Origin: Candidatus Sumerlaeota bacterium
GTDB lineage: Bacteria; Sumerlaeota; Sumerlaeia; SLMS01
Direction: 5' to 3'
Assembly: GCA_020848155.1 (NCBI GenBank)
Contig: JADLAR010000003.1
Location: 3,089-67,088 of the forward strand
DNA: 64,000 nucleotides
Made by a program: the position numbers and the translations under genes. The notes below the pieces were generated by a model, which did not search any database, was not told the origin of the DNA, and was given only the letters and a program-made list of their open reading frames with translations. Numbering within the stretch: the first letter of the stretch is position 1; every line of letters begins with the position of its first letter. Of this stretch, positions 1 to 64,000 are shown one piece after another.

Positions 1-2352
1 ATCCAGAATCGCCTTGGCTTTCAGCATCTTGGGCAGGTGAGGCAATTGTGCGAAGGCGCCGGAGAGATCCTTAACTCGCCGTGAGGTCTCCCCCTCTCGC
101 CACAAGTCGTATGGCCCATCGGGCAATAAAGCTTCTGCGGATATGGACGAATCTTGAACCCGCGACCGATCATCATTCTTGATGATCATGAAGTGGGCTT
201 CTTCGGTCACATTGATCTTGAAAGCCTGAGCCTCATTCTTCTCGGAAACTGTCACCACCGTGCAGTAAGCCTGTCTAACGGCTTCAGGGATTTTTTTTCT
301 CGCCTTGTCTATATTCATGCCAAGCGTGCTCATACGTGCAACGTCCAGCTGCCCGTCCTTCTGTTGCTGTTTCAGATCCACTTCAACCTGTTCCCAAGCC
401 AGATACTCACGAACCGCTGCCGAGGCGACCTCGACGCCGTCCCTGGATGGTGCGAGCAGGATCAAGGCATTGCGGTAGACACGGGGCTTGTCGGAACTCG
501 TTGTTTCATCGAGGTAGCGCTTCGCCTCCGCGCTCGGCTTTCCGGAATCGCTCGCTGCGTTCGGCCCAAGCACCGCGTAATGAAACAAACCATCGTCTTC
601 GATATCTTTGGGCTTCGTGGGGAGCATATGAACCCGCACACCAAGCGCATTTGCACCTTCGGAAAGCTTCTTCGTTCTCTGGATTTCGTCCAGGAGTCGT
701 ACTTTCACAACATCGTCGTTGATACGCGATGCCGCGACGGCGTGCATCTGCGTCAGGTTCGGACGATTGCCAAGCCGCCAGGTCTCTGGCACTTGATTGC
801 CCTCTCCTGAAGTATATTGATCATCCAGCCAAAAACTCACCTGCGCCCATTGTGAGAGTCCCTTCTCCAACTCGATCTTGTCCGGTCGGCTGGGAGCGAT
901 CAGCACCGTCAGATCGCGCAGCTTCGCACTCTGGCCGATGGGTTGGGAGTGCAGGAAAGTCGCCGCGATAGCTTGTTCGATCTCGCGGAACTTCAGGCCG
1001 ACAGAATCACGCTGTATATCTCGCCCGCGCTGCAGTTCTCCCTCGATGACGCCCGTCCATGCCTGACGTTTTCCCTCATGCTCTTCTGTATCTGCCACCG
1101 TCACCAACTCGCGCATCGCCTCGGAAAGCCCATCCTTGCCTTTTTGCGTTAGAAAAACGCACGGCCCCACCAGCGGGCTCTCGTCCCACTTCGCCGCCTC
1201 CCGCAACGCCAGCGCGAAGGTCCGCAACACGCCACGCGTTCGCTGAAAGCGATCAAGCTGCGTCCATTTCGCATAGAACACTTCGGTCAGGTCGGGATGG
1301 AACGGATAACTCTTGAGGAAGCGCTCCTCCGCATCAGCGCCTTGCTTTCGTGTTTGCTCGTCCAGGTCACAAACACCCTTGAGAGCAGCCTGCACATGCG
1401 AACGGAACGCATCGCGATCTTTGATCGACTCGGGAGTAAAAAACCGCCGGCGCAGAACTTCCGCCACATCTTCCTTCACTACCGGCTCCACAGCCTCTTC
1501 GCGTTGGCGCTGGAAAATATCGTAGAGCGCGCCTTGCAACTCCCGGCCAAAGGAATCGCTCTTTGACGGGTCGCTGGCGAGCAACGAGGCAACGATGCAG
1601 CATCGATCGACTTTCGTGGCAGCCTGCGTCAGGTACTGGAAGAAATTGATCATCCGATCCTTCCACTTCGCATCGGCCGCGACCTTCTCCCGCACGTACA
1701 TCAGCACTTCGTCGATCAGGATCAGAACGCCCAGTCCCTGCTTCTGCGGCATCTCCAGCAACGCCGTCAGAAGGTTCTCCGCTGGCGCCGAATCCCGCTC
1801 CTCCGCTTTGCCATCTGCGTGCAGCAGTTTGAGCCCGTCTTCTCCGGCTATCTGCCATGCGAGAACGCTCCAGGGCTGCTTCAATGTTCTGACGGCCCCG
1901 CTTGGATCGCGGACCTCCATGCCTTTCTCGACATCAAGCTTGTCGAAGCAAAGACCCGCCACGCGCGCTGCCGGCGGTTCCTGTCCGATTGCCTGCTCAA
2001 ACTCGGCCACGGATGGCAGCTTGGGAAGATTCGCCGGATTGGTGACCAAATGCCGGAGCGTAATCAGCGTGTGCGTCTTGCCGCCGCCGTAGGTCAACTC
2101 CAGCTGGCGCACCGCCTTGTCGTTCTTCCCCGCCAGGCGCCGCATCACGTCGCGCACAAGTTGCCGCAGGTTGTAGGTCGGAAAGGTCAGAGCGAAGAAC
2201 TTCTCCGGATCCTCGTAAATCGGCCGCTTCCCCCCCTGCATCAGGACCTCGTACAGATCGGCCGCGAACATGTGCATCGGCAGCTCGCCCGACTTCAGGT
2301 CGTCGCGCAGCCCGACCACTTCGTGCCATGGTTTCCAAGGTGTCTTCGCCAT
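1..2352 (-). CDS. DUF499-family ATPase (BrxC/PglY-like; 'anti-phage-associated DUF499'). Only the N-terminal ~784 aa are in the window; the gene runs off the window start.
   Basis: Uninterrupted minus-strand frame from ATG at 2352 to position 1. It is absent from the ORF track because there is no stop in the window. N-terminus MAKTPWKPWHEVVGLRDDL..FAADLYEV..EDPEKFF..TYNLRQL and Walker A LTYGGGKTHTLITL match the DUF499 hallmark. The start overlaps the SIR2 stop as TAATG. Confidence 0.7.
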   Translation of the reverse strand, partial: MAKTPWKPWHEVVGLRDDLKSGELPMHMFAADLYEVLMQGGKRPIYEDPEKFFALTFPTYNLRQLVRDVMRRLAGKNDKAVRQLELTYGGGKTHTLITLRHLVTNPANLPKLPSVAEFEQAIGQEPPAARVAGLCFDKLDVEKGMEVRDPSGAVRTLKQPWSVLAWQIAGEDGLKLLHADGKAEERDSAPAENLLTALLEMPQKQGLGVLILIDEVLMYVREKVAADAKWKDRMINFFQYLTQAATKVDRCCIVASLLASDPSKSDSFGRELQGALYDIFQRQREEAVEPVVKEDVAEVLRRRFFTPESIKDRDAFRSHVQAALKGVCDLDEQTRKQGADAEERFLKSYPFHPDLTEVFYAKWTQLDRFQRTRGVLRTFALALREAAKWDESPLVGPCVFLTQKGKDGLSEAMRELVTVADTEEHEGKRQAWTGVIEGELQRGRDIQRDSVGLKFREIEQAIAATFLHSQPIGQSAKLRDLTVLIAPSRPDKIELEKGLSQWAQVSFWLDDQYTSGEGNQVPETWRLGNRPNLTQMHAVAASRINDDVVKVRLLDEIQRTKKLSEGANALGVRVHMLPTKPKDIEDDGLFHYAVLGPNAASDSGKPSAEAKRYLDETTSSDKPRVYRNALILLAPSRDGVEVASAAVREYLAWEQVEVDLKQQQKDGQLDVARMSTLGMNIDKARKKIPEAVRQAYCTVVTVSEKNEAQAFKINVTEEAHFMIIKNDDRSRVQDSSISAEALLPDGPYDLWREGETSRRVKDLSGAFAQLPHLPKMLKAKAILD

Positions 2353-3455
2353 TACAGGACCTTTCCAGTTTCTTGCGGGGATTCGATTTCTTCAAATGGA
2401 GATACGTCGCTGGGAAATACTTTAGCGAGCTCGATGATCGTGAGGTGATGCGTCAAAAATTCTTTTGCTCCCAGTGGCATGCATGCGACTCGACTCGAAT
2501 CTGAAAGGCCGAGCACACGGAGGATACGATTCGTCTCCTCCGCTTTCCGCTCTTCATTCACCGGACCAATAACGGCAAGTACCCTCATGGTTGGATTGTT
2601 CTTAAGAGCCTGAGCCATGATCCCGTTAATATGATCGTCATAGAACCCATACCCAATTGCTACAATGAGCCGAGCCGAATCCAAAGTCCATCGGCGGAAT
2701 TGGTACGCCAGGAACAGAAAAGGATCCACGTACTGGAGTTTGTATGTGGTTCCGAATATGATCGAAAGCTGGTCATGGTGGATGTTGTTGTAGCCATCCC
2801 TGTAGGTTACTCTTCCGTCTGTGCCCTTCTCCCAATCAACGGAGCCATGAAGCTTGTACAGGAATATGGCAGGCTCTTCGACAGGCTCGAACATGCGCCA
2901 GTCCCAACATTTGTCGCCATCAAAGCCCCTTCCGATGGCAGAGTGAGCGCAGGCAATTTCCACACACCGATCGTAGTTCAGGGAGAAAACACGTAGCGGA
3001 TGTTCATACTCTTTCGCAAAATCCGTTAGTCGCGCGTAATACTGCGCGTCTTCATTATGGTTAAGTGTCACCCATTCACGAAGCTTCTTGACGATCAACT
3101 CCCGAAACAAATGGACGCGGGCAAGGTTTGGCCCGGCTACCTCTGTGAGCTTAGGCGACCAGGCACCAATGAACGGATAGAGCGGATGGTCGTCGCCCTT
3201 TCGCAGGTCGTCCAAAGTGGATACTAGGCGCTCAATGTTGAAGCCACTGACAAAATGCCCCCGTATTCCATCTGAGTAAATAATCGCACTCTTCACATAG
3301 TTGTAGAGATGAAGAAAGTCCTTCCACTCTTTATCATTCTGGAGCAGGCACTCCAACTTCTGGACCATTGAAACAGAATGTGGAATGCCCGCGTCTACGC
3401 TAGCCCCGGCGCCGAGGAGGATCAGAATCTCGTCTCTCTTGAACACAGTCGCCAT
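2352..3455 (-). CDS. SIR2-family protein (defence-type NADase-like effector), stand-alone, no APAZ
   Basis: Rossmann motif ILLGAGASVDAGIP, FSLNYD and LYKLHGS motifs of defence SIR2 (ThsA/DSR/pAgo-associated type). The track ORF is 2352..3515. The internal ATG at 3455 (MATVFKRDE) is preferred: it is preceded by AGGAG and lies 10 nt after the pAgo stop. Confidence 0.75.
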   Translation of the reverse strand: MATVFKRDEILILLGAGASVDAGIPHSVSMVQKLECLLQNDKEWKDFLHLYNYVKSAIIYSDGIRGHFVSGFNIERLVSTLDDLRKGDDHPLYPFIGAWSPKLTEVAGPNLARVHLFRELIVKKLREWVTLNHNEDAQYYARLTDFAKEYEHPLRVFSLNYDRCVEIACAHSAIGRGFDGDKCWDWRMFEPVEEPAIFLYKLHGSVDWEKGTDGRVTYRDGYNNIHHDQLSIIFGTTYKLQYVDPFLFLAYQFRRWTLDSARLIVAIGYGFYDDHINGIMAQALKNNPTMRVLAVIGPVNEERKAEETNRILRVLGLSDSSRVACMPLGAKEFLTHHLTIIELAKVFPSDVSPFEEIESPQETGKVL

Positions 3456-3465
3456 TTTCGCGCTC

Positions 3466-5424
3466 CTATAGGAACCAGGGGGGCATATTTTCGATCTCAA
3501 TCTCGGACAAACCAAGCTGATCGAAATGGCCTATGTACCTGGAAATAAGCTGGGCATAGTAGACGGAAACTGGTGCAGACTTCGCATTGAAGCCACGCCA
3601 ATTAGCTCCGGACAAGTTTACGGCGTCTTGCAAAAAACCGACCTCATCATCCTTCTCCAAACCGCTATTGGAATAGGTGAATTCAACATGCATCGGTCGC
3701 GCGATACGGCGAGTGACTTTGGGGTTATGATACTGGAGTCCTTCGAACCAGACCAAGTACTCGCCGCGCCCCAAGCGAACGAACGTGCTCTCAAAGGGCG
3801 TTTTGCTATTGTTCCAAAGGGCAAACCCTAGGTACTTATCCGTGTCATTAAACTTCATCGCAACCAGTCGTTTTCCGTTGGCAGAGCCTTCAGAAAACTT
3901 AGCTAGAGCACGATGGACTTGATCTAGCTCGTCTCGGCGCAATGCGAATGGGGTATGGATGACGAAGGTGCGGTAGGCTTCCTCGTGCTCATGGAGCACC
4001 CCTAGAACCCCATCAAGCAATGTTTTTAGATACTCGCCTCTATTCTCACTATGTGCGACGACCCTGATCGTTTCATAGAGACCACTTGAGTCCGTAAGCA
4101 CGGAATAGGCGAAATATTTCGAAATCTTCCCCTCCCCATCCTTTCGATGCGCCTGACCTAGACCTACAATTAGGCAGGACTCATTCCTCGGTTCCACTTT
4201 CCAAGGCTTACCTCCAAGTTTTCCGAATGCAGCCAGAGCAATGTTCGCAACCGACCACTTGAAGGTATTGGCGTTCTTCAGCTTCTCGACGCTCACCAAC
4301 TGCGTCGGTAAGCGATTCTTCAGGTAGGTATGCTTGAGTCTGAAATAGGCTTTCTGGCCTTCGGGATCTTCGCTTTCACGGCTCCATGGAAAGAGAACTA
4401 TCGGCAAAACGGTCTCGCTTCCCGCCTCCTCCTTCAGCCTGCCCAGATCGTGCTGGAGAGCCTGAATAGAGAAGCCGGAGACGGCGAGACCTTTAACGTT
4501 TTCTTTTTCCAGCTTCAGACCAAACATCCGTTCCATTCCCGGGAAGGTATGGTATTTCTCGCCTCTCAGCGCGAAATAGAGATCGTGTGCCAGCGGCTTG
4601 TCCTCCGGCCGGTACAGGAAGCAGATGCTAGAAGCTCCCTCGGGGGCTTGGAAAGGTCCAGAAGTTTTCAGTCCCTGAAACTGAGAGGTTGACCGCTTCC
4701 CATTCCCGAGGACGTATGTCTTGGATTCGAGATGCCTCGAAGAAAGGCCCTCCGAGGGCCATTGTACGTCAAGGCTGAGGAATTCACTAACTTCGAGAGG
4801 AAAAAGTTTGGGCTTGTATATACGTAGAAATGACTCGCATTTAAGAAGATGGTCAGCATAGAAGTCGGTATTCTCCCTCCCCTCCCTGTTCAGACTCAGG
4901 CTTCGTTTGAGGGTCTCGCGAGAAACAACATCCATCTTGTTTCGGAAATGGAACCCCATCAAGAAACCGAACTGCTGCTTGGAGCTAAGGTAGAAGGGTT
5001 CAAGCCAGACCTGATCAACCCCCAATTCATCGTCTCGCATCACGAAGTCAATTGTGCGTCGAAAGCACTTGGGATCGGTCCGATACTCATCGGCATTCAG
5101 GACCGCTTGAACTCGCTTGAGCAGGAGGTTGAATAAGAACTGGATAGTAAGCTGAATCTTTGTCCGTGGCGCAGCATCGAAGGGCTCGAATCCCTTCATT
5201 GGGTCGAAGGAGATATCGAAGTCAACTCTTCCAGCCTCCTCTTCGCCGAGCCCGACAGGTAAGGAGTATCTCCTCAATCCCTCTCTCCGCATAGCATCAA
5301 GGGCGCTTCCCGGCTCGCTTCGCCGACGATACACCCGGACAGCGAATTCCTGCGGATCGCACGCGAGGAAATTCAGCGTGATTGGTTTATCCCGGTTCGC
5401 GTTTGTGGGCGGTTCGCTGATCAT
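3466..5424 (-). CDS. Prokaryotic Argonaute, long-B-like (MID-PIWI core with ~250-aa N-terminal region), catalytically inactive
   Basis: MID 5'-phosphate pocket pattern Y-x3-K..Q (AYFRLKHTYLKNRLPTQ). PIWI G-x-D-V slot reads LIVGLGQAHRK, so the Asp is absent. C-terminal PVSVYYAQLISRYIGHF is the PIWI tail signature. The track ORF starts at 5481 inside the upstream gene. The ATG at 5424 (MISEPP) with GAAGGG 9 nt upstream is preferred; 5433 is also possible. Confidence 0.7.
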   Translation of the reverse strand: MISEPPTNANRDKPITLNFLACDPQEFAVRVYRRRSEPGSALDAMRREGLRRYSLPVGLGEEEAGRVDFDISFDPMKGFEPFDAAPRTKIQLTIQFLFNLLLKRVQAVLNADEYRTDPKCFRRTIDFVMRDDELGVDQVWLEPFYLSSKQQFGFLMGFHFRNKMDVVSRETLKRSLSLNREGRENTDFYADHLLKCESFLRIYKPKLFPLEVSEFLSLDVQWPSEGLSSRHLESKTYVLGNGKRSTSQFQGLKTSGPFQAPEGASSICFLYRPEDKPLAHDLYFALRGEKYHTFPGMERMFGLKLEKENVKGLAVSGFSIQALQHDLGRLKEEAGSETVLPIVLFPWSRESEDPEGQKAYFRLKHTYLKNRLPTQLVSVEKLKNANTFKWSVANIALAAFGKLGGKPWKVEPRNESCLIVGLGQAHRKDGEGKISKYFAYSVLTDSSGLYETIRVVAHSENRGEYLKTLLDGVLGVLHEHEEAYRTFVIHTPFALRRDELDQVHRALAKFSEGSANGKRLVAMKFNDTDKYLGFALWNNSKTPFESTFVRLGRGEYLVWFEGLQYHNPKVTRRIARPMHVEFTYSNSGLEKDDEVGFLQDAVNLSGANWRGFNAKSAPVSVYYAQLISRYIGHFDQLGLSEIEIENMPPWFL

Positions 5425-5440
5425 CGTCCGCATCCCTTCA

Positions 5441-8400
5441 TTACTCGTCTCCCTTCTCTTCCTTCGGCAAAAAACTCGCATCCTGCACTGTCGCGCCCTT
5501 GGCGCGCACGTGGTTGCTGAGGCTTTCCAGGAGCGCGCGTTCCTCGCTGCCGGCGTCGGCCAACTCGATCAGCGACTGCACCAGCCGAATGAATAGCTCC
5601 TGGCGGCGGAGGCCGTGTTCGTCCAGGTATTCGTCCACCTTATGCACGTCCCCGGCACGCCATAAATGCATCAATCGGTGTATGCGGTCAATCAGGGGGA
5701 TCGGGCGGCCGCTGGGAGCCTCGTAACCCATCGAGGAACGCTTGCGCTGGGCCCAGGTCTTCAGCTTGAGCTTCCCGCCCGAATCCCCGCTATCGTCGGG
5801 ATCCGCCTCGGCATCCGGATCGGCGTCGTCCTCATCGTCATCATCCGCGGCGGCCTTGCTTCCCGTGTGCGAGACCAGGTCCCAAGCCGAGTCAAGGTCG
5901 CGATCTGACAAACCGCACGCTGTGGCATAGAGAATACACGCGCCGGCAGGAGCCTCTGCCAATCCGAAGTCGTGACGATGCAGAAGGTAATAGGCCGTCG
6001 GGGAATCCATGCGATCCGCCGCCGCCAGGTCTGATCCTTCGCCCTCGCCCGTCAGCACTTGGCCCACCACGAAGTCCACCACCATGCGCCGCACGAGGGA
6101 GAGAAACTCGCCCACACCGAGAACTTCGTTCGGCGTGTTCGCCTTTTTCACAATGGGGTGCTTGCTGTACGCTTCCAGCGCAGGACCCGTCGCCGACCAG
6201 ACAAAGTCCGGCCCGCGAATACCTGCATCCCAGAACTCGCGCAACCGATCACCGATCTTTGCCCGCATCTCTTCCAGTACCTTGTTGTCCCAGCCGGGAC
6301 GAGCAGTCGCAGGGCGTTTCTTGCAGACGAGCCAGACGGAGGAAGAGAGAGCGGCGGAGTTCATCCCTCGCATGCGATTCCCCATCTCCGTCTGAATAGG
6401 CCAACTTCCATCAACAATAAACCCCGCGCGGATGATCGCCGAAACCAGCGTCTCCCAAGCATTGGGGTGCTTGTGTGCGAAAACGATGACAAGGCGCCCA
6501 TCGGTCGTGAGAGACTTTTCGCAAGCTATGAAGGCCCTCGCCATGCCGTCTTCATAGGATTGCTTGGACGCCTTGGAATCGCCGCCATGACGACTGTCAT
6601 CGTCAATTAGTTCGCCGTCATTCGCATCATGATCCCATTTGGGAGAGGTCTCGCCCAATAGGAAGGCACCGTTCTCCAGCGGGGTCCTGCTGACGAATCG
6701 CTTGATCCAGACATAGAAAAAGTCCATGAGGTCAGAGTATGGGATCGCATCGTAATAGGGCGGGTCGGTGACAATACAGTCATACTGATGGTCGCTCATT
6801 TTGATAGCACTGTGATTTAGCGCTTTGGGAGTGGGTGAGGCTATCGAAGCTTGCATAATGTGCTCCCATGCTTCGCACAACCACTCAAGGTTTGAAAGGT
6901 AGTTTCCGGTAGTTTGGGAGATGGGATTTCCTTCACAGTAGTCCCAAATGATTGGTAGGGCAAACCTCGTAAATGTTCCTTGAAGGTTATCCCGCGTATT
7001 ATCCCATCGGCAAATTGAAGATTGCCTATCAGCGATTCGGTCCATTCCCACTGCAAGACCAGCATAGATTGCTTCTGTCCATGTGTGATCATAGCCTCTG
7101 GAAGTCAGTTCGCCCAGCGACGTCCTGCTGGATCGCAAGACCATTCCCAGCGTCTGTAACTGCCTATCTGTGAAAACATCGCGCCACTTCATCAAACCAT
7201 ACCCTTGGATTGAAAACGCCCGCGCAGCACCTCTACCTCCACCAGCCGGGGTCGGTTCCTCTGGACGACCGAACGGAATACTTGAGTAGACGTGATCTAT
7301 TGTCTTCTTGGCTCTGAGAGCGCACTTGACTTCGTGTTCAGTGGCTACCCGATACCCTTTACCAGAAGGACCTTCGACCACAACGGCTGTGGCAACCGCA
7401 GATAAATGGCCGCTTTTGCCCTCTACGCGAATATCTTCCATCGTCATAATGGTCTGGCAGCACGGGCACTGCACGCCTGCACGGGACATCGTTCCAGCCG
7501 ATATACGTTTATCATGCTCTCGTTTCTGCGCAGCGTTGCCTCCCTGCGCAGGGACGTTGTCCTGGATGCCGAACTCGACGCCGGTGCCATCGGCTTTGGG
7601 CTTCATGATCAGCAGGACGCGCTTGTTGTCCTTCTTGCAGAGCCAGCGCGTCTTGAGCAGCGGCACCTCGGCGCGGCAATTCTTGCACTTGACCGTCCGC
7701 GCCCACAAATAGGCCACCGTCGGTTTCGCCACCCATCGCGGGTTGCGTTTGGACTTCAGATATTCTGCTGTGAACTCGCCGTTGAGGGCCTCGATATCCG
7801 GTGTGCCATTCTCCTTCAGAGGGACCAGCCGCATCTCCTGCCGCTCGTAGGGCGATTTGTCTTTGAGATCAAGCCGCTCGAAATCCGCATAGGTGGGGTA
7901 ATAAGGGGCCAGTTCCTTGCGGGCCTCGTTGAGCACCCACCGCCCCCAGGCGCGCACATGCCAGGCGAGGTCCGCCCGGGGCGCGCGGCCTGCGTCTATA
8001 CGTTCCTTCTCAAAGAGATCGCCGGTGGCCTCCTCCTCCTGCTTTTTCGTGCGCTTAGTGCGACCGACCAGATGCGGGTGCGCCTTGTAGAAAGACTCCA
8101 TAAACTCCTCGTCCTCCAGAATGAAGTCGGGGAGCGGGTGCGTCTTGCCGGCGAGTTTCTGAGGATACTCCAGCGTGCATTTGAGGATGAACCAGGCGAC
8201 CGGGTTGATGTCCACCGCGGTGGCTTCGCAGCCAAGGCGCATGGCCTCCAGCGGAATCGCCCCACCGCCGGCAAAGGGATCAAGCACGCGCGGGGCGCGT
8301 CCGCCGTAGGCCTTGCGAATCTCCTCGCGAAAGAAGGCCAACTCCTTCTCGCGCTGGGCGACGGCGGCCTGGTGCTCCGCGATCTTCTTTTTCCCGCCAG

Positions 8401-9823
8401 ACTTCGGCTCCGTGCCGATCCAGCCCAGGATGCCGCCCTCGACCTCTTCCTTCACGCGCTCGACGATGCGCCCGTTGGGCATCTTCTTGCGCTCGACTGA
8501 CTGAACGACCTTCCCGCCAATGCGCTCGCAGAGTTCCTTGCGCGCCTCCGGCGTCCCCGGATCCGGCAGCAGCGTGGCGAGCAACGCCGCCCGACAAGCC
8601 GCCAACGGCCGCCGCGCCGGCCAGATGTGAAGAGTCGATATATGCCCATGGCGCACATTCTTCTCATGCACGGATGTAAGCGATGCCTGCTTGAGAGGGA
8701 AGGCACGTTCGATCAGGCGGGGGGTGTCGGGGGCTTGCTTTGTCAATTCTCGGGGCTCCGATTCTACTGATCGTTTGTTTGTTCGCTCTTCCGGTTTTTT
8801 CTCAATCTGCGACACTTCTTGGTGTTTTTGTTCAATGCCTTCTGGCTCTCTAATGGGACGCAAGGGTACTCCCAATGCTTCCCAGTTCAATTCCATCGTC
8901 TCCTTGTTCAGGCCGATGGGCTCTGCACCCGCACTTCTCAGAGCAGAGAATATCCCATTGGAAAGTTCTGAAAATCGTAGAAAGTGTACATCTCGTCTCG
9001 GGATCTCAAACAAATCTCCAGCGAATCTATCCAAAATCTTATCGTCCCGGCAAACAACGAGGCTTCGTATCCTTTCTCCCATCGTGTCGTTGATATGGGA
9101 TTTCAATCTTGGAGCGAAGCTCCTGGCATCTGACTTCTCAAGACGAACTCCGAAGCTTTCTAGCTGCCGCAGGAGACCCGATGTCGCTGAGGCTAGTTTT
9201 CTTGAAGGTGTTGTATAGACAAGATCGATTTGAGAAGGGATTTCGCTCCCGAGCCGTTTTAGAAGCGAATGGAGGGTATCGTGTTCTTTGTTTCCATCTA
9301 TACGGTAAACGAAGAGCGTCAATGCCCACGCTTTCTCATTCTGGCTGCGATCGAATTCATGCACACCGACAGAATGAGGTGGAAAAACAAGAACTGTGGT
9401 CTCCAGATCTCCGAGCCATTCTTCGATAAGTTTGCTTACCACATTCCAATCAAGCCCGCCGTTGCCGCAACCGAGAGCTGGAACTGTGATGGACTTGATA
9501 TTCTCATTAAGAAGAAAGCTTCTTAGCCAGCGAAGTCCCTTCAGTATATACGAATAAGTTGAGGGGCGTTTCCAGTCTGTTTTTGTCGGCAGATTGACGA
9601 TGATCGGTGTATCGGATAGCAGGTCATCGGACTTCCAGACGTGGGCTCGACCCGGCCGCACCTCGTCAGCCTTGCAGGCTTCAGCATAGCTCTTGTACAT
9701 CTCCGGGTATCGCTTCTTGAACAACAAGGCGATTCCCTTCCCCATGACGCCAACACAGTTCACGGTGTTCACGCGGGCCTGAGCCTCATGCTCGAACATG
9801 TCGCCGGTGACGTACTTGATCAT
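5441..9823 (-). CDS. DarG-like macro domain protein fused to DUF1156 N6-adenine DNA methyltransferase (1460 aa)
   Basis: N-terminus has VNTVNCVGVMGKGIALLFKKRYPEMY and PALGCGNGGLDW, a DarG/TARG1-type macro domain, plus ~200 aa more. From ~aa 365, TPRLIERAFPLKQ..RHGHISTLHIWPARRP is the DUF1156 N-terminal hallmark. MTase motif I DPFAGGGAIPLEA and motif IV TDPPYYDAIPY are present. Confidence 0.8.
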   Translation of the reverse strand: MIKYVTGDMFEHEAQARVNTVNCVGVMGKGIALLFKKRYPEMYKSYAEACKADEVRPGRAHVWKSDDLLSDTPIIVNLPTKTDWKRPSTYSYILKGLRWLRSFLLNENIKSITVPALGCGNGGLDWNVVSKLIEEWLGDLETTVLVFPPHSVGVHEFDRSQNEKAWALTLFVYRIDGNKEHDTLHSLLKRLGSEIPSQIDLVYTTPSRKLASATSGLLRQLESFGVRLEKSDARSFAPRLKSHINDTMGERIRSLVVCRDDKILDRFAGDLFEIPRRDVHFLRFSELSNGIFSALRSAGAEPIGLNKETMELNWEALGVPLRPIREPEGIEQKHQEVSQIEKKPEERTNKRSVESEPRELTKQAPDTPRLIERAFPLKQASLTSVHEKNVRHGHISTLHIWPARRPLAACRAALLATLLPDPGTPEARKELCERIGGKVVQSVERKKMPNGRIVERVKEEVEGGILGWIGTEPKSGGKKKIAEHQAAVAQREKELAFFREEIRKAYGGRAPRVLDPFAGGGAIPLEAMRLGCEATAVDINPVAWFILKCTLEYPQKLAGKTHPLPDFILEDEEFMESFYKAHPHLVGRTKRTKKQEEEATGDLFEKERIDAGRAPRADLAWHVRAWGRWVLNEARKELAPYYPTYADFERLDLKDKSPYERQEMRLVPLKENGTPDIEALNGEFTAEYLKSKRNPRWVAKPTVAYLWARTVKCKNCRAEVPLLKTRWLCKKDNKRVLLIMKPKADGTGVEFGIQDNVPAQGGNAAQKREHDKRISAGTMSRAGVQCPCCQTIMTMEDIRVEGKSGHLSAVATAVVVEGPSGKGYRVATEHEVKCALRAKKTIDHVYSSIPFGRPEEPTPAGGGRGAARAFSIQGYGLMKWRDVFTDRQLQTLGMVLRSSRTSLGELTSRGYDHTWTEAIYAGLAVGMDRIADRQSSICRWDNTRDNLQGTFTRFALPIIWDYCEGNPISQTTGNYLSNLEWLCEAWEHIMQASIASPTPKALNHSAIKMSDHQYDCIVTDPPYYDAIPYSDLMDFFYVWIKRFVSRTPLENGAFLLGETSPKWDHDANDGELIDDDSRHGGDSKASKQSYEDGMARAFIACEKSLTTDGRLVIVFAHKHPNAWETLVSAIIRAGFIVDGSWPIQTEMGNRMRGMNSAALSSSVWLVCKKRPATARPGWDNKVLEEMRAKIGDRLREFWDAGIRGPDFVWSATGPALEAYSKHPIVKKANTPNEVLGVGEFLSLVRRMVVDFVVGQVLTGEGEGSDLAAADRMDSPTAYYLLHRHDFGLAEAPAGACILYATACGLSDRDLDSAWDLVSHTGSKAAADDDDEDDADPDAEADPDDSGDSGGKLKLKTWAQRKRSSMGYEAPSGRPIPLIDRIHRLMHLWRAGDVHKVDEYLDEHGLRRQELFIRLVQSLIELADAGSEERALLESLSNHVRAKGATVQDASFLPKEEKGDE
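8640..8736 (-). repeat. Direct repeat copy 1 (fusion junction inside the macro-DUF1156 gene)
   Basis: See copy 2. The junction sits where QAPD-TPRLIERAFP in the fusion corresponds to M-TD-TPRLIERAFP in the relic. Confidence 0.6.
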
Positions 9824-9826
9824 CGT

Positions 9827-11140
9827 CTATACTCCATCATGGCCACGCGCGAGCTGGAGGATACTCTCGATTCTAGCGTGATCGTACCATAGTGGATTGA
9901 CTGCAAGGATATCGGCTTCGGAGAGAGCTGCCAGCATTTGGAGAGTGTTCTCGTTTCGGGCAATAGGTGCGAGTTCTTGGACACGTCGACCACCTCCGCA
10001 AAGATCTCCAATCAGATCATGATAGCAAACCAAGGTCAGAACTGCGACAGCCTCGTCCCGGGTTATATCGGGTAGGTTGTTTAGCAACTCAACGCAGCTG
10101 GGAAGGGCCTGTATCGGATGATCCGTGTCTTTCTTGTATTTCCCATCCTTCCTATTTCTACCGTTCGGAATCCCTTTGCCTACGTCGTGAAGGTACGCCG
10201 CAAGTTTGGTGAGTTTCTTTTCTCTTGCTGATAGAGCCACGTAGCGAGGGCGCTTCTTGAGCTGTTCAACTACCTGAAGCGTGTGTTGACCTACATCTCC
10301 ATGAATTTCATCCTGTAGCCCACATAAGGCCCCTGTAAGTGGATGGTTAGCTAGATCAGCCTTCAATTGCTTTAGCAAGTCGTCCAACGGAGATAGTGTG
10401 CAGCCTGTTCCCTTGCTGGCAGCTATTTGGCGAACCGCCTTGGTTAGTTCCAACTGTATTGCCTTAGGACCACTTACTATAGATCGCTTTGCCCCTTCGG
10501 AGGCGTAAAATGGTGTTATGAAATGGTGTGAATCATACTCTGTTTTTATGTTGATGTTCTGAGCCGCGAGATACCGTTGCACCTGGTCCGCGATCGCTTT
10601 GTTCCAGACTACTATGCTATCAATGGTTGCAAGAGGTACGGAGCCGTGAATGAGGAACTCTGCCATCCTTTTATGCCTTTGAACCTCATTCTTTAGCGAC
10701 CACTTTTGAAGCTCTATGCATTCCCAGTCCAAATTCGCCAGCGAATGTGGGGAATTGTAGAAGGTAGGGGGTATATTCGTATTTGCCGAGGCATCCGAGA
10801 AAACATAGGGATAACTAATCGCATCGCGCAGTTTGACGCGCAGGAAAATAAGGAGCTGCTGATCTGCCACCCTCCTAAACACCACTCCTGTAAACATGTC
10901 TGTGAGCTTCGCAAAATAAAAGGGAACGTAATTATGCACCACTCCACCTGGGCCACAAGTCACCCTCGTATTGGCCCTCCTCGCCTGAATTCCTTCGTAC
11001 GCTACGTCGTAATGGATGAGCCCACGGCTGAGCTTTTGTTGTGTTGAGAGCAAACCGCCTTGGGACAGGATCGATGGCAGATTATCCAAATGAGTAAAGT
11101 GGTACACCATTCTGTCTTGGTGTATAGCAGGCAGTGTCAT
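9827..11140 (-). CDS. darT: DarT (DUF4433) ssDNA thymidine ADP-ribosyltransferase fused to C-terminal HD phosphohydrolase domain
   Basis: MVYHFTHLDNLPSILSQGGLLS, VVHNYVPFYF and RMAEFLIHGSVPLATIDSIVVWN match the DarT catalytic core. The C-terminal half has H..(30)..YLHDVGKG..DHP..CYHDLIGD, an HD motif set. The stop lies 3 nt before the macro-MTase start. Confidence 0.72.
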   Translation of the reverse strand: MTLPAIHQDRMVYHFTHLDNLPSILSQGGLLSTQQKLSRGLIHYDVAYEGIQARRANTRVTCGPGGVVHNYVPFYFAKLTDMFTGVVFRRVADQQLLIFLRVKLRDAISYPYVFSDASANTNIPPTFYNSPHSLANLDWECIELQKWSLKNEVQRHKRMAEFLIHGSVPLATIDSIVVWNKAIADQVQRYLAAQNINIKTEYDSHHFITPFYASEGAKRSIVSGPKAIQLELTKAVRQIAASKGTGCTLSPLDDLLKQLKADLANHPLTGALCGLQDEIHGDVGQHTLQVVEQLKKRPRYVALSAREKKLTKLAAYLHDVGKGIPNGRNRKDGKYKKDTDHPIQALPSCVELLNNLPDITRDEAVAVLTLVCYHDLIGDLCGGGRRVQELAPIARNENTLQMLAALSEADILAVNPLWYDHARIESILQLARGHDGV

Positions 11141-11973
11141 GATGGCATCCTTTCCTGGAGCTTGCGTAGCAGCAAGTCCCCGACAATTCCCATTACCTGT
11201 GTAGCGTGCCTCGCTTCTTCCGAGGTTACACTAGGAAGCCACGGATGGCCATGCCCGGTCCCTTGCTTATTGCGCAAGGTGTTGATCGCGCATGCCGCCT
11301 CATAGAGCGCGCGTTGCAATCGCTGTTGAGGTGTGCCGGAGGTTGCCGGATTGTCGGCCGATGTCTTCAGATCCAGCGCTGCGAAGGCTTGACCAAGGAG
11401 CGTGGGGAAGTTGTGGGGCGGATTGTTGTTATTCCATACTTCCACAAGGACATGCGCCGCGATTGCCTCAAGGAGATCCTTACCTGTGCCAACCACCAAT
11501 GCGGCATCCTCAGACCCCCTCTGGGCTCTTCGCACGTAGGCGCCTAGTGCCTCAGTCAACTCCGTTCCGACGAGACTATCCAAAACGGCGGGCTGAATAT
11601 GACCATCTGGAGACAGGATGAATCCTTCTGCAGAAAGGACGTCGCGGAACGCCTGAATCTCTTCGCTTCCCACATAGTGCGCAGATTCCGGGCGGAACCC
11701 ACCGCATGACCGAACCATCGCGATCAGACGATCGACAAAGTCGCGGCCCCCTTCGAAGGAGTTCTCAATTGCCCACGAAAGGATAAGCCGAACGCGCTTC
11801 GCTTTGCCGACGGTCTGACCGCTCTGCTTCGGATCGCCGCGCTCAAGCCCTGAGGAGGTGACGCAGAACTCAATGTCCGAATGGCTTGGATCACGTCGCT
11901 CCTTTTGTGCGTCGTCAACTAATCGAGCCAATGCGTAAATGATAGCATCAGTCAGAGGTGGCTTGGTCCTCAT
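11137..11973 (-). CDS. Abi_C / HEPN-like abortive-infection-type protein (278 aa)
   Basis: C-terminal LRNKQGTGHGHPW is an R-N-x6-H motif of the HEPN/Abi_C type. ATGA overlaps at both ends. Confidence 0.5.
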   Translation of the reverse strand: MRTKPPLTDAIIYALARLVDDAQKERRDPSHSDIEFCVTSSGLERGDPKQSGQTVGKAKRVRLILSWAIENSFEGGRDFVDRLIAMVRSCGGFRPESAHYVGSEEIQAFRDVLSAEGFILSPDGHIQPAVLDSLVGTELTEALGAYVRRAQRGSEDAALVVGTGKDLLEAIAAHVLVEVWNNNNPPHNFPTLLGQAFAALDLKTSADNPATSGTPQQRLQRALYEAACAINTLRNKQGTGHGHPWLPSVTSEEARHATQVMGIVGDLLLRKLQERMPS

Positions 11974-12284
11974 GCTGCTCCTCCTAACTGAGCCATGACT
12001 TCATCGACAGACATGGACCTGCCATTTTGGAGCGTTCGGCCACCCTGCCATTCTCGACCTCGGGCTCGTTGGTTCGCGTCCCACTCTGAGTATTTCTGAA
12101 CAGTCGGACCAGAAACATGATAGAGACATCCTGCAACAATTTCGCCGGAGAAGCTGCCTCGCCGCGCGAGCCAGATATGCAGCGTCGAAATATGCCCATA
12201 CCGCACATTCCTCTCGTGCGCGGGGGTCAGTGATACCTGCTTGAGAGGAAAGGCGCGTTCGATAAGGCGGGGGGTGTCGGTCAT
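11970..12284 (-). pseudogene. Relic 5' end of a DUF1156 methyltransferase gene. First ~32 codons are conserved, the rest is unrelated. It may still be translated as a 104-aa peptide.
   Basis: MTDTPRLIERAFPLKQVSLTPAHERNVRYGHISTLHIW matches aa ~363-400 of the 1460-aa fusion protein. About 100 nt (12183..12280) is ~85% identical to 8640..8736. Confidence 0.6.
12183..12280 (-). repeat. Direct repeat copy 2 (ancestral DUF1156 start region)
   Basis: Aligned by eye to 8640..8736, ~85% identity over ~100 nt. Confidence 0.6.
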
Positions 12285-12292
12285 GAGCTATA

Positions 12293-13738
12293 TTACCTTT
12301 TCACAATTCGTTGGTATTCGGAGTCTGTACCTAGACGTCCCATCGCATTCGGTGGAAAGGAAATTATCTTATCCAAGCCCCGATTAATTTCTGTATTAAC
12401 TGCTTGGGTTTTTATGCGTGTAGCCAGCGCGGCGTATTCTTGACCGCACGAAGTGCTTTGCAATCGACTCAAAAATTCTCGGTCGTATGGCAATCGAGTG
12501 AAGATCCGAATGTGACGATCTTGCCACTTCGAGATCAATTCATCGTAAAAGGGGACGGCTGCATTTGACACCCCATATCCGTTTCCAATTCTGCAAAGCG
12601 TTAAAACCTTCACGTACTTTGCTTCGACGCTGTGGGGGACGGCGCCATTGGCTGGAATTAGGCGAGACAATGCTCTTGCTGGAGCAACTTCGCGAGAGAA
12701 GTTACTCCAGCCTTGGTGGGCCGAATAAAGGGAATCCACAGCGGTACCGATTTCGACGGCGAGGGTCTCTGCTGGCAGAAAGCTAAGGCCGTCAACAAGG
12801 TCCAGAAACTCCCGAATCAGTTTTGCGCGTGCCACATCTCCGTTAGCGGCGAGGGTCGCTTGCTTCAGCCCTGCTTCATACTTGGCATCATCTGGTGCTG
12901 CCCCCCAAAGCCCAGCTGCAATCAACTTTATGTTATTCCGTACGTGTGCATCCAAACTCGGGTCTCCGTACATTCCGGCGATCGCCCTCGACAACGAAAT
13001 CAGCAATTCATCCGGAAGGAGCTTTATCGCTTCAATTATCGCTGGAGTATCACTTGAACTGAAGGTGTTTTCTCGGATGTTCTTCAACAACCGCCGGACC
13101 TCAAGTGCGGGACCGACCGGGTCTTTCGCCAACACCTCCTTTACGCAGGTCTCCAGCCAACTCACCAATTGAAGTCCAGAGAGATCGTTTTGATTAGGGT
13201 GGGCCGCGCTCGCATGGTTTCGCATGGAGCGAATATAGTCCAGATGGCGGTAACCAATGTCCGTGATGATACCTGCTTCCATGGACCCTTTGATCAGCTC
13301 CCAGTCCTCGATCTTCGCCAAATCCTCAGGAGTTCGTAGTTTCGACCTTCGCGCTGGATCTGTGACAACCGTGCTGAAGAAGTAGTCGAGATCAAACCGC
13401 GTGACCTTGTCGCGTATACTCCGAACCGTTTCATCCCACAAATAGTTCAGAGCAGCATCGAAGAGACCGATGCCACATGCAGCGACGAACTTAGACAGAT
13501 ACATGGCACTCTGCTTCTGTTCGTCGTTCAGAAGAGCAACGACGTCAGGAAGGTTGTTGATCACCTTGCGGCGTTCCGATTGTTCCACGAGAACTGCTTC
13601 TGAGGGCACACCTAGATAATCCAGGTAAGTGGTAAGCCCCGAAGCAAACTGTGCCAAGGATTCAGAGACTGCATCTGGATTCGAAGGGATTATATCAGCC
13701 ATCGCTTGTTGTCGCTCCGTGAGAGGATATTCATGCAA
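12293..13738 (-). CDS. Hypothetical protein (481 aa) with HEPN-like R-x6-H motif
   Basis: DYIRSMRNHASAAHPN resembles the motif in the 278-aa Abi_C-like ORF. No other domain recognised. Tight coupling to neighbours. Confidence 0.4.
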   Translation of the reverse strand: MHEYPLTERQQAMADIIPSNPDAVSESLAQFASGLTTYLDYLGVPSEAVLVEQSERRKVINNLPDVVALLNDEQKQSAMYLSKFVAACGIGLFDAALNYLWDETVRSIRDKVTRFDLDYFFSTVVTDPARRSKLRTPEDLAKIEDWELIKGSMEAGIITDIGYRHLDYIRSMRNHASAAHPNQNDLSGLQLVSWLETCVKEVLAKDPVGPALEVRRLLKNIRENTFSSSDTPAIIEAIKLLPDELLISLSRAIAGMYGDPSLDAHVRNNIKLIAAGLWGAAPDDAKYEAGLKQATLAANGDVARAKLIREFLDLVDGLSFLPAETLAVEIGTAVDSLYSAHQGWSNFSREVAPARALSRLIPANGAVPHSVEAKYVKVLTLCRIGNGYGVSNAAVPFYDELISKWQDRHIRIFTRLPYDREFLSRLQSTSCGQEYAALATRIKTQAVNTEINRGLDKIISFPPNAMGRLGTDSEYQRIVKR

Positions 13739-14996
13739 AATACTCCTGATCTAAAGGCAGGAACCCAAACACGAGCCCGCCGGTAGTATAGAAAAGGTGG
13801 CCCTGAAGCGTGAAATGCGTGTATCCGCCACGCTCTGTTCTTCTGAAGGAGGGGTTTACGTTTTTCTTGAACTCCTTCTGAAAGCGACCATTTGGAACAA
13901 CGCATCGAACTTTCTGAAAAACTCTGCGACGTTTCATGATGAAGGAGGCTATCGGATCGAAATCTTGCTTGGCGAGCATGGGCAGTAAGCCACCATTAAT
14001 ACCAATGAACAAACACGCCTCTTTACTTAGGGCGAAAACCTGCCCTCCGGCACTATCGTCGTCTGTATGCGACTTATTTGCGAACCACGCCAGCCCACCC
14101 GATGCTCCGCGGATGTCGAAACCCTCTCCATCCCCTCTCAATAATCCAACGCTATCCAACTGAAAAGGGTCTGAAAGTTCCTGGAGCGCAGAGACACGAG
14201 TTTGCAGCGATGCTGAAAAAGGGGATCGAGGGCTGATGAAAGAAATCAGGTCTCTCAGGTTCTCAAGTCGAGCTAAGAGCCTAAAGTCTTCGGGGTTCGT
14301 ATCTTCGGTGAGCGGTGGGTCGAGGAGCCAGCATTTCGGCCTTGTGCCCTTGCGTCCGTCTAGCGCGACGATTGTTCCATACCTAACACCATTAGCGGGG
14401 GCAGGGTTAGCTTTCTTTTTTTTGCGGATATCAGAAGCGTGAGAATATACACTCCCACGGTCCTTCTTCCTATTATCAGCGCACGACGTACCTTTATTTT
14501 CAACTTCAATGATAAATTCGCCCGAACTAGCTGCAAGAGAGTAGCTATAGTCTAGGGTCTTCGTCTTTCGTTCTTCTATTGGGCTCCAGTCGACCGATGT
14601 AAGCCGGTGAATTTTTGAAATCAGGGCCAGACCTATTGCTTCACCGAGTCTTTCGGAGGTTCCTCTATCTGTCCCTCTGGGAGCGATGACTCGAAGAGCT
14701 CCTTCTTCAATTTCAATTAGCCCGTCCCAGTCGAAGAGCGTATGTTTTGCCTTTTTCTCTAGTATTTCAGCGAAGCTGAGGTAACCCGGAGCGCCTTGCT
14801 TCCGCTTGAGAAACTGTGAATAGACAAGAACTTCATCCGTTGGAACCTCAATCTGTCCCGGGATCTGAATCTTGTCTAAGTACTCTTTAGCAGCAGAGAC
14901 CTTCAGGGCGTCTTGATCTGCCCTATTGTAGTAATCAACGTATACTTTGAGGGTGTCAGGTAGGGTTCCAGTAAATAGAGCTTCGGCTAGAGCCAT
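13731..14996 (-). CDS. Hypothetical protein (421 aa), no recognisable domain
   Basis: Long ORF in operon context, AT-rich. Only a weak D..(E)xK-like FIIEVENKG motif. An 8-nt overlap with the next gene, and 1 nt after the helicase stop. Confidence 0.4.
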   Translation of the reverse strand: MALAEALFTGTLPDTLKVYVDYYNRADQDALKVSAAKEYLDKIQIPGQIEVPTDEVLVYSQFLKRKQGAPGYLSFAEILEKKAKHTLFDWDGLIEIEEGALRVIAPRGTDRGTSERLGEAIGLALISKIHRLTSVDWSPIEERKTKTLDYSYSLAASSGEFIIEVENKGTSCADNRKKDRGSVYSHASDIRKKKKANPAPANGVRYGTIVALDGRKGTRPKCWLLDPPLTEDTNPEDFRLLARLENLRDLISFISPRSPFSASLQTRVSALQELSDPFQLDSVGLLRGDGEGFDIRGASGGLAWFANKSHTDDDSAGGQVFALSKEACLFIGINGGLLPMLAKQDFDPIASFIMKRRRVFQKVRCVVPNGRFQKEFKKNVNPSFRRTERGGYTHFTLQGHLFYTTGGLVFGFLPLDQEYFA

Positions 14997-14997
14997 A

Positions 14998-17900
14998 TCA
15001 GCTTTCCCCCGCTTCCAATACTTGGTTCTGCCCGATCCTCACCCCGCCCGTCTCCACCATAGCGTTAATGGTCCTCACCACGTTCTGCGTCTTCTTGAAC
15101 GGCCGGACTAGCAGCTTAGCAAACGGGTCCTGAACGCGCACGAGCTGGGGCGTCGGTGTGCCGCAGTGATAGACAACGTAGAGCCAGTATTTGTCGCGAA
15201 GGTTGCATGCCTTGGCCCATTCGTTGTCTGTGATTTCGATCTCGCTGACACCAATGCACCCCTTCACCTCGATACAACGTTGGTTATTGCCGGGACGGGT
15301 ACTGAGCATGTCGAAGCCGGGATGATCCGGCATGCTGGCGGCGCGGGCGAGCGCCCGAGTGTGGACGTATCTGACGGTGGCGCCTTCAGCTTCCTCGTGG
15401 GCTTTTGCCAGGTCCATGGCGATTTGCTCGACATTGGCATCACGCCATTCCAGTTGGGCAGGATCGGTGGCGGGGATGACAAGGGCATGGGCAAAGAAAT
15501 TGACCTGACCGGGGACGAGCAATTCGGGTTCGCGGCGGAGCATCGTCAAGGCGCGGGTGCGACGCGTATCCAGATCGCGCTGCTGGTTCTTAATGTGGGT
15601 TAGTTCGGCGGCGGCGCCCTTGCTTCCAGTCCGGGACTTTTGCGACATCTTGGTGCGCGCCGCGGCCAACTCGGCCTCCTGGAAATCGAATCCGCGCTTT
15701 ACGAAGGACTCCCTTTCGGGAAGAGAGGCCACGCGACGTTCGCGGCATTCGACTGCGAGAGAGCGGCAAATGCGTTCAGCAAGATAGGCCTGCGCATGGT
15801 CGATGAGTTTGGATGCTTCGACGGCGAGCCGCTGCGCAAGCGGCGGCAGGCCTTGTCCGCCCCGGAGGAGAAGGAGGTGCTCGACAGGACATATCCTTAT
15901 ATCGCCGGATTCCGACTGACGGAGCCCAACGAGCCGGCACTCGACAGTTTCTTCACGGGAGAGTTCTGAGAATTCCGGATCGCCTTTTCGAATCACGGAC
16001 AGACGTGCGAGGTGAAAGAGATAGGGGGCCTCCGCGGTGGGATCGACGAAGATTGCCCCCTTGAGGGCTTCTTTGCCGAGCTTCTGGCGAACAAGCTCGC
16101 GAAACCGTTCGAACACCGGTTCGCCGGGATGGACCCAGATGCAGGACTGACGATCACCGGGACGATAGATCGAGAGCTTCTGGTTTTGTGGGTGGGGATA
16201 ACTTTCGATCGCTGAGAGCATCGGGTCGAGGGCCCCGTCTTTGGCGGGGACGAAATTAAAGAGAGTGCCGGGATCTCCGTCGATCTCAATGCCGACCATG
16301 GGCGCCGTCGAGGTAACGAATTTCCTGACATAACCAGGCATGAGACGAAAGTAGGTCTCTTGTTCGATGCTTTCGCGGAGACGGGGCAGCTCTCGTTTCA
16401 CATCACCGCCATCGCCGTATAGAACCTTCTCCTGATCCTGAATCGCTTTTACCTGCTCCTTGGAGAGGCGTCCGTCCAGTTCATGCGCGATAATTTCTGG
16501 GTCATCACCGGCTGCAATGCGCTGCATATATACCTTGATAGACACATCGCTGAAAATGCGGCCGATGCTGTCGAAGACCTTGTCGGACTTGAGCTGTTTG
16601 CGGATTTTTTCTAGTTTGTCGAGCAAGGTCTTGAGCACCCGGCCTTCCCGCGTCGCCGGTGCGACGAGGTTGAGGATGACAACGGGATCGTGCTGCTGAC
16701 CGTAACGATGGATGCGACCCATGCGTTGTTCGAGACGCGCTGGATTCCAAGGGACGTCGTAATTGATCATGATCCAGCAGAACTGAAGATTTACGCCCTC
16801 AGCGGCGGCGTCAGTGCAGATCATGAACCGCGCGCCGCCATCGACGGCTGGCAGGCGGAAACGATCGATCTGCTCTTGCCGCTCGGTGAAGTGCATGCCG
16901 CCGTGGATCTGAGCGATCTGGTCCGTATATCCCATTCCGCTTAAGCGGCGCACGAGGAACTCCAGGGTGTCTTTGTGCTCTGTAAAGACGATCAGCTTTT
17001 CCTGCGCGAACTGATCGTCCTGAAGTACGGTTCGGAGTTTGTCGTATTTTGACTCTGTGCCAGACTCGTAGACTCTGGAAGCGATCTCTCGAAGGGCCAC
17101 AACCTGCTGGCGCTCGGCCACCAAATCGCCGAGTGAAGATGCGATGATGCCCTGCAGCAGCCTGTCCTCAGCCAGTTCGTTTTCTTCCGTTCCTTCTTCA
17201 CAGCTTTCCTCGTCAGCCGATTTTGATTCGAGTACGTCGTCGTCATCCTTGATGCTTCTCTGATAAGCAAGCAACTGCTCGAATGTGATTCGACCGGACT
17301 GTATATCGTCGATAATATTATCAAGTTTGACGATGCGCCGCTCAAAGGAACAGAGAAGCGCAAAAGTGGAACTGGCCAGTCTACGCTGAAAGACTGACAT
17401 GGCAAGCTGGGCCGCGGATTGATTCAGCACCCTGGCTTTGTTGTAGACGTGACGGAGATACTCAGTGGTCTGATCATAGAGATCCTGTTCGCTGCCAGCG
17501 CCGCTGCCCAGACTGTATCCGAGTGTATTGCAGACACGCGTCGGGTAGAGCGGCTGACCATCCAGGCGAACCATTTCTTCCTTGGTGCGTCGGATGAAAT
17601 AGGTTCGACGATTCTCGGCGGGAAACTGGTCAAAGGAATCGGGAGTGGAGAGGACCTCCGGCTCAAGAAGGCGCCAAAGTGCGTAGTACGGGTAATCCTT
17701 GCCCATGTGAGGCGTCGCAGTGAGGAGCAAGAGATGGTGTGACTTCCACGGAAGCTTCCAGCCGCGGTCACCTGTATCTACCCCCGCGATGGCTTCTGCT
17801 AACTTGTAACGGTCGGTTTTGGTGACTCGGAAATCGGATCCCCGGCTAGAGGAAAGCTTGTGCGCTTCGTCGAAAACGATCAGGTCATATGGTTCAACGT

Positions 17901-18606
17901 CATCTGCTGCGAGTCGCGAGAACATCTTTTCACCGGCAAGGGTATCGACGCTCACGATTGCCTGATCACTTGTCCTTCCCACGAAGGGGTTCCCGGACTT
18001 CGCATCCTTCCCACTGATGATCTGGAAGGATAGGCTGAAGAGAAGTTGGAGCTCGCTCCTCCAGTTTCCAACGAGTCCAGCAGGTGGAACGATCAAGACG
18101 CGACGGAGCAAACGACGTGAGAGCATTTCTCGTATATACAACCCCGTCATGATCGTCTTCCCGGCCCCGGCATCGTCAGCCAGGAGAAACCGTAACCGGG
18201 ACTGCTTGAGCATGTGATCATAGACCGCGATTCTCTGATGAGGAAGCGGATCGATACTGGCGATCTCTGTAGCGAACGCTGGATTTGCCAAGTGCCCGAA
18301 TGATAGCCGCTCCCCCTCAACAAGAGAACGGACAAGCTCTGGGCGTGACGTAAAATCCGCAAGTGGAGCAACCGCGCCGTAGGGAGGAGGTTCGGGTTCG
18401 GATACAACACCAGCACCGTCATCTTCAGCCAGTTCCAAGAGACGATTCCAAGAGAGCTGCGAGGGCCGAGATTTCCCATTCTCCCACCTGTTAACGGTGG
18501 GAAATGATACACCAAGTAGCCCTGCTAAATGGACCTGGGTCAGACTCAGTCGAGCCCGCAGCTCCTTGATTTCATTTGGGTAATTTTCTGTTGGCCTGCG
18601 ATCCAT
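14998..18606 (-). CDS. XRE-type HTH + SNF2-family helicase + DUF3883-like C-terminal domain (1202 aa)
   Basis: HTH LSLTQVHLAGLLGVSFPTVNRWENGKS. Walker A LADDAGAGKT, DExH LIVFDEAHKL, LLLTATP. Helicase-C motif VI LEQRMGRIHRYGQ. C-terminal IEVKGCIGVSEIEITDNEWAKA..YWLYVV is a DUF3883 (PD-D/ExK-like) pattern. Confidence 0.8.
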   Translation of the reverse strand: MDRRPTENYPNEIKELRARLSLTQVHLAGLLGVSFPTVNRWENGKSRPSQLSWNRLLELAEDDGAGVVSEPEPPPYGAVAPLADFTSRPELVRSLVEGERLSFGHLANPAFATEIASIDPLPHQRIAVYDHMLKQSRLRFLLADDAGAGKTIMTGLYIREMLSRRLLRRVLIVPPAGLVGNWRSELQLLFSLSFQIISGKDAKSGNPFVGRTSDQAIVSVDTLAGEKMFSRLAADDVEPYDLIVFDEAHKLSSSRGSDFRVTKTDRYKLAEAIAGVDTGDRGWKLPWKSHHLLLLTATPHMGKDYPYYALWRLLEPEVLSTPDSFDQFPAENRRTYFIRRTKEEMVRLDGQPLYPTRVCNTLGYSLGSGAGSEQDLYDQTTEYLRHVYNKARVLNQSAAQLAMSVFQRRLASSTFALLCSFERRIVKLDNIIDDIQSGRITFEQLLAYQRSIKDDDDVLESKSADEESCEEGTEENELAEDRLLQGIIASSLGDLVAERQQVVALREIASRVYESGTESKYDKLRTVLQDDQFAQEKLIVFTEHKDTLEFLVRRLSGMGYTDQIAQIHGGMHFTERQEQIDRFRLPAVDGGARFMICTDAAAEGVNLQFCWIMINYDVPWNPARLEQRMGRIHRYGQQHDPVVILNLVAPATREGRVLKTLLDKLEKIRKQLKSDKVFDSIGRIFSDVSIKVYMQRIAAGDDPEIIAHELDGRLSKEQVKAIQDQEKVLYGDGGDVKRELPRLRESIEQETYFRLMPGYVRKFVTSTAPMVGIEIDGDPGTLFNFVPAKDGALDPMLSAIESYPHPQNQKLSIYRPGDRQSCIWVHPGEPVFERFRELVRQKLGKEALKGAIFVDPTAEAPYLFHLARLSVIRKGDPEFSELSREETVECRLVGLRQSESGDIRICPVEHLLLLRGGQGLPPLAQRLAVEASKLIDHAQAYLAERICRSLAVECRERRVASLPERESFVKRGFDFQEAELAAARTKMSQKSRTGSKGAAAELTHIKNQQRDLDTRRTRALTMLRREPELLVPGQVNFFAHALVIPATDPAQLEWRDANVEQIAMDLAKAHEEAEGATVRYVHTRALARAASMPDHPGFDMLSTRPGNNQRCIEVKGCIGVSEIEITDNEWAKACNLRDKYWLYVVYHCGTPTPQLVRVQDPFAKLLVRPFKKTQNVVRTINAMVETGGVRIGQNQVLEAGES

Positions 18607-18647
18607 AGCCAGTGCGTTGCTCCCGGCGTTTCAGTCTTGCGAGAGTG

Positions 18648-18676
18648 GATATAGCGTTTGTTATACCATGCGTCAA
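18648..18676 (-). promoter_or_regulatory. Candidate sigma70-type promoter for the defence operon
   Basis: Minus strand TTGACG, 17-nt spacer, TATATC, ~38 nt upstream of the helicase ATG. By eye only. Confidence 0.25.
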
Positions 18677-18976
18677 GTCCCCACGCGATTAGCCGCGGCA
18701 AACGTCCAATCCCCTTATTCGGATGCCGGTTCAGCATCGCCTTCCGCAGGAATGTGCACCGAGTTCATTTTGGAGCCTCCTTGGAGTCCAGCCAAGACAC
18801 GATAGCCTGAGGCCGATCACCTGCTCCGCCCTAAATCGTGCCCCACATATGCCCCACGGAGGGCGGGAAATGGGGTGAAAACGCGGGAAATCAGCCAGCG
18901 AAGTAAAGACGTAAGATGAGCATTATGAGCACTATAGGGAAATGGCGGGAAGGCCCTGAGCCGATTGCCAAGGTGG

Positions 18977-19009
18977 AGGTCGCGAGTTCGAGCCTCGTGT
19001 CCCGCTCCA
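18977..19009 (+). other. tRNA 3'-end fragment (T-arm + acceptor 3' strand + CCA), probable integration-site (att) remnant
   Basis: GCGAG-TTCGAGC-CTCGT forms a 5-bp T-stem with a canonical TPsiC-like loop. It is followed by GTCCCGC-T-CCA. Upstream sequence cannot form D or anticodon arms, so this is not a complete tRNA. Confidence 0.35.
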
Positions 19010-19219
19010 TTCAAGTTTAGCGGAATCAGGATTCTGGCCCCGGCTTCGGTCGGGGCCTTCTTCTTGTTCGCCGCTTCGGTCAACTACGGGTCAACAAAAC
19101 AACCGGCTCTCTCCTACTCTTTCGCGAGGGTGTTCGGCGGATACGAAGAAACCCCCGGAGGTTGTTCCGGGGGTGAACGTGGTTCGGGGGTGACTGAAGG
19201 GGCCAACGTGGTTGGCGGG

Positions 19220-19735
19220 TCATTCTGTCGTGATGAACGGCCCCCACGCGGCAAGGTCTTGTTGGAAGAGGCGGGGATTCACTTGTCCCGCTGGAACGGG
19301 GTCCACAGGAGGGAGCCCGTCCGCCGCACGCCAACGGTTCCGCGCTTCAGCCCGCTCGATGAAGTCCCGCCGATAGGCGATGCTTGCCTGAAGGGCGCCT
19401 TTGGCGATGTAGGAAAGCGGGGAAGTGCCGTCCTTGGCGACATACAAAACCCGCTCACAAATATGCCTGCCGACGTGTTCCCGCATCCACACCGCCAGCA
19501 AGAAGCAACGCGCGAGGTCCGACGCCAGGTCTTCATCGCCGCGCGTTGGAGGTTTCAGATCGTTGTACGCCACAAGCAGACCGCAAATGGCTTCGCTCAT
19601 TGAAACCGCTCCCGATTGCAGACTGGCCACCAGCGCCAGGGCGAACGAGCGTTCATGCGCCTCATTCGCCGTCTTCCTGAGAAGGAAGTAGCGGAGCCGC
19701 TCAATTTGGGTTTCCATCATCGGGTTGCGTTCCAT
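19220..19735 (-). CDS. Hypothetical protein (~171 aa from MERNPMMETQ; track ORF extends to 19906)
   Basis: ORF only, no domain recognised. Start choice uncertain. Confidence 0.3.
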   Translation of the reverse strand: MERNPMMETQIERLRYFLLRKTANEAHERSFALALVASLQSGAVSMSEAICGLLVAYNDLKPPTRGDEDLASDLARCFLLAVWMREHVGRHICERVLYVAKDGTSPLSYIAKGALQASIAYRRDFIERAEARNRWRAADGLPPVDPVPAGQVNPRLFQQDLAAWGPFITTE

Positions 19736-19794
19736 CGGTTTGCATCCTTTCGGGCCTCTGTCGGCCCCAGATTTTTTTTTCTTTGGCGGTTCAC

Positions 19795-20187
19795 TCACTT
19801 TTCCGTGTGCGAGACGAGGCCGGCCCTCTCGGGCGGGAGCGTTTCCAGCCCCCCACCCCCCGGTGTCGGGTCCATCAGAACGAACCGTGCGTGCCATTGC
19901 TTCCACCGCCGGGCTTCGTTGTGCATTTTATGATGCATGATTGACCGAAGGTAAGAGTAAGCGTTTCGCGCGGGATTGACCCGGTGCATGTATAGCCAGG
20001 CGTGAAGGACTGCTTCCTGGATCATGTCGGCCTTGGTGTCTTCGTCGAAATGCAGATGCAGGCCCCTACTCATGAATTCGGCTTCGGCCATCGGGAAGAG
20101 AAACTCGCGGGCCAAGCGGTTGCGTTCTTCCTGTGATCCAGCCTGGGCGGCTGCCAGGCATTCGGCAAGTGCGGCGGCGTCGATCAT
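19795..20187 (-). CDS. Hypothetical protein with sigma-70 region-2-like segment (~130 aa)
   Basis: IQEAVLHAWLYMHRVNPARNAYSYLRSIMHHKMHNEARR resembles sigma70_r2. No region 4. Track ORF 19795..20241. Confidence 0.3.
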   Translation of the reverse strand: MIDAAALAECLAAAQAGSQEERNRLAREFLFPMAEAEFMSRGLHLHFDEDTKADMIQEAVLHAWLYMHRVNPARNAYSYLRSIMHHKMHNEARRWKQWHARFVLMDPTPGGGGLETLPPERAGLVSHTEK

Positions 20188-20405
20188 GCGAGGAACTCCC
20201 GAATGCGATTCAGCGCCGCGAGGATGCGCCTCTGTCCCCAATGAAGCTGCCGCCCCACCACCGCGAGATTCACGGCGAAGCGGCCCTGCTTCACGTTGCG
20301 GTGGGCCGCCTCTTCCGCAAGGAGTAGATCAATCACCGCGCGTTCATCGTCGCCAAGCTGGCGCGCCTTCTCCAGCGCATCCCGCGCGGCAATTGGGGCG
20401 CTCAT
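20184..20405 (-). CDS. Small hypothetical protein (73 aa), possibly ribbon-helix-helix-like
   Basis: MSAPIAARDALEKARQLGDDERAVIDLLLAEE has a beta-alpha pattern. It is the C-terminal part of track ORF 20184..20906, whose upstream part is Arg-rich and likely spurious. Confidence 0.2.
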   Translation of the reverse strand: MSAPIAARDALEKARQLGDDERAVIDLLLAEEAAHRNVKQGRFAVNLAVVGRQLHWGQRRILAALNRIREFLA

Positions 20406-20489
20406 GCGCGAACCTCTTCGGGCGTCACTCCGCCAGGCGAGGTCTGGGCGTGGGACTTCTTCCACGACCGGCTCGCCGACGGCCGCGCG

Positions 20490-21020
20490 GTGAAGTGGCG
20501 GGCTTGCATCGACGAGTTTACGCGCCAGTGCCTGCTGCTGGAACCGCGCCGCTCGATCAAGGCGAAGGACGCGGCGGCGATGCTGGCGCGGGTGATCGCG
20601 GAGCGCGGCGCTCCCAAGCACCTGCGGAGCGACAACGGCCCAGAGTTCATCGCCCAAGCGCTGCGCGGATTCCTCAAGGAGTCGAACATCGGGACGCTGT
20701 ACATCGAACCGGGCTCTCCGTGGCAGAACGGCTTTGCGGAGAGCTTCAACGCGCGCGTGAAGGACGAACTGATCGGCGTGGAGCTCTTCACGTCGATGAA
20801 GGAGGCCGAGGTGGTGGGGGGCGACTGGCGCGAGGCGTACAACAATCGCCGGCCGCACTCGGCGCTCGGCTACTTGACTCCGGCGGCGTTTGCTGCCACA
20901 CAACACATGCCCAACACGAGCGGAAGGGAGGCCGGCCCGGCCACCCGCAAGGCCCCTCCTTTTCGTTCAAATGTTGGGGTGGATTCGAACCGGGAAACTC
21001 TCATAGCGAGTGGCACATAA
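20490..21020 (+). mobile_element. IS3-family transposase (OrfB DDE/rve core) C-terminal fragment; degraded
   Basis: HLRSDNGPEFIAQALRGFLKE..GSPWQNGFAESFNARVKDEL..YNNRRPHSALGYLTPAAF is a classic IS3 OrfB C-terminus. No N-terminal HTH/OrfA or upstream DDE residues remain in frame. Confidence 0.7.
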
Positions 21021-21092
21021 AATGGGGGCAGGTCACAAGCGCTGGTTGGCTTCTGTGGCTCTACTGCCAATTCTGATATAGGAGGAGGTGGT

Positions 21093-23174
21093 GTGATGGC
21101 GTACAATCAGAAGCGTGCTTTAGAGTTGCTGCGCCTTGGAAGTGGGCAGCCAGAGGCGCAATTCCGCGATCAACAGGAGGATGCGATTCGGCATGTGGTC
21201 GAAGGCAAGGGGCGCCTTCTCGTTGTGCAGAAGACGGGCTGGGGGAAGAGCTTCGTTTACTTCATCGCTACCAAGCTGCTTCGTGAAGGTGGCAGCGGAC
21301 CCGCGCTGCTTGTTTCTCCCTTGCTTGCGCTCATGCGCAACCAGATCGCCGCCGCGGAACGCATGGGGGTCCGCGCCAGCAAGATCACTTCCGACGATCT
21401 GGACGATTGGAGTTCGGTCGAAGCCTCAATCGCCCGGGACGAAGTGGACATCCTGTTGATTTCACCAGAACGCTTCGCCAACGAGCATTTCAAGACTGAT
21501 GTTTTGGCGAGGATTGCCGGGAAGGTGTCCCTGCTAGTGATCGACGAGGCTCATTGTATTTCCGATTGGGGCCACGACTTTCGCCCCCATTATCGCCTGC
21601 TTGAGCGAATCGTTCGGTCCTTGCCGCCGAATCTTCGCACCTTGGCGACGACTGCCACCGCCAACAACCGGGTTATGGAGGACCTTAAGACCGTTCTGGG
21701 TCCCAACATCGACGTGTCCCGGGGTGATCTGAACCGACCATCTCTCTTGCTTCAGACCATCCGATTGAAGAGCCAAGCCGAGCGCCTCGCGTGGCTGGCG
21801 GAGCAACTTCCCAGTATGCCAGGCAATGGGATCATCTACACGCTAACTGTGCGCGATGCCGAACAGGTTGCCGAGTGGCTGAAGTCCCGCGGGTTGGCTG
21901 TCGTGGCGTACACGGGAGAGTCCGGTGACGCACGCCCTGAACTCGAGCAGAGTTTGCTCGATAACAAGATAAGGGCGCTGGTGGCTACGACCGCCCTTGG
22001 CATGGGCTACGACAAGCCCGACTTGGCATTTGTCATCCACTATCAGATGCCGGGGTCTGTTGTGGCCTACTACCAGCAGGTAGGGCGTGCGGGACGTGCA
22101 CTGGCGGCAGCCTACGGTGTTCTCCTGAGTGGTGACGAAGAAACAGACATCAACGACTACTTCATCGAGAGTGCTTTCCCCGCGCGCGCTGAGGTGGAGG
22201 CGATCCTGAAAGCTCTTGAGGCATCATCAGCAGGATTATCGGTTCCGGAATTGCTTGCTTGCGTGAACGTCAGCAAGGGCCGGATGGAGAAGGCCATCAC
22301 GCTGTTGTCGCTGGAGTCTCCGGCGCCAATCGCTAAGCGCGGGAGCAAGTGGCAACTGACCGCGGCCGCGTTGAGCAAGGCGTTCTGGGAGCGAGCGGAT
22401 CGCTTGACGACTCTTCGCCGTGCTGAGCAGCAGCAGATGCGAGAGTATGTAAAGTTGAAGAGCGGCCACATGGAGTACCTCATCCGCGCACTCGACGGCG
22501 AGCCCGGTCCGGTGACATCGCCGAAAATCCCCAGCCTGCCATCGACTGTGAAAAGTGCTCTGGTAACGGAGGCGATCAGATTTCTTCGGCGAGCCAGCCT
22601 GCCATTCGAGCCTCGGAAGAAGTGGCCAGATGCTGGCGGCCTCCCCAAGTACAGCCTAAAGGGCAGAATTGCAGAGCAGCATCAGTCGGAGTCTGGCAGA
22701 GCGCTCTGCTATTGGGGCGACGCGGGCTGGGGAGCCCAGGTGAAGAAGGGCAAGTACCAGGATGGACGGTTCAGCGACGAGTTGGTCAACGCTTGCGCAG
22801 AGATGGTCCGCGAGTGGGGACCTACTCCAAGGCCTGAGTGGGTTACCTTCATACCGTCGATTCGGCACCCCGATCTTGTGCCCGACTTTGCCGCTCGGCT
22901 GGCGAAGGCCCTTGGTCTGCCATTCCGCCAGTCGCTCGAAAAGTCCGATGGCCGCCTTCCGCAGAAAGACATGGCAAACAGTACCCAGCAAGCTCGAAAC
23001 ATTGATGGTTCGCTGGAGCTACGTGACGCAGAAGTCTTGTCAGGGCCTGTTTTGCTCGTCGACGACATGGTGGACTCCCGCTGGACGTTGACGGTCGCTG
23101 CCTGGCTTCTGAGAAGCAAAGGCACCGGTGAGGTCTTTCCACTGGTACTCGCGAAGACCGGGAAAGGAGACTAG
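21093..23174 (+). CDS. RecQ-family DNA helicase fused to C-terminal phosphoribosyltransferase (PRTase)-like domain (693 aa)
   Basis: Walker [30 protein letters not shown] is the RecQ DEAH box. Helicase-C [11 protein letters not shown]-terminal [16 protein letters not shown] is a PRPP-binding-type PRTase motif. Confidence 0.75.
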
Positions 23175-23175
23175 C

Positions 23176-24474
23176 ATGCGAATGTCACCGAACACTCAGG
23201 CGATCCTGCTTCTCGCTGCTCCCTTGCTGGTCGGAAAAAGCGCGGGGAGCGAGACGATCTTGAGCCCTCGCGAGTACAAGCTGCTTGCGCGGCGATTGAG
23301 AGAACTAGGGCGCGAACCTGCGGACCTCCTCGGATCAGATGCAGCAAATCTGATGGAGGGATTGCAGCCTGTCGTGGCCGGGGATCGTCTCCGGCGCCTG
23401 CTCGACCGCGGATTCCAACTGAGCCAGGCCATGGAGCGCTGGGCATCGCGGGCGATCTGGGTGCTGAGTCGGGCCGACGAGGGCTACCCGAAACGGCTCA
23501 AGGCAAGATGTAAGGAAGATGCGCCCGCCGTCCTCTACGGCTGCGGCGATGACGAACTGCTGGACGCCGGCGGACTGGCCATTGTCGGGTCGCGGGATGT
23601 CGATGAGGAGAATCTCCGATTCACGCGCCAGATTGCTGGTCTCGCTGCCGAGGCTGGACGCGCCATAGTTTCTGGCGGTGCCCGAGGCGTTGATCAGGCC
23701 GCAATGGGTGCGGCGCTACAGGCGGGAGGGAGAGTGATCGGAGTCTTGGCGGATAGTCTCGAGCGCGCGGCGCTAAACCGCGAGAATCGAGAATACTTGA
23801 TGGACGGGCGGTTGCGACTCATCTCTCCCTTCGACCCATTCGCTGGGTTCAATGTCGGCAATGCAATGCAACGCAACAAGTACATCTATGCCCTTGCTGA
23901 TGCTGCTCTCGTTGTGAAGTCAGACTTTCAGAAGGGAGGCACATGGCAGGGCGCCCAGGAACAGCTTGAAAAGTACCGCTTCGTGCCGGTCTACGTTGGA
24001 GGTGATCCGAGCAAGGGCCTCCAAGCTCTCAGGCGCATGGGGGGCCGACCATGGCCCAATCCGGTGGACTCCGCAGGGCTCGACCTTTTGTTTTCGGATC
24101 AAGTTGCCCCCATCGAGAGCCTCGCCAGCGGCGAAGAGCTACCGCTCTTCGTCAGCGAAGGTGCAAGCACATCCCCGCACGAGAAGGAGTCGAAGGAAGA
24201 GCCTCTGAATGGCACCGGACCGGTCGCGGAGACGGTTCGGGTAGACAACGCCGAAGCACTGTTCTCGAAGGTTCGGGAGATTCTTCAGAGAATCGACCAC
24301 CCGATGACGGATTTGGAGATCGCCGAAGACCTTGGCGTCTCGCTCTTGCAGGTACGGAAGTGGCTGAAGCGCATGACCGCTGAAGGATCACTGCAAAAGA
24401 CGAAGCGCCCGGTTCGCTATCTTGGAGCGCAGACCGAGTCGGATTTGTTTACGAGCAGCGAAGGCTCTCCCTAA
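23176..24474 (+). CDS. DprA/Smf-like (SLOG superfamily) protein with C-terminal winged-helix
   Basis: [84 protein letters not shown] 6 nt upstream of the ATG at 23176, which is 1 nt after the upstream stop. Track ORF starts at 23128. Confidence 0.75.
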
Positions 24475-24544
24475 TGGGAACCTCTGACCGTACCCGTCTC
24501 ACGAGCCCCATGGTATTTGATCTTGCAGTTGTTTGTGGCGGGTG

Positions 24545-24772
24545 TCAGTTGGCTTGGGGTTCGGCGCTGGGTGTTGCCGAAGTGGTCCACCTGTCGGGCA
24601 GCAGTTCCTCGAGCCTGTTGACCGGGTGGTCGCCGATCCTGCGCAGGATGTCGGAGATGTACTCGAACGTGTTGTGGCCCGATCGCCTGCAGGAATCGAT
24701 GAGCGTGAAGAAGGTCGCTGCGGCCTCGCCTCCGCGGGGGCTGCCGGCGAAGAGCCAGTTCTTCCTTCCCAC
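24545..24772 (-). mobile_element. IS66-family transposase C-terminal fragment
   Basis: GRKNWLFAGSPRGGEAAATFFTLIDSCRRSGHNTFEYISDILRRI..LEELLPDRW matches the IS66 TnpC C-terminus. The N-terminal ~450 aa are missing. Confidence 0.65.
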
Positions 24773-25158
24773 GGCGACGGGTACTACTGAGTTTTCGTTT
24801 GAAACGGGATGAAATTGCCGGGGTTGGCGCCCCCTCTATCTCTCTGTCTCCGCTGCGGGTTATTTCGGTTGAAACAGGAGGCCGTCTGGAACACAAGAGA
24901 CTCATGCTTTGTAGGGGTATTATGGATTTATGGCTCCAAATATCCTAGAAAAGACGAGTGAATGTTCTTAAGTCGTTTGAATCCAGTTTTCGATGGGGTG
25001 ACAACCCTCGCATTCAGGCAGAGTGATGCAGTCCATCCGGGGACGGGATGGGTGTTTGCCAAGGCGGTTGGGCTTGGTCTGCGAACAGCGCAGCCTGCAT
25101 ACGGCATTCCCTCCGGCGGGTCGATCACTGACGTCGCCATCGCCAGGTTGTTCCGTGC

Positions 25159-26622
25159 ATGGATTGGAGAAGGACGATGCTGAAAGCGGGCGGTTTTCCC
25201 CAGATCATTCAGGGGGGGATGGGTGTTGCCGTTTCGGGATGGCGCCTTGCCAACGCTGTGGCGCGCCGCGGCCAGTTGGGCGTGGTGTCTGGCACGGGGC
25301 TCGATCAAGTGCTCGCGCGTCGGCTCCAATTGGGTGATTCCGATGGGGCGTTGCGCCGGGCTATTGCGGCATTCCCGTGTCGCGCAACGGCAGAGGCGGC
25401 GCTTTCGCGATATTTCATTCCAGGCGGGAAGGATCCCTGCAAGGGCTTCCTGACGCCCCCGATGTTCAATGTCAATCCATCGCGCGCGCATCTGCGATTT
25501 GCCGCGCTCTCGGCCTTCGTTGAAGTGTGGCTCGCGAAGGAAGGGCACGCTGGTCCGGTCGGGATCAACCTGCTCGAAAAGATAGCGCTTCCCAACCCTG
25601 CGATGATCTGCGGCGCCATGATCGCGGGTGTCGATTTTGTCCTCATGGGAGCAGGCATTCCATGGCAGATCCCCGGGCTGCTTGATGCCGTGTCGCGCAA
25701 TGAATCCTTCGACTTCACAGTGACGGTTGAAGGGGATCCGGCGGGTGTTGACGTTCACTTCGACGTTGCCGCCCTGTTTCCTGATCTGTCTCCGCTCAAG
25801 CGCCCCGCATTCCTCGCCATTGTCTCGTCCGCGACCTTGGCGCAGGCGCTGCTCAAGAGGGCGAACGGAAGGATTGACGGCTTTGTGGTCGAGTCCCCTG
25901 TCGCTGGCGGACACAATGCCCCGCCACGCGGGGCGGTCAGGCTCAATGAACGGGGTGAACCCATTTACGGTGAGCGCGATCAGGTGGATCCGACGCGCAT
26001 GGTGGCCCTTGGCCTTCCCTTCTGGCTGGCGGGGGGCGAAGGCACGCACATCTCGCTCGCACGAGCGAGGAGCCTTGGTGCGCATGGTGTCCAAGTGGGG
26101 ACCGCATTTGCGTTTTGTCAGGAGTCGGGCCTCGATCCGGTGTTGCGCGCCAACGTCCTTGGGCGGGTTGCCGAAGGACGCGTCGATGTGTTCACTGATC
26201 CCGAAGCTTCGCCGACTGGTTTCCCCTTCAAGGTCGTTCGCTACGAGGGCACCTTGTCGGAGGAGGACATCTACGCCGGGCGTGAGCGCGTGTGCGATGC
26301 CGGCTATCTCCGCCGTGTCTTCCGCTATCCCGACGGACGCATCGGCTATCGTTGTCCGGGCGAGCCTGAGGCGGACTATGTCGCCAAAGGGGGCGACATA
26401 GAGGACACGCAAGGATGCAAGTGCCTGTGCAACGCCCTTCTTGCGGACATCGGCCTTGGCCAGATTCGGGACGGGGTTGCCGAGCTCCCGCTACTCACCG
26501 CCGGCGATGCTCTTAAAGAGTTACCCGCACTTGTTGGCGAGGCTCTCCTGAGGTATACGGCAAGCGACGTCATCGATGCTCTTTTCAGGGAATCCATCGC
26601 GGCGTCGGAAGATGCAATATGA
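25159..26622 (+). CDS. Nitronate monooxygenase / 2-nitropropane dioxygenase-like (NMO family) FMN oxidoreductase
   Basis: PQIIQGGMGVAVSGWRLANAVARRGQLGVVSG N-terminal motif, TIM-barrel length. Stop overlaps the next start (ATGA). Confidence 0.65.
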   Translation: MDWRRTMLKAGGFPQIIQGGMGVAVSGWRLANAVARRGQLGVVSGTGLDQVLARRLQLGDSDGALRRAIAAFPCRATAEAALSRYFIPGGKDPCKGFLTPPMFNVNPSRAHLRFAALSAFVEVWLAKEGHAGPVGINLLEKIALPNPAMICGAMIAGVDFVLMGAGIPWQIPGLLDAVSRNESFDFTVTVEGDPAGVDVHFDVAALFPDLSPLKRPAFLAIVSSATLAQALLKRANGRIDGFVVESPVAGGHNAPPRGAVRLNERGEPIYGERDQVDPTRMVALGLPFWLAGGEGTHISLARARSLGAHGVQVGTAFAFCQESGLDPVLRANVLGRVAEGRVDVFTDPEASPTGFPFKVVRYEGTLSEEDIYAGRERVCDAGYLRRVFRYPDGRIGYRCPGEPEADYVAKGGDIEDTQGCKCLCNALLADIGLGQIRDGVAELPLLTAGDALKELPALVGEALLRYTASDVIDALFRESIAASEDAI

Positions 26623-28307
26623 GGTCCCTCTTCTCCCGTCGCCTCCTTGTTCTGGCTGTTTTCGCATTTCTTACCGTCGTGGGATGGGCGGCAGTGCAAC
26701 TCGTCCCGACGACCCGTCGTGACTTTCAGGTTCCCGGCTCCCATACCAGCGACCTGAACCCGGACAATTACTTTACCGGCTCGTACTGTAGCACCTGCCA
26801 CGGCGACTTTGACACCGCCAATTCCCCCTACGATACGTGGAGCGGCAGCCTGATGGCGGTTGGGGGGCGCGACCCACTTTTTCTGGCACAAATGACCCTC
26901 GCGGAGCAGGATGCTCCCGGTTCGTCGTACTACTGCATGCGTTGCCACATGCCCGGTTCCATCGCGACGGGACGGGCGGAACTCGGCACCGCTGCGCCCT
27001 ATGGGGAGTTTGACCTCGAGGGCGTAAGTTGTCACCTTTGTCATACCATGGTTGATCCCTTGCAGGCGCCGGGAAATGCGGCGCCGGGGGATGATGAGAT
27101 ACTTGCCGGCCTCGATCAAGTGCCGGAGCATTATGGCAATGCGATGTTTGTACTCGATCCGCAGGCACAGCGGCGCGGCCCCCGGCCCGATGCGCAACCG
27201 CGGCATCCGCTCCTCCATTCCCAGTTTTTCAAGAAGGGGGATTTCTGCGGCACCTGCCACGATGTCGGGAATGTCGCCACGACGCGGCAGTCCGATGGGA
27301 CATGGCGCTACAATTCCCTCGATGAACCGGCGCCGGATTCAAATCCGCAGGCGCAGTTCCCCCTGGAACGGACGTACACCGAGTGGAAGCTCAGCGCCTT
27401 CGCCAACGGCGGCGTCGATATGGGTGGTCGCTTTGGCGGTGAGGGCGTGTCCGTCGTCTCGACGTGCCAGGATTGCCATATGCCGAAGGCTTCGGCACAC
27501 GCGGCCATTGGTGCCCCGCTCCGTCCTGATGTTGCCCGGCACGAATTTGCCGGCGCGACGGCGTGGGTCCTTCAGATCACAGCGCTGGCCTATCAGAACG
27601 ATCCGTCCGTGAATCAGGCCGCCCTCCTGCGCGGCCAGCAGGCAGCCGGTGACATGCTGGCCCGCGCCGCATCCCTCCGCGTGTGGCGTGATGAGGATTC
27701 CGTCAGCGTCCGGGTGATCAATCAAACCGGGCACAAGCTGCCCAGTGGCCACATTGAAGGGCGGCGCGCCTGGGTTGAGACGATTTTCAAGGACAGTGAT
27801 GGCGCCACCGTGGCCCATTACGGCGCCTACGACACTGCGGAGGCGGAACTCGACACGAACGGGACAACCGTGTTCGAAATGCACATCGGCCTCAGCGAGG
27901 ATGCCGCCGCCATCACGGGACTTCCCGCGGGGGTCACGTCACACATGGCGCTCGCCGACACCATTGAGAAGGACAACCGCATCCCGCCCCGTGGTTTCTC
28001 CAACGCGGCGTTCGAAGCCGGTGGTGCACCCGCCGTCGGCACGACCTTCGCCGACGGGCAGTACTGGCATGACACCCCGTTCCAGATCCCGGCAAATGCG
28101 GCCACCGTCACCGTGAACCTTTGGTACCAAACGGTCACGCGGGAGTACATCGAAGGGCTGCGGGACAACAACGTCACCGACAATCGAGGTCAGGAACTGT
28201 ACGATCTTTGGGTCGCAACCGACAAGTGCGCTCCGATCCTGATGGCGTCCAAGACCGCGAACCTGGCCAACCTGACCTATTCCGTCACAGGCTGGATCGC
28301 TCAGTAA
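26619..28307 (+). CDS. Secreted/anchored multiheme c-type cytochrome (5 CxxCH)
   Basis: N-terminal hydrophobic segment. CSTCH, CMRCH, CHLCH, CGTCH, CQDCH. Confidence 0.7.
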   Translation: MRSLFSRRLLVLAVFAFLTVVGWAAVQLVPTTRRDFQVPGSHTSDLNPDNYFTGSYCSTCHGDFDTANSPYDTWSGSLMAVGGRDPLFLAQMTLAEQDAPGSSYYCMRCHMPGSIATGRAELGTAAPYGEFDLEGVSCHLCHTMVDPLQAPGNAAPGDDEILAGLDQVPEHYGNAMFVLDPQAQRRGPRPDAQPRHPLLHSQFFKKGDFCGTCHDVGNVATTRQSDGTWRYNSLDEPAPDSNPQAQFPLERTYTEWKLSAFANGGVDMGGRFGGEGVSVVSTCQDCHMPKASAHAAIGAPLRPDVARHEFAGATAWVLQITALAYQNDPSVNQAALLRGQQAAGDMLARAASLRVWRDEDSVSVRVINQTGHKLPSGHIEGRRAWVETIFKDSDGATVAHYGAYDTAEAELDTNGTTVFEMHIGLSEDAAAITGLPAGVTSHMALADTIEKDNRIPPRGFSNAAFEAGGAPAVGTTFADGQYWHDTPFQIPANAATVTVNLWYQTVTREYIEGLRDNNVTDNRGQELYDLWVATDKCAPILMASKTANLANLTYSVTGWIAQ

Positions 28308-28433
28308 TCAACAAACGGCCGAGCCTGTTCATCGCATGAAAGGCTTTCTGGTGTTGTGCCTCCGCGGCACCGAATCCGTTCTGCTTTGGCAATTCATTCT
28401 CCGGGGCGGCCTGGGATACAATGAGGTGTCGCA

Positions 28434-28754
28434 ATGAACTGGGTTCTTCTAATCCTTGCTGGAATCTTCGAGATCGGTTGGGCCATCGGGCTTAAGTACA
28501 CGGAAGGCTTTACGCGTTTCTGGCCATCGGTCGGCACTGCGCTCGCAATGGTGGTGAGCATGGGATTGCTGAGCTTTGCGATGAAGTCTCTGCCGGCGGG
28601 CACCGCCTACGCCGTGTGGGTGGGGGTGGGCGCCGTTGGTACGGCGATTCTGGGTATCATGCTGTTGGGTGAAGCGGCGAATGCGGGGCGCTTGCTGAGC
28701 CTCGGACTCATTGTTGCGGGGATCGTTGGTTTGAAGCTGACCACACCTGCCTGA
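28434..28754 (+). CDS. sugE: SMR-family guanidinium/quaternary-ammonium exporter SugE/Gdx
   Basis: 106 aa, 4 TM. Near-colinear match to E. coli SugE as recalled from memory ([63 protein letters not shown]). Confidence 0.88.
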
Positions 28755-28957
28755 TGGCGGGTCGCGACGGTTTTCCCGTGACTTTGGCGCGCGGGTTGTT
28801 CAGATGGAAAAACACAACGGACGTGAACAAGGTTGAAATCCGACGACCCAACGGGTGGTTGGAGGGATATGCCGTGCGGGGGATGGGAAACATTTTTCCG
28901 CCGGCGTTCTCACAAGAGTTGATGGTGCTGTGCGATGCGTGGAAACACCTGCCATAA

Positions 28958-31900
28958 TTGAAGAGATCGGGTGGAATCATGATGGTGCCAAGCTTCTCCA
29001 AAAGAAGGACCACAAGTTCACTTTTATCAATTTGCTGCTGCATGGTTTTCCTGCTTGGCGCTCCGTGCCTGCTGGAAGCGGCGGGCAGTGTCGACCTCCT
29101 CGTCACCTTCGTCCAGCCTGTTTCCGCAGAGCATTCCGGGAGTGGTCATGGTTACAAGTTTCAATCGGGATCAGCTGGCAGCCAGTCCGCCGATGCCATG
29201 AAGTGGCTGGCAGGTCGCAAGGTGCTGGGCGTGGAACCTGTCCTCGATTCCGTGAAGGCAGTCAATTCGCTGAAGTCGAATGCGCCAGTCGCTGAATCAA
29301 CGACCTCTCGCATCATCGTGGAATCGAAGCAGGGCACTGCCGATGTGATCAGGGAAGTGTCCGCGTTGCGGGGCGTCGTACATGTTGAGGAGAACCAGCG
29401 GGGACACCTGTTGTTCGAACCGCCGGATCCGCTCTATCCCCAGCAGAAGCCGGATTTCCAACCCATCAATCTGGAAACGGCGTGGGGCCTGCAATCAACT
29501 CCCGGTGCATCGTCATCGGTCAGGGTGGCTGTCATTGATTCTGGCATTGAGGCGGTTCACGGGGATTTTGCGGGTGCCATTGATCCCGCCTCCCACAACG
29601 TGGCGGAAGGGAACGCTTCCCTCTACGATGATATGGGACATGGTTCGCGGGTTGCAGGAATCATCGGCGCGCGGAGTGACAGCCAGACGGGAATTGCCGG
29701 TGTCGCTTTTGGCTGCACGCTGGTGATCTATGATGTCCGGCGCCCTGCAACGGCCCCGGAAGGAAGCGTCATTCTCCTGTCAGACGTTGTTTCCGCGATC
29801 AATCGCGCTGCGGCACCGGGGCCCACCGGCGGTGATGCAGACATCATCAACATCAGCCTCGCGTTCAATGCGGAGTCGGTGCTGCTCGAAAAGGCCTGCA
29901 AGGATGCCGATGAGGCGGGCGCGCTGATTGTCGCTGCGGCGGGGAATGACAATCAGGGCGATCACGCCGTGTATCCGGCATCCTACGAATGTGTCCTTGG
30001 CGTTGGCGGCCTTGATGAGGCGGGAACAAATCGCGCGGAGTTTTCCAACTTCAATGGAGCCACGAAGAAGCTGTCGGACATTTTTGCGCCCGCCAGCACG
30101 ATCTTCTCCACCATTCCGGGGGCGCAGCACAACGGAACCTCCGGTGCATCGGGAACGAGTTTCGCCGCGCCGATGGTGGCGGGTGCCGCAGCGCTCCTGA
30201 AGACGGAACATCCCGAACAATCCGGCAGGGCAATCCGCGCGCACCTGCTGGCGACGGCCTCGCCCATCCTCTCCTTCACTCCCTCTGGGGGCGGTGGCTT
30301 TGGCCGGCTGGACGTCGCTGCAGCGCTGGCCACGCCCATGAATTCGCAAATCGAAATCGCGGGGACAAAATTGACAGATACCACGGACATCAATCCCAGC
30401 GACGACGATGGCGTGCTTGATGAAGGCGAGAAGGGGGACCTGTTCGTGAGTTTGACACCCGCCGCCGTTGGACTGCTCTCCGGTTCCGCGGGTGATGCCA
30501 TCAACGTGACGGGCGTGCTTTCGACGGCGTCATCGGACATCCAGCCAATCGCCACCTCCGTGGCGTCCTTCGGGAATATTGTTCATGGCGAATCCGCCAC
30601 GAACCTCGTGGCCTTTGGTCCCATCAAGCCTGTGGCCGGCGCGCCTGCGCAGAAGGTGGAGTTCCAACTCGCGCTCACGGGGGATAATGGCTTCTCCGCC
30701 AATCTTCTTTTCGAACTCCCCTTGGAAAAGGAATTCGATACGCCCCCCGTGATGATGAACTACGCTTTTTCCGCAGGCACAACGTATCACGTGGATGGCG
30801 ACCTGAGCTTTCTGGGGACGACCACGATTCCCGCCGGAACGATCTTCAAGGTCGATCCGGGCATCGACATCCGCGTCCACACCGGAGGCGTGCTGACGGC
30901 CATTGGCACAGGCCAGGATCCAATTGTTTTCACCTCTTCACGCCCCGCGCAGGACCTCAGCGTCCTTCCCCCCTTTGGAACAGCAAACTCGATTGGTCCG
31001 AGAACGGAGCCGGTGGACCTGTCTTTCTACGTGGATGGTATCATCTACGTCGATGCCAACAACGGCAGCGACGTGATTCGCCCCAACATTGGGACGAAGG
31101 CCGCGCCCTACAAGAGCCTGACGATGGCCCTGCAAAGTTTGCCGCAAGGTCGATCGTTCTCCTCTGCGAAGAAAGCCGTGCTCGTTGCCGAAGGACGATA
31201 CACAGGCGTGGGCGCCAACCCCGTCTTTGCAACGCACTTCTATCAGATATTCGGAGGCTACAATCCCCAGGATTGGACGAGGGATATCTACCGGCACCCT
31301 TCAATCATTGATGGGGAAAACCTGCGCCTGGCCTTGAGGGCAGATGGCGTGGACGGCGGACTTGATGGCTTTGTCATCACGAGGGGTACTGAAGGAGGAG
31401 TCGTAAACAAGAATGGCCTGCCGGCTCCCGGGTTCGTGCTGAGCAATTGCATCATCATCAACAATCAATCGGCAAATGGTGCGGGTTTGAATGTGGACGG
31501 CAATTTCATTGTGCGGAATTGCATTTTTGCGAACAACATGGCGTCGATTGGTGGTGGCGCCATTTCCACTTCCACCGCCGGGAGTGGAAGCATCATCAGC
31601 GTGTCGAATACTTTCTTTCTCAACAACGCCGCGCCCTACGCCACCGCCTGTGATTTTTGGATAGGAACCTTCTTTGAGAACAATTTCGTGAGTGGGCATT
31701 CCGGTGTGGCACTCTCATGCGTCGGCACTGGTGCCGTGCTGGTCGACAATACGGTTTTCCAGAATAACGCCGGAACCGCTGTGAAGGTGGAGTCCACCTC
31801 GGGGGTCAATACGCGGATTTTCAACAATACGTTCTCAGGAAACGGAATGGGAATCGACGCTGCCCGGCCCACACGCATCATCAACAATATCCTTTGGGAG

Positions 31901-34294
31901 AACGGCACGGAACTGTCCGCATCATCCAGCACCATTCAATACAACTTGATAGAGGATGGGTACGGGGGATCCACCAACACGGTGACCGCCGACCCCGAAT
32001 TTCCGGGTGTCTCGGCGCGCGGCCTGATACAGTCGCTTTCCTTCGACGCGGTTTCCAACCTGTCGCAGGCAACACTGTCGGAAGGCTCGCCTTTCCAGGA
32101 AGGCGGGAATGCCATCATACAAATCGATGGGATCGACTTCATGCTGTCGGGCCATGGCAATGACGTGGCAACCATCGTGGGTGATCCAACCGCAGGTGGC
32201 ACGAAGCCGCTGCCCCTGCGCTGGTCGATGTCACTGCTGCGAATTGGTTCCGGTTCCCCAGCCGTGGATGCGGGGATTGCTGCCAGCCCAACCAACCCGG
32301 CGATTCCGTCCACCGATCTGGATGGCGAGGCACGCACGGGCCTCCCTGACCTGGGCGCCGATGAATCCGCGCCGTCCATCGACTTCGAGGCGTTCCATTG
32401 GGGAACGTTCACCTTCTCAATCTCCTCGACGTCTTCAGTCCTGAAGCACGTCATCATTGAAAACGGCAGTGGGGTTGTCGCGCAGTCTCCCAACGTGCAG
32501 ATTGAAGATACCCTGTTCCAGAACCACGATGGAACGGGGTTTTCCACCGCGCTCGCGCTTGGCAGCGCGATCCTCTCCTCCGAGTCCCGAAACAATTCGG
32601 GCGGGGGATTTGACACCCCGCTGACAGATGTTTCCTCCAGCAGGGCCATCGGGAATTTCGGCATCGGAATCAATGGTGATGGAGTGGATGGCAGTGAGGC
32701 AGCCGACAACGGGTTGGGAGGCATTGTCGCCACCACGGCCACGAATTCCCTGGCGACGGGGAACGGTGGCGAAGGCTTTTTGCTGGATTCGGGAGGGTCG
32801 ATGTTGGTGGCCAGGGCCAATACCTTGGGAATTGTTTCGCAGTCGGGTGACATTTCCAATTCCGAAGCGCGCACCAATTTCCTGGATGGCATTACGGCGG
32901 TGGGAAATGTCCTGGGATGCATTTCCAGCCAAAATGGAAGGGATGGAATTGTTGCGTTGGGCGCGACGATTTCCAACAGCACCACGGATGCCAACGCGGG
33001 GTTTGGAATCACGGGATCGGGCACCGCCGTGCTGGAGGATTCGAGGGTCACAAACAACGCGGGAGGATCAGTGCGGGGAGTCACCTCCATTGATCGAACC
33101 GCCATCGCGGGCAATGGTTCCGGAATCGCCGGTGTTGGCCAGATCGATGAGTCCTATGTGGCATACAATGCCACCACGGGCGTTGATGCGGACCAGATCA
33201 GCAACAGTTCGATCGTGGGAAACAAGGAGGACGGAACAAGGGGCTTCACCACCCTGACAAATAGCTGGGTCGTGGGGAATGAACGTCATGGCGCCCATGG
33301 GACATCGGGCGTTGGCACCATCACCAATTCCTCGATCCTTCGCAATGGGGGTTCGGGAACCAGGAACATCCTGTCCGCAACGGCGTCCAACATTTTCGGC
33401 AACGGCGGCTTTGATGCGGAGGATGACGTTGCCACCGGGTTCGGGGTGGATCGCGACCTCCATGGAAATTACTGGGGGGTGGCCAATACGGCAGAGGTCC
33501 TGGCAAGCCCCGCGGAATATTCGGATTACTCATTCATCAGGGACGACCTGGATGACGCGGGAAATCCGGGGATCTACTTCATCCACATTTGGGATCCGGG
33601 ATCGCCACCCGTGGCAACAGCCCCCGTCCCCAATGCGCCCACGCAGGCGCCACCGGGATTCGTCCTGGCGGTGACTCCCAACATGGACAACCCCGTGAAT
33701 GTTGGCCCCACGGAATTCCTGGTTGAATTCAGCAGGGCCATGGATGTTGCCACCACCATTTCCGTCACGTTCGACCTTCAGGCACCCTACAGCCAGCATG
33801 TGGTCGATCCGTCACCGGGTTGGGTGAACGCAACGACCTGGCGCGGGGAGTTTTGGATTGAAAGCGACACCGGCGACACCACCAACACGCTGCGGATTGC
33901 GTCCGCGCGGGATTCCTCCGGGTTCCTGATTCCTGACGATACCGGCCACCAGTTCGTAATCGATACAACGGACCCCGATACTGCGAACAACGGGCAGGCA
34001 ACGGCCACGGGATCGGACATGTTCCTGTTCGGCTGGCCCACGGCCAATCCCCTTGAATATCAGGGCTTCCATGTCCGACGGAGCGTGGGGGGCGCCGACA
34101 GGTTCGAAAGGATCAACACGGCGCTTATTCCCGGTGGCGTGAGCACCTATCTCGATCCGGGCCTGCTTCCAAACACCCGATATGATTATATCGTTGATGT
34201 GGTGGACCTGGTGGGCAATTCCACCCAATGGACTGTGGTATTTGGAAATACGACAAATGTCGGTAGCCGCATTGTTGAATGGAATGTATATTGA
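28958..34294 (+). CDS. Giant secreted subtilisin-like (S8) peptidase with extended right-handed beta-helix repeat region (1778 aa)
   Basis: Signal-like N-terminus. Asp VAVIDSGIEAVHGDF, His HGSRVAGIIGA, Ser GTSFAAPMVAGAAALL. Then >1000 aa of G/N/T/S-rich NNxxxxGxG-type beta-helix repeats. Confidence 0.75.
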   Translation: MKRSGGIMMVPSFSKRRTTSSLLSICCCMVFLLGAPCLLEAAGSVDLLVTFVQPVSAEHSGSGHGYKFQSGSAGSQSADAMKWLAGRKVLGVEPVLDSVKAVNSLKSNAPVAESTTSRIIVESKQGTADVIREVSALRGVVHVEENQRGHLLFEPPDPLYPQQKPDFQPINLETAWGLQSTPGASSSVRVAVIDSGIEAVHGDFAGAIDPASHNVAEGNASLYDDMGHGSRVAGIIGARSDSQTGIAGVAFGCTLVIYDVRRPATAPEGSVILLSDVVSAINRAAAPGPTGGDADIINISLAFNAESVLLEKACKDADEAGALIVAAAGNDNQGDHAVYPASYECVLGVGGLDEAGTNRAEFSNFNGATKKLSDIFAPASTIFSTIPGAQHNGTSGASGTSFAAPMVAGAAALLKTEHPEQSGRAIRAHLLATASPILSFTPSGGGGFGRLDVAAALATPMNSQIEIAGTKLTDTTDINPSDDDGVLDEGEKGDLFVSLTPAAVGLLSGSAGDAINVTGVLSTASSDIQPIATSVASFGNIVHGESATNLVAFGPIKPVAGAPAQKVEFQLALTGDNGFSANLLFELPLEKEFDTPPVMMNYAFSAGTTYHVDGDLSFLGTTTIPAGTIFKVDPGIDIRVHTGGVLTAIGTGQDPIVFTSSRPAQDLSVLPPFGTANSIGPRTEPVDLSFYVDGIIYVDANNGSDVIRPNIGTKAAPYKSLTMALQSLPQGRSFSSAKKAVLVAEGRYTGVGANPVFATHFYQIFGGYNPQDWTRDIYRHPSIIDGENLRLALRADGVDGGLDGFVITRGTEGGVVNKNGLPAPGFVLSNCIIINNQSANGAGLNVDGNFIVRNCIFANNMASIGGGAISTSTAGSGSIISVSNTFFLNNAAPYATACDFWIGTFFENNFVSGHSGVALSCVGTGAVLVDNTVFQNNAGTAVKVESTSGVNTRIFNNTFSGNGMGIDAARPTRIINNILWENGTELSASSSTIQYNLIEDGYGGSTNTVTADPEFPGVSARGLIQSLSFDAVSNLSQATLSEGSPFQEGGNAIIQIDGIDFMLSGHGNDVATIVGDPTAGGTKPLPLRWSMSLLRIGSGSPAVDAGIAASPTNPAIPSTDLDGEARTGLPDLGADESAPSIDFEAFHWGTFTFSISSTSSVLKHVIIENGSGVVAQSPNVQIEDTLFQNHDGTGFSTALALGSAILSSESRNNSGGGFDTPLTDVSSSRAIGNFGIGINGDGVDGSEAADNGLGGIVATTATNSLATGNGGEGFLLDSGGSMLVARANTLGIVSQSGDISNSEARTNFLDGITAVGNVLGCISSQNGRDGIVALGATISNSTTDANAGFGITGSGTAVLEDSRVTNNAGGSVRGVTSIDRTAIAGNGSGIAGVGQIDESYVAYNATTGVDADQISNSSIVGNKEDGTRGFTTLTNSWVVGNERHGAHGTSGVGTITNSSILRNGGSGTRNILSATASNIFGNGGFDAEDDVATGFGVDRDLHGNYWGVANTAEVLASPAEYSDYSFIRDDLDDAGNPGIYFIHIWDPGSPPVATAPVPNAPTQAPPGFVLAVTPNMDNPVNVGPTEFLVEFSRAMDVATTISVTFDLQAPYSQHVVDPSPGWVNATTWRGEFWIESDTGDTTNTLRIASARDSSGFLIPDDTGHQFVIDTTDPDTANNGQATATGSDMFLFGWPTANPLEYQGFHVRRSVGGADRFERINTALIPGGVSTYLDPGLLPNTRYDYIVDVVDLVGNSTQWTVVFGNTTNVGSRIVEWNVY

Positions 34295-34365
34295 TCGATC
34301 GGAGCCGTTGCGCCTGCCGGCCCGGGGCTGTGATTACAGGAATTCCTTCCCCACAAAATAAGAAT

Positions 34366-34389
34366 CCCGCTGGCGTTTCCGCCAGCGGG
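34366..34389. terminator. Bidirectional hairpin between convergent genes
   Basis: CCCGCTGGCG-TTTC-CGCCAGCGGG, a perfect 10-bp stem. T-rich tract on the minus-strand side. Confidence 0.45.
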
Positions 34390-34409
34390 AGGAAGAACGG
34401 GAATCCTTC

Positions 34410-35528
34410 TTACTCGTACTGCAGGATGCTCATGGAACCGTTTTTGAACGTGACATCATGGTTCTCGCACGACACCTGAAACTTGATCCAGTCCCCCTTC
34501 TTTAGATCCCGCTTTTTTTCTATCCCTTCCCGCACGGTCAAAGTGGGTTTCTCTTTGTTCGTTACTTTGTAATCCTTATAAAAAAAACTTCCGAATTTAA
34601 GATCCTTGGGATCCATTCCGGTGCTATCATTGGCCCTGAGGGCCTCCACACGCAGCAGATAGGTTTCCTTGGGATCATAGCCCGGGCCAAAATCAACATC
34701 GAAGCGGCATTCCCATTCGAGGTCGGAAAGGTCTTTGTCTGAACGCAGGTAGATGGAAGGCTTGTCGTTCTTCAACAAGTCCTTGGTGTCAGAATCGTGA
34801 GTGCCAGTAAGGCACCATTCCAAGCTCGCTGCTTGCTTTGCCGCCACAGCAGAAGGGGACGAGGCAATGTCGAGAATGTACTGACCCTGTCTTGATACGT
34901 TGTTGCCGGGGGGAGGTTCAATAGCGGGGGCTGTTGCGACTTTGTATAGCTGGAAAAGTGAAGCTGTGCCATTGAGGGTGTCCTCAAATTTCACGCAATC
35001 ATGGGTGCAGCCTCCAGGGTTTGAACCCGAAGGATCAATGAAGTCGAGTTGGAAGGTAATCCATGAATCACCCTCGATTTGCACGGTGGATGATTTCACT
35101 TTGAAATCATCCACCGTGTAGTTGGAATCTCCGGAGAGCGTCCATGTCCTTATCTTCCAGCGGCTGCTCGCTGGGAGGGGTGGTGCGCTTTCACCGCTCA
35201 GGCGCTTGGCATGCTTTTCCTTGAGTACGAATGTGTGAGTGTCGTTTTGAACCGAATGGAGGTCTGGTCTCAAGATGAAAGTCCAATAATATAACATAGA
35301 ATAATTTGGGTGTTGTATCAGAAGCCTGTCATTGTTACTGGCAGACCAAATGCCATCGGGGTTCGTAACTTCATTAGCAGGCCCCCAAGGAATCAATACT
35401 GGATCACCTTCTCCCAAATAGACACAATCAAAGTCCACATTCTTGGATTCAAATATGGGGCTTGCGGGGGAGGAGACGCTTGCGGAAACACCAAAACCAA
35501 TCAACGTTGCCAACACGAGTTTTTTCAT
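34410..35528 (-). CDS. Secreted hypothetical protein
   Basis: Signal peptide MKKLVLATLIGFGVSASVSS from the internal ATG at 35528. Track ORF extends to 35666. Confidence 0.5.
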   Translation of the reverse strand: MKKLVLATLIGFGVSASVSSPASPIFESKNVDFDCVYLGEGDPVLIPWGPANEVTNPDGIWSASNNDRLLIQHPNYSMLYYWTFILRPDLHSVQNDTHTFVLKEKHAKRLSGESAPPLPASSRWKIRTWTLSGDSNYTVDDFKVKSSTVQIEGDSWITFQLDFIDPSGSNPGGCTHDCVKFEDTLNGTASLFQLYKVATAPAIEPPPGNNVSRQGQYILDIASSPSAVAAKQAASLEWCLTGTHDSDTKDLLKNDKPSIYLRSDKDLSDLEWECRFDVDFGPGYDPKETYLLRVEALRANDSTGMDPKDLKFGSFFYKDYKVTNKEKPTLTVREGIEKKRDLKKGDWIKFQVSCENHDVTFKNGSMSILQYE

Positions 35529-35921
35529 ATTATACTCCATGAGGGTGGTTTGGGGGGATGAGTCCCCGAGTTTCTGAAAATCGGTTTTCGATTCCGGGAG
35601 ACGCGCAACGCTCCATTCCGACAGGTCTGCGGCGCTGGAGCCGTCCTGTCCAAGAATTATCATCAATAGTTATTTTGTTTCAGTCATCACGCGGAAGCTC
35701 GGTGAGCAATCAAAATCACTGGGAAGGGCTTATGGAGAAGACGCGGCGGCATCCCTGGCGCCGCGTCTCCCTGTTCAGCGGATATTGCTACAATAAGGAT
35801 GACTAATGGCAAATCCGCCCAAATGGGCCTGCAATTTGCCTTTGGCTCCCAACAAGCCGAACTGATTGCCTGCACCCATTGAGTGAGTGCCCGCCCCGTG
35901 CGCGTTACAGGGGAATGGAAA

Positions 35922-37286
35922 TTATTTTTGGCTGATAGCCTGTGCGAGGCGGAAGGCCAGGGATTTGAGCAGACGGATTGCGACGGGGGGATAGCGGCAG
36001 AGGAGATCCTCGAATTCCGCCGCATTGATGATTGCAATCCAGACGTCCCCGCGTGCGATGAGGTCGCCGGTGCGGACCTCGCCGGTCAGGGTTGAAACTT
36101 CGCCGAGCACGGTGCCCTCGCGCGATTCGACTGCGACTTCCTGCTTGTTGCGGCGGACGATGACGGCACCTTGCAGGAGGATGTAGGTGTGGTAGCTGCG
36201 TTCACCCTGGCGGCAGATGTACTTGCCATGGGAGTAATAGACGACGTGACGGCAGAACTCCGGCGATTGCGTGAACACGGAATGCCACAGGGGGTCGATC
36301 AGGCGCTCCAGGATGCGCGCCACGTGTACGTTATCGTGGATGATGGCGCCGTTCGTGGCGGTGGAGCAGGCTCCCGCGTCGCCGTTGAGGGCCTTGATTT
36401 GTGCAAGGACTTCCGCTGCGGAGCCGGGCCTGTGGCGTGGTTCCATCTGCAAGAGGTTGTGAAGGATTTTTTCCAATTCGCGGGAGCAGTCGGGCCGATA
36501 CTGTGACAGCAGGGGAAGCCCGCCGCCGCAGGGAATCGGTGAGCGCAGGTCGGGCCTCATGCCAAGTTCCAGACGTGTGAGGGCCGACCAAACGGTGGCG
36601 GCAGCGCTCCACAGGTCTGTCCGCGCGTCGAGTTCCCGAAAGTACATGAAGTGCTGCTCGGGTGCGCGGTATCCGGGGGAGCCGAGGCCCGCGGGCAGGA
36701 TGGCTTCGGGGACGCGGTTGCCCTGTGCCACGCTGAAATCAACGAGCACGAAGCCGCCCGCATCATCGACCAGCACATTTGCAGGTTTGACGTCAAGATG
36801 CAGAAGGCTGGTGCCGTGGGCGGCACGAAGGGCGTTCAGCAGGTCGGTGAGCAGGCACCATCCCTGCGCTTCCGTGAGCTCATCGGGGCCGCGCATGAGA
36901 TCAAGAAGGCTTCCTTTGCCGAAGTAGGAGAGGACAATGAAGCAGGATTCGGAGTTGGCCATCCAGTCGATGACGCGGGGGATTCGATCCGATCGCACAG
37001 CCACAAGGGCGGAAATTTCGCGACGGATGATTCCCTGCTCCGCATCGTCGCTGGGTGGTTTGAAGACCTTGATGGCAACGGAGCCATTGGCTTGCAACTG
37101 GGAGTCGGTGGACAGGACATCGGCTTGGAAGACCACGCCATAGGCGCCGCTGCCAAGGTGATGGCGCAGCAGGTAACTGCCGGCGTTTCCCGTGAGGACG
37201 GTGCCGATGGCAAGGTTTGACCAGGTTGCCGGCTTGTGTCCCTTGAGGGGGCGGGTGAGATCAAACTGATCCACCATGTCAGTCAA
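35922..37286 (-). CDS. Ser/Thr protein kinase fused to cyclic-nucleotide-binding (Crp-like) domain
   Basis: LGSGAYGVVFQA Gly-loop, AIKVFK, HLDVKPANVLV catalytic loop, DFS. The C-terminal cNMP-binding beta-roll ends RIVASARDVHVI. Confidence 0.72.
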   Translation of the reverse strand: MTDMVDQFDLTRPLKGHKPATWSNLAIGTVLTGNAGSYLLRHHLGSGAYGVVFQADVLSTDSQLQANGSVAIKVFKPPSDDAEQGIIRREISALVAVRSDRIPRVIDWMANSESCFIVLSYFGKGSLLDLMRGPDELTEAQGWCLLTDLLNALRAAHGTSLLHLDVKPANVLVDDAGGFVLVDFSVAQGNRVPEAILPAGLGSPGYRAPEQHFMYFRELDARTDLWSAAATVWSALTRLELGMRPDLRSPIPCGGGLPLLSQYRPDCSRELEKILHNLLQMEPRHRPGSAAEVLAQIKALNGDAGACSTATNGAIIHDNVHVARILERLIDPLWHSVFTQSPEFCRHVVYYSHGKYICRQGERSYHTYILLQGAVIVRRNKQEVAVESREGTVLGEVSTLTGEVRTGDLIARGDVWIAIINAAEFEDLLCRYPPVAIRLLKSLAFRLAQAISQK

Positions 37287-38187
37287 TTTCCCGTGTCACA
37301 CCTTGGGTCCTGCGCTTTTCCACCGCGTCCATCAGGGTGTCCAGAAGCGGAGGGGGAATGTGGTCTGAAACGGCGTGGCCGCGTACGTCTCTTTCCTTTT
37401 CCATAGCCCGTTCGGTCAGTGCACGCAACAGGCGAAATGTGGAGTCTTCCTCGAGCCTGCGTTCAAGCTGCTCGCGTTGCGGGTGTGCGAGGGAGTCGGC
37501 GTCGAGGATCCAATCCTCCAACAAGTTGCGGTCCTCCGGGGTGGCCTGTGGGCATGATGAGGGAAGGGCGATGGAGCGGAGTGCGTGGCCGATGTTGGCG
37601 AAGGGGAGCGGCTCGGCGAGCTTGTTTTCGAGGCTGACGCGCAGGCGTGCCAGGGCGCGGTGGACGGCGACGCGTATGCCGCCGGAACTGCTGCCGCAGA
37701 TGTAGGCGATCTCCTCGTAGGAGAGGTCCTCGCCGTAGTGGAGAAGGAGTTGGTTCCGCACTGGCTCAGGGATGGAGGAAAGGGCCTGCAGGAGGACGTC
37801 ACGAATCTGGCCCGACAGGACCAGCTTCTGCTGGCGGGGATCGTTGGAGGCAATGTCTTGCGGGCCGTCTGTCATGAGATCATCAACCAGAAATTCGCGC
37901 GAGGCGATTCGCCCCCGTACCTTTCGTTGCCGCAGGGCGGCAAAATAGGCGGATGCAGCGAGATACGAAATGACATCACGTGCCTCCAGAAATTCCTGCG
38001 GGGATGTGACCAGGGACAGAAGGATTTCGCCGACGCTGTCGTCAACGTCCTCATCGCGAAGCCCTGCCCGGATCGCCTGGGATTTGAGGAGCCCGTAAAG
38101 CCCGTCAAAGAGCGACCTCCACGCAGTTTCATCATTTGACAGCGCACGGCGAAGCAGATGTTTCACTTGTTCGTCAGTAAATCTCAT
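37279..38187 (-). CDS. ECF-type RNA polymerase sigma factor with ~120-aa C-terminal extension
   Basis: Region 2 and region 4 (LSYEEIAYICGSSSGGIRVAVHRALARLR) patterns. An 8-nt overlap with the kinase gene. Confidence 0.6.
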   Translation of the reverse strand: MRFTDEQVKHLLRRALSNDETAWRSLFDGLYGLLKSQAIRAGLRDEDVDDSVGEILLSLVTSPQEFLEARDVISYLAASAYFAALRQRKVRGRIASREFLVDDLMTDGPQDIASNDPRQQKLVLSGQIRDVLLQALSSIPEPVRNQLLLHYGEDLSYEEIAYICGSSSGGIRVAVHRALARLRVSLENKLAEPLPFANIGHALRSIALPSSCPQATPEDRNLLEDWILDADSLAHPQREQLERRLEEDSTFRLLRALTERAMEKERDVRGHAVSDHIPPPLLDTLMDAVEKRRTQGVTREID

Positions 38188-38277
38188 GAACGGCGTGACT
38201 TGCTTGGTTTGATTTGACTATGTAAGCGCAATGAGAAGAGCTTGTAGTTCCAAGCACAAGAGTAACCTGATCGCTTT

Positions 38278-38802
38278 GTGAGCCTTATGCATGATAGCCG
38301 TACATTTTGGAAGCTTGTCCACGGAACACCGTCCGTCCGTGAATTAATCCGCCATTATCGGAGTGAACTGGAAGCCGAGAGCGCATCGATCCTGATTGTT
38401 GGAGCGGAGGAGATGCGCTTCTGCGTTGTGGAGGGGCTGAATGCGGAGCGGCTGGAGGGGGGTGGCGGGTGGGATGGTGCGATGGGAATTCCGCTTTCAG
38501 AAAGCCGGGGGATCAATTCCATCGCGGCCTTGATGGGAAAGACCCTGTGTTTTCAGGAAATGGACGAACGTCATAACCGCGACGCCGATGAGGCGTTGGG
38601 GCAGAAGACCCACAGCATCCTGGTTGTTCCCGTGGTTGGTGAACAGGGTGTGATCGGAACGCTGAGCGCCATCAATCCTCATGCGGGCGGCGCCGCTGGC
38701 GTTCGTTATCGTTTCCTGGAGGAGGATATTGCCATCGGTGAGGTGGCCGCCCAACAGATTTCCACGATCCTTCATGAACTGTTGCGAAGCGCGGGCGCAT
38801 GA
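38278..38802 (+). CDS. GAF domain protein
   Basis: ILVVPVVGEQGVIGTLSAINPHAGG is GAF-like. Stop overlaps the next start. Confidence 0.5.
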   Translation: MSLMHDSRTFWKLVHGTPSVRELIRHYRSELEAESASILIVGAEEMRFCVVEGLNAERLEGGGGWDGAMGIPLSESRGINSIAALMGKTLCFQEMDERHNRDADEALGQKTHSILVVPVVGEQGVIGTLSAINPHAGGAAGVRYRFLEEDIAIGEVAAQQISTILHELLRSAGA

Positions 38803-39557
38803 CCGGGGGGCTGCAATCACTTCTTGATGACTGGCACCTCTCCCGCGGCAAGGGAACGACGATTGCCCTGGTGGACTCGGGGGTGGATGCAAGCCATCCC
38901 GGCCTGTCTGCGGCGAGTGTTGAGGGGGTGGTCCTTCACACGGTTGCAGGCAACATCATCGCGGAGCGGGACGCTGTTGGGGATCTGGCGGGGCATGGAA
39001 CCGCTTGTGCAGGCCGCATCCTCACGCTTGCGCCCGAATCCCGGATCCTTTCGTGCCGGGTGCTTTCAAGTTCCCTCGCCTCCACTTCCCGCCTTCTGCT
39101 GGGTGCGTTGGAGTGGTTGTTGACGCGGGACGACGTGGATGTGGTCAACCTGTCATTGGGCACGCCGAATCGTGCCTTTGGGTTGGAGATTGCGCATGCC
39201 GTGGATCAATTCTACGCGCGCGGTATTTGCGTTGTTGCCTCTGCGGGGCCTGCCGAACGGCCTGACTATCCGGCGATGTTCTCCGGCCCGGTCTCCGTCG
39301 AGGCTGCCGCCTGCTCCGACGATGAGGAGCTTGTTTATCGACGCGGGAGCATCATCGAGTTTGGTGCGAGGGGAATTGATGTTCCGGTGCTATGGTCGGG
39401 CGGCAGGCGGGCGAGCGTCAGCGGGAGCAGCTTTGCCGCGCCGCTGGTCGCGGGGCGCCTTGCGCGCTTCAAGGCGTTGAGGCGCAACCTAAGCGTCTGG
39501 GAGCAGAAAACCTTGCTGCAATATCAGGCGTTGACGGGGCGTCCGGAAATCCGTTGA
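38799..39557 (+). CDS. Small subtilisin-like S8 peptidase
   Basis: IALVDSGVDASHPGL, HGTACAGRI, GSSFAAPLVAGRLARF. Confidence 0.68.
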   Translation: MTGGLQSLLDDWHLSRGKGTTIALVDSGVDASHPGLSAASVEGVVLHTVAGNIIAERDAVGDLAGHGTACAGRILTLAPESRILSCRVLSSSLASTSRLLLGALEWLLTRDDVDVVNLSLGTPNRAFGLEIAHAVDQFYARGICVVASAGPAERPDYPAMFSGPVSVEAAACSDDEELVYRRGSIIEFGARGIDVPVLWSGGRRASVSGSSFAAPLVAGRLARFKALRRNLSVWEQKTLLQYQALTGRPEIR

Positions 39558-39618
39558 TTGGCTTATTCACGCGGTTTTTGTAACTTCCTTTCGACGGGAT
39601 AACTCCAATATCCTGTCG

Positions 39619-40320
39619 ATGGCTTGCATGCCGGATGACAGTGGTCATGGAAAGGTAGAAAGGCGGATGATGGTCCGTCATCACATTCCCACTGCTGCTT
39701 TCACCCTGATCGAGTTGCTGGTCGCTGTCCTGATCATTGCGATCCTGAGCGCCATCGCGGTCCCAAATTTTCTGGAGGCACAAACGCGTTCAAAGGTTTC
39801 GCGTACCCGCGCCGATCACAGGACGCTCGCCGTGGGCTTGGAAGCCTATGCGGCGGATCACAATCGCTATCCCTTGAACAACCAGGATTACAATGTTCCG
39901 CCGGTGGAATTATCGACGCCAATTGCGTACATGACAAGTTCCTACCTGGTTGATCCCTTCAGCGACAAGGAGCGGCATGCGTTCTATGGGGAGCTTGCGC
40001 GGTTGTACACCTACACAATGATTTGCGAACCCGGTGATATTGCGCGATTCACGGCTGTTGGGCACACGCCTCCGCCGGAAGCCGTGGACGGCGGGGGATA
40101 CAATCCGGGTGCACGAAGGCGCTACGGGGATTGGCGACTTGTTGGGAACGGGCCTGATCGAAAATATTCCTTCACTCCGGGACTGGTCGATGCCTTCAAT
40201 CCCAATCCTCCCGCCCTTCGCCAGGCCGACATACCCTACGATCCCACCAATGGAAGTGCAAGTTATGGAAACATACTGCGCTGCCAGAAGTACGTTGATC
40301 CCGTTGGATACAAATTCTGA
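39619..40320 (+). CDS. Prepilin-type N-terminal cleavage/methylation domain protein (DUF1559-like)
   Basis: AFTLIELLVAVLIIAILSAIAVPNF after a short leader. Confidence 0.6.
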   Translation: MACMPDDSGHGKVERRMMVRHHIPTAAFTLIELLVAVLIIAILSAIAVPNFLEAQTRSKVSRTRADHRTLAVGLEAYAADHNRYPLNNQDYNVPPVELSTPIAYMTSSYLVDPFSDKERHAFYGELARLYTYTMICEPGDIARFTAVGHTPPPEAVDGGGYNPGARRRYGDWRLVGNGPDRKYSFTPGLVDAFNPNPPALRQADIPYDPTNGSASYGNILRCQKYVDPVGYKF

Positions 40321-40347
40321 GCGAGAAGCTGCCAAGGCTGAGGTGAA

Positions 40348-43300
40348 ATGACGACAGAGGGATTCAAAGAGTGTCCGGGGTGTGCGGAATGGGTTCGTGA
40401 GAACGCGAATATCTGCCGCTTTTGTGGCGCCATCCTTACGGACAAACCGCTTCCCGAGTTCGCGATGAAGGGTTTCGTCGCCGCGGAGAATGAGCTGGAT
40501 GCGAGCGTTGAGGAGCGATTCGGGGAGCTTGGGTTGCAGCTTTCCCGTGGACAGAAGCGCCGAGTCGTCGAGTTTCTGAAATCCTCCGAGGATCAATATC
40601 GCTCAGGAACCGTGATGTTTGCGGACATCACGGGCTACACCACGCTCAACCAGGAGTTGAAACCGGAATATGTGCACGAAATTGTGCGTGCCTATTACGG
40701 GATCTTTTCCACGACCGTGGAACTGTACAACGGATTCGTGGTTGAGTTCGCCGGGGATGGAGCGCTTGCGGTCTTCGGCGCGCCGATGGCATTCGAGCGC
40801 GATGCGGAAAGCGCCGTCCTTGCGGCAATGGACATCCGGCAACGGGTCAGGTTGCTGCCGGAATACCAAGGGCGGAAAATCCGGATCTCCGTCGGGATTG
40901 CGACGGGGGAGATCCTGTCAGCAATCGTGCGCGAAAAGTTTCCGCCTCACTACAAGATCGTCGGGCAGGCGGTGAACCTTGCCGCCCGCGTTCAATCCTC
41001 AGCGGAGAGTGACACCATCGTCATCGACGATGAAACGATGGCGCTGGTGGGCGATCGCTTCCAACTGGAAAAGCGGGAGCGCCGCAGTTTCAAGAACGTC
41101 CAACACGCCGTTGATACTTATCAAGTCCTGGAGGCGCATCTGGAGAAGGCGGTGCGCCATCACGGTTCCGCCGTGTTCATCGGGCGGCGTGGCGAGCTGA
41201 ATGCGCTTCTGGAAAAATGGAAGGCATGGGAAGAGGGCGGAGGGGGATTTGCCGTTTGTGTTCATGGTGAGGCGGGGATCGGAAAGACAAGGTTTGTGCG
41301 CGAGTTTGCGGATCGCCTGGGCGGAGGGCTGAGGGTCGCGAGGGGCGAGAGCTCCCTCTTCCAGCAGAAGGTGCCTTACGGGGTGATGCGCTCCGCCCTG
41401 TTGGAGCTCGTGGCTGACGATGCAACTGGGGGGGCGGGGGCTTCCATTGCGGAGCGCGCGGAAACGTGGCTTCGCGCAAGGGGCTTCGATGGTTCCGAGG
41501 CTGACCCCCTCAAGCTGATCTTTGGGTTGAAGGATGCAATCACCGGGCCCCTGTCATCGCTCCCGGCCCCAACGGTTTTCAAACTTGTTTGCGCCGATCT
41601 GAAACGGCTCCTGGAGGTTGTCGGGAAAGAGTCCGGAGGGAAACTGCTCCTCATCCTGGATGATCTCCAGTGGTCTGATCGCACAAGCTTGGAAGTGTTG
41701 TCGTGGTTCCTGGAGCATGGCGCTCCGCAGGGGGTTTTCATGGTGCTCTGTCGGCGGTCGGACTTCGTGCCGCCGACACAAGGGCTGTTGGGGATCCCGT
41801 CGATAGCGCTTCCCCCCCTGGAGAAGGAGGAACGCGCGGCCGTATTCAATCTTCTGGCGGATGGCAGGTCCATTGCGCCGGAGCTTCGCGACCGGATTCT
41901 CCAGCAGGCAGAGGGGAATCCGCTCTTCCTGATCGAGTTTTTCGCGGCGCTCGGGCGCGGCATGGCGCAATCCAGGACTGATGGATTGACGCAGGGGGGC
42001 GATTGGATTCCGCCATCGTTGCGGCAATTGATTCAGGCGCGCATCGATGCGCTTGAGGACCAGAGAAAGAGCGTCCTTCAAGCGGCTTCCGTGGTTGGGC
42101 GGCGATTCGCGGCGGGGCTGTTGGAGGTCTTCTCCCACATCAAGGAAGACCTGCTGGCCCGGCTCTATGCCCTCAAGTCCGCGGAGTTCCTGAATGACGA
42201 TTCCATCGGCGCGGAATTGTTTTTTTACTTCACCCAGAACCTTGCGCGCGAGGTTGCGTACACTTCCCTGCTCGAAAGGAGGCGCCGCGAATTTCACCAT
42301 ACGATTGCAGAATATCTTGAGGAGAAGTTACAGGACGGGGACGAGGATCTGCTCCCAATCCTTGCCTACCATTATCGCCACGCGCAACACGATGCCAAGG
42401 CAGCGCAGTATTTGGAAATGGCTGGCGATCGCGCCAAGACAATCGGCGCTATTTCTGATGCCCGCGACGACTATGAGGCTGCGGCCGCCATCCTCGCGGG
42501 AATGAAACCCACCGTTGACGTGAAGACAAGTCGATATCGCGTCCTTCGATCACTGGGAATCCTTCATCGCTATGCGGGCGAAATGGAGCAGGCAAAACAG
42601 CGAAACCAGGATGCGCTTGAAATTTCCGCGTCACTCAGGAACAAGGCGCTTGAATTGGAGATTCGCCATCAGGATGCGTTGATTGACATCAATTCGAATC
42701 GTGCCCGCGAGGCGGAGGCCACGGTGAAGAAGCTGTTGCGCGAGGCGCGAAGGCTGAAGCTTGAGGAATTGGAGACCAAGCTCCTGAACGTGCTGGGAAT
42801 CGCATGCTGGAGTCGCGGGGATTTCAAGAAGGCAAAGGCTTCGTACCTGCGATGCCTGGCACGCATCAAGTCCGGGGGAAGCATTCACACGCGTTCCGAC
42901 ATTATCAACAATCTTGGCCTCATCGCATGGAAGCAGAACGACCTTGAGACGGCTTCAAGGTTGCAGGCGAAGTGCATCGCCCTGCGGCGCAAGTCTGGAA
43001 ATCGATTGGGCATGGCGAGTGCTCTGATGAACGCCGGCATCGTGCGCGAGCAGCAGGGCAGGGATGCCCAGGCACGCAGGCTCTACTTGGAGGCGATCAA
43101 CCTCGCGCGTGGCCTTCGCCTGATGCAGATCGAGGGGGCAGCCCTTGCCAATCTGGCAAACATGGCGCTTTCCAAGGATGATTTTCAGGAGGCAGCCGTC
43201 CTGTCGGGGCAGTCCCTCCAACTCGCGATGAAGTGTTCCGACGCGCGAAGCGAGGCTATTTCGCGTGAGAACCTGGCGCAGGCATGTATTGGGCTAAGGG

Positions 43301-43665
43301 AATTCGCAGCGGCCAGGGAGGAGGTGGAACTTGCGACGAAGCTTTCCGGTTCACTCGGTGATCATGAGCGTGAGCTGACGTTGCGAATACTGGATTCGGA
43401 GTTGAGGCTTCGGACCGGCGACCACTCGCTTGAGGAGCAGGTTTTCGCCAACATGCAGCGTGACCTGAAGTCGCACAGGCTTGGCGCCGAGATTCCAAGG
43501 GTGATGAGGTTGTGCGGCGAAATGCTGGTCATGGCGGGCCACAGGGAAGAGGCCCGGAGAAAACTGACGTCGGCGCTAAGGGAGGCCCGCAAGCAATCAA
43601 GCCGCCCGGAAGAGCGAAGAATTTCCGCACTGCTTGCGCGCTTGGATGACGGAAATCTTCGTTAG
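40348..43665 (+). CDS. Zn-ribbon + class III adenylate/guanylate cyclase + AAA/NB-ARC ATPase + TPR signal-transduction protein (1105 aa)
   Basis: CPGCAEWV..CRFCG. TVMFADITGYTTL..FAGDGALAVFGAP. Walker A GEAGIGKTRF. C-terminal TPR-like repeats. Confidence 0.7.
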   Translation: MTTEGFKECPGCAEWVRENANICRFCGAILTDKPLPEFAMKGFVAAENELDASVEERFGELGLQLSRGQKRRVVEFLKSSEDQYRSGTVMFADITGYTTLNQELKPEYVHEIVRAYYGIFSTTVELYNGFVVEFAGDGALAVFGAPMAFERDAESAVLAAMDIRQRVRLLPEYQGRKIRISVGIATGEILSAIVREKFPPHYKIVGQAVNLAARVQSSAESDTIVIDDETMALVGDRFQLEKRERRSFKNVQHAVDTYQVLEAHLEKAVRHHGSAVFIGRRGELNALLEKWKAWEEGGGGFAVCVHGEAGIGKTRFVREFADRLGGGLRVARGESSLFQQKVPYGVMRSALLELVADDATGGAGASIAERAETWLRARGFDGSEADPLKLIFGLKDAITGPLSSLPAPTVFKLVCADLKRLLEVVGKESGGKLLLILDDLQWSDRTSLEVLSWFLEHGAPQGVFMVLCRRSDFVPPTQGLLGIPSIALPPLEKEERAAVFNLLADGRSIAPELRDRILQQAEGNPLFLIEFFAALGRGMAQSRTDGLTQGGDWIPPSLRQLIQARIDALEDQRKSVLQAASVVGRRFAAGLLEVFSHIKEDLLARLYALKSAEFLNDDSIGAELFFYFTQNLAREVAYTSLLERRRREFHHTIAEYLEEKLQDGDEDLLPILAYHYRHAQHDAKAAQYLEMAGDRAKTIGAISDARDDYEAAAAILAGMKPTVDVKTSRYRVLRSLGILHRYAGEMEQAKQRNQDALEISASLRNKALELEIRHQDALIDINSNRAREAEATVKKLLREARRLKLEELETKLLNVLGIACWSRGDFKKAKASYLRCLARIKSGGSIHTRSDIINNLGLIAWKQNDLETASRLQAKCIALRRKSGNRLGMASALMNAGIVREQQGRDAQARRLYLEAINLARGLRLMQIEGAALANLANMALSKDDFQEAAVLSGQSLQLAMKCSDARSEAISRENLAQACIGLREFAAAREEVELATKLSGSLGDHERELTLRILDSELRLRTGDHSLEEQVFANMQRDLKSHRLGAEIPRVMRLCGEMLVMAGHREEARRKLTSALREARKQSSRPEERRISALLARLDDGNLR

Positions 43666-43850
43666 CATGAGCTTCTACTCACCAGCAGGAAAATGTTGGA
43701 AATCTGATCACAATCCGGGAACATCCTCCCGCATTTTGTTGTCTCCACCCCTTCCGCTCTTTTGCGGAGGGAAACCGGATTGGCAAAATCCCCTTTCCAC
43801 GTGTCCCATATTTTCCACCATGGGGATTCCCCATTGTGAGGATCAGGTGA

Positions 43851-45392
43851 ATGAAGAAACGATTTGTAGTATCTATTCTGGCAGGCCTTTCAGCGGTCGC
43901 AGGCGCGGTACCAACGGTCATCAACTCCACGGACCGAACATTGGAAATTCACGGCCCCGCAACGGGCGAGTACTACGGCCGCCCGCAGCTCTTCATCGAT
44001 CTCGACAACGACGGGTTTCAGGACCTGGTGACGGGTGCTGATCGCAGTAATTTCTCCGGAGGTGAGCGCCGCACGCTTCGCATCTTCAAGGGGAGCGTGA
44101 ACATGGCCAACCAAGGCCTGGTGGATTTGGCGAACGCGTCCCCCGATTCGGTGGTTATTGCAGAAACCGATGGGCTGGCTCTGGCAACCGCGCTTGCGAA
44201 GGGCGATGTGAACGACGATGGCATCGAAGACCTCATCATGGCCGATCCGCGCACGGCACCGAATGGGCGCACGGCAGCAGGCACAGTCTACATTCTCTTT
44301 GGCGCAGCGAATTTCTTTGCAACGCCCTCGCGCGATTTCGCCAGTGGCGATTGGGATGTGAAGATATCCGGCGCCGCGGCGGGCGACAACACCGGCGGTT
44401 CCACGATTTTTGGCGGTGGAATCAGCCAGGCGCTTGCCAGTGGTGATTTCGACAATGATGGCATCGACGACATCGCCATTGGCGCGCACCTTTCCAACGG
44501 CGCGGGTCCCGAAACCTCCGGTGCCGTCCGCATCGTGAAGGGGCGCACACCCTTCGCGCATGGCACGACGATCGATCTCCTGTCGCAGGCGAACTATAGC
44601 ATCTTCGGCGACGACACGGACGATCAGTTGGGCACCACCATCGCCGCGGGCGACATCAACGGGGATGGCATTGATGACCTGGCGATTTCCGTGCCGTACG
44701 CCAGCGTTGGCACCTTCACCAATGAAGGCTATGTGTATGTGATGTTTGGAAGGACACCCTTCCCGGTAACGACGAACCTGGGCTCGACGGCGCCAAGCGT
44801 GCAGATTCGTGGTGCGGAGGCCGGCGAGGAGGTCGGTGAGTCGCTCGCGATCGCAGACGTCAACAACGACACCATTGGCGACATCATTTTTGGTGCGCCC
44901 GGTTGGGACGGCGCGGCTTCCAACAATGCGTTCGGGTCTGTCTATGTGTTTCTGGGCCGCACGACCTGGACGGCGAGCATGACAACGGCCAGTGCGAGTT
45001 CCGTCGTGCGCGGATACGCCAGTTCCATTCCGATCGGGAAGACAGTGGCGGCCGGGGATGTGAACGAGGACGGGTTTGCCGACTTCCTTTTCGCTTCGCG
45101 CGACACGGGCCGCGCTGGCGCTCCGACCGAGGGCCGCACGTTTGGAATCTTCGGCGCCGCAACACTCGCCGCGACCTATTCCCTGCAAGCAGAGCAAGTG
45201 GACCTCATCATCAATGGGAACTTGTCCGGCCTGCAATTGGGCGACTTCATTAGCACGGGTGATCCCGATGGCGACGGTGCGGACGAGATTCTGCTCGCGG
45301 CTCCATTCGTTGAATCCTCCACCGGTCGCGTGTATCTTTTCGACCTGACATCCTCGGCGCTTGGAACCACTGGGTGGGTGCTTTACGAGTAG
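43851..45392 (+). CDS. Secreted FG-GAP repeat protein
   Basis: Signal peptide. Seven DxDxDG-type repeats (DLDNDGFQDLV, GDVNDDGIEDLI, GDFDNDGIDDIAIGA, GDINGDGIDDLAIS and others). Confidence 0.7.
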   Translation: MKKRFVVSILAGLSAVAGAVPTVINSTDRTLEIHGPATGEYYGRPQLFIDLDNDGFQDLVTGADRSNFSGGERRTLRIFKGSVNMANQGLVDLANASPDSVVIAETDGLALATALAKGDVNDDGIEDLIMADPRTAPNGRTAAGTVYILFGAANFFATPSRDFASGDWDVKISGAAAGDNTGGSTIFGGGISQALASGDFDNDGIDDIAIGAHLSNGAGPETSGAVRIVKGRTPFAHGTTIDLLSQANYSIFGDDTDDQLGTTIAAGDINGDGIDDLAISVPYASVGTFTNEGYVYVMFGRTPFPVTTNLGSTAPSVQIRGAEAGEEVGESLAIADVNNDTIGDIIFGAPGWDGAASNNAFGSVYVFLGRTTWTASMTTASASSVVRGYASSIPIGKTVAAGDVNEDGFADFLFASRDTGRAGAPTEGRTFGIFGAATLAATYSLQAEQVDLIINGNLSGLQLGDFISTGDPDGDGADEILLAAPFVESSTGRVYLFDLTSSALGTTGWVLYE

Positions 45393-45449
45393 TGCATCAT
45401 CCTGAATGATTGCGGCGAGGGCGCTGGTATCCATCCGGCGCCCTTACTT

Positions 45450-46976
45450 TTACTGTGCAGGCAACCGAACGACAAACGTGGTGTGCTCGGGTGCCCCGTC
45501 CACCAACGCCACCTCACCGTCGTGGGCCTTGGCAATTTCGCGCGCCAGGGAAAGACCCAGTCCGGCGCCCCCAAACGAGCGGGTGCGTGCCTTGTCGAAG
45601 CGATAGAATCGGTCGAAAATCCTGTCGCGATTCTCCTTGCTGATACCCGGTCCCTCGTTTGTCACCGTGATGGCAACATGTTCTTCCTTCATCGCGCCCA
45701 TGATCTTGCTTACGCTGGAATGAAGCCGTGCGGGGCCTTTCACCCGCGCAATTCTCATCGTCACGGGGGTTCCTGGCGAGCCGTGATTGATCGCATTGAT
45801 CAGGAGATTATGCAAGACCTGCGAAAGAAGCACGCGATCGCCGCTGATGGTCTGTCGCCTGCCAATGATCTGGCAGGAAATTTCGCGTTTCGCATCCAGC
45901 ATTCGAACATCCTCGCAAACCTCCTCTGCAAGCTCTGTCAGGTCCAACTGTTCCGCCTGTACAGGAAGATTTTGCTCATCGCTTTGCGATAGCAGCAAAA
46001 GCTTCTCAAGAATCGACTTAAGGTGGGTCATCTCCTCCAACTGGGCCGTCAGGAAATCACGTTGTTCATCGGAAAGATTCATGTCCTGAAGGCTTTGCTC
46101 CAAACGCCCCTGCAAGACCGCAAGGGGCGTCCGAAGCTCATGCGCTGCATCCGCGGTGAAGCGGCGCGTCACATGGAAGCTATTCTCCAGCCGATCCATC
46201 ATCGCATTGAATTCGGTGATGAGTTCCTGAAATTCCGAGGCTTCATTCTGTCGTTGAACGCGGTGCTCCAATCCGCGTTCGCGCACGCGGGCCACTGTCT
46301 TTGTAAGCGCTGTTATCGGTTTCAGCGTCTGCCGAGCGGTGATCAGCCCTCCGGTGATGCTCAAGACCAACGCCAGGGAAAAGGCGACCAACAGCGCCTC
46401 CCGCAATCGATTCATCTCCCCTGCGGCCGCATTCGCGTCGAAGGATCCAAGGAGAAAAAAATCGTCCGTTGCCACAAGGGCAACTCGCCAGTCCTCGTCT
46501 CCGTCGGAAAATGGGAAGAAGATTGGAGTCGATGCGTCCAGAAACTCCCGTTCAACACGCGGACGTGGCAGGTCTGCGGGCTTGCCGAATGAGGGATTCC
46601 TGACTTTGTCGATGCGCAAGGAAGCCTCGTGCAATTGCTTCTGGGCGATCATGTCTGGATGAAGCGCCGCGGGCCAATCCTTCGATTGGAAATAGATTTC
46701 GTGCTTCGCGCGGTCGAGTACCAGAAGGCCCATGTGTGCACGCCACGGGCTGAAATAGTTCGGGTCTGGCCGCGAGTCAAAATCTTCAATGCGAGGGTTC
46801 ATGGGGTCGCGTAGGATCCGATACAACGCATTCTCCAGGGCATGATCAAGCTGCTGGAGAGTTTGGTCCCTGACGATGTGATAGACCGCCGCCAGTGCAC
46901 CAAGCACTGCGATCATCGTGGCGAGAACGGAGAACATGATCAGGCGTCCGCGCAGTGATCGCAGTGGATTTGTCAC
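45450..46976 (-). CDS. Sensor histidine kinase (TM-HAMP-HisKA-HATPase)
   Basis: H-box FTADAAHELRTPLAVL. N/G boxes at the C-terminus. 4-nt overlap with the response regulator. Confidence 0.8.
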   Translation of the reverse strand: MTNPLRSLRGRLIMFSVLATMIAVLGALAAVYHIVRDQTLQQLDHALENALYRILRDPMNPRIEDFDSRPDPNYFSPWRAHMGLLVLDRAKHEIYFQSKDWPAALHPDMIAQKQLHEASLRIDKVRNPSFGKPADLPRPRVEREFLDASTPIFFPFSDGDEDWRVALVATDDFFLLGSFDANAAAGEMNRLREALLVAFSLALVLSITGGLITARQTLKPITALTKTVARVRERGLEHRVQRQNEASEFQELITEFNAMMDRLENSFHVTRRFTADAAHELRTPLAVLQGRLEQSLQDMNLSDEQRDFLTAQLEEMTHLKSILEKLLLLSQSDEQNLPVQAEQLDLTELAEEVCEDVRMLDAKREISCQIIGRRQTISGDRVLLSQVLHNLLINAINHGSPGTPVTMRIARVKGPARLHSSVSKIMGAMKEEHVAITVTNEGPGISKENRDRIFDRFYRFDKARTRSFGGAGLGLSLAREIAKAHDGEVALVDGAPEHTTFVVRLPAQ

Positions 46977-47674
46977 GTTCCCGCCTGTGACTCCGAGTCG
47001 CTGGCGACTATGCGATAGCCGACGCCACGGACGGTCTTGATGATGGCCTCACGATCTTCGCCTTCATTTGCAAGGTGCGTTCGCAACCGCTGGACATGCA
47101 CATCGATCACGTTGGTCTTTGGATCGAAATAATATCCCCACACATGCTCCAGGATCTGTGTGCGTGTATAAATGCGTCCAGCGGTGCGAGTCAGATACTC
47201 AAGCAGGTTGTACTCGCGCGATGTCAGTTCAATCAGGCGATCGCCGCGATGAACTTCGCGCTTCATCAGGTTCATGCGGAGATTCCCGACCACCCGCAGG
47301 GACAGGCGTTCGCCCGTGTGGCGACGATGGATCGCGCGAAGCCGCGCGATCAACTCCTCCATGTAAAACGGCTTCGTGATATAGTCATCCGCACCCAGAT
47401 CAAGACCCGTCAACCTGTCATCAAGGGCGGCGCGTGCCGTCGCCAGGATCACGGGAGTCAGGATTTGTGCTGCACGAAGCTCGCGCAGCACATGCAGGCC
47501 GTCCTTTCCCGGGAGCATGATGTCCAGAATGATCACGTCGTAGGCCTGCGTTGTTGCAAGGTGCAGGGCATCCTCCCCATCCGATGACAGGTCCACCGTG
47601 AAACCCTGCTCCTCAAGTCCCTTGCGGACGAACTCGGCTATGCGGGTCTCATCTTCGGCCAGAAGGATTCTCAT
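46973..47674 (-). CDS. OmpR-family response regulator
   Basis: MRILLAEDE..DVIILDIMLPGKDG receiver and winged-helix output. Start chosen at the internal ATG at 47674 for a typical 233-aa length. Track ORF runs to 47779. Confidence 0.78.
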   Translation of the reverse strand: MRILLAEDETRIAEFVRKGLEEQGFTVDLSSDGEDALHLATTQAYDVIILDIMLPGKDGLHVLRELRAAQILTPVILATARAALDDRLTGLDLGADDYITKPFYMEELIARLRAIHRRHTGERLSLRVVGNLRMNLMKREVHRGDRLIELTSREYNLLEYLTRTAGRIYTRTQILEHVWGYYFDPKTNVIDVHVQRLRTHLANEGEDREAIIKTVRGVGYRIVASDSESQAGT

Positions 47675-47791
47675 GATGGGTGATGATTGAATTGTTGGAT
47701 TGGGCAGGGAAGAGGAAAGTGTCTTTGTCATGCGAATCTCTCGCGTGGAAAAGGATGGCGAAAGTGTGCATGACTCCACGCCGAAAGCATA

Positions 47792-47807
47792 ATTAACAAT
47801 TGTTAAT
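47792..47807. promoter_or_regulatory. 16-bp perfect palindrome ATTAACAATTGTTAAT in divergent intergenic region
   Basis: Read directly from the sequence. Lies between the two-component operon (-) and the YHYH/MbnP-like/peroxidase cluster (+). Confidence 0.35.
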
Positions 47808-47875
47808 GGTCAAGCACATGCTGGGTTTAAAGTCATGCCGTATAGGAACCTCCAAAAGTCAGGGGGTATCCACTC

Positions 47876-49117
47876 ATGAAAGACACATTCAGCAAGGCCG
47901 CCCTTGCATTCACCTTGGCAGGCGCGGGCATGGCGATGGCGCAGGGCCCTGAGGTGACGGGCTGGTACACCGTCAACGCAAGTGAGTTTGCGGAGGTCGT
48001 TGAGGTCACAGGTGGTACGCCCATCACGACATGGCCAACCTTGGGGCGGCCCAACAACGGCGGAGGAGTTTCCTCGCCAACCCTGTCCGACATCCAGCAG
48101 ATTCGTTACTCCAGCAACTGGGTCTACGTGAACGCCAGTGGCCTCGCCAGCTACACAATGGGACCATGGTATCTCGATCTGGCAGATACCCAGATCTTCG
48201 GCAACTGGCCGGCAGACAAGAACGTCCTTGCGCGCATACCGCGTAGTCCAACGCCTGCCACCGGGACGCACACCGCCGTCGGCCTTGGTACTGTGGGGCT
48301 GATGGTGAATGGTGTCGCCCTCTTCAATAACCTGGATTCCTTCAGCTACAAAAATTCGTCCGCGCAGGACCTGCCCGGCATGGGTGGCGATGGCTATTGG
48401 CATCGCCTCGCGATTGAGGAGGCGCCCAGCTTTGATCCAGCCAACGCGCACCAGCCCACCGACGGCACCTACCACTATCACACCAATCCCTACGGTCTTC
48501 GATATCAACTCGGAGACAACATCAACTTTGATGGAAATGCATACACAGAGGACACAGTCGGCCCCACGCATTCGCCGATTCTTGGTTTCGCGTTCGACGG
48601 CTATCCCGTGTATGGACCCTATGGTTATGGCACAGCCAACGATTCGGGCAGCGGTGTTCGCCGCATGGTGAGCGGCTACACGGTGCGCAATGGATCAAAC
48701 GGGACGACGAACCTGACTTCCACGGGGCGTCACACCATTCCGCAATGGTCTTCAACGACGTATGGCCATTCCGTGACGCTCACACCCGGCCAGTATGGGC
48801 CGAACGTCAATGGCGCATTTCCCCTGGGGCGGTATGCGGAGGACTATGCCTACCTGGGCGATCTCGGCTTCACGCAGGGAACGATCTTCGACCTCGACCA
48901 GTACAACGGTCGTACCTGCGTCACGCCTGAATATCCCGGCGGCACCTACGCCTATTTCGTTGCAATGAATGCTGACGGATCGCCGGCGTACCCATACATG
49001 CTTGGCGGGCAATACTATGGTGTAAAATCGGGCGGCTCCGTCGGCAGCGTCGGCGAATCCACGACCACGTTCTTCCCTGTGCCAAGCGCGGTGGAGGACT
49101 GGTTCATAGTCGACTGA
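47876..49117 (+). CDS. Secreted YHYH-motif protein
   Basis: Signal peptide. GTYHYHTNPYG motif. Confidence 0.45.
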   Translation: MKDTFSKAALAFTLAGAGMAMAQGPEVTGWYTVNASEFAEVVEVTGGTPITTWPTLGRPNNGGGVSSPTLSDIQQIRYSSNWVYVNASGLASYTMGPWYLDLADTQIFGNWPADKNVLARIPRSPTPATGTHTAVGLGTVGLMVNGVALFNNLDSFSYKNSSAQDLPGMGGDGYWHRLAIEEAPSFDPANAHQPTDGTYHYHTNPYGLRYQLGDNINFDGNAYTEDTVGPTHSPILGFAFDGYPVYGPYGYGTANDSGSGVRRMVSGYTVRNGSNGTTNLTSTGRHTIPQWSSTTYGHSVTLTPGQYGPNVNGAFPLGRYAEDYAYLGDLGFTQGTIFDLDQYNGRTCVTPEYPGGTYAYFVAMNADGSPAYPYMLGGQYYGVKSGGSVGSVGESTTTFFPVPSAVEDWFIVD

Positions 49118-49121
49118 TCAG

Positions 49122-49880
49122 ATGCCACAAGACACGGGCCACATGATTACGCTGAAAAACGCGGCCGCGGTGGGGGTGCTACTCTTGTCAGGCGCTGTGG
49201 CGGTTTCGATGGGCGAGCCACCAAGCGTGAGTGTTCCGCTCCGCCATGTGTTTCGCGATGAGGTGTTGGAGCTTCACGAGCCGCACTATGCACTCGCGGA
49301 TGGCACGGAAATTCAGATCACGCGCCTTGAATACCTCATCAGCAATGTGCGCGTGCAACGCGCCGGTGGGGAAATGGTCACGTTTCCCGGCCAGTATTTT
49401 CACATCGATGCGAAGGATCCTTGCAACATCACGCTTTCAGGACTCGCACCCTTGGACAAGGTGAGCACAATCTCCTTCACCATTGGCCTTGATGCGAAAA
49501 CAAATCATGCCGATCCAAACCAGTGGCCTGCGGGCCATGCGCTCAGCCCGCTTGACAACAACCTGCTTTGGGACTGGCAGGGTGGATATGTATTCCTTGC
49601 GATCGAAGGGCGCGTGCATCCCTCTGATCCAAAGCGCCCCGCATTCCTCTATCACATTGGAAATGACGGGAATCGCATCGATGTGACATGCTCGCTTGCG
49701 CACGCCATCGCCGCCGAAGACCTGCAGATCGACTTTGACGTGGATCGGCTGTGGGACGGCGACCTCCATGTTTCACTGACGCAGGACAGCAATTTCACGC
49801 ATTCCCGGGCAGGGGATGAATTGGCGCAGAAACTCGTGAAGAACGCGAAAAGTGCATTCAAGGCTGGGGAAAAGAAGTGA
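49122..49880 (+). CDS. MbnP-like periplasmic (putative copper-binding) protein
   Basis: ~250 aa, signal peptide. Precedes and overlaps a diheme peroxidase gene as in MbnP/MbnH pairs. Assignment rests on context and size, not a motif. Confidence 0.3.
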   Translation: MPQDTGHMITLKNAAAVGVLLLSGAVAVSMGEPPSVSVPLRHVFRDEVLELHEPHYALADGTEIQITRLEYLISNVRVQRAGGEMVTFPGQYFHIDAKDPCNITLSGLAPLDKVSTISFTIGLDAKTNHADPNQWPAGHALSPLDNNLLWDWQGGYVFLAIEGRVHPSDPKRPAFLYHIGNDGNRIDVTCSLAHAIAAEDLQIDFDVDRLWDGDLHVSLTQDSNFTHSRAGDELAQKLVKNAKSAFKAGEKK

Positions 49881-51019
49881 ATTGGGGCCGTGGATTTCGT
49901 GTCGTTGCGTTTCTCGCGCTGTGCGCGGCGGCGGCGGCAACAGCAACCTATCAACCGAAGCCCTACAAAATGGGGATTCGCGCGTTCTTTCCCAAGCCCA
50001 CGTTCCCTGCGGACAACCCCCTCACACAGGAGGGAGTCGCCCTCGGTGAGCGGCTTTTCTTTGAAACAGCGCTGTCGGAAACCGACAATATTTCCTGCGC
50101 GCACTGCCACATTCCCAGCGAATCGTTTTCCGATCCGCGGCGGGAAAGCATTGGGGTTCACCGTCGCCGCGGCCGACGCAATGCACAGCCCCTGTTCAAC
50201 CTCGTCTGGCGCCGCAATTTTTTCTGGGATGGTCGTGCGAAGACACTTCGCGAGCAAGTTCTTCAGCCCATTGCCGATCACAAGGAGATGAACCTCGATC
50301 CGGAGGAGGCTGCGGCCCGGCTGGGGGAAGATCCCGAATACAGTAGAGCGTTCGCCGCCGCGTTCAATGAAGCGCCCTCGCCGCGGACGATCTCCCTGGC
50401 GCTGGAACAGTTCCTTCTCACACAGATTTCCCAGGATTCGCGTTTTGACAAGATTCTACGCGGCGAGGCGAAAGCCACTCCGCAGGAGGAAAGGGGGCGC
50501 GCGCTCTTTTTCTCGGAGTATGATCCCGCCCATGGCATTCGCGGGGCGGATTGCTTCCATTGCCATGGCACCGCCGTCTTCACCAACGAGCGTTTTGCCA
50601 ACAATGGCCTTGAAACCCGCAATGGTGATGAGGGCCGTTTTGAAGTGACCGGCAAGGAGTACGACAAGGGATTGTTCAAGGTACCCTCGCTTCGCAACGT
50701 CGCGCTCACCGGGCCATACATGCACGATGGTCGTTTCCGTTCGCTGCGCGAGGTTATTGAGCACTACTCGAATGGCATGGTTCTGACCGCCAACCTGGAT
50801 CCCAACCTCGCCAAGCACGGCGGGCAGATTGGACTCTCCGAAGCGGACAAGGAAGCGCTCGTCGCATTCCTCGAAACACTCACGGACGAGTCCTTCGTCG
50901 ACCGTGCAAAAGCGCTGGAAAGGAAGCACGGCTTTCAGCTTCCGCCCGGCCCGCCCCGTGGGCTTCTCGATTTTGACTCGCCGCCGCCGCCCCCGCCTCC
51001 ACCACCGCGACGACGATAA
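49877..51019 (+). CDS. Diheme cytochrome c peroxidase family (CCP/MauG/MbnH-like)
   Basis: CAHCH and CFHCH heme sites. PSLRNVALTGPYMHDG motif. Poly-Pro C-terminal tail. Confidence 0.8.
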   Translation: MNWGRGFRVVAFLALCAAAAATATYQPKPYKMGIRAFFPKPTFPADNPLTQEGVALGERLFFETALSETDNISCAHCHIPSESFSDPRRESIGVHRRRGRRNAQPLFNLVWRRNFFWDGRAKTLREQVLQPIADHKEMNLDPEEAAARLGEDPEYSRAFAAAFNEAPSPRTISLALEQFLLTQISQDSRFDKILRGEAKATPQEERGRALFFSEYDPAHGIRGADCFHCHGTAVFTNERFANNGLETRNGDEGRFEVTGKEYDKGLFKVPSLRNVALTGPYMHDGRFRSLREVIEHYSNGMVLTANLDPNLAKHGGQIGLSEADKEALVAFLETLTDESFVDRAKALERKHGFQLPPGPPRGLLDFDSPPPPPPPPPRRR

Positions 51020-51096
51020 GTCCAGCGCAAGATACAGGCGCGTGAACGCATCCCCTTGCTTGACGCACCAGCTTTCCTCTTCCTTGATTTCATACA

Positions 51097-52026
51097 ATGT
51101 CAGCGTCCAAGCCAAGAGTGCTCATTACCGGCGGTGCGGGCTTCATCGGAAGCCACCTCGCCCGCGCATGGTCGAACGACGGTGCGGAGGTCGTTGTCTT
51201 CGACTCCCTTCGTACCGGAAGGCTGGAAAACCTTCAGGGCATCCGCCATCACTTCATCGAGGGCACTGTGGAGGACCTTCGGGCGCTTTCCCGCGCGGCG
51301 GAGAACGTGGAGGTCATTCATCACCTCGCCGCGATGGTGTCCGTTCCTGAATCAGTTGCAATGCCGGACCTGTGCGATGCCATCAATGTTGCCGGCACCG
51401 CGAATGTGATCGCCGCAGCCCGGCTCCATCAGGTGAAACGCATTGTGTTCTCATCCACCTGCGCGGTGTATGGGATGGTTGATCGACCGATCCATTGCGA
51501 GTCGGACGAGCCTGCACCCGCCAGTCCCTACGCGGCCTCGAAGCTTGCGGGCGAGCAGCTTCTGGCGGAATTTCCCGGCGCCGTCAGCCTTCGCTACTTC
51601 AATGTCTACGGCCCCGGACAGGACCCAAACGGGGCGTACGCCGCCGCCATTGCGGCCTTCGCCGCCCGCGCCCGTTCCGATGCGCCAATCACGGTGTACG
51701 GCGATGGAGAGCAGACGCGCGATTTCATCCATGTGGATGACGTCGTGCGGGCGAACCTGCTCGCGGCCACCACCGGCAGTGGCGTCTATAACGTCAGCAC
51801 GGGTGAACGGATCACGATCAATGAGCTGGCTCGCAACGTCATCAGCGCTGCCGATTCGAAGTCGACCATCCAGCATGCTCCCGCCCGCGCGGGTGATGTC
51901 AGGAATTCCAGGGGCGATGCAACCCGTCTGAAGGCGCTCGGTTGGAGCGCGCGTGTTCCACTCGCCCGTGGCATTGCGGGCGTCATCAATATTGTCCCAT
52001 CCCCAATTGATCGAGGCCATCCGTGA
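51097..52026 (+). CDS. NAD-dependent epimerase/dehydratase (UDP-sugar 4-epimerase-like)
   Basis: LITGGAGFIGSHL Rossmann motif. YAASK catalytic pattern. Confidence 0.82.
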   Translation: MSASKPRVLITGGAGFIGSHLARAWSNDGAEVVVFDSLRTGRLENLQGIRHHFIEGTVEDLRALSRAAENVEVIHHLAAMVSVPESVAMPDLCDAINVAGTANVIAAARLHQVKRIVFSSTCAVYGMVDRPIHCESDEPAPASPYAASKLAGEQLLAEFPGAVSLRYFNVYGPGQDPNGAYAAAIAAFAARARSDAPITVYGDGEQTRDFIHVDDVVRANLLAATTGSGVYNVSTGERITINELARNVISAADSKSTIQHAPARAGDVRNSRGDATRLKALGWSARVPLARGIAGVINIVPSPIDRGHP

Positions 52027-53708
52027 CGATTTTCCGAACAGCCAGGCAATCACTGACCGCTACTCTGGCGGGATGGATGCTTCTCTTTTCCGGGCAGATT
52101 TTCGCCAGCCCGGGCGAGGTCTCCAATGTGCATGTTGTTCCGGCCCCCCTGCTGTTGGAGTACGGCAGCGGAAGATTTGGTGTCGAACAGGGACTCAATA
52201 TCTTCGTAAAGGACAAATCCGGCCCCGCATTCACGGCTGCGGAACTCCTTCGCGAGAAGATTGCAACCTCGACGGGACTCGACGTGGAGATAAAACATTC
52301 CATCCCATCGAAGGCTATTCCAAACTCCATCCAACTTCTTGCAACGGACACTGATGATTCGCTGGGTGATGAGGGATACACCATCAACGTCACCAGCAGG
52401 GGCATCATCGCGCGCGCACCGAAGGCCGCAGGGTTGCTTTATGCGGCGGAAACGATCCGCCAATTGTTTCCGGCGGAATTGGAATCAAAAGCACAGGTGC
52501 CCGGCCTCAAGCTTTCAATCCCTGCGCTGACGATCATCGACAAGCCGCGCTTCAAGTGGCGTGGCTGCATGCTTGATTGCAGCCGGCATTTCATGGAGAA
52601 GGAATTCATCTTCCACTACCTCCAGGTACTCGCGTACTACAAGATCAACGTATTCCACTGGCACCTGACCGATGACCAGGGATGGCGCCTTGAGATCAGG
52701 AAGTATCCGCGGCTCACGGAATTTGGCGCGTGGCGCAAAGGCGAAAACGGGGCGCCTTTCGAGGATGGAAAAACCTACGGTGGGTTCTACACGCAGGAGG
52801 ACGTGCGCGATGTCATCGCGTTTGCCCGGAAGTTGAACATTCGCGTCATTCCCGAAATCGAGATGCCCGGCCATTCCTCGGCCGCGATCGCCAGCTATCC
52901 CTACCTGTCCTGCAATGAGGACATGACCGAGGTGCGAACCGAATGGGGAATCGAAAAGACGATCCTTTGTGCCGGGAAGGAATCGGTCTTTGAATTTGAG
53001 GAGAATGTCCTCGCGGAAGTCGCCGAGCTTTTTCCCGACGAGTATGTGCACATCGGTGGTGACGAGGCGCTGAAGGACAAGTGGAAGCAATGTCCCCGCT
53101 GCCAGGCACGCATCAAGGAGGAGGGCCTGAAGGACGAGCAGGAGCTTCAGTCCTACTTCGTCAAGCGCATCGAAAAGATCCTCAACAAGCATGGCAAAAA
53201 GATGATCGGCTGGGACGAGATTTATCAGGGCGGGCTTTCGTCGACGGCCGTCGTGCAGTACTGGAACCACGACGACTATTTTCGGGGAGCCATTGCAAAC
53301 GGGAACCACGTCGTCACATCACCCACAAAGTTCGCGTACTTCGATTATCCTGAATCGGAAAACACAGACAAGCCGAAGTGGATGCGGGTGACCCCCCTCT
53401 CAAAGGTCTATTCCTTCGATCCAATCATTGAAGGCGTGGAGCCATGGCAGGAGCATCTCGTCCTCGGCGGTGAGGCGCCGCTTTGGACGGAGCATGCTCC
53501 GCAGGAGCGCGTTGAGTTTCAGATTCTTCCGCGCCTTGCGGCTTTCAGCGAAGTGCTCTGGTCCCGCCGCGGGCCGAAGGACTACGAGGATTTCCTGAAT
53601 CGGCTCGACGCCAACTACCTGCGGCTTGACGTGATGGGCATCAAGTACAACCCGTTTGAGAAGGAAAATCGCGGCAAACCGGAAACAGCGGTCACGCCTG
53701 CTCCATGA
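52023..53708 (+). CDS. Beta-N-acetylhexosaminidase, GH20
   Basis: HWHLTDDQGWRLEI. HIGGDEA catalytic region. Signal peptide. Confidence 0.8.
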   Translation: MTIFRTARQSLTATLAGWMLLFSGQIFASPGEVSNVHVVPAPLLLEYGSGRFGVEQGLNIFVKDKSGPAFTAAELLREKIATSTGLDVEIKHSIPSKAIPNSIQLLATDTDDSLGDEGYTINVTSRGIIARAPKAAGLLYAAETIRQLFPAELESKAQVPGLKLSIPALTIIDKPRFKWRGCMLDCSRHFMEKEFIFHYLQVLAYYKINVFHWHLTDDQGWRLEIRKYPRLTEFGAWRKGENGAPFEDGKTYGGFYTQEDVRDVIAFARKLNIRVIPEIEMPGHSSAAIASYPYLSCNEDMTEVRTEWGIEKTILCAGKESVFEFEENVLAEVAELFPDEYVHIGGDEALKDKWKQCPRCQARIKEEGLKDEQELQSYFVKRIEKILNKHGKKMIGWDEIYQGGLSSTAVVQYWNHDDYFRGAIANGNHVVTSPTKFAYFDYPESENTDKPKWMRVTPLSKVYSFDPIIEGVEPWQEHLVLGGEAPLWTEHAPQERVEFQILPRLAAFSEVLWSRRGPKDYEDFLNRLDANYLRLDVMGIKYNPFEKENRGKPETAVTPAP

Positions 53709-53757
53709 GCAATATTACCAGCGCAGCAGAGAGCCTTGTCGTGCGCGGCGGGCGCGA

Positions 53758-54231
53758 TCATGTTGCCCGGGAGGGGCTCAGGCGCTTCTTCATCATGCGG
53801 TGGGGGATTCCCGCGTCATCATAGGCGTCACCGTAGGCTGAGAATCCGTGGCGCTCGTAAAACGGGATCGCATGCAATTGCGCTGACAATGCAAGCTCCC
53901 CGTAATCGCGCCGGACCGCCTCCTCCATCAGTGCACGAATGATGGTGCTCCCCGCGCCGGAGCCGCGGTGTGATTTCAGAACCGCCATCCGGCCAATCTT
54001 TCCAAGTTTCTTTTCGGCGTCGCCGTCAAACAAGCGGCCTGTTGCCACAGGTTCGTCGCCATCGAAGGCAATCACATGGTAGGCAATGTCATCGATGGCA
54101 TCGATTTCCTCCTCCGCCGGCACGCGTTGCTCATCAACGAACACGGCGAAGCGAATTGCCACCGCCTGTTTCGCTGCATCCGAACCCCATGCGAATGGTA
54201 CAACGCGGTACGGTGTGGCTTTTCCGTTCAC
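53758..54231 (-). CDS. GNAT-family N-acetyltransferase
   Basis: RGSGAGSTIIRALMEEA is an acetyl-CoA-binding motif. 157 aa. Confidence 0.68.
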   Translation of the reverse strand: MNGKATPYRVVPFAWGSDAAKQAVAIRFAVFVDEQRVPAEEEIDAIDDIAYHVIAFDGDEPVATGRLFDGDAEKKLGKIGRMAVLKSHRGSGAGSTIIRALMEEAVRRDYGELALSAQLHAIPFYERHGFSAYGDAYDDAGIPHRMMKKRLSPSRAT

Positions 54232-55094
54232 AAGGTATTGCGTATATACGTCGCGAGAAGGAAGCTGTAGATGTTGGCCGTGCGGATGTCGCGCTTTGCG
54301 TAGGGCGAAAGGATCATGCCCGGCGGGGGGGTAAATTCACCCGGAACCGATGCGAAGTCGCGCGCCACCTCCTCCAGGTGCGCACAACTGTCCTGGAAGC
54401 GTCGGTCCACGGACACTTTTGCGTGCGCCTCCAGTTCTACCAGGAAGTCCTCCACCGTTGCGCCCGGCTTTGCAATCAGCGTTTCAAAGCTGAACAGGGC
54501 GGCATCCAACCGCGGTGTGATGTTTGTGGAGCGGCGATGGATGTCGATCAGCAGGGCGCTTTTTCCATCCTCACACTGGACGGGAAGCAATGCGATCCCG
54601 CCAATGTCCTCGAAGGGGCAATACAGCGGCTTGTCATTGAAATCGCGAAACGCGATGCCGCCTGCACCGCGGTTTGCCGCCGCCGCGGAGAGCATCAAGT
54701 GGCTGCGCACGTCCTGGTCGCTGACCAGGAGTGATGTGATTCCAAAGGCGCGAAGCTGCCCCTGAAGGCCCTCGGCGTTGGCTTTTTTTGCGTATCGTTG
54801 CAGGACCTCGAACGTCGTCGTCAGCAGCTTCCGGCGCACGGTTTCCTCGTCCAGCTTCAACAGGCGCGAAAGGGGACGCAGCGAATCCCCGGTATCGGGC
54901 CGCTGCGGTGGAATCACGATGTAGTAGGTGACTTGTGGGGGTGTCATGGCGGCATCCATCGCAAAGCCGGCGACGGCGGGCAAGGGTGGAAAGGCCCGAA
55001 GCTCTTCCCCCTTGAGCAAAAATGCCTGATCCATGACCATCGCTTCACACAATTCCCCGCTGGCGCAACACCTTGGAACTCTCGCTCGTACCAA
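54228..55094 (-). CDS. Hypothetical protein
   Basis: 288-aa ORF overlapping the GNAT start by 4 nt. No domain recognised. Confidence 0.35.
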   Translation of the reverse strand: MVRARVPRCCASGELCEAMVMDQAFLLKGEELRAFPPLPAVAGFAMDAAMTPPQVTYYIVIPPQRPDTGDSLRPLSRLLKLDEETVRRKLLTTTFEVLQRYAKKANAEGLQGQLRAFGITSLLVSDQDVRSHLMLSAAAANRGAGGIAFRDFNDKPLYCPFEDIGGIALLPVQCEDGKSALLIDIHRRSTNITPRLDAALFSFETLIAKPGATVEDFLVELEAHAKVSVDRRFQDSCAHLEEVARDFASVPGEFTPPPGMILSPYAKRDIRTANIYSFLLATYIRNTL

Positions 55095-56794
55095 TCATCG
55101 CCCTCGTCTTCATCAACCTGTGCGTTGTTGCCTATGTTGTGCGGCAGAGCGACCGCAGCCGGTCCGGTTTTTTCCTCTTCCTGAACGCACTTTCGCTCAT
55201 CATGTGGTCCTTCGGGAAAATCATGGCCAAATCCATTCCCAATGCGGGCATCTGGTTCAACGCGCTTCCCTACCTCTCCGGGGTGATCATCCCCGGCAAC
55301 ATGCTCTACTATGCGCTCACGCGGCCCCGCTCCATGGGCGCATTCTGGTCCAGGCCGGCTGGTGGAATCCTGATCTTCGCACCCGGCCTCATCATCACCC
55401 TCTTTCAGGACTACACGACGCCCGGTTCGATGCTGTTCGACTACAACTTTTGGTCGGACACACTGCCGTTGGGAGACCCCATGCGTCGCGCCGCAATGCT
55501 CTACATGATTGCGTTGCTGGTCACATCCGTCGCGGTGCTCGGCATTCGGTACCACACTGCCAACGGACCGGAAAAGAACATCAGCAAGCACCTGATCGCG
55601 ACAATATTGGGTCCCCTTTTCTTTGCCAGCTCGTTCTGGATTTCATCGCGCGAACCCGGCCCCGCGCTGATTCCATCGCCCAGCATGGTTGTCGCGTTCA
55701 TGGCGCAACTGAGCCTGATCGCGGTCCTACGGCAGGAGGAAATCGACAATCCGCGCCTCCTCAGCCGCATCGTGTTTTATGGTGCTCTGGTCCTCGTCGC
55801 GTTCATCGTCATCAACCTTGCCTCAGAGGTTTACATCTATGTGAAGGGGGGCATCGTCCTGGATCGTGTCGTCACCTGGATGCTCATCGGGGCGATCCTG
55901 ATCTTTTTCCTGGCAGCGCGCCTGAGCCTCGCGGAGCGCACCTTCGACGAACTGATGTTCCGCCGCGCATCCGAGTATCGCAAGTTGATCGAGGACACGC
56001 GCACTGAATTGCGCGATGCGCGCGAGCGCCTGCTGCGCTCTGAGAAACTGTCAGCTGTGGGCGAACTTGCCGCGCGTGTGGCCCATGAAATCAAGAATCC
56101 GCTGGGTCCCATCAAGGGCTACACGCAAATGATGCGTGAGAAGCTTGAGGCGGACACGGAGTTTCGCCACCGCGACGAGTTTCTCCGCCACCTTGACGTC
56201 ATTGCGGAGGAGGTGGAGAACATCGACCGCCGCATCCACCAGTTCCTGAACGCGTCGCGCCAGCCGCAGTTGATGATCGAACCAACCAACATCAACCGCA
56301 TCGTTGACAGGTGTGGTCGCATCCTGAACCTGGAGATTGCGGCGGCGGGGGATCCACCCAGCGGTTACACTCCCGTGGCGGTGCGTGTGCAACTGGACGA
56401 AAACGCGACAGAAATCGACGTTGACAGTGGAAGAATCGAGGAGGCGATTTTCAACCTCGCGCGAAATGCCCTCGAGGCGGTGAACAACGAAAGCGGTGGC
56501 TACATCCGCATGAAGACGACGCGCTATTTTCGCAATGGCGAGGAAGGAATTCTTGTCACCGTCCAGGATTCGGGGCCTGGCTTTTCAACCGAAAGCATCG
56601 AGCGGCTCTTCGAGCCGTTCTATACAAGCAAGCGCGCTGGAACGGGCCTTGGGCTTGCCATCGTCAGGAGCACCATCGAGGCCCACGGGGGAACCATTGA
56701 ACTTGGAAATCGAAAAGAGGGAGGTGGAGAGGCGCTCATCTGGCTGCCATACCACCCGGTTCGCAATCCGGGCGCCCTCCTTCCGAAGGCATGA
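55073..56794 (+). CDS. Membrane sensor histidine kinase (multi-TM N-terminus, HisKA, HATPase)
   Basis: AARVAHEIKNPL H-box. GTGLGLAIV G2 box. Confidence 0.72.
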   Translation: MELSLVPIIALVFINLCVVAYVVRQSDRSRSGFFLFLNALSLIMWSFGKIMAKSIPNAGIWFNALPYLSGVIIPGNMLYYALTRPRSMGAFWSRPAGGILIFAPGLIITLFQDYTTPGSMLFDYNFWSDTLPLGDPMRRAAMLYMIALLVTSVAVLGIRYHTANGPEKNISKHLIATILGPLFFASSFWISSREPGPALIPSPSMVVAFMAQLSLIAVLRQEEIDNPRLLSRIVFYGALVLVAFIVINLASEVYIYVKGGIVLDRVVTWMLIGAILIFFLAARLSLAERTFDELMFRRASEYRKLIEDTRTELRDARERLLRSEKLSAVGELAARVAHEIKNPLGPIKGYTQMMREKLEADTEFRHRDEFLRHLDVIAEEVENIDRRIHQFLNASRQPQLMIEPTNINRIVDRCGRILNLEIAAAGDPPSGYTPVAVRVQLDENATEIDVDSGRIEEAIFNLARNALEAVNNESGGYIRMKTTRYFRNGEEGILVTVQDSGPGFSTESIERLFEPFYTSKRAGTGLGLAIVRSTIEAHGGTIELGNRKEGGGEALIWLPYHPVRNPGALLPKA

Positions 56795-56805
56795 CACGCA
56801 GCCCC

Positions 56806-58101
56806 TTACTTGGCGGCTTCCATCACGGTATAGACAACGTCGCTTTCCTTCCCGTTCCGCCACAACTTCAGCTTCACCTGATCGCCCACCTGGCGACTGG
56901 CAAAAAGAAGGTAGAACTCCTCGCGGCTGGTAACCGTGCGGCCTTCAGCGGTGACGATGACATCGCCCACATTGATGCCGGCCTGTTCGGCGGGCCCGCC
57001 AGAGCGCACATCCATCACCTGCACGCCGGAAACACGCGGCGTCCTCAGCGTCCTGAACGCAAAGTCCAACAGCAGCGGGCGCAACCTCCCGTACTTCTTG
57101 ATCTCATCCACGACTCCTCTCACGCGGTTCGCGGGAATGGCAAAGCTGACGCCCGTGCTTCCACCTGACGGTGAGAAAATGAATGTGTTCACGCCGACAA
57201 CGTCCCCGTTCACGTCCACCAGCGGGCCGCCACTGTTTCCCGGATTGATGGACGCGTCTGTCTGGATCATGTCCTGGTAGACGCGCATGATGTTGCTATC
57301 GGGACGAATGGTGCGATGCAGCGCGCTGATGTATCCGGCTGTCACCGTTGGTCGTGAATCTTCCATCAGGTTTCCGAAGGGATTTCCGAACGCCACCACC
57401 TGCTCGCCAATCTGAAGCTCGTCGGACTCTGCAAACTCCAGGGGTTCGGGCAGCGTCGTTCCATCATCCGCCTTGATTTGGAGCACGGCGATGTCCGCGT
57501 AACGATCCGCATCAACAAGTGATGCTTCAAACTCCCGACCATCGGGCAGTGTCACAAAGAAGGAAAGCGAATCATCGATCACGTGGAAGTTGGTGACCAC
57601 ATGCCCTTCCTTATCAATGATGAAGCCGCTTCCCATGTAGGGGAGGCGCTGCTTTTCCAGTCGCAATCGGGAGCCGATGAAAAACTCCGTCACCCAGGGT
57701 TGCTCCACATATTGGCGTTTCACGGCGCCGACCGTCACCACGGAATCGCTGACCTTCTTCACGATGCGCGTGACAGTCGTTTCGGGTTTGGGTGCCCGCT
57801 TTACGGGAAGTGGATCGCTGCTGGCGGGTTGCTTTGACACGGCTGCCTGTGCTGGAGCCGCCGCGAGTTCAGCCAATCGTTCTTCAGGGCGGGAGACAAA
57901 GATTCCAACCGTCAAACCAAGCAAAATCAATGCGCCAGCCCCAACCAGCTTCGCCAACCCGCGACTTTTCATGAAGCACTCCACACAAGTGTGACCACTG
58001 ACTTCACGGGATAAGATTGCAAAACTCCTGCCGAGGTTTGGAGTGGCGTAGGAGGGCGCTTCCGTCCCAAGTCCGATTGTAAAAAGAGACCTTCGCGGCA
58101 T
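56806..58101 (-). CDS. HtrA/DegP-family periplasmic serine protease with PDZ domain
   Basis: GSGFIIDKEGHVVTNFHV, DASINPGNSGGPLVD. C-terminal PDZ. Confidence 0.85.
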   Translation of the reverse strand: MPRRSLFTIGLGTEAPSYATPNLGRSFAILSREVSGHTCVECFMKSRGLAKLVGAGALILLGLTVGIFVSRPEERLAELAAAPAQAAVSKQPASSDPLPVKRAPKPETTVTRIVKKVSDSVVTVGAVKRQYVEQPWVTEFFIGSRLRLEKQRLPYMGSGFIIDKEGHVVTNFHVIDDSLSFFVTLPDGREFEASLVDADRYADIAVLQIKADDGTTLPEPLEFAESDELQIGEQVVAFGNPFGNLMEDSRPTVTAGYISALHRTIRPDSNIMRVYQDMIQTDASINPGNSGGPLVDVNGDVVGVNTFIFSPSGGSTGVSFAIPANRVRGVVDEIKKYGRLRPLLLDFAFRTLRTPRVSGVQVMDVRSGGPAEQAGINVGDVIVTAEGRTVTSREEFYLLFASRQVGDQVKLKLWRNGKESDVVYTVMEAAK

Positions 58102-58143
58102 GATGACATGCCGCGAAGAGTCATCGCCTGCCTGAGACGCTAT

Positions 58144-58539
58144 CTATTCCATTCTGTTGGCGCGAACATCCAGATCGCTGGAATCGATGCGATAATCTGT
58201 ATTGAGATCAGACCCCACCAAACTTTGCCTTTGAAATTTCTGGGTGTTTGTCAGGTGACCCAGGTACTCCGTCACACTTGGAAGGGAGCGTCCCTCAATC
58301 TCGACCGCCGGCCCGATCTCAAAAGGAGCGCCGCTGCCCAGTGTCACATTGATCAAAGATCGATTGCCTGTCGCGATATCGACTTTCATGAATTTGGTGT
58401 TGGTGGTCAGATACAAGCTCGAATTGTCCGGACTCATCTTCAGGAAGCTCGGATTGAAAAGTGCAGGGCTGGTCCCTTTCACTTTGGGATCAAGCACTGT
58501 TCCGAAGGTCGCTGACAACTCGTGCTCCGTCATGCTCAA
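58144..58539 (-). CDS. Hypothetical protein
   Basis: ORF only. Confidence 0.25.
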   Translation of the reverse strand: MSMTEHELSATFGTVLDPKVKGTSPALFNPSFLKMSPDNSSLYLTTNTKFMKVDIATGNRSLINVTLGSGAPFEIGPAVEIEGRSLPSVTEYLGHLTNTQKFQRQSLVGSDLNTDYRIDSSDLDVRANRME

Positions 58540-58821
58540 GGATGTGTCATAGACCTTCGCAGTAATCTCTTCCTTGTGCAGGGTGTCAGTAATTGCCGTG
58601 GCGAATGGACCTTGGTAGACGACAAACCCTCCATTGTATCGGGATCGGTTGTGCTCCCAAGCAGTGAGTAATCGGTCAGGCTGTGTCGGTTAATGAGCAT
58701 CTTGGTTTACTTTCTTTGATAACCCAGACAGACGAGAGCGGATCTAACAATGGCCCGGAGCGCTGATGTCGCTTGGCTTGAGTCTCTTGCCCGGCTCGCT
58801 TTTTTTGCGATCCATTGGTTT

Positions 58822-60522
58822 TCACTTTGGCTTCGCCTCCCGATCTAACAAAGACCCCAGTATCCATCGAGGAGCACCACGGGAGCCTTCGTTCCGGACC
58901 TTGTCGGCGCGACGGAGCGCGCTCAGGAGGTTGTGGATCTTGTGTTGCTTCTGCTTCTCGTCCAATACGTCTGGCAATTTGTCCAGCAACAGTCTGTCGA
59001 TGTCCTGCCTGCTGGCATGGCCGAACTTCTTGAGGTATTCGGTGACCAGCCCTTCGTAGTAGGTCGAGTCCAGCCCCCGGGACTTGATGTAGTCAGATTT
59101 GGCGTCCACCGTGGCGGCGACTTTTGCGGCTACATGATACGCTCCCCAACGCCCCTCGACCAGCTTCTGCTTCTTCAGAAGGTCGTATTGCTTTCGGAAA
59201 AGATTCTGGCCTCGCTGTACTCGGTCGAGCAAGATGGCCGTCTCCAATTCCAAATCAGGATTCTCGATGAGGAGTCGCGTGTAGCGGGCGTCGAACAGCT
59301 TGCCTGGCACCCGAACACGTACCTCTCCAGCACGGGTAAGGTCGAACTTCGGCATCGGGAAGCAGCGTTTCTTCTGTTCCACAAACATGCGTCGAATACC
59401 ACCACCCTGCGTGTCGATCATCCCCAGGCTCACCATCGCCTGGCATAGGAAAGGATTCCGATACAGCCTCGGCGGCACATCCTCTCTGATCACATGCTCC
59501 ACACTGCCAGGGATGAAGTCGCCAAGGTTGCTGAACACCAGTTCGTCCGGGTTCTCCACCACCAGCACGCGCCCCTTCGTCGCGTAGTCCTGATGCGCGA
59601 TGGCATTGTGTAGTGCCTCGCGGATGACCCAGGCGTCGTACTGGTCTGTTTCCACAGGGAACAGGGTGCCGTCGGGCAGATACCGTACCTTCAGGTTCCG
59701 GACCTTTGAAAAGAGTCGATCCACCGCCAGCAGCACCGGCGTTCGGAAGTCCTCGTAGTTCTCGTCTCCACCGTCGGCCTTCTTGAGACTCCAGCGGAGC
59801 CAGACCACCGCTGGTTGCAGAAGTGGCTCGGCCTCCTCCTTGCCCAGCAGAAGGATCGCTGTATTCGTCAACTCGCCCTCGATCGCGACCTTTGCTTTCG
59901 TCAGGAACTTTTCATCATCCCAACCGTCCATCTCGGCGGCGAGCCTTGGGTTCTTCCCCTTGAAGAGCATCCGTGCCTTCGCCATCGCCTCTGGGTCGAG
60001 GTGATCGTAGGTCGCGCGGGTGCAGACTTGAGCCGACCAGTCGTCGCGCATCCCCCACAGCTTCCGCTCCTTTTCTGGATGCTCGCGGAGTTTCTTCTTC
60101 GCCGAGCCCACACGCACCCATGCCTCCCGCTTGAACTCCACCGGTCGTTCGGGTGCTGGATCGACGACGAACAAGACAACGTATTTCCCTTGGTAGAGCC
60201 CTTCGTGGATCTCGAAGCCAATACGAGGTTCCAGATTGTGAGCCAGCCAGTTTTCCAGTGGCCCGTTGTCCACCCGCTCCGTCCGTGGGCGCAGCTTCGT
60301 GCCGACAACTTCGTGCGTTCCGTCCTTGATGCCGAACACAAGGAAGCCGTTCGGCTTCCCGCAGAGACGCGCCGAGTTGGCCATCGCGCACAAGTATTGG
60401 CCCGTGGCCGTCGGCTCGAAGTAGTCGTGCTTGAACTCCACCCACTCCGTCTCGGCAGGCAACGCTCGAAGCTGGTCCAACAGGCGGCACTTCTCAGGGG
60501 GAAGATCAACCTCCACGGGCAT
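58822..60522 (-). CDS. AlbA_2 (Schlafen-like putative DNA-binding) + HATPase_c_4 domain protein
   Basis: EWVEFKHDYFEP..GFLVFGIKDGTHEVVGT is an AlbA_2 pattern. Start chosen at the internal ATG at 60522 with GAGAGGAGG upstream. Track ORF extends to 60876. Confidence 0.55.
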   Translation of the reverse strand: MPVEVDLPPEKCRLLDQLRALPAETEWVEFKHDYFEPTATGQYLCAMANSARLCGKPNGFLVFGIKDGTHEVVGTKLRPRTERVDNGPLENWLAHNLEPRIGFEIHEGLYQGKYVVLFVVDPAPERPVEFKREAWVRVGSAKKKLREHPEKERKLWGMRDDWSAQVCTRATYDHLDPEAMAKARMLFKGKNPRLAAEMDGWDDEKFLTKAKVAIEGELTNTAILLLGKEEAEPLLQPAVVWLRWSLKKADGGDENYEDFRTPVLLAVDRLFSKVRNLKVRYLPDGTLFPVETDQYDAWVIREALHNAIAHQDYATKGRVLVVENPDELVFSNLGDFIPGSVEHVIREDVPPRLYRNPFLCQAMVSLGMIDTQGGGIRRMFVEQKKRCFPMPKFDLTRAGEVRVRVPGKLFDARYTRLLIENPDLELETAILLDRVQRGQNLFRKQYDLLKKQKLVEGRWGAYHVAAKVAATVDAKSDYIKSRGLDSTYYEGLVTEYLKKFGHASRQDIDRLLLDKLPDVLDEKQKQHKIHNLLSALRRADKVRNEGSRGAPRWILGSLLDREAKPK

Positions 60523-60874
60523 CACACGCCTCCTCTCAGACTGGCCGCGTTGCGACCCTTCTCTTGCGACCGCGACAAGCGCATGTACAGCGATAACGTA
60601 GGCATTGTTTCGCGCATTTGGTGTTGGGGTGTGGTCCCCGCTTTGGGAGATTGGGTTTGCGAGCTTATTCTCCTGAAAGAACGGAGCCACGCTGATGAAA
60701 GGCTCATGCAACGACGCGGTGAAGGCAACCTGTCTCTGGGGGATCATCGAACTGAAGGAGAAGCGGGTGTGCTCGTGCCTCTCGCAGGTGCTGGCGAGGC
60801 GGCGGAGGTGGGAATTGTTTTGCCAAAGAGTTTCCATTCGACTCCCGATGGCCCGCCGTGACTGGATTGAGGGC

Positions 60875-61951
60875 ATGAAGGTTGTCCAGCTAACAAGCCC
60901 TGAAAAAATCGAAGTGCGCGATGTGCCCTCCCGCAGTGAGGCGGGGCCGGGTGAAGCGTTGCTTCAGCCCATTCTTGTCGGCCTCACGGGCACGGATGCC
61001 ATGCGTTATCGCAAGGGCGCTCCAACGAAGGATGGTTTCCGTTCGCCCCACGTTCCCGGTGCGGAGTTTGTCGCGCGCGTTGTGCGTGTGGGTCGCGGTG
61101 TCGATCCCACGCTGGTGGGGAAGCGTGTCGTGGCCAACCCACTCGCTCCGTGCCTGAAGTGCCCTTGGTGTTTCGAGGGGAATCACCATCTGTGTCCCGA
61201 CATGCGCGTCCTCGGCACGCCGCCCGTTGCGGGCGCACTGCAACAGTTGTTCGCATGGCCCGCGAATCTTTGCATTCCGCTGCCTGATTCCGTGCGCGAT
61301 GAGGAGGCGGTGCTCCTTATTCCCCTCAGCATGGCGATCCACATCGCGGACCTTACGAACATGCCCCTGATGGCGAGCGTCGCCGTGATTGGGTGTGGCA
61401 GCCTGGGCCTTTTGCTGATCGAGGCGCTTCGCAAATCGGGGGCGGGGGAAATCCTTGCCGTGGACCTTGTTGCCTTTCGCCGCGACATCGCGTACCGTCA
61501 TGGAGCCACGCTGGCCTATGATCCCATCACGGCCATGGACGCCGTTTCGCGGTGGCCGCGGCGCGGCGTGGACATCGCCATCGATGTCAGCAATGCCAGC
61601 GAAGGTTCACGCGCTGCCGTTCAAATTGTTCGCACCGGCGGGCGTGTCGTCATCGCGGGGATTCCTGAGGACAACCGCATTCTCTTCAACGCCCGCGACG
61701 CGCGTCACAAGGAGTTGACGGTTCAATTTGTCCGTCGCCCCCATGATACGCTCGCGCGAGCGGTGCAGTTGTTGCAGAGCGGGTCGCTCCGGCGCATCCA
61801 CGAACTCGTCACGCATCGCTTCCCGCTCGATCAGGTTGCCGATGCCTACCGGCTCATGCGGGGGATGAACGAGGACCTCATCAAGGTCGTCATTGAGATG
61901 GAGGAGCCTGCCGCCGACGATTCGGAAGCGGCGCTGGATCCCAAGGTTTAA
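60875..61951 (+). CDS. Zinc-binding alcohol dehydrogenase (MDR family)
   Basis: Catalytic-Zn and structural-Zn Cys pattern (CLKCPWCFEGNHHLC). GCGSLGLL Rossmann. Start at the internal ATG MKVVQL. Confidence 0.72.
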   Translation: MKVVQLTSPEKIEVRDVPSRSEAGPGEALLQPILVGLTGTDAMRYRKGAPTKDGFRSPHVPGAEFVARVVRVGRGVDPTLVGKRVVANPLAPCLKCPWCFEGNHHLCPDMRVLGTPPVAGALQQLFAWPANLCIPLPDSVRDEEAVLLIPLSMAIHIADLTNMPLMASVAVIGCGSLGLLLIEALRKSGAGEILAVDLVAFRRDIAYRHGATLAYDPITAMDAVSRWPRRGVDIAIDVSNASEGSRAAVQIVRTGGRVVIAGIPEDNRILFNARDARHKELTVQFVRRPHDTLARAVQLLQSGSLRRIHELVTHRFPLDQVADAYRLMRGMNEDLIKVVIEMEEPAADDSEAALDPKV

Positions 61952-63078
61952 TTTCGCGGCACCGCTACGCGCTCGTAGCATCGCGCCACCTGCTCTGCGC
62001 AACTCCGCCAGGTGAATTGGCGCGCATGTTCGATCCACGCGGCGCGCTGCGCCTCGTGCGGGGGATGATCCAGCACGGAGCCAAGCGCCTTGGCGAATCC
62101 TTCGGGTGTGTCCTCGTCCGCGTAGGATGCACAGCCGCCTCCGATTTCCGCCAGCGAACTGTTTCTTCCGCAGATCACGGGCGTTCCGCTCGCCAGCGCC
62201 TCCAGCACAGGGAAGCCAAATCCTTCCTCCCGTGTTGTCAGTAGCACGGCGGATGCGGATGCGTACAGGGCAGCCAGCGTGCCGTCATCAACGTCGCGCA
62301 GCGAAACAAGCCGCGAGTCGCTCAACCCTTCCGGCATTCCCACTGTCACGAATTGAACATCAGTCCTTGCACAGGAGGCCGCGACTTTCGCGATCCAATC
62401 AGCGCGCTTTCTTGGTTGGTGCGCCGTGATGGCAAGGACGAATCGCCGCGTGATTCCCAACGCGGCCAGTTGATCCGTCCTCATCCCTCCTTGTGGCGAG
62501 AAGAGGTCGCCGTTGATGCCCGAGTGGATGGCGTCGATGTTTTGGCGATCGATGTGATAGGTTCCCGCCACTTCATCAGCAACGAACCTTGAGGGGGTGA
62601 TGATCCGCGCGACGTGGGGCAATTGCCTCGGGAAGGCCGCACGGAAGTACTTCCCCGCCAGCGGCGCAAGTTGCGCCTCATCATCGCGGAGGAAGCCAAG
62701 ATCGTGCACAGTTACAACCACAGGCGATCGCGATGGTGGAATGTAGTTCGCGGGTCCGTGCACCACGTCGCACGTCCTTCCCGCGAGTTGCTCCCAGGTT
62801 GGCCTTCGGGCCAGCCGCCACCCGTGCACCACCACCGGCCCCGGAAGGTTTCTCCGGACCAGGCTCACCCGCGGGTCATCCAGCAAAAAATTGTGCTGCG
62901 GCCCGGCTTCATGCCGCAGTGAATTGAGCAGCACCACGAACCGCAGGTCCGTTCGCGGCAGCGCCAGCAGTGCTCGCAGCAACTCCAGGGCGTAACGGGC
63001 GATGCCACGCGGCGAGGGCGCCAGCGTTACGGAAGCATCGTACCCGATTGTCAGCATGCCGTTGACGCTTTCCGTCAT
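61948..63078 (-). CDS. Glycosyltransferase family 4 (GT-B, group 1)
   Basis: C-terminal EGFGFPVLEALASGTPVI motif. Confidence 0.7.
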   Translation of the reverse strand: MTESVNGMLTIGYDASVTLAPSPRGIARYALELLRALLALPRTDLRFVVLLNSLRHEAGPQHNFLLDDPRVSLVRRNLPGPVVVHGWRLARRPTWEQLAGRTCDVVHGPANYIPPSRSPVVVTVHDLGFLRDDEAQLAPLAGKYFRAAFPRQLPHVARIITPSRFVADEVAGTYHIDRQNIDAIHSGINGDLFSPQGGMRTDQLAALGITRRFVLAITAHQPRKRADWIAKVAASCARTDVQFVTVGMPEGLSDSRLVSLRDVDDGTLAALYASASAVLLTTREEGFGFPVLEALASGTPVICGRNSSLAEIGGGCASYADEDTPEGFAKALGSVLDHPPHEAQRAAWIEHARQFTWRSCAEQVARCYERVAVPRN

Positions 63079-63120
63079 CCCGATCTAAATGCACATTGAT
63101 CAAATCGAAAGGCCTCGCTG

Positions 63121-64000
63121 ATGAACACACCGGAATTGATTCGCCGCAAGCGGGAAGGGATCGAAATTCCCGCCGCCGAATTGAAGGAATTTATCGACGG
63201 CTATGTGGCCGGAAAGGTTGAGGAATACCAGGTCTCCGCATTCCTCATGGCGGTCTTCTTCAAGGGGATGACGCCGAAGGAAGCCGCAGCCCTTACGCGT
63301 TCGATGCTGGAGTCCGGCGATCAGTATGATCTTTCCGGCATCGACGGACCGAAGGTGGACAAGCACTCCACGGGAGGTGTTGGCGACAAAGTGTCATTGG
63401 TCCTCGCGCCGCTCGTTGCCGCGGCGGGTGGCATCGTGCCAATGGTGAGCGGGCGCGGACTCGGCCATAGCGGCGGCACGCTTGACAAGCTGGACAGCAT
63501 TCCGGGTTACAAATGGAAGCTTGACGAGAAAAAGTTCCGCAAGCAGCTCGCGAAGATCGGATGCGGCATCATTGGCCAGACGGAAAAATTTGTTCCCGCT
63601 GATCGAAAACTTTACGCGCTGCGCGACGTCACCGCAACCGTGGAATGTGTTCCGCTCATCTGCGGATCCATCCTTTCGAAGAAGAAGGCTGCAGGGACCG
63701 ATTACCTGGTCATGGATGTGAAGTGCGGCAGTGGCGCGTTCATGGAGAACCTGGAGAAGGCGCGTGAACTGTCCCGGGGGCTGATTTCCATCGGCACGGC
63801 GCTGGGTATGAAGGTGACCGCGATGCTCACGCAGATGAGCCAGCCGATGGGGGTGGCTGTGGGCAACGCGCTGGAGGTTCGCGAGTCGATTGAGTTGCTG
63901 AAGGGTGGCGGTCCCGGGGATGCGCGTGAAATCACCCTGCAATTGTGTGCGGAAATGCTCGTGCTCGCGAAAATTTCACCGAATCACAAGAAGGCTCGCG
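63121..64000 (+). CDS. deoA: Thymidine/pyrimidine-nucleoside phosphorylase, 3'-truncated by window end
   Basis: DKHSTGGVGDKVSL. SGRGLGHSGGTLDKLD. Frame is open to the window end. Confidence 0.8.
   Translation, partial: MNTPELIRRKREGIEIPAAELKEFIDGYVAGKVEEYQVSAFLMAVFFKGMTPKEAAALTRSMLESGDQYDLSGIDGPKVDKHSTGGVGDKVSLVLAPLVAAAGGIVPMVSGRGLGHSGGTLDKLDSIPGYKWKLDEKKFRKQLAKIGCGIIGQTEKFVPADRKLYALRDVTATVECVPLICGSILSKKKAAGTDYLVMDVKCGSGAFMENLEKARELSRGLISIGTALGMKVTAMLTQMSQPMGVAVGNALEVRESIELLKGGGPGDAREITLQLCAEMLVLAKISPNHKKAR

Follow-up and report, generated by a model that had tools for sequence, protein, structure and literature searches.

A 104-codon open reading frame in a Hma defence operon as a probable seam between two stacked cargo sets

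Our analysis of a 64,000-nt stretch of DNA (the window) indicates that a 104-codon open reading frame (ORF) is probably a recombination seam at which two sets of anti-phage genes have been stacked in a single Hma operon. As the ATG of this relic stands at the start position of hmaB, the DUF1156 methylase gene, and a decayed tail of the helicase gene hmaA follows beyond the breakpoint, we read the ORF as an hmaB-head/hmaA-tail seam. We directly observe the identity of both stubs, the native adjacency of each to its cargo, the decay of the head and the recurrence of such seams in other loci. The relic is useful evidence for cargo stacking in a known hotspot and does not define a new system.

The Hma operon and its cargo

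The locus is a Hma (type-1 DUF499-centred BREX-related) defence system with the gene order hmaA helicase, cargo slot, hmaB, pAgo with SIR2, and hmaC (Table 1). HmaA and HmaB were recognised by PADLOC and Pfam and HmaC by tblastn, with the DUF499 protein of locus L001 being 83% identical over residues 1-784 (window 2352..1). HmaA contains the Pfam domains HTH_3, SNF2-rel_dom, Helicase_C and NOV_C (PD-(D/E)xK) and matches positions 73-1147 of the 1176 in the PADLOC HmaA model (E 2e-153). The order pAgo then SIR2 is also found in L004 and L017.

The first gene of the slot encodes a protein of 421 aa that matched nothing in Pfam or PADLOC, lacks homologues across the other 96 loci and forms a singleton cluster. 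In the DarT-HD protein, the DarT domain is recognised by both Pfam (E 2.6e-42) and PADLOC, the C-terminal HD match is sub-threshold (21.7 bits against the 22-bit Pfam cutoff), and identity to the L001 counterpart is 59%. The DarG part of the fused 1460-aa protein matches Pfam Macro (E 6e-16) and positions 1-159 of 329 in the PADLOC DarG model (E 2.6e-64), and stand-alone DarG-like proteins of ~380 aa match its macro part alone; the region past the macro domain lies outside the DarG models and is 31% identical between the window and L001 fusions. The HmaB part (PADLOC HmaB E 7e-116, Pfam DUF1156 E 6e-18) is 74-76% identical to stand-alone HmaB proteins of ~1100 aa. A Pfam scan of four slot genes of the window matched no recombinase family.

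Table 1. Features of the Hma operon in the window, from hmaA to hmaC.
Feature	Position	Strand	Remark
hmaA, HTH-SNF2 helicase with C-terminal NOV_C nuclease domain, 1202 aa	14998..18606	-	left border of cargo slot
Cargo cassette 1 gene 1, 421-aa protein, family unknown	13731..14996	-	Pfam and PADLOC blank
Cargo cassette 1 gene 2, 481-aa protein, large uncharacterised family	12293..13738	-	1617 homologues
Relic ORF, 104 aa, GenBank MCC6545651.1	11970..12284	-	reads through seam
hmaB head stub, codons 1-42 of DUF1156 methylase gene	12159..12284	-	N-terminal profile
hmaA tail stub, decayed last 45-55 helicase codons	11984..12158	-	tblastx, profiles, nhmmer
Cargo cassette 2 gene 1, Abi_C-domain protein, 278 aa	11137..11973	-	Pfam Abi_C E 8e-12
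Cargo cassette 2 gene 2, DarT-type ADP-ribosyltransferase toxin with fused HD domain, 437 aa	9827..11140	-	Pfam, PADLOC
DarG part of fused gene, macro domain and poorly conserved ~200 aa	8735..9823	-	Pfam Macro
hmaB part of fused gene, full-length DUF1156 N6-adenine methylase from third residue	5441..8734	-	PADLOC
Second cargo slot between hmaB and hmaC, pAgo with SIR2 partner	2352..5481	-	Pfam, PADLOC
pAgo, PADLOC class II, Piwi domain, 671 aa	3466..5481	-	pAgo_II E 5e-194, Pfam Piwi
SIR2 partner of pAgo, 387 aa	2352..3515	-	Aga_SIR2 E 1e-120, Pfam SIR2_2
hmaC, DUF499 ATPase, first 784 residues in window	1..2352	-	gene runs off window start

An hmaB head joined to an hmaA tail

The relic, annotated in GenBank as a 'DUF1156 domain-containing protein', has its own ATG at 12284, 8 nt past the stop of the 481-aa gene, and its TGA overlaps the Abi_C start as ATGA, just as an earlier reading of this DNA made from the sequence alone (the sequence-only reading) had described. 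That reading counted about 32 methyltransferase-like codons; the codon table gives 42, and similarity ends abruptly at codon 42. The head matches the N-terminal profile of the family at model positions 1-40 of 70 only (E 2.6e-21), PADLOC HmaB at positions 9-47, and Pfam DUF1156 with relic residues 11-42, where the domain is incomplete (model positions 1-33 of 73 only). As the relic ends after 104 codons, the methyltransferase catalytic core and the target-recognition domain are missing.

The ATG of the relic occupies the position at which intact hmaB starts in relatives, directly behind a gene of the 481-aa family. This gene stands directly upstream of intact hmaB in L011 and L012, and the end of the 481-aa gene, the spacer and the hmaB start are collinear with L011. 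These observations support the view, already put forward in the sequence-only reading, that recombination left the relic as the 5' end of a DUF1156 gene that formerly stood alone. Six residues of the head (A17, S21, V22, K25, H29 and P39 in relic numbering), which do not change in any of the 40 listed homologues (120 were compared), are all replaced, one of the replacements turning WPARR into WLARR. For residues 43-104 (62 aa), no convincing homologue was found among 1.84 billion representative proteins; the relic matched itself and, weakly and in several stretches, two long proteins (E 3e-5 and 1.5e-4). The ORF as a whole is a singleton cluster in the protein collection, with no whole-length homologue and hence no sign of a conserved independent gene family. 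On sequence grounds it appears to be a non-functional scar, which is probably transcribed with the operon and might yield a junk peptide.

The tail stub is read by the relic ORF in a different frame. In its own frame the helicase remnant terminates at a TAG (11986..11984), and the 10 nt that separate this stop from the Abi_C ATG include a GGAGG. The helicase end is conserved across loci, and tblastx against the L001 helicase end returned the tail stub with E 0.011. In searches with protein profiles of the helicase tail, the stub was the best non-self match in the whole six-frame window (window-wide E 0.02-0.25), nhmmer matched 12133..12072 (E 0.0047) and 12134..12047 (E 7.4e-5), and local alignment against shuffles gave z values of 8.6, 7.3 and 5.1. 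The stub is weak on its own, and its assignment leans on the DNA profile, on its occurrence where such a tail was predicted and on the clear seams elsewhere. In other loci, Abi_C family genes immediately follow hmaA, immediately precede hmaB, or do both (homologues in L062, L018, L089 and L049), and in L062 the Abi_C start overlaps the hmaA stop. The seam would lie between the cassettes 421+481 and Abi_C+DarT-HD+DarG.

Chimeras of an hmaB head with an in-frame hmaA tail (hmaB-head::hmaA-tail) also sit in the slots of two other loci, L020 and L049 (heads E 2e-25 and 8e-26, tails 8e-27 and 6e-6). Their breakpoints and sequences differ from those of the window, and no second genome in the protein collection carries exactly the window junction. 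Six to seven further loci hold single stubs, with a head only in L031/L033 and a tail only in L007, L044, L054, L059 and L073. The modules separated by each stub are self-contained (e.g., NYN, Gabija-like, CBASS, AAA_15). Cargo is present in 66 of the 73 complete slots, and stubs were detected in 9 of 28 slots of at least 2 kb and in none of the 45 that are shorter (Fisher P 7e-5). Stub lengths are short and alike across loci (hmaB 29-56 codons, hmaA ~36-69 codons), which random breakpoints fail to explain. Stacking need not leave stubs, because in L089 Abi_C shares a slot with a 481-family gene and no seam is detectable. Compared over short segments, L021 is nearer to the L020 stubs than the resident copy is, and for the stubs of L044 (93%) and L031 (94%) the resident copy is the nearest.

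Selection might instead keep the seam ORF open, either because it hands ribosomes on from the 481-aa gene to Abi_C, with translational coupling and avoidance of polarity, or because a small peptide made from the HmaB N-terminus serves as a decoy or regulator. In line with this, 62 codons past the breakpoint are open and end in ATGA (chance ~0.05 by shuffling), the L020 and L049 seams are likewise open up to the next gene, and no promoter-like or terminator-like site was found on the seam strand around the seam. We nevertheless regard selection as unlikely: the C-terminal 62 aa lack homologues, the protein is a singleton, 6-8 residues that are otherwise invariant have been replaced in each of the head stubs of the window, L020 and L049, breakpoints vary between loci, Abi_C has the GGAGG of its own upstream region, and two in-frame seams out of three are not significant (inferred P ~0.26).

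Divergence of the repeat and origin of the seam

The head of the relic repeats the head of the hmaB part of the fused gene: 12160..12280 matches 8610..8730 without gaps at 102 of 121 nt (84%; single BLASTN match on the minus strand, E 2e-31; also aligned by MAFFT). The ~85% repeat of the sequence-only reading is thus real, with its partner segment 8640..8736 displaced by ~6 nt and the match running 23 nt further. The position is the exact start of the DUF1156 part of the fusion, as claimed (Pfam residues 374-424). Judged by the alignments, the identity is far above chance for random DNA, yet no higher than between any two genes of the family. Over the same 119 nt, L001, L002 and L004 are 78-82% identical to the resident copy and 78-81% to the relic, the hmaB head shows 76-92% nucleotide identity between unrelated intact loci, and the 40-residue head peptide is nearly invariant (39/40 in many of 120 homologues). 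Per amino-acid-identical codon, the relic shows 0.42 synonymous differences to the resident gene and 0.35-0.42 to L002, L011, L008 and L001; at synonymous sites, methylase genes of unrelated metagenomes are therefore at least as similar to it as the resident gene is, in a comparison of only 40 codons with low power. On these comparisons the relic head would be foreign in origin and no displaced copy of the resident start, as part of a seam reading that we consider likely as a whole.

An in-situ tandem duplication of the whole slot, from hmaA tail to hmaB head, after which the two copies lost or replaced cargo differently and the stub underwent gene conversion, would make the same junction with every gene kept intact, and it has a precedent in L044, where a recent 251-nt duplicate (93% identical) spans the hmaA tail and runs 19 codons into the following gene. 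However, a duplicate of the fused gene would follow darG, whereas the head stub has its own ATG behind the 481-aa gene. Moreover, the two cargo sets have nothing in common and the synonymous divergence is at between-locus level, so that we consider this origin quite unlikely.

The sequence-only reading had proposed that a cassette of Abi_C, DarT-HD and DarG entered the 5' end of the resident hmaB, thereby creating the fusion and displacing a copy of its start 3.4 kb upstream. The relic is indeed a genuine hmaB start at its native position, and the resident copy is nominally its best BLASTN match (84.3% vs 81.6%). Nevertheless, this origin is very unlikely. The synonymous divergence from the resident gene is as large as that from foreign alleles, an outcome that the sequence-only reading had itself named as grounds for refutation. 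The relic differs from the resident gene by 6 non-synonymous changes (dN/dS 0.11), where 20-24 are expected for a neutrally decaying in-situ copy (P 1e-5 to 3e-4). A helicase tail between relic and Abi_C is not predicted by such an insertion. Furthermore, L001 has a homologous DarT-HD and DarG::HmaB directly behind the helicase, without relic and without Abi_C, indicating that the fusion is older and not a product of the seam event. At the L001 fusion junction (...EP-MTDKPRLIE) the hmaB Met-Thr-Asp is still in frame, so the fusion arose by read-through of adjacent darG and hmaB. The DarG::HmaB fusion is independent of the seam event, and the relic gives no date for it, contrary to the earlier proposal. 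What stands of that interpretation is an hmaB remnant left by recombination; the creation of the fusion, the displaced copy and the content of the inserted block do not.

That the Hma loci of two strains were chimerically joined during assembly is hardly credible, even for a contig of a metagenome-assembled genome (Candidatus Sumerlaeota) with conserved repeats in the locus, as mis-joins arise at identical repeats, unlike the non-homologous junction of hmaB codon 42 with the hmaA tail, both stubs show mutational decay, and equivalent seams occur in independent assemblies.

For the recombination seam, we infer the order of events, the resident parent and the molecular route. Two different Hma loci would have recombined, locus X with hmaA-421-481-hmaB and locus Y with hmaA-Abi_C-DarT-HD-DarG::hmaB; neither parent type was found as a close relative. 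A non-homologous joint may have linked codon 42 of hmaB(X) to roughly codon -50 of hmaA(Y), and a second crossover, probably homologous, would have taken place in a conserved core gene. The product would contain one intact hmaA and one intact hmaB with both cargo sets stacked, and the truncated core-gene ends would be left back to back as hmaB head and hmaA tail. The incoming block would have comprised a helicase 3' tail on the left and its own hmaB beyond Abi_C, DarT and DarG, and not these three genes alone. Candidate routes are homology-facilitated illegitimate recombination, deletion between tandem Hma loci, and single-crossover integration of a circularised slot fragment.

More tentatively, the conserved ends of hmaA and hmaB could act as portable homology arms, with cassettes moving as 'hmaA-tail - cargo - hmaB-head' units and Hma serving as an integrase-free stacking platform, a possibility that we find rather doubtful at present. 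If it holds, short hmaB-head::hmaA-tail seams of similar size would be the signature of the platform, the seams might stay open and preserve translation through the operon, and they would let the order of cassette acquisitions be rebuilt across thousands of loci.

Comparison with known systems

The window operon has the same core genes in the same order as Halomonas hmaABC, for which HmaA activity was reported and which is a hotspot with Septu, PARIS and Ppl between hmaA-hmaB and hmaB-hmaC and insertions in ~66.5% of systems (PMC11232893). Hma has since been renamed as the type-1 DUF499-centred BREX-related system (PMC12839542). In the parts of the two papers considered here, neither a mechanism nor core-gene remnants are described (PMC11232893, PMC12839542), and relative to these parts the hmaB-head/hmaA-tail seams and single stubs are additions of the present analysis. 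A term search of the text considered from the BREX-related paper returned no DarT, CBASS, pAgo/Piwi or Argonaute cargo, and 'macro' only in 'macroglobulin' and 'macromolecule' (PMC12839542).

With the anti-phage toxin-antitoxin system DarTG, the second cassette shares the DarT domain, the DarG-type macro domain and the tandem order of toxin then antitoxin. In contrast to DarTG, the window DarT has a C-terminal region with the sub-threshold HD match, and DarG, there a separate protein of ~350-380 aa with a C-terminal DarT-binding domain, is fused to full HmaB in both the window and L001; in the window protein the macro half alone matches DarG models.

In replacement-end integration, as for prophage e14 and phage 21 in icd, the incoming DNA brings its own gene end, and the displaced original end persists nearby as a pseudogene with mostly synonymous differences. 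Such events depend on an integrase acting at a fixed att site, whereas the breakpoints of the Hma seams differ between loci.

A parallel in process may be offered by Rhs/CDI toxins and Vibrio T6SS effector-immunity clusters, where C-terminal displacement and orphan arrays have been attributed to homology-facilitated illegitimate recombination (PMC5361080). In both settings a conserved gene segment would serve as homologous anchor while the other end joins illegitimately, and the old module is shifted but kept, leaving orphan fragments and a stacked array. The window shows several features of such a scar: shared conserved anchors (hmaB head and helicase end), native neighbours on both sides (481-hmaB head as in L011/L012, hmaA tail-Abi_C as in L062) and a non-homologous joint. 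Unlike these arrays, Hma stacks whole defence systems inside another defence operon, for which the mechanism is suggested by analogy. The two Hma anchors are, moreover, each the end of a different core gene, which allows a two-sided chimeric seam to form.

An Hma operon with two cargo slots

Pfam and PADLOC searches recognised an Hma system in the window, called a type-1 DUF499-centred BREX-related system in the available portion of PMC12839542. The source contig belongs to a Candidatus Sumerlaeota MAG, and every gene considered lies on the minus strand. Between the genes for the HmaA helicase and the HmaB methylase, the operon carries a series of cargo genes that includes a 104-aa ORF, here termed the relic, and ends in a DarG macro domain fused to HmaB.

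Genes of the Hma operon in the window and related features in other Hma loci (L numbers)
Locus	Feature	Position	Strand	Description
Window	HmaA	14998..18606	-	HTH-SNF2-NOV_C helicase (PADLOC E 2e-153)
Window	421-aa protein		-	hmaA-hmaB slot; without known domains
Window	481-aa protein	12293..13738	-	hmaA-hmaB slot; without known domains; 481 family
Window	Relic ORF	11970..12284	-	hmaA-hmaB slot
Window	Abi_C protein		-	hmaA-hmaB slot, after the relic
Window	DarT-HD protein		-	hmaA-hmaB slot; DarT domain and sub-threshold HD-domain match
Window	DarG macro domain		-	End of slot, fused to HmaB
Window	HmaB		-	DUF1156 methylase (Pfam, PADLOC; E 7e-116); C-terminal 1097 residues of 1460-aa protein
Window	DarT-HD + DarG::HmaB	5441..11140	-	Two-gene module
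Window	pAgo + SIR2 partner	2352..5481	-	Between hmaB and hmaC; pAgo PADLOC class II, E 5e-194
Window	HmaC	2352..1	-	DUF499 ATPase; gene present but truncated by window edge
L001	DarT-HD + DarG::HmaB	3248..8953		Two-gene module (59% and 67% identity to window, respectively)
L004	pAgo + SIR2	8945..11803		Between hmaB and hmaC
L017	pAgo + SIR2	13313..16385		Between hmaB and hmaC; hmaC follows immediately
L011	481-family gene	10001..11398		
L012	481-family gene	3509..4933		
L089	481-family gene	4125..5549		
L044	251-nt duplicate	4436..4686, 6211..6461		93% identical, recent
L070	hmaB with broken frame	6597..9842		Broken after about 200 codons; head within 209-aa fragment
L007	ORF of ~407 aa	4659..5882		In slot, between hmaA and AAA_14/DUF4143 ATPase gene

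The interval between hmaB and hmaC is a second Hma cargo slot, with an Argonaute system. A pAgo and SIR2 pair occupies it in three loci (the window, L004 and L017), and in the window the 3' end of hmaB and the start of pAgo share 41 nt.

Composition and origin of the relic ORF

BLASTN aligned 12160..12280 with 8610..8730 in a single ungapped match (102/121 nt, 84%; E 2e-31). The repeat that the sequence-only reading had placed at 12183..12280 and 8640..8736 is thus real, with its second interval misplaced by about 6 nt and the alignment 23 nt longer. The relic's own ATG, the 8-nt spacer from the 481-aa gene and the ATGA overlap with the next start had been read correctly; instead of the ~32 methyltransferase-like codons counted then, codon comparison showed that the relic has 42 in common with the DUF1156 start of the 1460-aa gene, the resident hmaB copy. 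Similarity stops sharply past W-x-A-R-R.

Conservation of the protein in the window and L001-L012 is highest over the first 40 hmaB codons, in the N-terminal helix region. Many of 120 homologues share 39/40 residues of this nearly invariant head peptide with the resident copy, while being only 64-76% identical to resident HmaB overall. Because the peptide varies so little, unrelated loci are 76-92% identical over the same 119 nt, across which the resident copy matches L001, L002 and L004 at 78-82% and the relic matches them at 78-81%. A regulatory RNA in the conserved head was ruled out, as synonymous sites vary freely (~0.47 differences per codon between loci).

Counting only codons with the same residue in both sequences, we found 0.42 synonymous differences per codon between relic and resident gene (13 in 31), and 0.35, 0.38, 0.41 and 0.42 between the relic and L002, L011, L008 and L001, respectively. 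By this measure, 7/21 foreign-locus pairs are as similar as, or more similar than, the relic-resident pair. The divergence is therefore at the between-locus level and the pairwise identity no better than codon constraint gives, an outcome that the sequence-only reading had itself named as speaking against it. Its proposal that the relic is a displaced copy of the resident start also fails on replacements: neutral drift of such a copy should have left 20-24 non-synonymous differences, and six are observed (Poisson P 1e-5 to 3e-4), at a synonymous distance matching that of foreign alleles. The relic carries all six replacements, each at a position invariant among the homologues listed, and the Nei-Gojobori method gave a dN/dS of 0.11 (Sd 14 over 31.5 sites, Nd 6 over 88.5 sites). 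The low ratio and few replacements suggest that the divergence mostly predates the loss of relic function; its bulk would have accrued in separate lineages, with both sequences serving as working methylase genes, and neutral decay would represent a short last phase only.

Which hmaB gene the relic started is indicated by its 481-aa neighbour, a member of a large uncharacterised family (1617 matches, about 475 aa) without Pfam or PADLOC match. In L011 and L012, homologues with 69% and 60% identity are followed by an intact hmaB after 14 and 18 nt, respectively, and the 481 gene end, spacer and ATGACC start align with the window. By this collinearity, the relic ATG is the native start of an hmaB formerly behind the 481-aa gene. 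Of four loci examined, three have a 481-family gene immediately 5' of an hmaB start, and the family may be a defence family not yet characterised or an accessory to Hma.

For the 175 nt from the breakpoint to the Abi_C gene, an hmaA 3' end was predicted beforehand and then tested. In tblastx, the segment matched the L001 helicase end (E 0.011); in another frame it reads ...LVRLFRNTQSGTRTNEPEVENGRV..., and helicase tails read ...LVRPFSKTQSVERTIRATVESGGV.... With protein profiles of foreign helicase tails, it was the best non-self match in the six-frame window (E 0.15-0.25), reaching E 0.019 when the window's own helicase was added; a larger 'long-tail' helicase profile gave no better E-value, still 0.2. 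A DNA profile built from the 3' ends of four foreign helicase genes matched 12133..12072 (E 0.0047), and 12134..12047 (E 7.4e-5) with the window's own helicase included. In local alignments, the scores against the window helicase (z 8.6) and against L001 (z 7.3) lay above every one of 500 shuffles, and that against L004 (z 5.1) tied the highest of 500. BLASTN of the segment against all loci gave no match, the tail being visible only to profiles and shuffle-controlled alignments. The tail stub ends with TAG at 11986..11984, 10 nt 5' of the Abi_C ATG, with GGAGG in the spacer, and Abi_C homologues are found immediately behind hmaA in L062 and immediately before hmaB in L018, L062 and L089. These tests support a helicase 3' end, and the relic ORF is thus a seam of an hmaB head and an hmaA tail, each beside its native neighbour. 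L089, with a 481-family gene and Abi_C in one slot, was searched for a hidden seam and none was found; its intervening 213-aa ORF is unrelated.

The relic protein (GenBank MCC6545651.1, 'DUF1156 domain-containing protein') is a singleton, and for its residues 43-104 a search of 1.84 billion representative proteins returned no homologue beyond its own sequence and two weak repetitive matches. It is not a conserved independent family. Its head is decayed, and it is an ordinary pseudogene fragment; MCC6545651.1 should be annotated as a pseudogene seam and not as a DUF1156 protein. Scanning around the seam revealed no promoter or terminator site on the coding strand, so that the relic is probably co-transcribed with its neighbours. 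Beyond the breakpoint its frame continues for 62 codons without a stop and closes right at the Abi_C start (chance about 0.05); with the in-frame seams of L020 and L049, this makes it modestly possible that selection keeps translation through the seam uninterrupted.

Age of the DarG::HmaB fusion

The HmaB homologue P0002 (1462 aa, 67% identical to the window fusion) shows the same Macro-DUF1156 architecture. Its contig, L001, has the order helicase, DarT-HD, DarG::HmaB, DUF499, with no relic, Abi_C, 421 or 481 gene. Identity between the two loci is 75% for the helicase, 59% for DarT-HD, 66% for the Macro domain, 31% for the linker and 74% for the methylase. The P0002 junction, ...REP-MTDKPRLIE, retains hmaB's original Met-Thr-Asp in frame, and the window has Ala-Pro at the same two positions. 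The in-frame MTD and the relic-free module show that the fusion arose as darG was read through into the neighbouring hmaB, before the window and L001 lineages split. They contradict the earlier proposal that the event behind the relic created the fusion. As a recombination footprint, the relic stands as the remnant of an ancestral hmaB, but it reveals neither the origin of the fusion nor its date, for which it is no longer usable. Overall, the original observation holds once its coordinates are slightly corrected, and its interpretation finds partial support. Since the junction of the window copy lacks an internal Met, HmaB can be produced there only as a DarG fusion.

A literature search found no published description of the DarT-HD + DarG::HmaB architecture. 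Searches with the DarG part returned only stand-alone DarG-like proteins, matched in the macro domain alone, and no further fusions; a DarT-HD alignment run against metagenomes gave no relatives, and exact look-up of the relic and the fused protein in a contig index gave no match. Other N-terminal HmaB fusions carry a GIY-YIG nuclease domain (P0003, P0015, P0037) or a Y1-transposase-like domain (PF01797; P0026, P0034, P0071, P0104), and fusion of HmaB to other domains seems recurrent.

Core-gene stubs and cargo stacking

We collected 96 further loci and scanned their six-frame translations with hmaB-head and hmaA-tail profiles; a genome-collection scan with HmaB had yielded just 6 loci. L020 and L049 contain in-frame chimeras (head E 2e-25 and tail E 8e-27; head E 8e-26 and tail E 6e-6), whose head stubs have 7-8 replacements at invariant positions. 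The L020 seam, a 121-aa ORF starting ...IPRLIEHAFPFKQASLDSVHEKNVLHGHISTLHIWPERR and ending ...NEWANDCNMRQSYWIYAFYNCATPNPRFVRVQDPFGNPLAKAKGRVLVSQFQIVGAGEV, lies in the order hmaA, NYN, seam, Gabija-like OLD ATPase + UvrD helicase, hmaB; that of L049 lies behind an Abi_C gene end. L031/L033 carry a 29-codon head stub with an AAA_15 gene on one side and an NYN gene on the other, and L007, L044, L054, L059 and L073 have only a helicase-tail stub within the slot. Stubs divide self-contained modules, e.g., CBASS, NYN and DUF4062, and are always short (hmaB 29-56 codons, hmaA about 36-69 codons). Cargo is present in 66/73 loci with a complete slot, and stubs occur in 9/28 slots of at least 2 kb versus 0/45 shorter ones (Fisher P 7e-5).

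Stubs are 76% to 94% identical to the resident gene. Some are closer to foreign alleles, L021 being nearest for both L020 stubs, and others, e.g., in L044, are recent local copies. The L044 duplicate, a fresh example of tail-stub origin, reaches from the last 62 hmaA codons across a 5-nt spacer into the first 19 codons of the DUF4062 gene that follows.

The commonest minimal cargo in the sample is an NYN-domain protein (about 207-235 aa), present in 15 loci (L019, L020, L027, L029, L031, L033, L034, L044, L059 and six others) and often the sole occupant of an ~800-nt slot (L019, L027, L029, L034). The broken L070 hmaB frame comes from a pseudogene with a frameshift or from an error in assembly, and the ~407-aa ORF of L007 might be transposase-like, a guess from sequence alone.

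At the window seam, one hmaB allele contributed the head and one hmaA allele the tail, and both stubs still have their native cargo beside them. Two Hma loci carrying different cargo would have recombined, one joint being non-homologous and the other crossover presumably homologous, within a conserved core gene. A parent with the order hmaA, Abi_C, DarT-HD, DarG::hmaB was not recovered. Deletion between two tandem Hma loci, or single-crossover integration of a circularised slot fragment, gives the same seam product, and both are candidates besides recombination between two loci. Site-specific integration is ruled out by varying breakpoints and the lack of a recombinase-family match in the window slot genes scanned, and an assembly chimera by the decay of both stubs.

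According to the available portion of PMC11232893, the Hma insertion hotspot is already published, with Septu, PARIS and Ppl as inserts of the hmaA-hmaB interval and about 66.5% of systems having gene insertions; that of PMC12839542 describes BREX-related loci that embed auxiliary effectors. These portions do not mention core-gene remnants or a mechanism of cargo entry. The stubs are physical footprints of such entry into the Hma operon, and the relic's worth is as one among several footprints of cargo stacking. They show that cargo arrives together with core-gene ends, that cassettes can stack instead of replacing one another, and that the process recurs: among the 73 slots sampled, roughly one in three of the long ones holds a stub.

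The relic belongs to a known kind, the displacement scars at polymorphic loci. [quoted passage not shown] The logic is the same, but in the Hma case whole immune systems are nested inside another immune system.

Follow-up and report, generated by a model that had tools for sequence, protein, structure and literature searches.

A probable PsyrTA (RqlHI) toxin–antitoxin gene pair at the edge of a defence island in Candidatus Sumerlaeota

Introduction

In a 64 000-nucleotide stretch of DNA from a Candidatus Sumerlaeota bacterium (the window, numbered from its first nucleotide), a gene for a RecQ-like helicase is followed directly by a gene for a DprA-like protein. The question raised by this locus is whether the two genes belong to repair and DNA uptake or form a toxin–antitoxin system and, in the latter case, to which family they belong. 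Very probably the two genes are an intact PsyrTA (= RqlHI) pair, a toxin–antitoxin and anti-phage module, located on the edge of a defence island. The pair is an ordinary copy, and the fusion found in its toxin is the standard design of the family and not a new one. Beyond annotation the significance is slight: the toxin is relabelled, the pair is named as PsyrTA/RqlHI and Candidatus Sumerlaeota is added to the PsyrTA host range.

Gene pair and family assignment

The toxin gene psyrT (rqlH) was located on the forward strand at 21096–23174 and encodes a 692-residue protein in which a RecQ-like helicase is joined to a C-terminal PRTase. The ATG at 21096 is a likelier start than the alternative GTG at 21093 (693 residues) because a ribosome-binding site read from the sequence, AGGAGGAGG (21080–21088, forward strand), lies 7 nt ahead of it; the PADLOC PsyrT model also begins at residue 2 of the GTG form. 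The stop codon of psyrT (TAG, 23172–23174) is separated by 1 nt from the ATG at 23176 of the antitoxin gene psyrA (rqlI; 23176–24474, forward strand), which encodes a DprA-like (SLOG/Rossmann) protein of 432 residues and whose ribosome-binding site, AAAGGAG (23163–23169, forward strand), was read within the 3' end of psyrT. The arrangement given in the preliminary description, a RecQ helicase with a C-terminal PRTase followed after a 1-nt gap and an internal ribosome-binding site by a DprA-like gene, was thus recovered in full and position by position.

Both proteins were matched over essentially their whole length, each in one unbroken stretch, by the PADLOC family models. PsyrT gave E = 3.2e-273 and 906 bits against PsyrT (PDLC03928), with residues 2–693 of the GTG form covering positions 1–688 of 689, and PsyrA gave E = 1.8e-132 and 440 bits against PsyrA (PDLC03927), with residues 1–415 covering positions 1–394 of 398. 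E-values of this order (1e-273 and 1e-132) exclude chance for either match. Both open reading frames are intact, being full length against the models and free of frameshifts or internal stops. The PsyrT protein is 100% identical to an NCBI protein from Candidatus Sumerlaeota, which is labelled only 'RecQ family ATP-dependent DNA helicase'.

The original assignment to PsyrTA/ShosTA-like modules can accordingly be sharpened to PsyrTA proper by the profile search that had been proposed with it. Membership of ShosTA, or a new hybrid in which a ShosT-like PRTase is fused to a RecQ helicase, might be argued from the combination of a PRTase toxin with a DprA-like antitoxin, which is common to both families, and from weak matches of PsyrA to the ShosA models (90.5 bits) and to the sequence of the ShosA crystal structure (PDB entry 9vzo, E = 5.6e-5). 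The ShosA score stands against 440 bits for the PsyrA model, however, and no ShosT model is found among the best 25 of the 42 PADLOC matches. The fusion had been presented as a special combination of RecQ and PRTase in one polypeptide; it is instead the defining architecture of RqlH/PsyrT (PMC3378886, PMC4670107), described for Mycobacterium smegmatis RqlH in 2012 (PMC3378886) and for Escherichia coli RqlH in 2015 (PMC4670107), and at ∼70% identity it occurs in at least 582 species. A ShosTA member or hybrid is therefore extremely improbable.

Domain structure of the two proteins

The RecQ-type SF2 helicase core of PsyrT extends over 21159–22130 on the forward strand (residues 22–345; Pfam DEAD and Helicase_C). 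Its Walker A motif GWGKS (nt 21237–21251, residues 48–52) contains K51, aligned with K49 of RqlH, and its DEAH box (nt 21543–21554, residues 150–153) contains D150, aligned with RqlH D148; the helicase motif quoted in the preliminary description was found at residues 150–166. All 82 loci retain GWGKS, and 81 of them retain DEAH. The protein scores 224.6 bits against the NCBIfam family recQ_fam (cut-off 219.8), and the core matches RecQ in the PDB (entry 4q47) with E = 3.6e-54.

Sequence comparison detected the C-terminal PRTase weakly: Pfam Pribosyltran was matched with E = 0.0025, under the cut-off, and when the C-terminal 213 residues were run against the PDB with phmmer, PRTases were reached at E ≃ 0.2 only. 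An AlphaFold model of the C-terminus (mean pLDDT 73, pTM 0.78) was therefore compared with the PDB using Foldseek, which returned phosphoribosyltransferases only. All 15 matches with E ≤ 0.001 were PurF (best E = 7e-5), followed by APRT, H. pylori ComF (7p0h) and HGPRT. The model supports a PRTase fold for this part of the protein, and a ComF-like domain is predicted at 22602–23171 on the forward strand (approximately residues 503–692). The putative PRPP-binding loop (nt 23052–23087, residues 653–664) is near-invariant across the 82 loci and adds support for the PRTase assignment, and its D657, which aligns with RqlH D663, is conserved; D663 is needed for toxicity (PMC4670107). All three RqlH residues that mutagenesis showed to matter, the Walker A lysine, the DEAH aspartate and the PRPP-loop aspartate, are thus kept here. 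In RqlH, replacement of the lysine or of the DEAH aspartate by alanine alters the toxicity without abolishing it.

PsyrA has a DprA domain at nt 23443–24027 (residues 90–284, forward strand; Pfam DNA_processg_A, E = 5e-37), scores above the cut-off for SLOG cluster4 (E = 3.6e-7) and carries a C-terminal winged helix–turn–helix at nt 24280–24414 (residues 369–413, forward strand; Pfam FaeA/HTH_23). In the PDB its match to DprA is 3uqz, with E = 1.3e-10.

Relatives and the cysteine-less clade

Relatives of PsyrT were found in at least 582 species. A PsyrA homologue lies directly downstream on the same strand in all 79 of the fetched relatives with room for one, while the flanking families of the 81 relatives' loci are not conserved, the commonest being a WYL regulator (17/81) and the type I restriction–modification protein HsdM (13/81). 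Their contexts are variable, unrelated to one another and often rich in defence genes, and none of the relatives' flanking families is common to the window.

These data bear on the reading of the pair as a housekeeping RecQ with a competence DprA or, as the preliminary description had allowed, as a decayed ComF/DprA DNA-uptake module. PsyrT does pass the broad recQ_fam cut-off and PsyrA matches DprA models, the PRTase model is similar to H. pylori ComF as well, and possible links to transformation have been discussed by Russell and Mulvey (PMC4670107). The housekeeping equivalogs, however, are far from reached: PsyrT scores 256.7 against a cut-off of 640.2 for TIGR01389 and 190 against 1015 for PRK11057, and PsyrA scores 87.1 against 191.15 for TIGR00732 and 65.4 against 495 for PRK10736. 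The RecQ match is limited to the ATPase core (profile positions 12–347 of 591) and leaves the C-terminal part uncovered, and for the first open reading frame Pfam gives nothing beyond DEAD, Helicase_C and ResIII; the PsyrT and PsyrA models, in contrast, fit end to end. Because the equivalog scores lie below the cut-offs (257 against 640 for recQ, 87 against 191 for dprA), both frames are intact and the partner gene adjoins the toxin gene in all 79 relatives, whose contexts are unrelated, variable and often defence-rich, the uptake remnant is unsupported. The housekeeping or uptake reading is largely refuted, and we give it almost no weight.

PsyrT contains only four cysteines (residues 154, 389, 538 and 567), none of them in residues 440–500. 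The RqlH clade as Ordonez et al. (2012) defined it biochemically has a tetracysteine zinc-binding domain that follows the helicase core and precedes the ComF-like domain. This domain is absent from the window protein, and the four-cysteine motif is missing from 81 of the 82 loci, being kept only by the F11-numbered E. coli RqlH homologue. By its sequence, the window PsyrT is therefore a member of a cysteine-less sub-clade and not of the zinc-bearing RqlH type. This clade is ∼70% identical across Proteobacteria, Planctomycetota, Nitrospirota, Acidobacteriota, Chloroflexota, Sumerlaeota and other phyla. Application of RqlH helicase biochemistry to it is an extrapolation, since the zinc module is missing. 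It is conceivable, although unlikely, that the cysteine-less proteins work differently from zinc-bearing RqlH, for example with the helicase module as a DNA sensor or switch and not as an unwinding motor, and that they owe their spread to one successful defence cassette passed very recently between phyla. The absence of the zinc module in most relatives could help biochemists who work on PsyrT.

Genomic context and expression signals

Defence genes are densely grouped in this part of the Candidatus Sumerlaeota genome, and the pair stands on an edge of the island they form. The defence genes of the window comprise SIR2 with a short pAgo, DarT, a macro-methylase, an Abi_C protein and an HmaA-like helicase immediately upstream.

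The flanking IS3 and IS66 fragments named in the preliminary description are real transposase remnants (NCBIfam transpos_IS3 and transpos_IS66). The IS3-family remnant (20328–21020, forward strand) lies 76 nt upstream of the pair and comprises the C-terminal DDE/rve part of a transposase, the N-terminal part being missing; its frame is open from a stop near 20325, it matches positions 212–368 of 369 in transpos_IS3 with E = 5e-43 (147.7 bits against a cut-off of 160) and it also matches Pfam rve_3 and rve. The IS66-family remnant (24545–24772, reverse strand) lies 70 nt downstream and retains only the last ∼46 residues (Pfam DDE_Tnp_IS66_C, E = 1.8e-11; transpos_IS66 positions 342–387 of 387). 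No upstream continuation of it was seen in one translated reverse-strand frame, which is not the remnant's own frame; past 24772 the sole long minus-strand open reading frame (24928–26412) mostly overlaps a plus-strand gene at 25159–26622 with a match to Pfam NMO.

A composite transposon around the pair was considered and rejected, IS3 and IS66 being different families without shared terminal repeats. Between 18600 and 26000 only short repeats at chance level were found, and the pair is not bracketed by terminal repeats, whether inverted or direct. The G+C content of the pair (0.59–0.61, against 0.577 for the window) gives no compositional sign of recent acquisition, and scanning the entire window for tRNA genes and Rfam families returned nothing and hence neither an integration site nor an RNA partner. 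The IS3 remnant stands where 17 of the 81 relatives have a WYL regulator.

The pair could be a silent or decaying relic, stranded between insertion-sequence remnants and non-functional after loss of its promoter or regulator. The truncated fragments on either side are in keeping with this, as are a scan of 20400–25200 that gave no σ70-like promoter and no terminator after psyrA, and a tblastn search of the window that gave no remnant of a WYL regulator (best E = 0.79). The scan used the σ70 consensus only, however, which may not suit Sumerlaeota. Both open reading frames are full length against the models without a frameshift or stop, the tested catalytic residues are all conserved and both ribosome-binding sites are intact; moreover, a toxin gene would be unlikely to persist unopposed unless its antitoxin were expressed. 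Decay to a relic is thus improbable, and an intact PsyrTA module is the preferred reading.

Proposed mode of action

As a PsyrTA module, the pair combines toxin-first order with tight coupling, the antitoxin gene following after a 1-nt gap with its ribosome-binding site inside the toxin gene. Like M. smegmatis RqlH, for which the activity was shown, PsyrT would act as a 3'–5' single-stranded DNA translocase and helicase, and its C-terminal PRTase would, as in homologues, bind PRPP. Unchecked PsyrT would be expected from its homologues to cause genotoxic stress, in which the SOS response is induced and cells filament and lose viability. As was shown for E. coli RqlHI, PsyrA would bind the PRTase domain and restrain it jointly with the helicase domain; the C-terminal winged helix–turn–helix of PsyrA may autoregulate the operon. 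Later steps can be sketched speculatively after ShosTA. Phage infection may remove or titrate the antitoxin, either because host protein synthesis is shut off or by means of phage single-stranded DNA; the freed PRTase activity, possibly coupled to a pyrophosphatase activity, may then perturb purine/PRPP metabolism or modify DNA, and replication of cell and phage may be blocked, with abortive infection or growth arrest as the outcome.

Alternatively, the pair might serve mainly in DNA transactions, either in repair or in a nucleotide or DNA modification that is resolved by the DprA-like partner, with toxicity as a side effect of imbalance. Russell and Mulvey proposed that the PRTase alters a DNA nucleotide and that RqlI and the helicase resolve the change; they also noted that RqlI is missing from many bacteria that have RqlH, and argued that the pair is not always a toxin–antitoxin element (PMC4670107). 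With the PsyrTA of E. coli NILS69, no protection against the phages tried was detected in native and K-12 hosts, and only a growth defect was seen (bioRxiv 10.1101/2024.12.20.629700), and the helicase core resembles the DpdF helicases of a DNA-modification system. Against this, PsyrTA is among the phage-resistance systems of Millman et al., who list it as phage-defensive and in whose work the psyrA deletion was not transformable (bioRxiv 10.1101/2022.05.11.491447), and defence genes and insertion sequences surround the pair in the window and in relatives. The DpdF equivalog NF041063 is scored at 164.3 against a cut-off of 550, the PADLOC DpdF matches to the toxin cover either the helicase core only or the PRTase tail only, and no other dpd family was seen among the neighbours except for weak sub-threshold DpdE matches of an SNF2 helicase (14998–18606). 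A primary role in DNA transactions is distinctly unlikely, and a toxin–antitoxin module of the PsyrTA family is retained as the explanation of the locus.

Comparison with known systems

PsyrTA is reportedly an anti-phage toxin–antitoxin system that goes back to Sberro in 2013, with P. syringae as the original source; the other validated members of PsyrT are those of the Bacillus donor of Millman et al., E. coli F11 and M. smegmatis. The window pair is like it in its end-to-end model matches, toxin-to-antitoxin order, near-zero spacing, domains and defence-island setting, and shows no architectural difference from it; the host phylum, Candidatus Sumerlaeota, is not among the tested donors.

The closest annotated relative found is the pair of E. 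coli F2_81 (locus L001), with a toxin 70% and an antitoxin 50% identical to those of the window. Its toxin is also 692 residues long and has the same cysteine-less linker, whereas its antitoxin, at 463 residues against 432 in the window, contains an acidic linker of greater length. The F2_81 pair adjoins an ABC-three-component system, an IS3 transposase and other conflict-system genes and is annotated generically only, as a RecQ-family helicase and DprA. We know of no experimental test of this pair.

As reference for the E. coli F11 type of RqlH–RqlI we took locus L002 of strain 2017-02-2CC, where the pair is flanked by gntU and yhgN and the residue numbering agrees with K49, D148 and D663 of F11 RqlH (PMC4670107). 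Both E. coli pairs also match the PADLOC PsyrT and PsyrA models. The F11-type pair is collinear with that of the window over the full length (toxin 49%, antitoxin 38% identical); K49, D148 and D663 correspond to K51, D150 and D657, and the PRPP loop VDD(I/M)VDS and the operon order are common to both. The F11-type toxin, however, has a C-x18-C-x2-C-x2-C motif between helicase and PRTase where the window protein has none, its genes overlap by ∼90 nt as annotated instead of being separated by 1 nt, and the N-terminus of the window PsyrA is ∼30 residues shorter. By description, M. smegmatis RqlH (MSMEG_5935; PMC3378886) is like the window protein in its RecQ-like ATPase core with motifs I and II, its RqlH-specific linker, the lack of an HRDC domain and its ComF-like PRTase C-terminus. 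It differs in possessing a tetracysteine zinc-binding domain (residues 435–499) and in having no RqlI partner (PMC4670107), whereas the window toxin is accompanied by PsyrA.

With ShosTA (PMC11961720, PMC12961424) the pair shares its logic, in which a PRTase toxin that binds PRPP is opposed by a DprA-like, single-stranded DNA-binding antitoxin; ShosTA likewise produces a phenotype of DNA damage and filamentation. Neither study reports a helicase domain for ShosT, whereas the window toxin has one. ShosA neutralizes its toxin without binding it, as a type IV antitoxin acting via RecA and DNA (PMC11961720, PMC12961424); RqlI, in contrast, co-precipitates with RqlH through the PRTase domain (PMC4670107).

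Gene structure and family assignment

The psyrT gene (ORF1, toxin; + strand) runs from GTG 21093 or ATG 21096 to a TAG stop codon at 23172–23174. ATG 21096 is the more probable start because the ribosome-binding site AGGAGGAGG (21080–21088, + strand) sits 7 nt before it. After a gap of 1 base, psyrA (ORF2, DprA-like antitoxin; + strand, 432 aa) extends from ATG 23176 to 24474, with its ribosome-binding site AAAGGAG (23163–23169, + strand) within the 3' end of psyrT. The two genes form an intact, translationally close toxin–antitoxin operon. The ORFs, their coordinates, the 1-nt gap and the internal ribosome-binding site of the preliminary description are all present in the sequence, and its 17-residue helicase motif was located at residues 150–166 of ORF1.

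ORF1 was matched by the PADLOC PsyrT model in a single stretch (E = 3.2e-273, 906 bits; residues 2–693 against positions 1–688 of 689) and ORF2 likewise by the PsyrA model (E = 1.8e-132; residues 1–415 against positions 1–394 of 398). The ShosA model gave only 90 bits for ORF2, and ShosT was absent from the best 25 of the 42 PADLOC matches of ORF1. The profile searches proposed earlier thus match both proteins over their whole length and narrow the initial PsyrTA/ShosTA-like reading; they support assignment of the locus to PsyrTA proper (also called RqlHI), as a further copy of an already known system. Pfam identified DEAD and Helicase_C domains in ORF1, and DNA_processg_A (E = 5e-37), SLOG cluster4 (above the cut-off) and a C-terminal winged HTH in ORF2.

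Identity as housekeeping RecQ and DprA was also considered. Among the NCBIfam models, ORF1 passed the cut-off for the broad recQ_fam subfamily only; it scored 257 against a cut-off of 640 for the RecQ equivalog, with the ATPase core alone aligned, and ORF2 scored 87 against a cut-off of 191 for the DprA equivalog. This identity was rejected since both scores lie well under their cut-offs and the RecQ match is confined to the ATPase core.

PRTase domain of PsyrT

At the sequence level the C-terminus of PsyrT was matched weakly by Pfam Pribosyltran (E = 0.0025) and by phosphoribosyltransferases (PRTases) in the PDB (E ∼ 0.2), and the last 213 residues were therefore modelled with 37 aligned homologues. 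The resulting structure had a mean pLDDT of 73 (81–97 in the best-modelled blocks) and a pTM of 0.78. In a Foldseek search against the PDB, all 15 matches with E ≤ 0.001 were the PRTase enzyme PurF, followed by adenine PRTase, Helicobacter pylori ComF and HGPRT. Together with a PRPP loop at residues 653–664 that is nearly invariant across 82 loci, these model-based matches favour the C-terminal PRTase domain that had been proposed for ORF1.

PDLC02866 and PDLC02869, two PADLOC models that bear the name DpdF, matched PsyrT exclusively in this PRTase tail (residues 487–692, window 22554–23171). PDLC02869 also matched the tail of the E. coli RqlH homologue with F11 numbering (7.8e-54). Both models seem to be derived from RqlH-like C-termini and could lead to mis-annotation.

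Genomic surroundings

The flanking IS3 and IS66 fragments reported previously were confirmed by model matches as real transposase remnants. The IS3 remnant (20328–21020, + strand; C-terminal 157 model positions) lies between an upstream defence island and psyrT, and the IS66 remnant (24545–24772, − strand; last 46 model positions) just after psyrA. A repeat search found no repeats common to both, and scans of the window found no tRNA or Rfam element. The G+C content of psyrTA is unremarkable, and ordinary metabolic genes lie beyond psyrA and the IS66 remnant.

All of the upstream defence genes are on the − strand. A SIR2 protein (2352–3515; PADLOC Aga_SIR2, 1e-120) adjoins a short class II prokaryotic Argonaute (3466–5481; 5.2e-194), and the two look like a SPARSA-type pAgo defence pair. 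A giant protein of 1460 aa (5441–9823; DarG, 2.6e-64, residues 1–163; HmaB, 6.6e-116) consists of an N-terminal macro domain followed by DUF1156 and an HmaB-like adenine methylase; it adjoins DarT (9827–11140; Pfam DarT, 2.6e-42), the C-terminus of which matches an HD domain weakly. Fusion of the macro-domain antidote of a DarT toxin with a defence methylase seems unusual. Between DarT and an SNF2 helicase the cluster encodes an Abi_C-domain protein (11137–11973) and proteins of 481 aa (12293–13738) and 421 aa (13731–14996), the latter two without Pfam, PADLOC or NCBIfam matches. In the helicase (14998–18606, 1202 aa; best PADLOC match HmaA, 2.1e-153), HTH_3 is the N-terminal domain and NOV_C (DUF3883) the C-terminal one. 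It resembles DrmD and BrxH as well, and together with the methylase fusion it may make up an Hma-like cluster. The interval from there to the IS3 remnant (18607–20327) contains just ORFs that overlap one another and match no family, plus a weak fragment of sigma-70 region 2 (19795–20241, − strand, below cut-offs); it is possibly decayed sequence.

Relatives and their neighbourhoods

An NCBI protein from a Candidatus Sumerlaeota bacterium has the same sequence as the window PsyrT (100% identity). At least 8000 relatives were found in the database, the best being 72–77% identical and from many phyla, and a scan in which a single genome stood for each species placed relatives in at least 582 species. 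In 79 of 80 fetched loci the toxin gene is followed immediately, on the same strand, by one for a PsyrA homologue (48–65% identical); in the remaining one the sequence stops 46 bp past the toxin gene. The flanking families are not conserved across 81 loci: the commonest, a WYL-domain regulator immediately upstream, occurs in 17 and the type I R-M gene HsdM in 13, and none of those frequent in relatives is shared with the window. Conserved context in relatives, which the preliminary description had held to count against its reading, was thus not found; a constant pair with variable flanks is the pattern of a mobile defence cassette.

The WYL-domain protein (∼329 aa; for example 5010–5996 in locus L014, and also in L077, L033, L036 and L005) stops a few nt before psyrT, mostly in Proteobacteria, and probably regulates the psyrTA operon as a BrxR/CapW-like protein. 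In a few further loci tblastn gave short matches to the C-terminal end of this protein. No trace of it was found in the window, where the IS3 remnant occupies that place.

Proposed mechanism

By extension from homologues, PsyrT would act as a 3'–5' ssDNA translocase and helicase with a genotoxic PRTase domain, which the DprA-like PsyrA would bind and so neutralise the toxin. More speculatively, by analogy with ShosTA (PMC11961720, PMC12961424), phage shut-off of host protein synthesis or phage ssDNA might free the toxin, which might then disturb PRPP/purine metabolism or modify DNA. Three caveats apply: a sigma-70 scan of 20400–25200 found no psyrTA promoter, although the consensus may not be that of Sumerlaeota; one PsyrTA from E. 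coli did not protect its native host against the phages tried (bioRxiv 10.1101/2024.12.20.629700); and RqlH occurs without RqlI in many genomes (Russell and Mulvey, PMC4670107).

Comparison with E. coli and M. smegmatis systems

Millman et al. treat PsyrTA and RqlHI as one system and count it among those that are phage-defensive (bioRxiv 10.1101/2022.05.11.491447). The union of RecQ and PRTase features in one polypeptide had been regarded as special; a helicase–PRTase fusion already defines RqlH (PMC3378886, PMC4670107), and the window fusion is therefore canonical. In E. coli RqlH the PRTase domain is needed for toxicity, and RqlI co-precipitates with RqlH only when it is present (PMC4670107).

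A distant DNA search matched 1656 of 5426 complete E. coli genomes and revealed two kinds of RecQ-family/DprA pair, both also matched by the PADLOC PsyrT and PsyrA models. The two types occupy different chromosomal sites: the E. coli F2_81 pair (4923–8392 of its locus; cysteine-less type) has an ABC-three-component system and an IS3 element as neighbours, near yfgI, and the E. coli 2017-02-2CC pair (4887–8185; zinc type) lies between gntU and yhgN. Toxin and antitoxin of the window are 70 and 50% identical to the former and 49 and 38% to the latter, the toxin numbering of which fits K49, D148 and D663 of E. coli F11 RqlH. These residues align with K51, D150 and D657 of the window PsyrT, in which the ATPase and PRPP-binding residues are conserved. 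Mutation of the residues equivalent to K49 and D148 in M. smegmatis RqlH abolished ATPase activity (PMC3378886), and mutation of D663 in E. coli RqlH abolished toxicity (PMC4670107).

In M. smegmatis RqlH the helicase and ComF-like domains are separated by a tetracysteine zinc-binding domain (PMC3378886). Four cysteines are retained at the matching place in the F11-numbered E. coli homologue, whereas the window PsyrT (residues 441–500, window 22416–22595) has none there, so what is said of its helicase biochemistry is carried over from a sub-type that differs somewhat. The PADLOC PsyrT model nevertheless fits the window protein end to end. The cysteines are absent in 81 of 82 loci examined, the F2_81 type included, and their absence is a trait of a very large PsyrT sub-clade rather than of this locus. 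This cysteine-less clade is ∼70% identical across many phyla, unusually uniform for hosts so distant.
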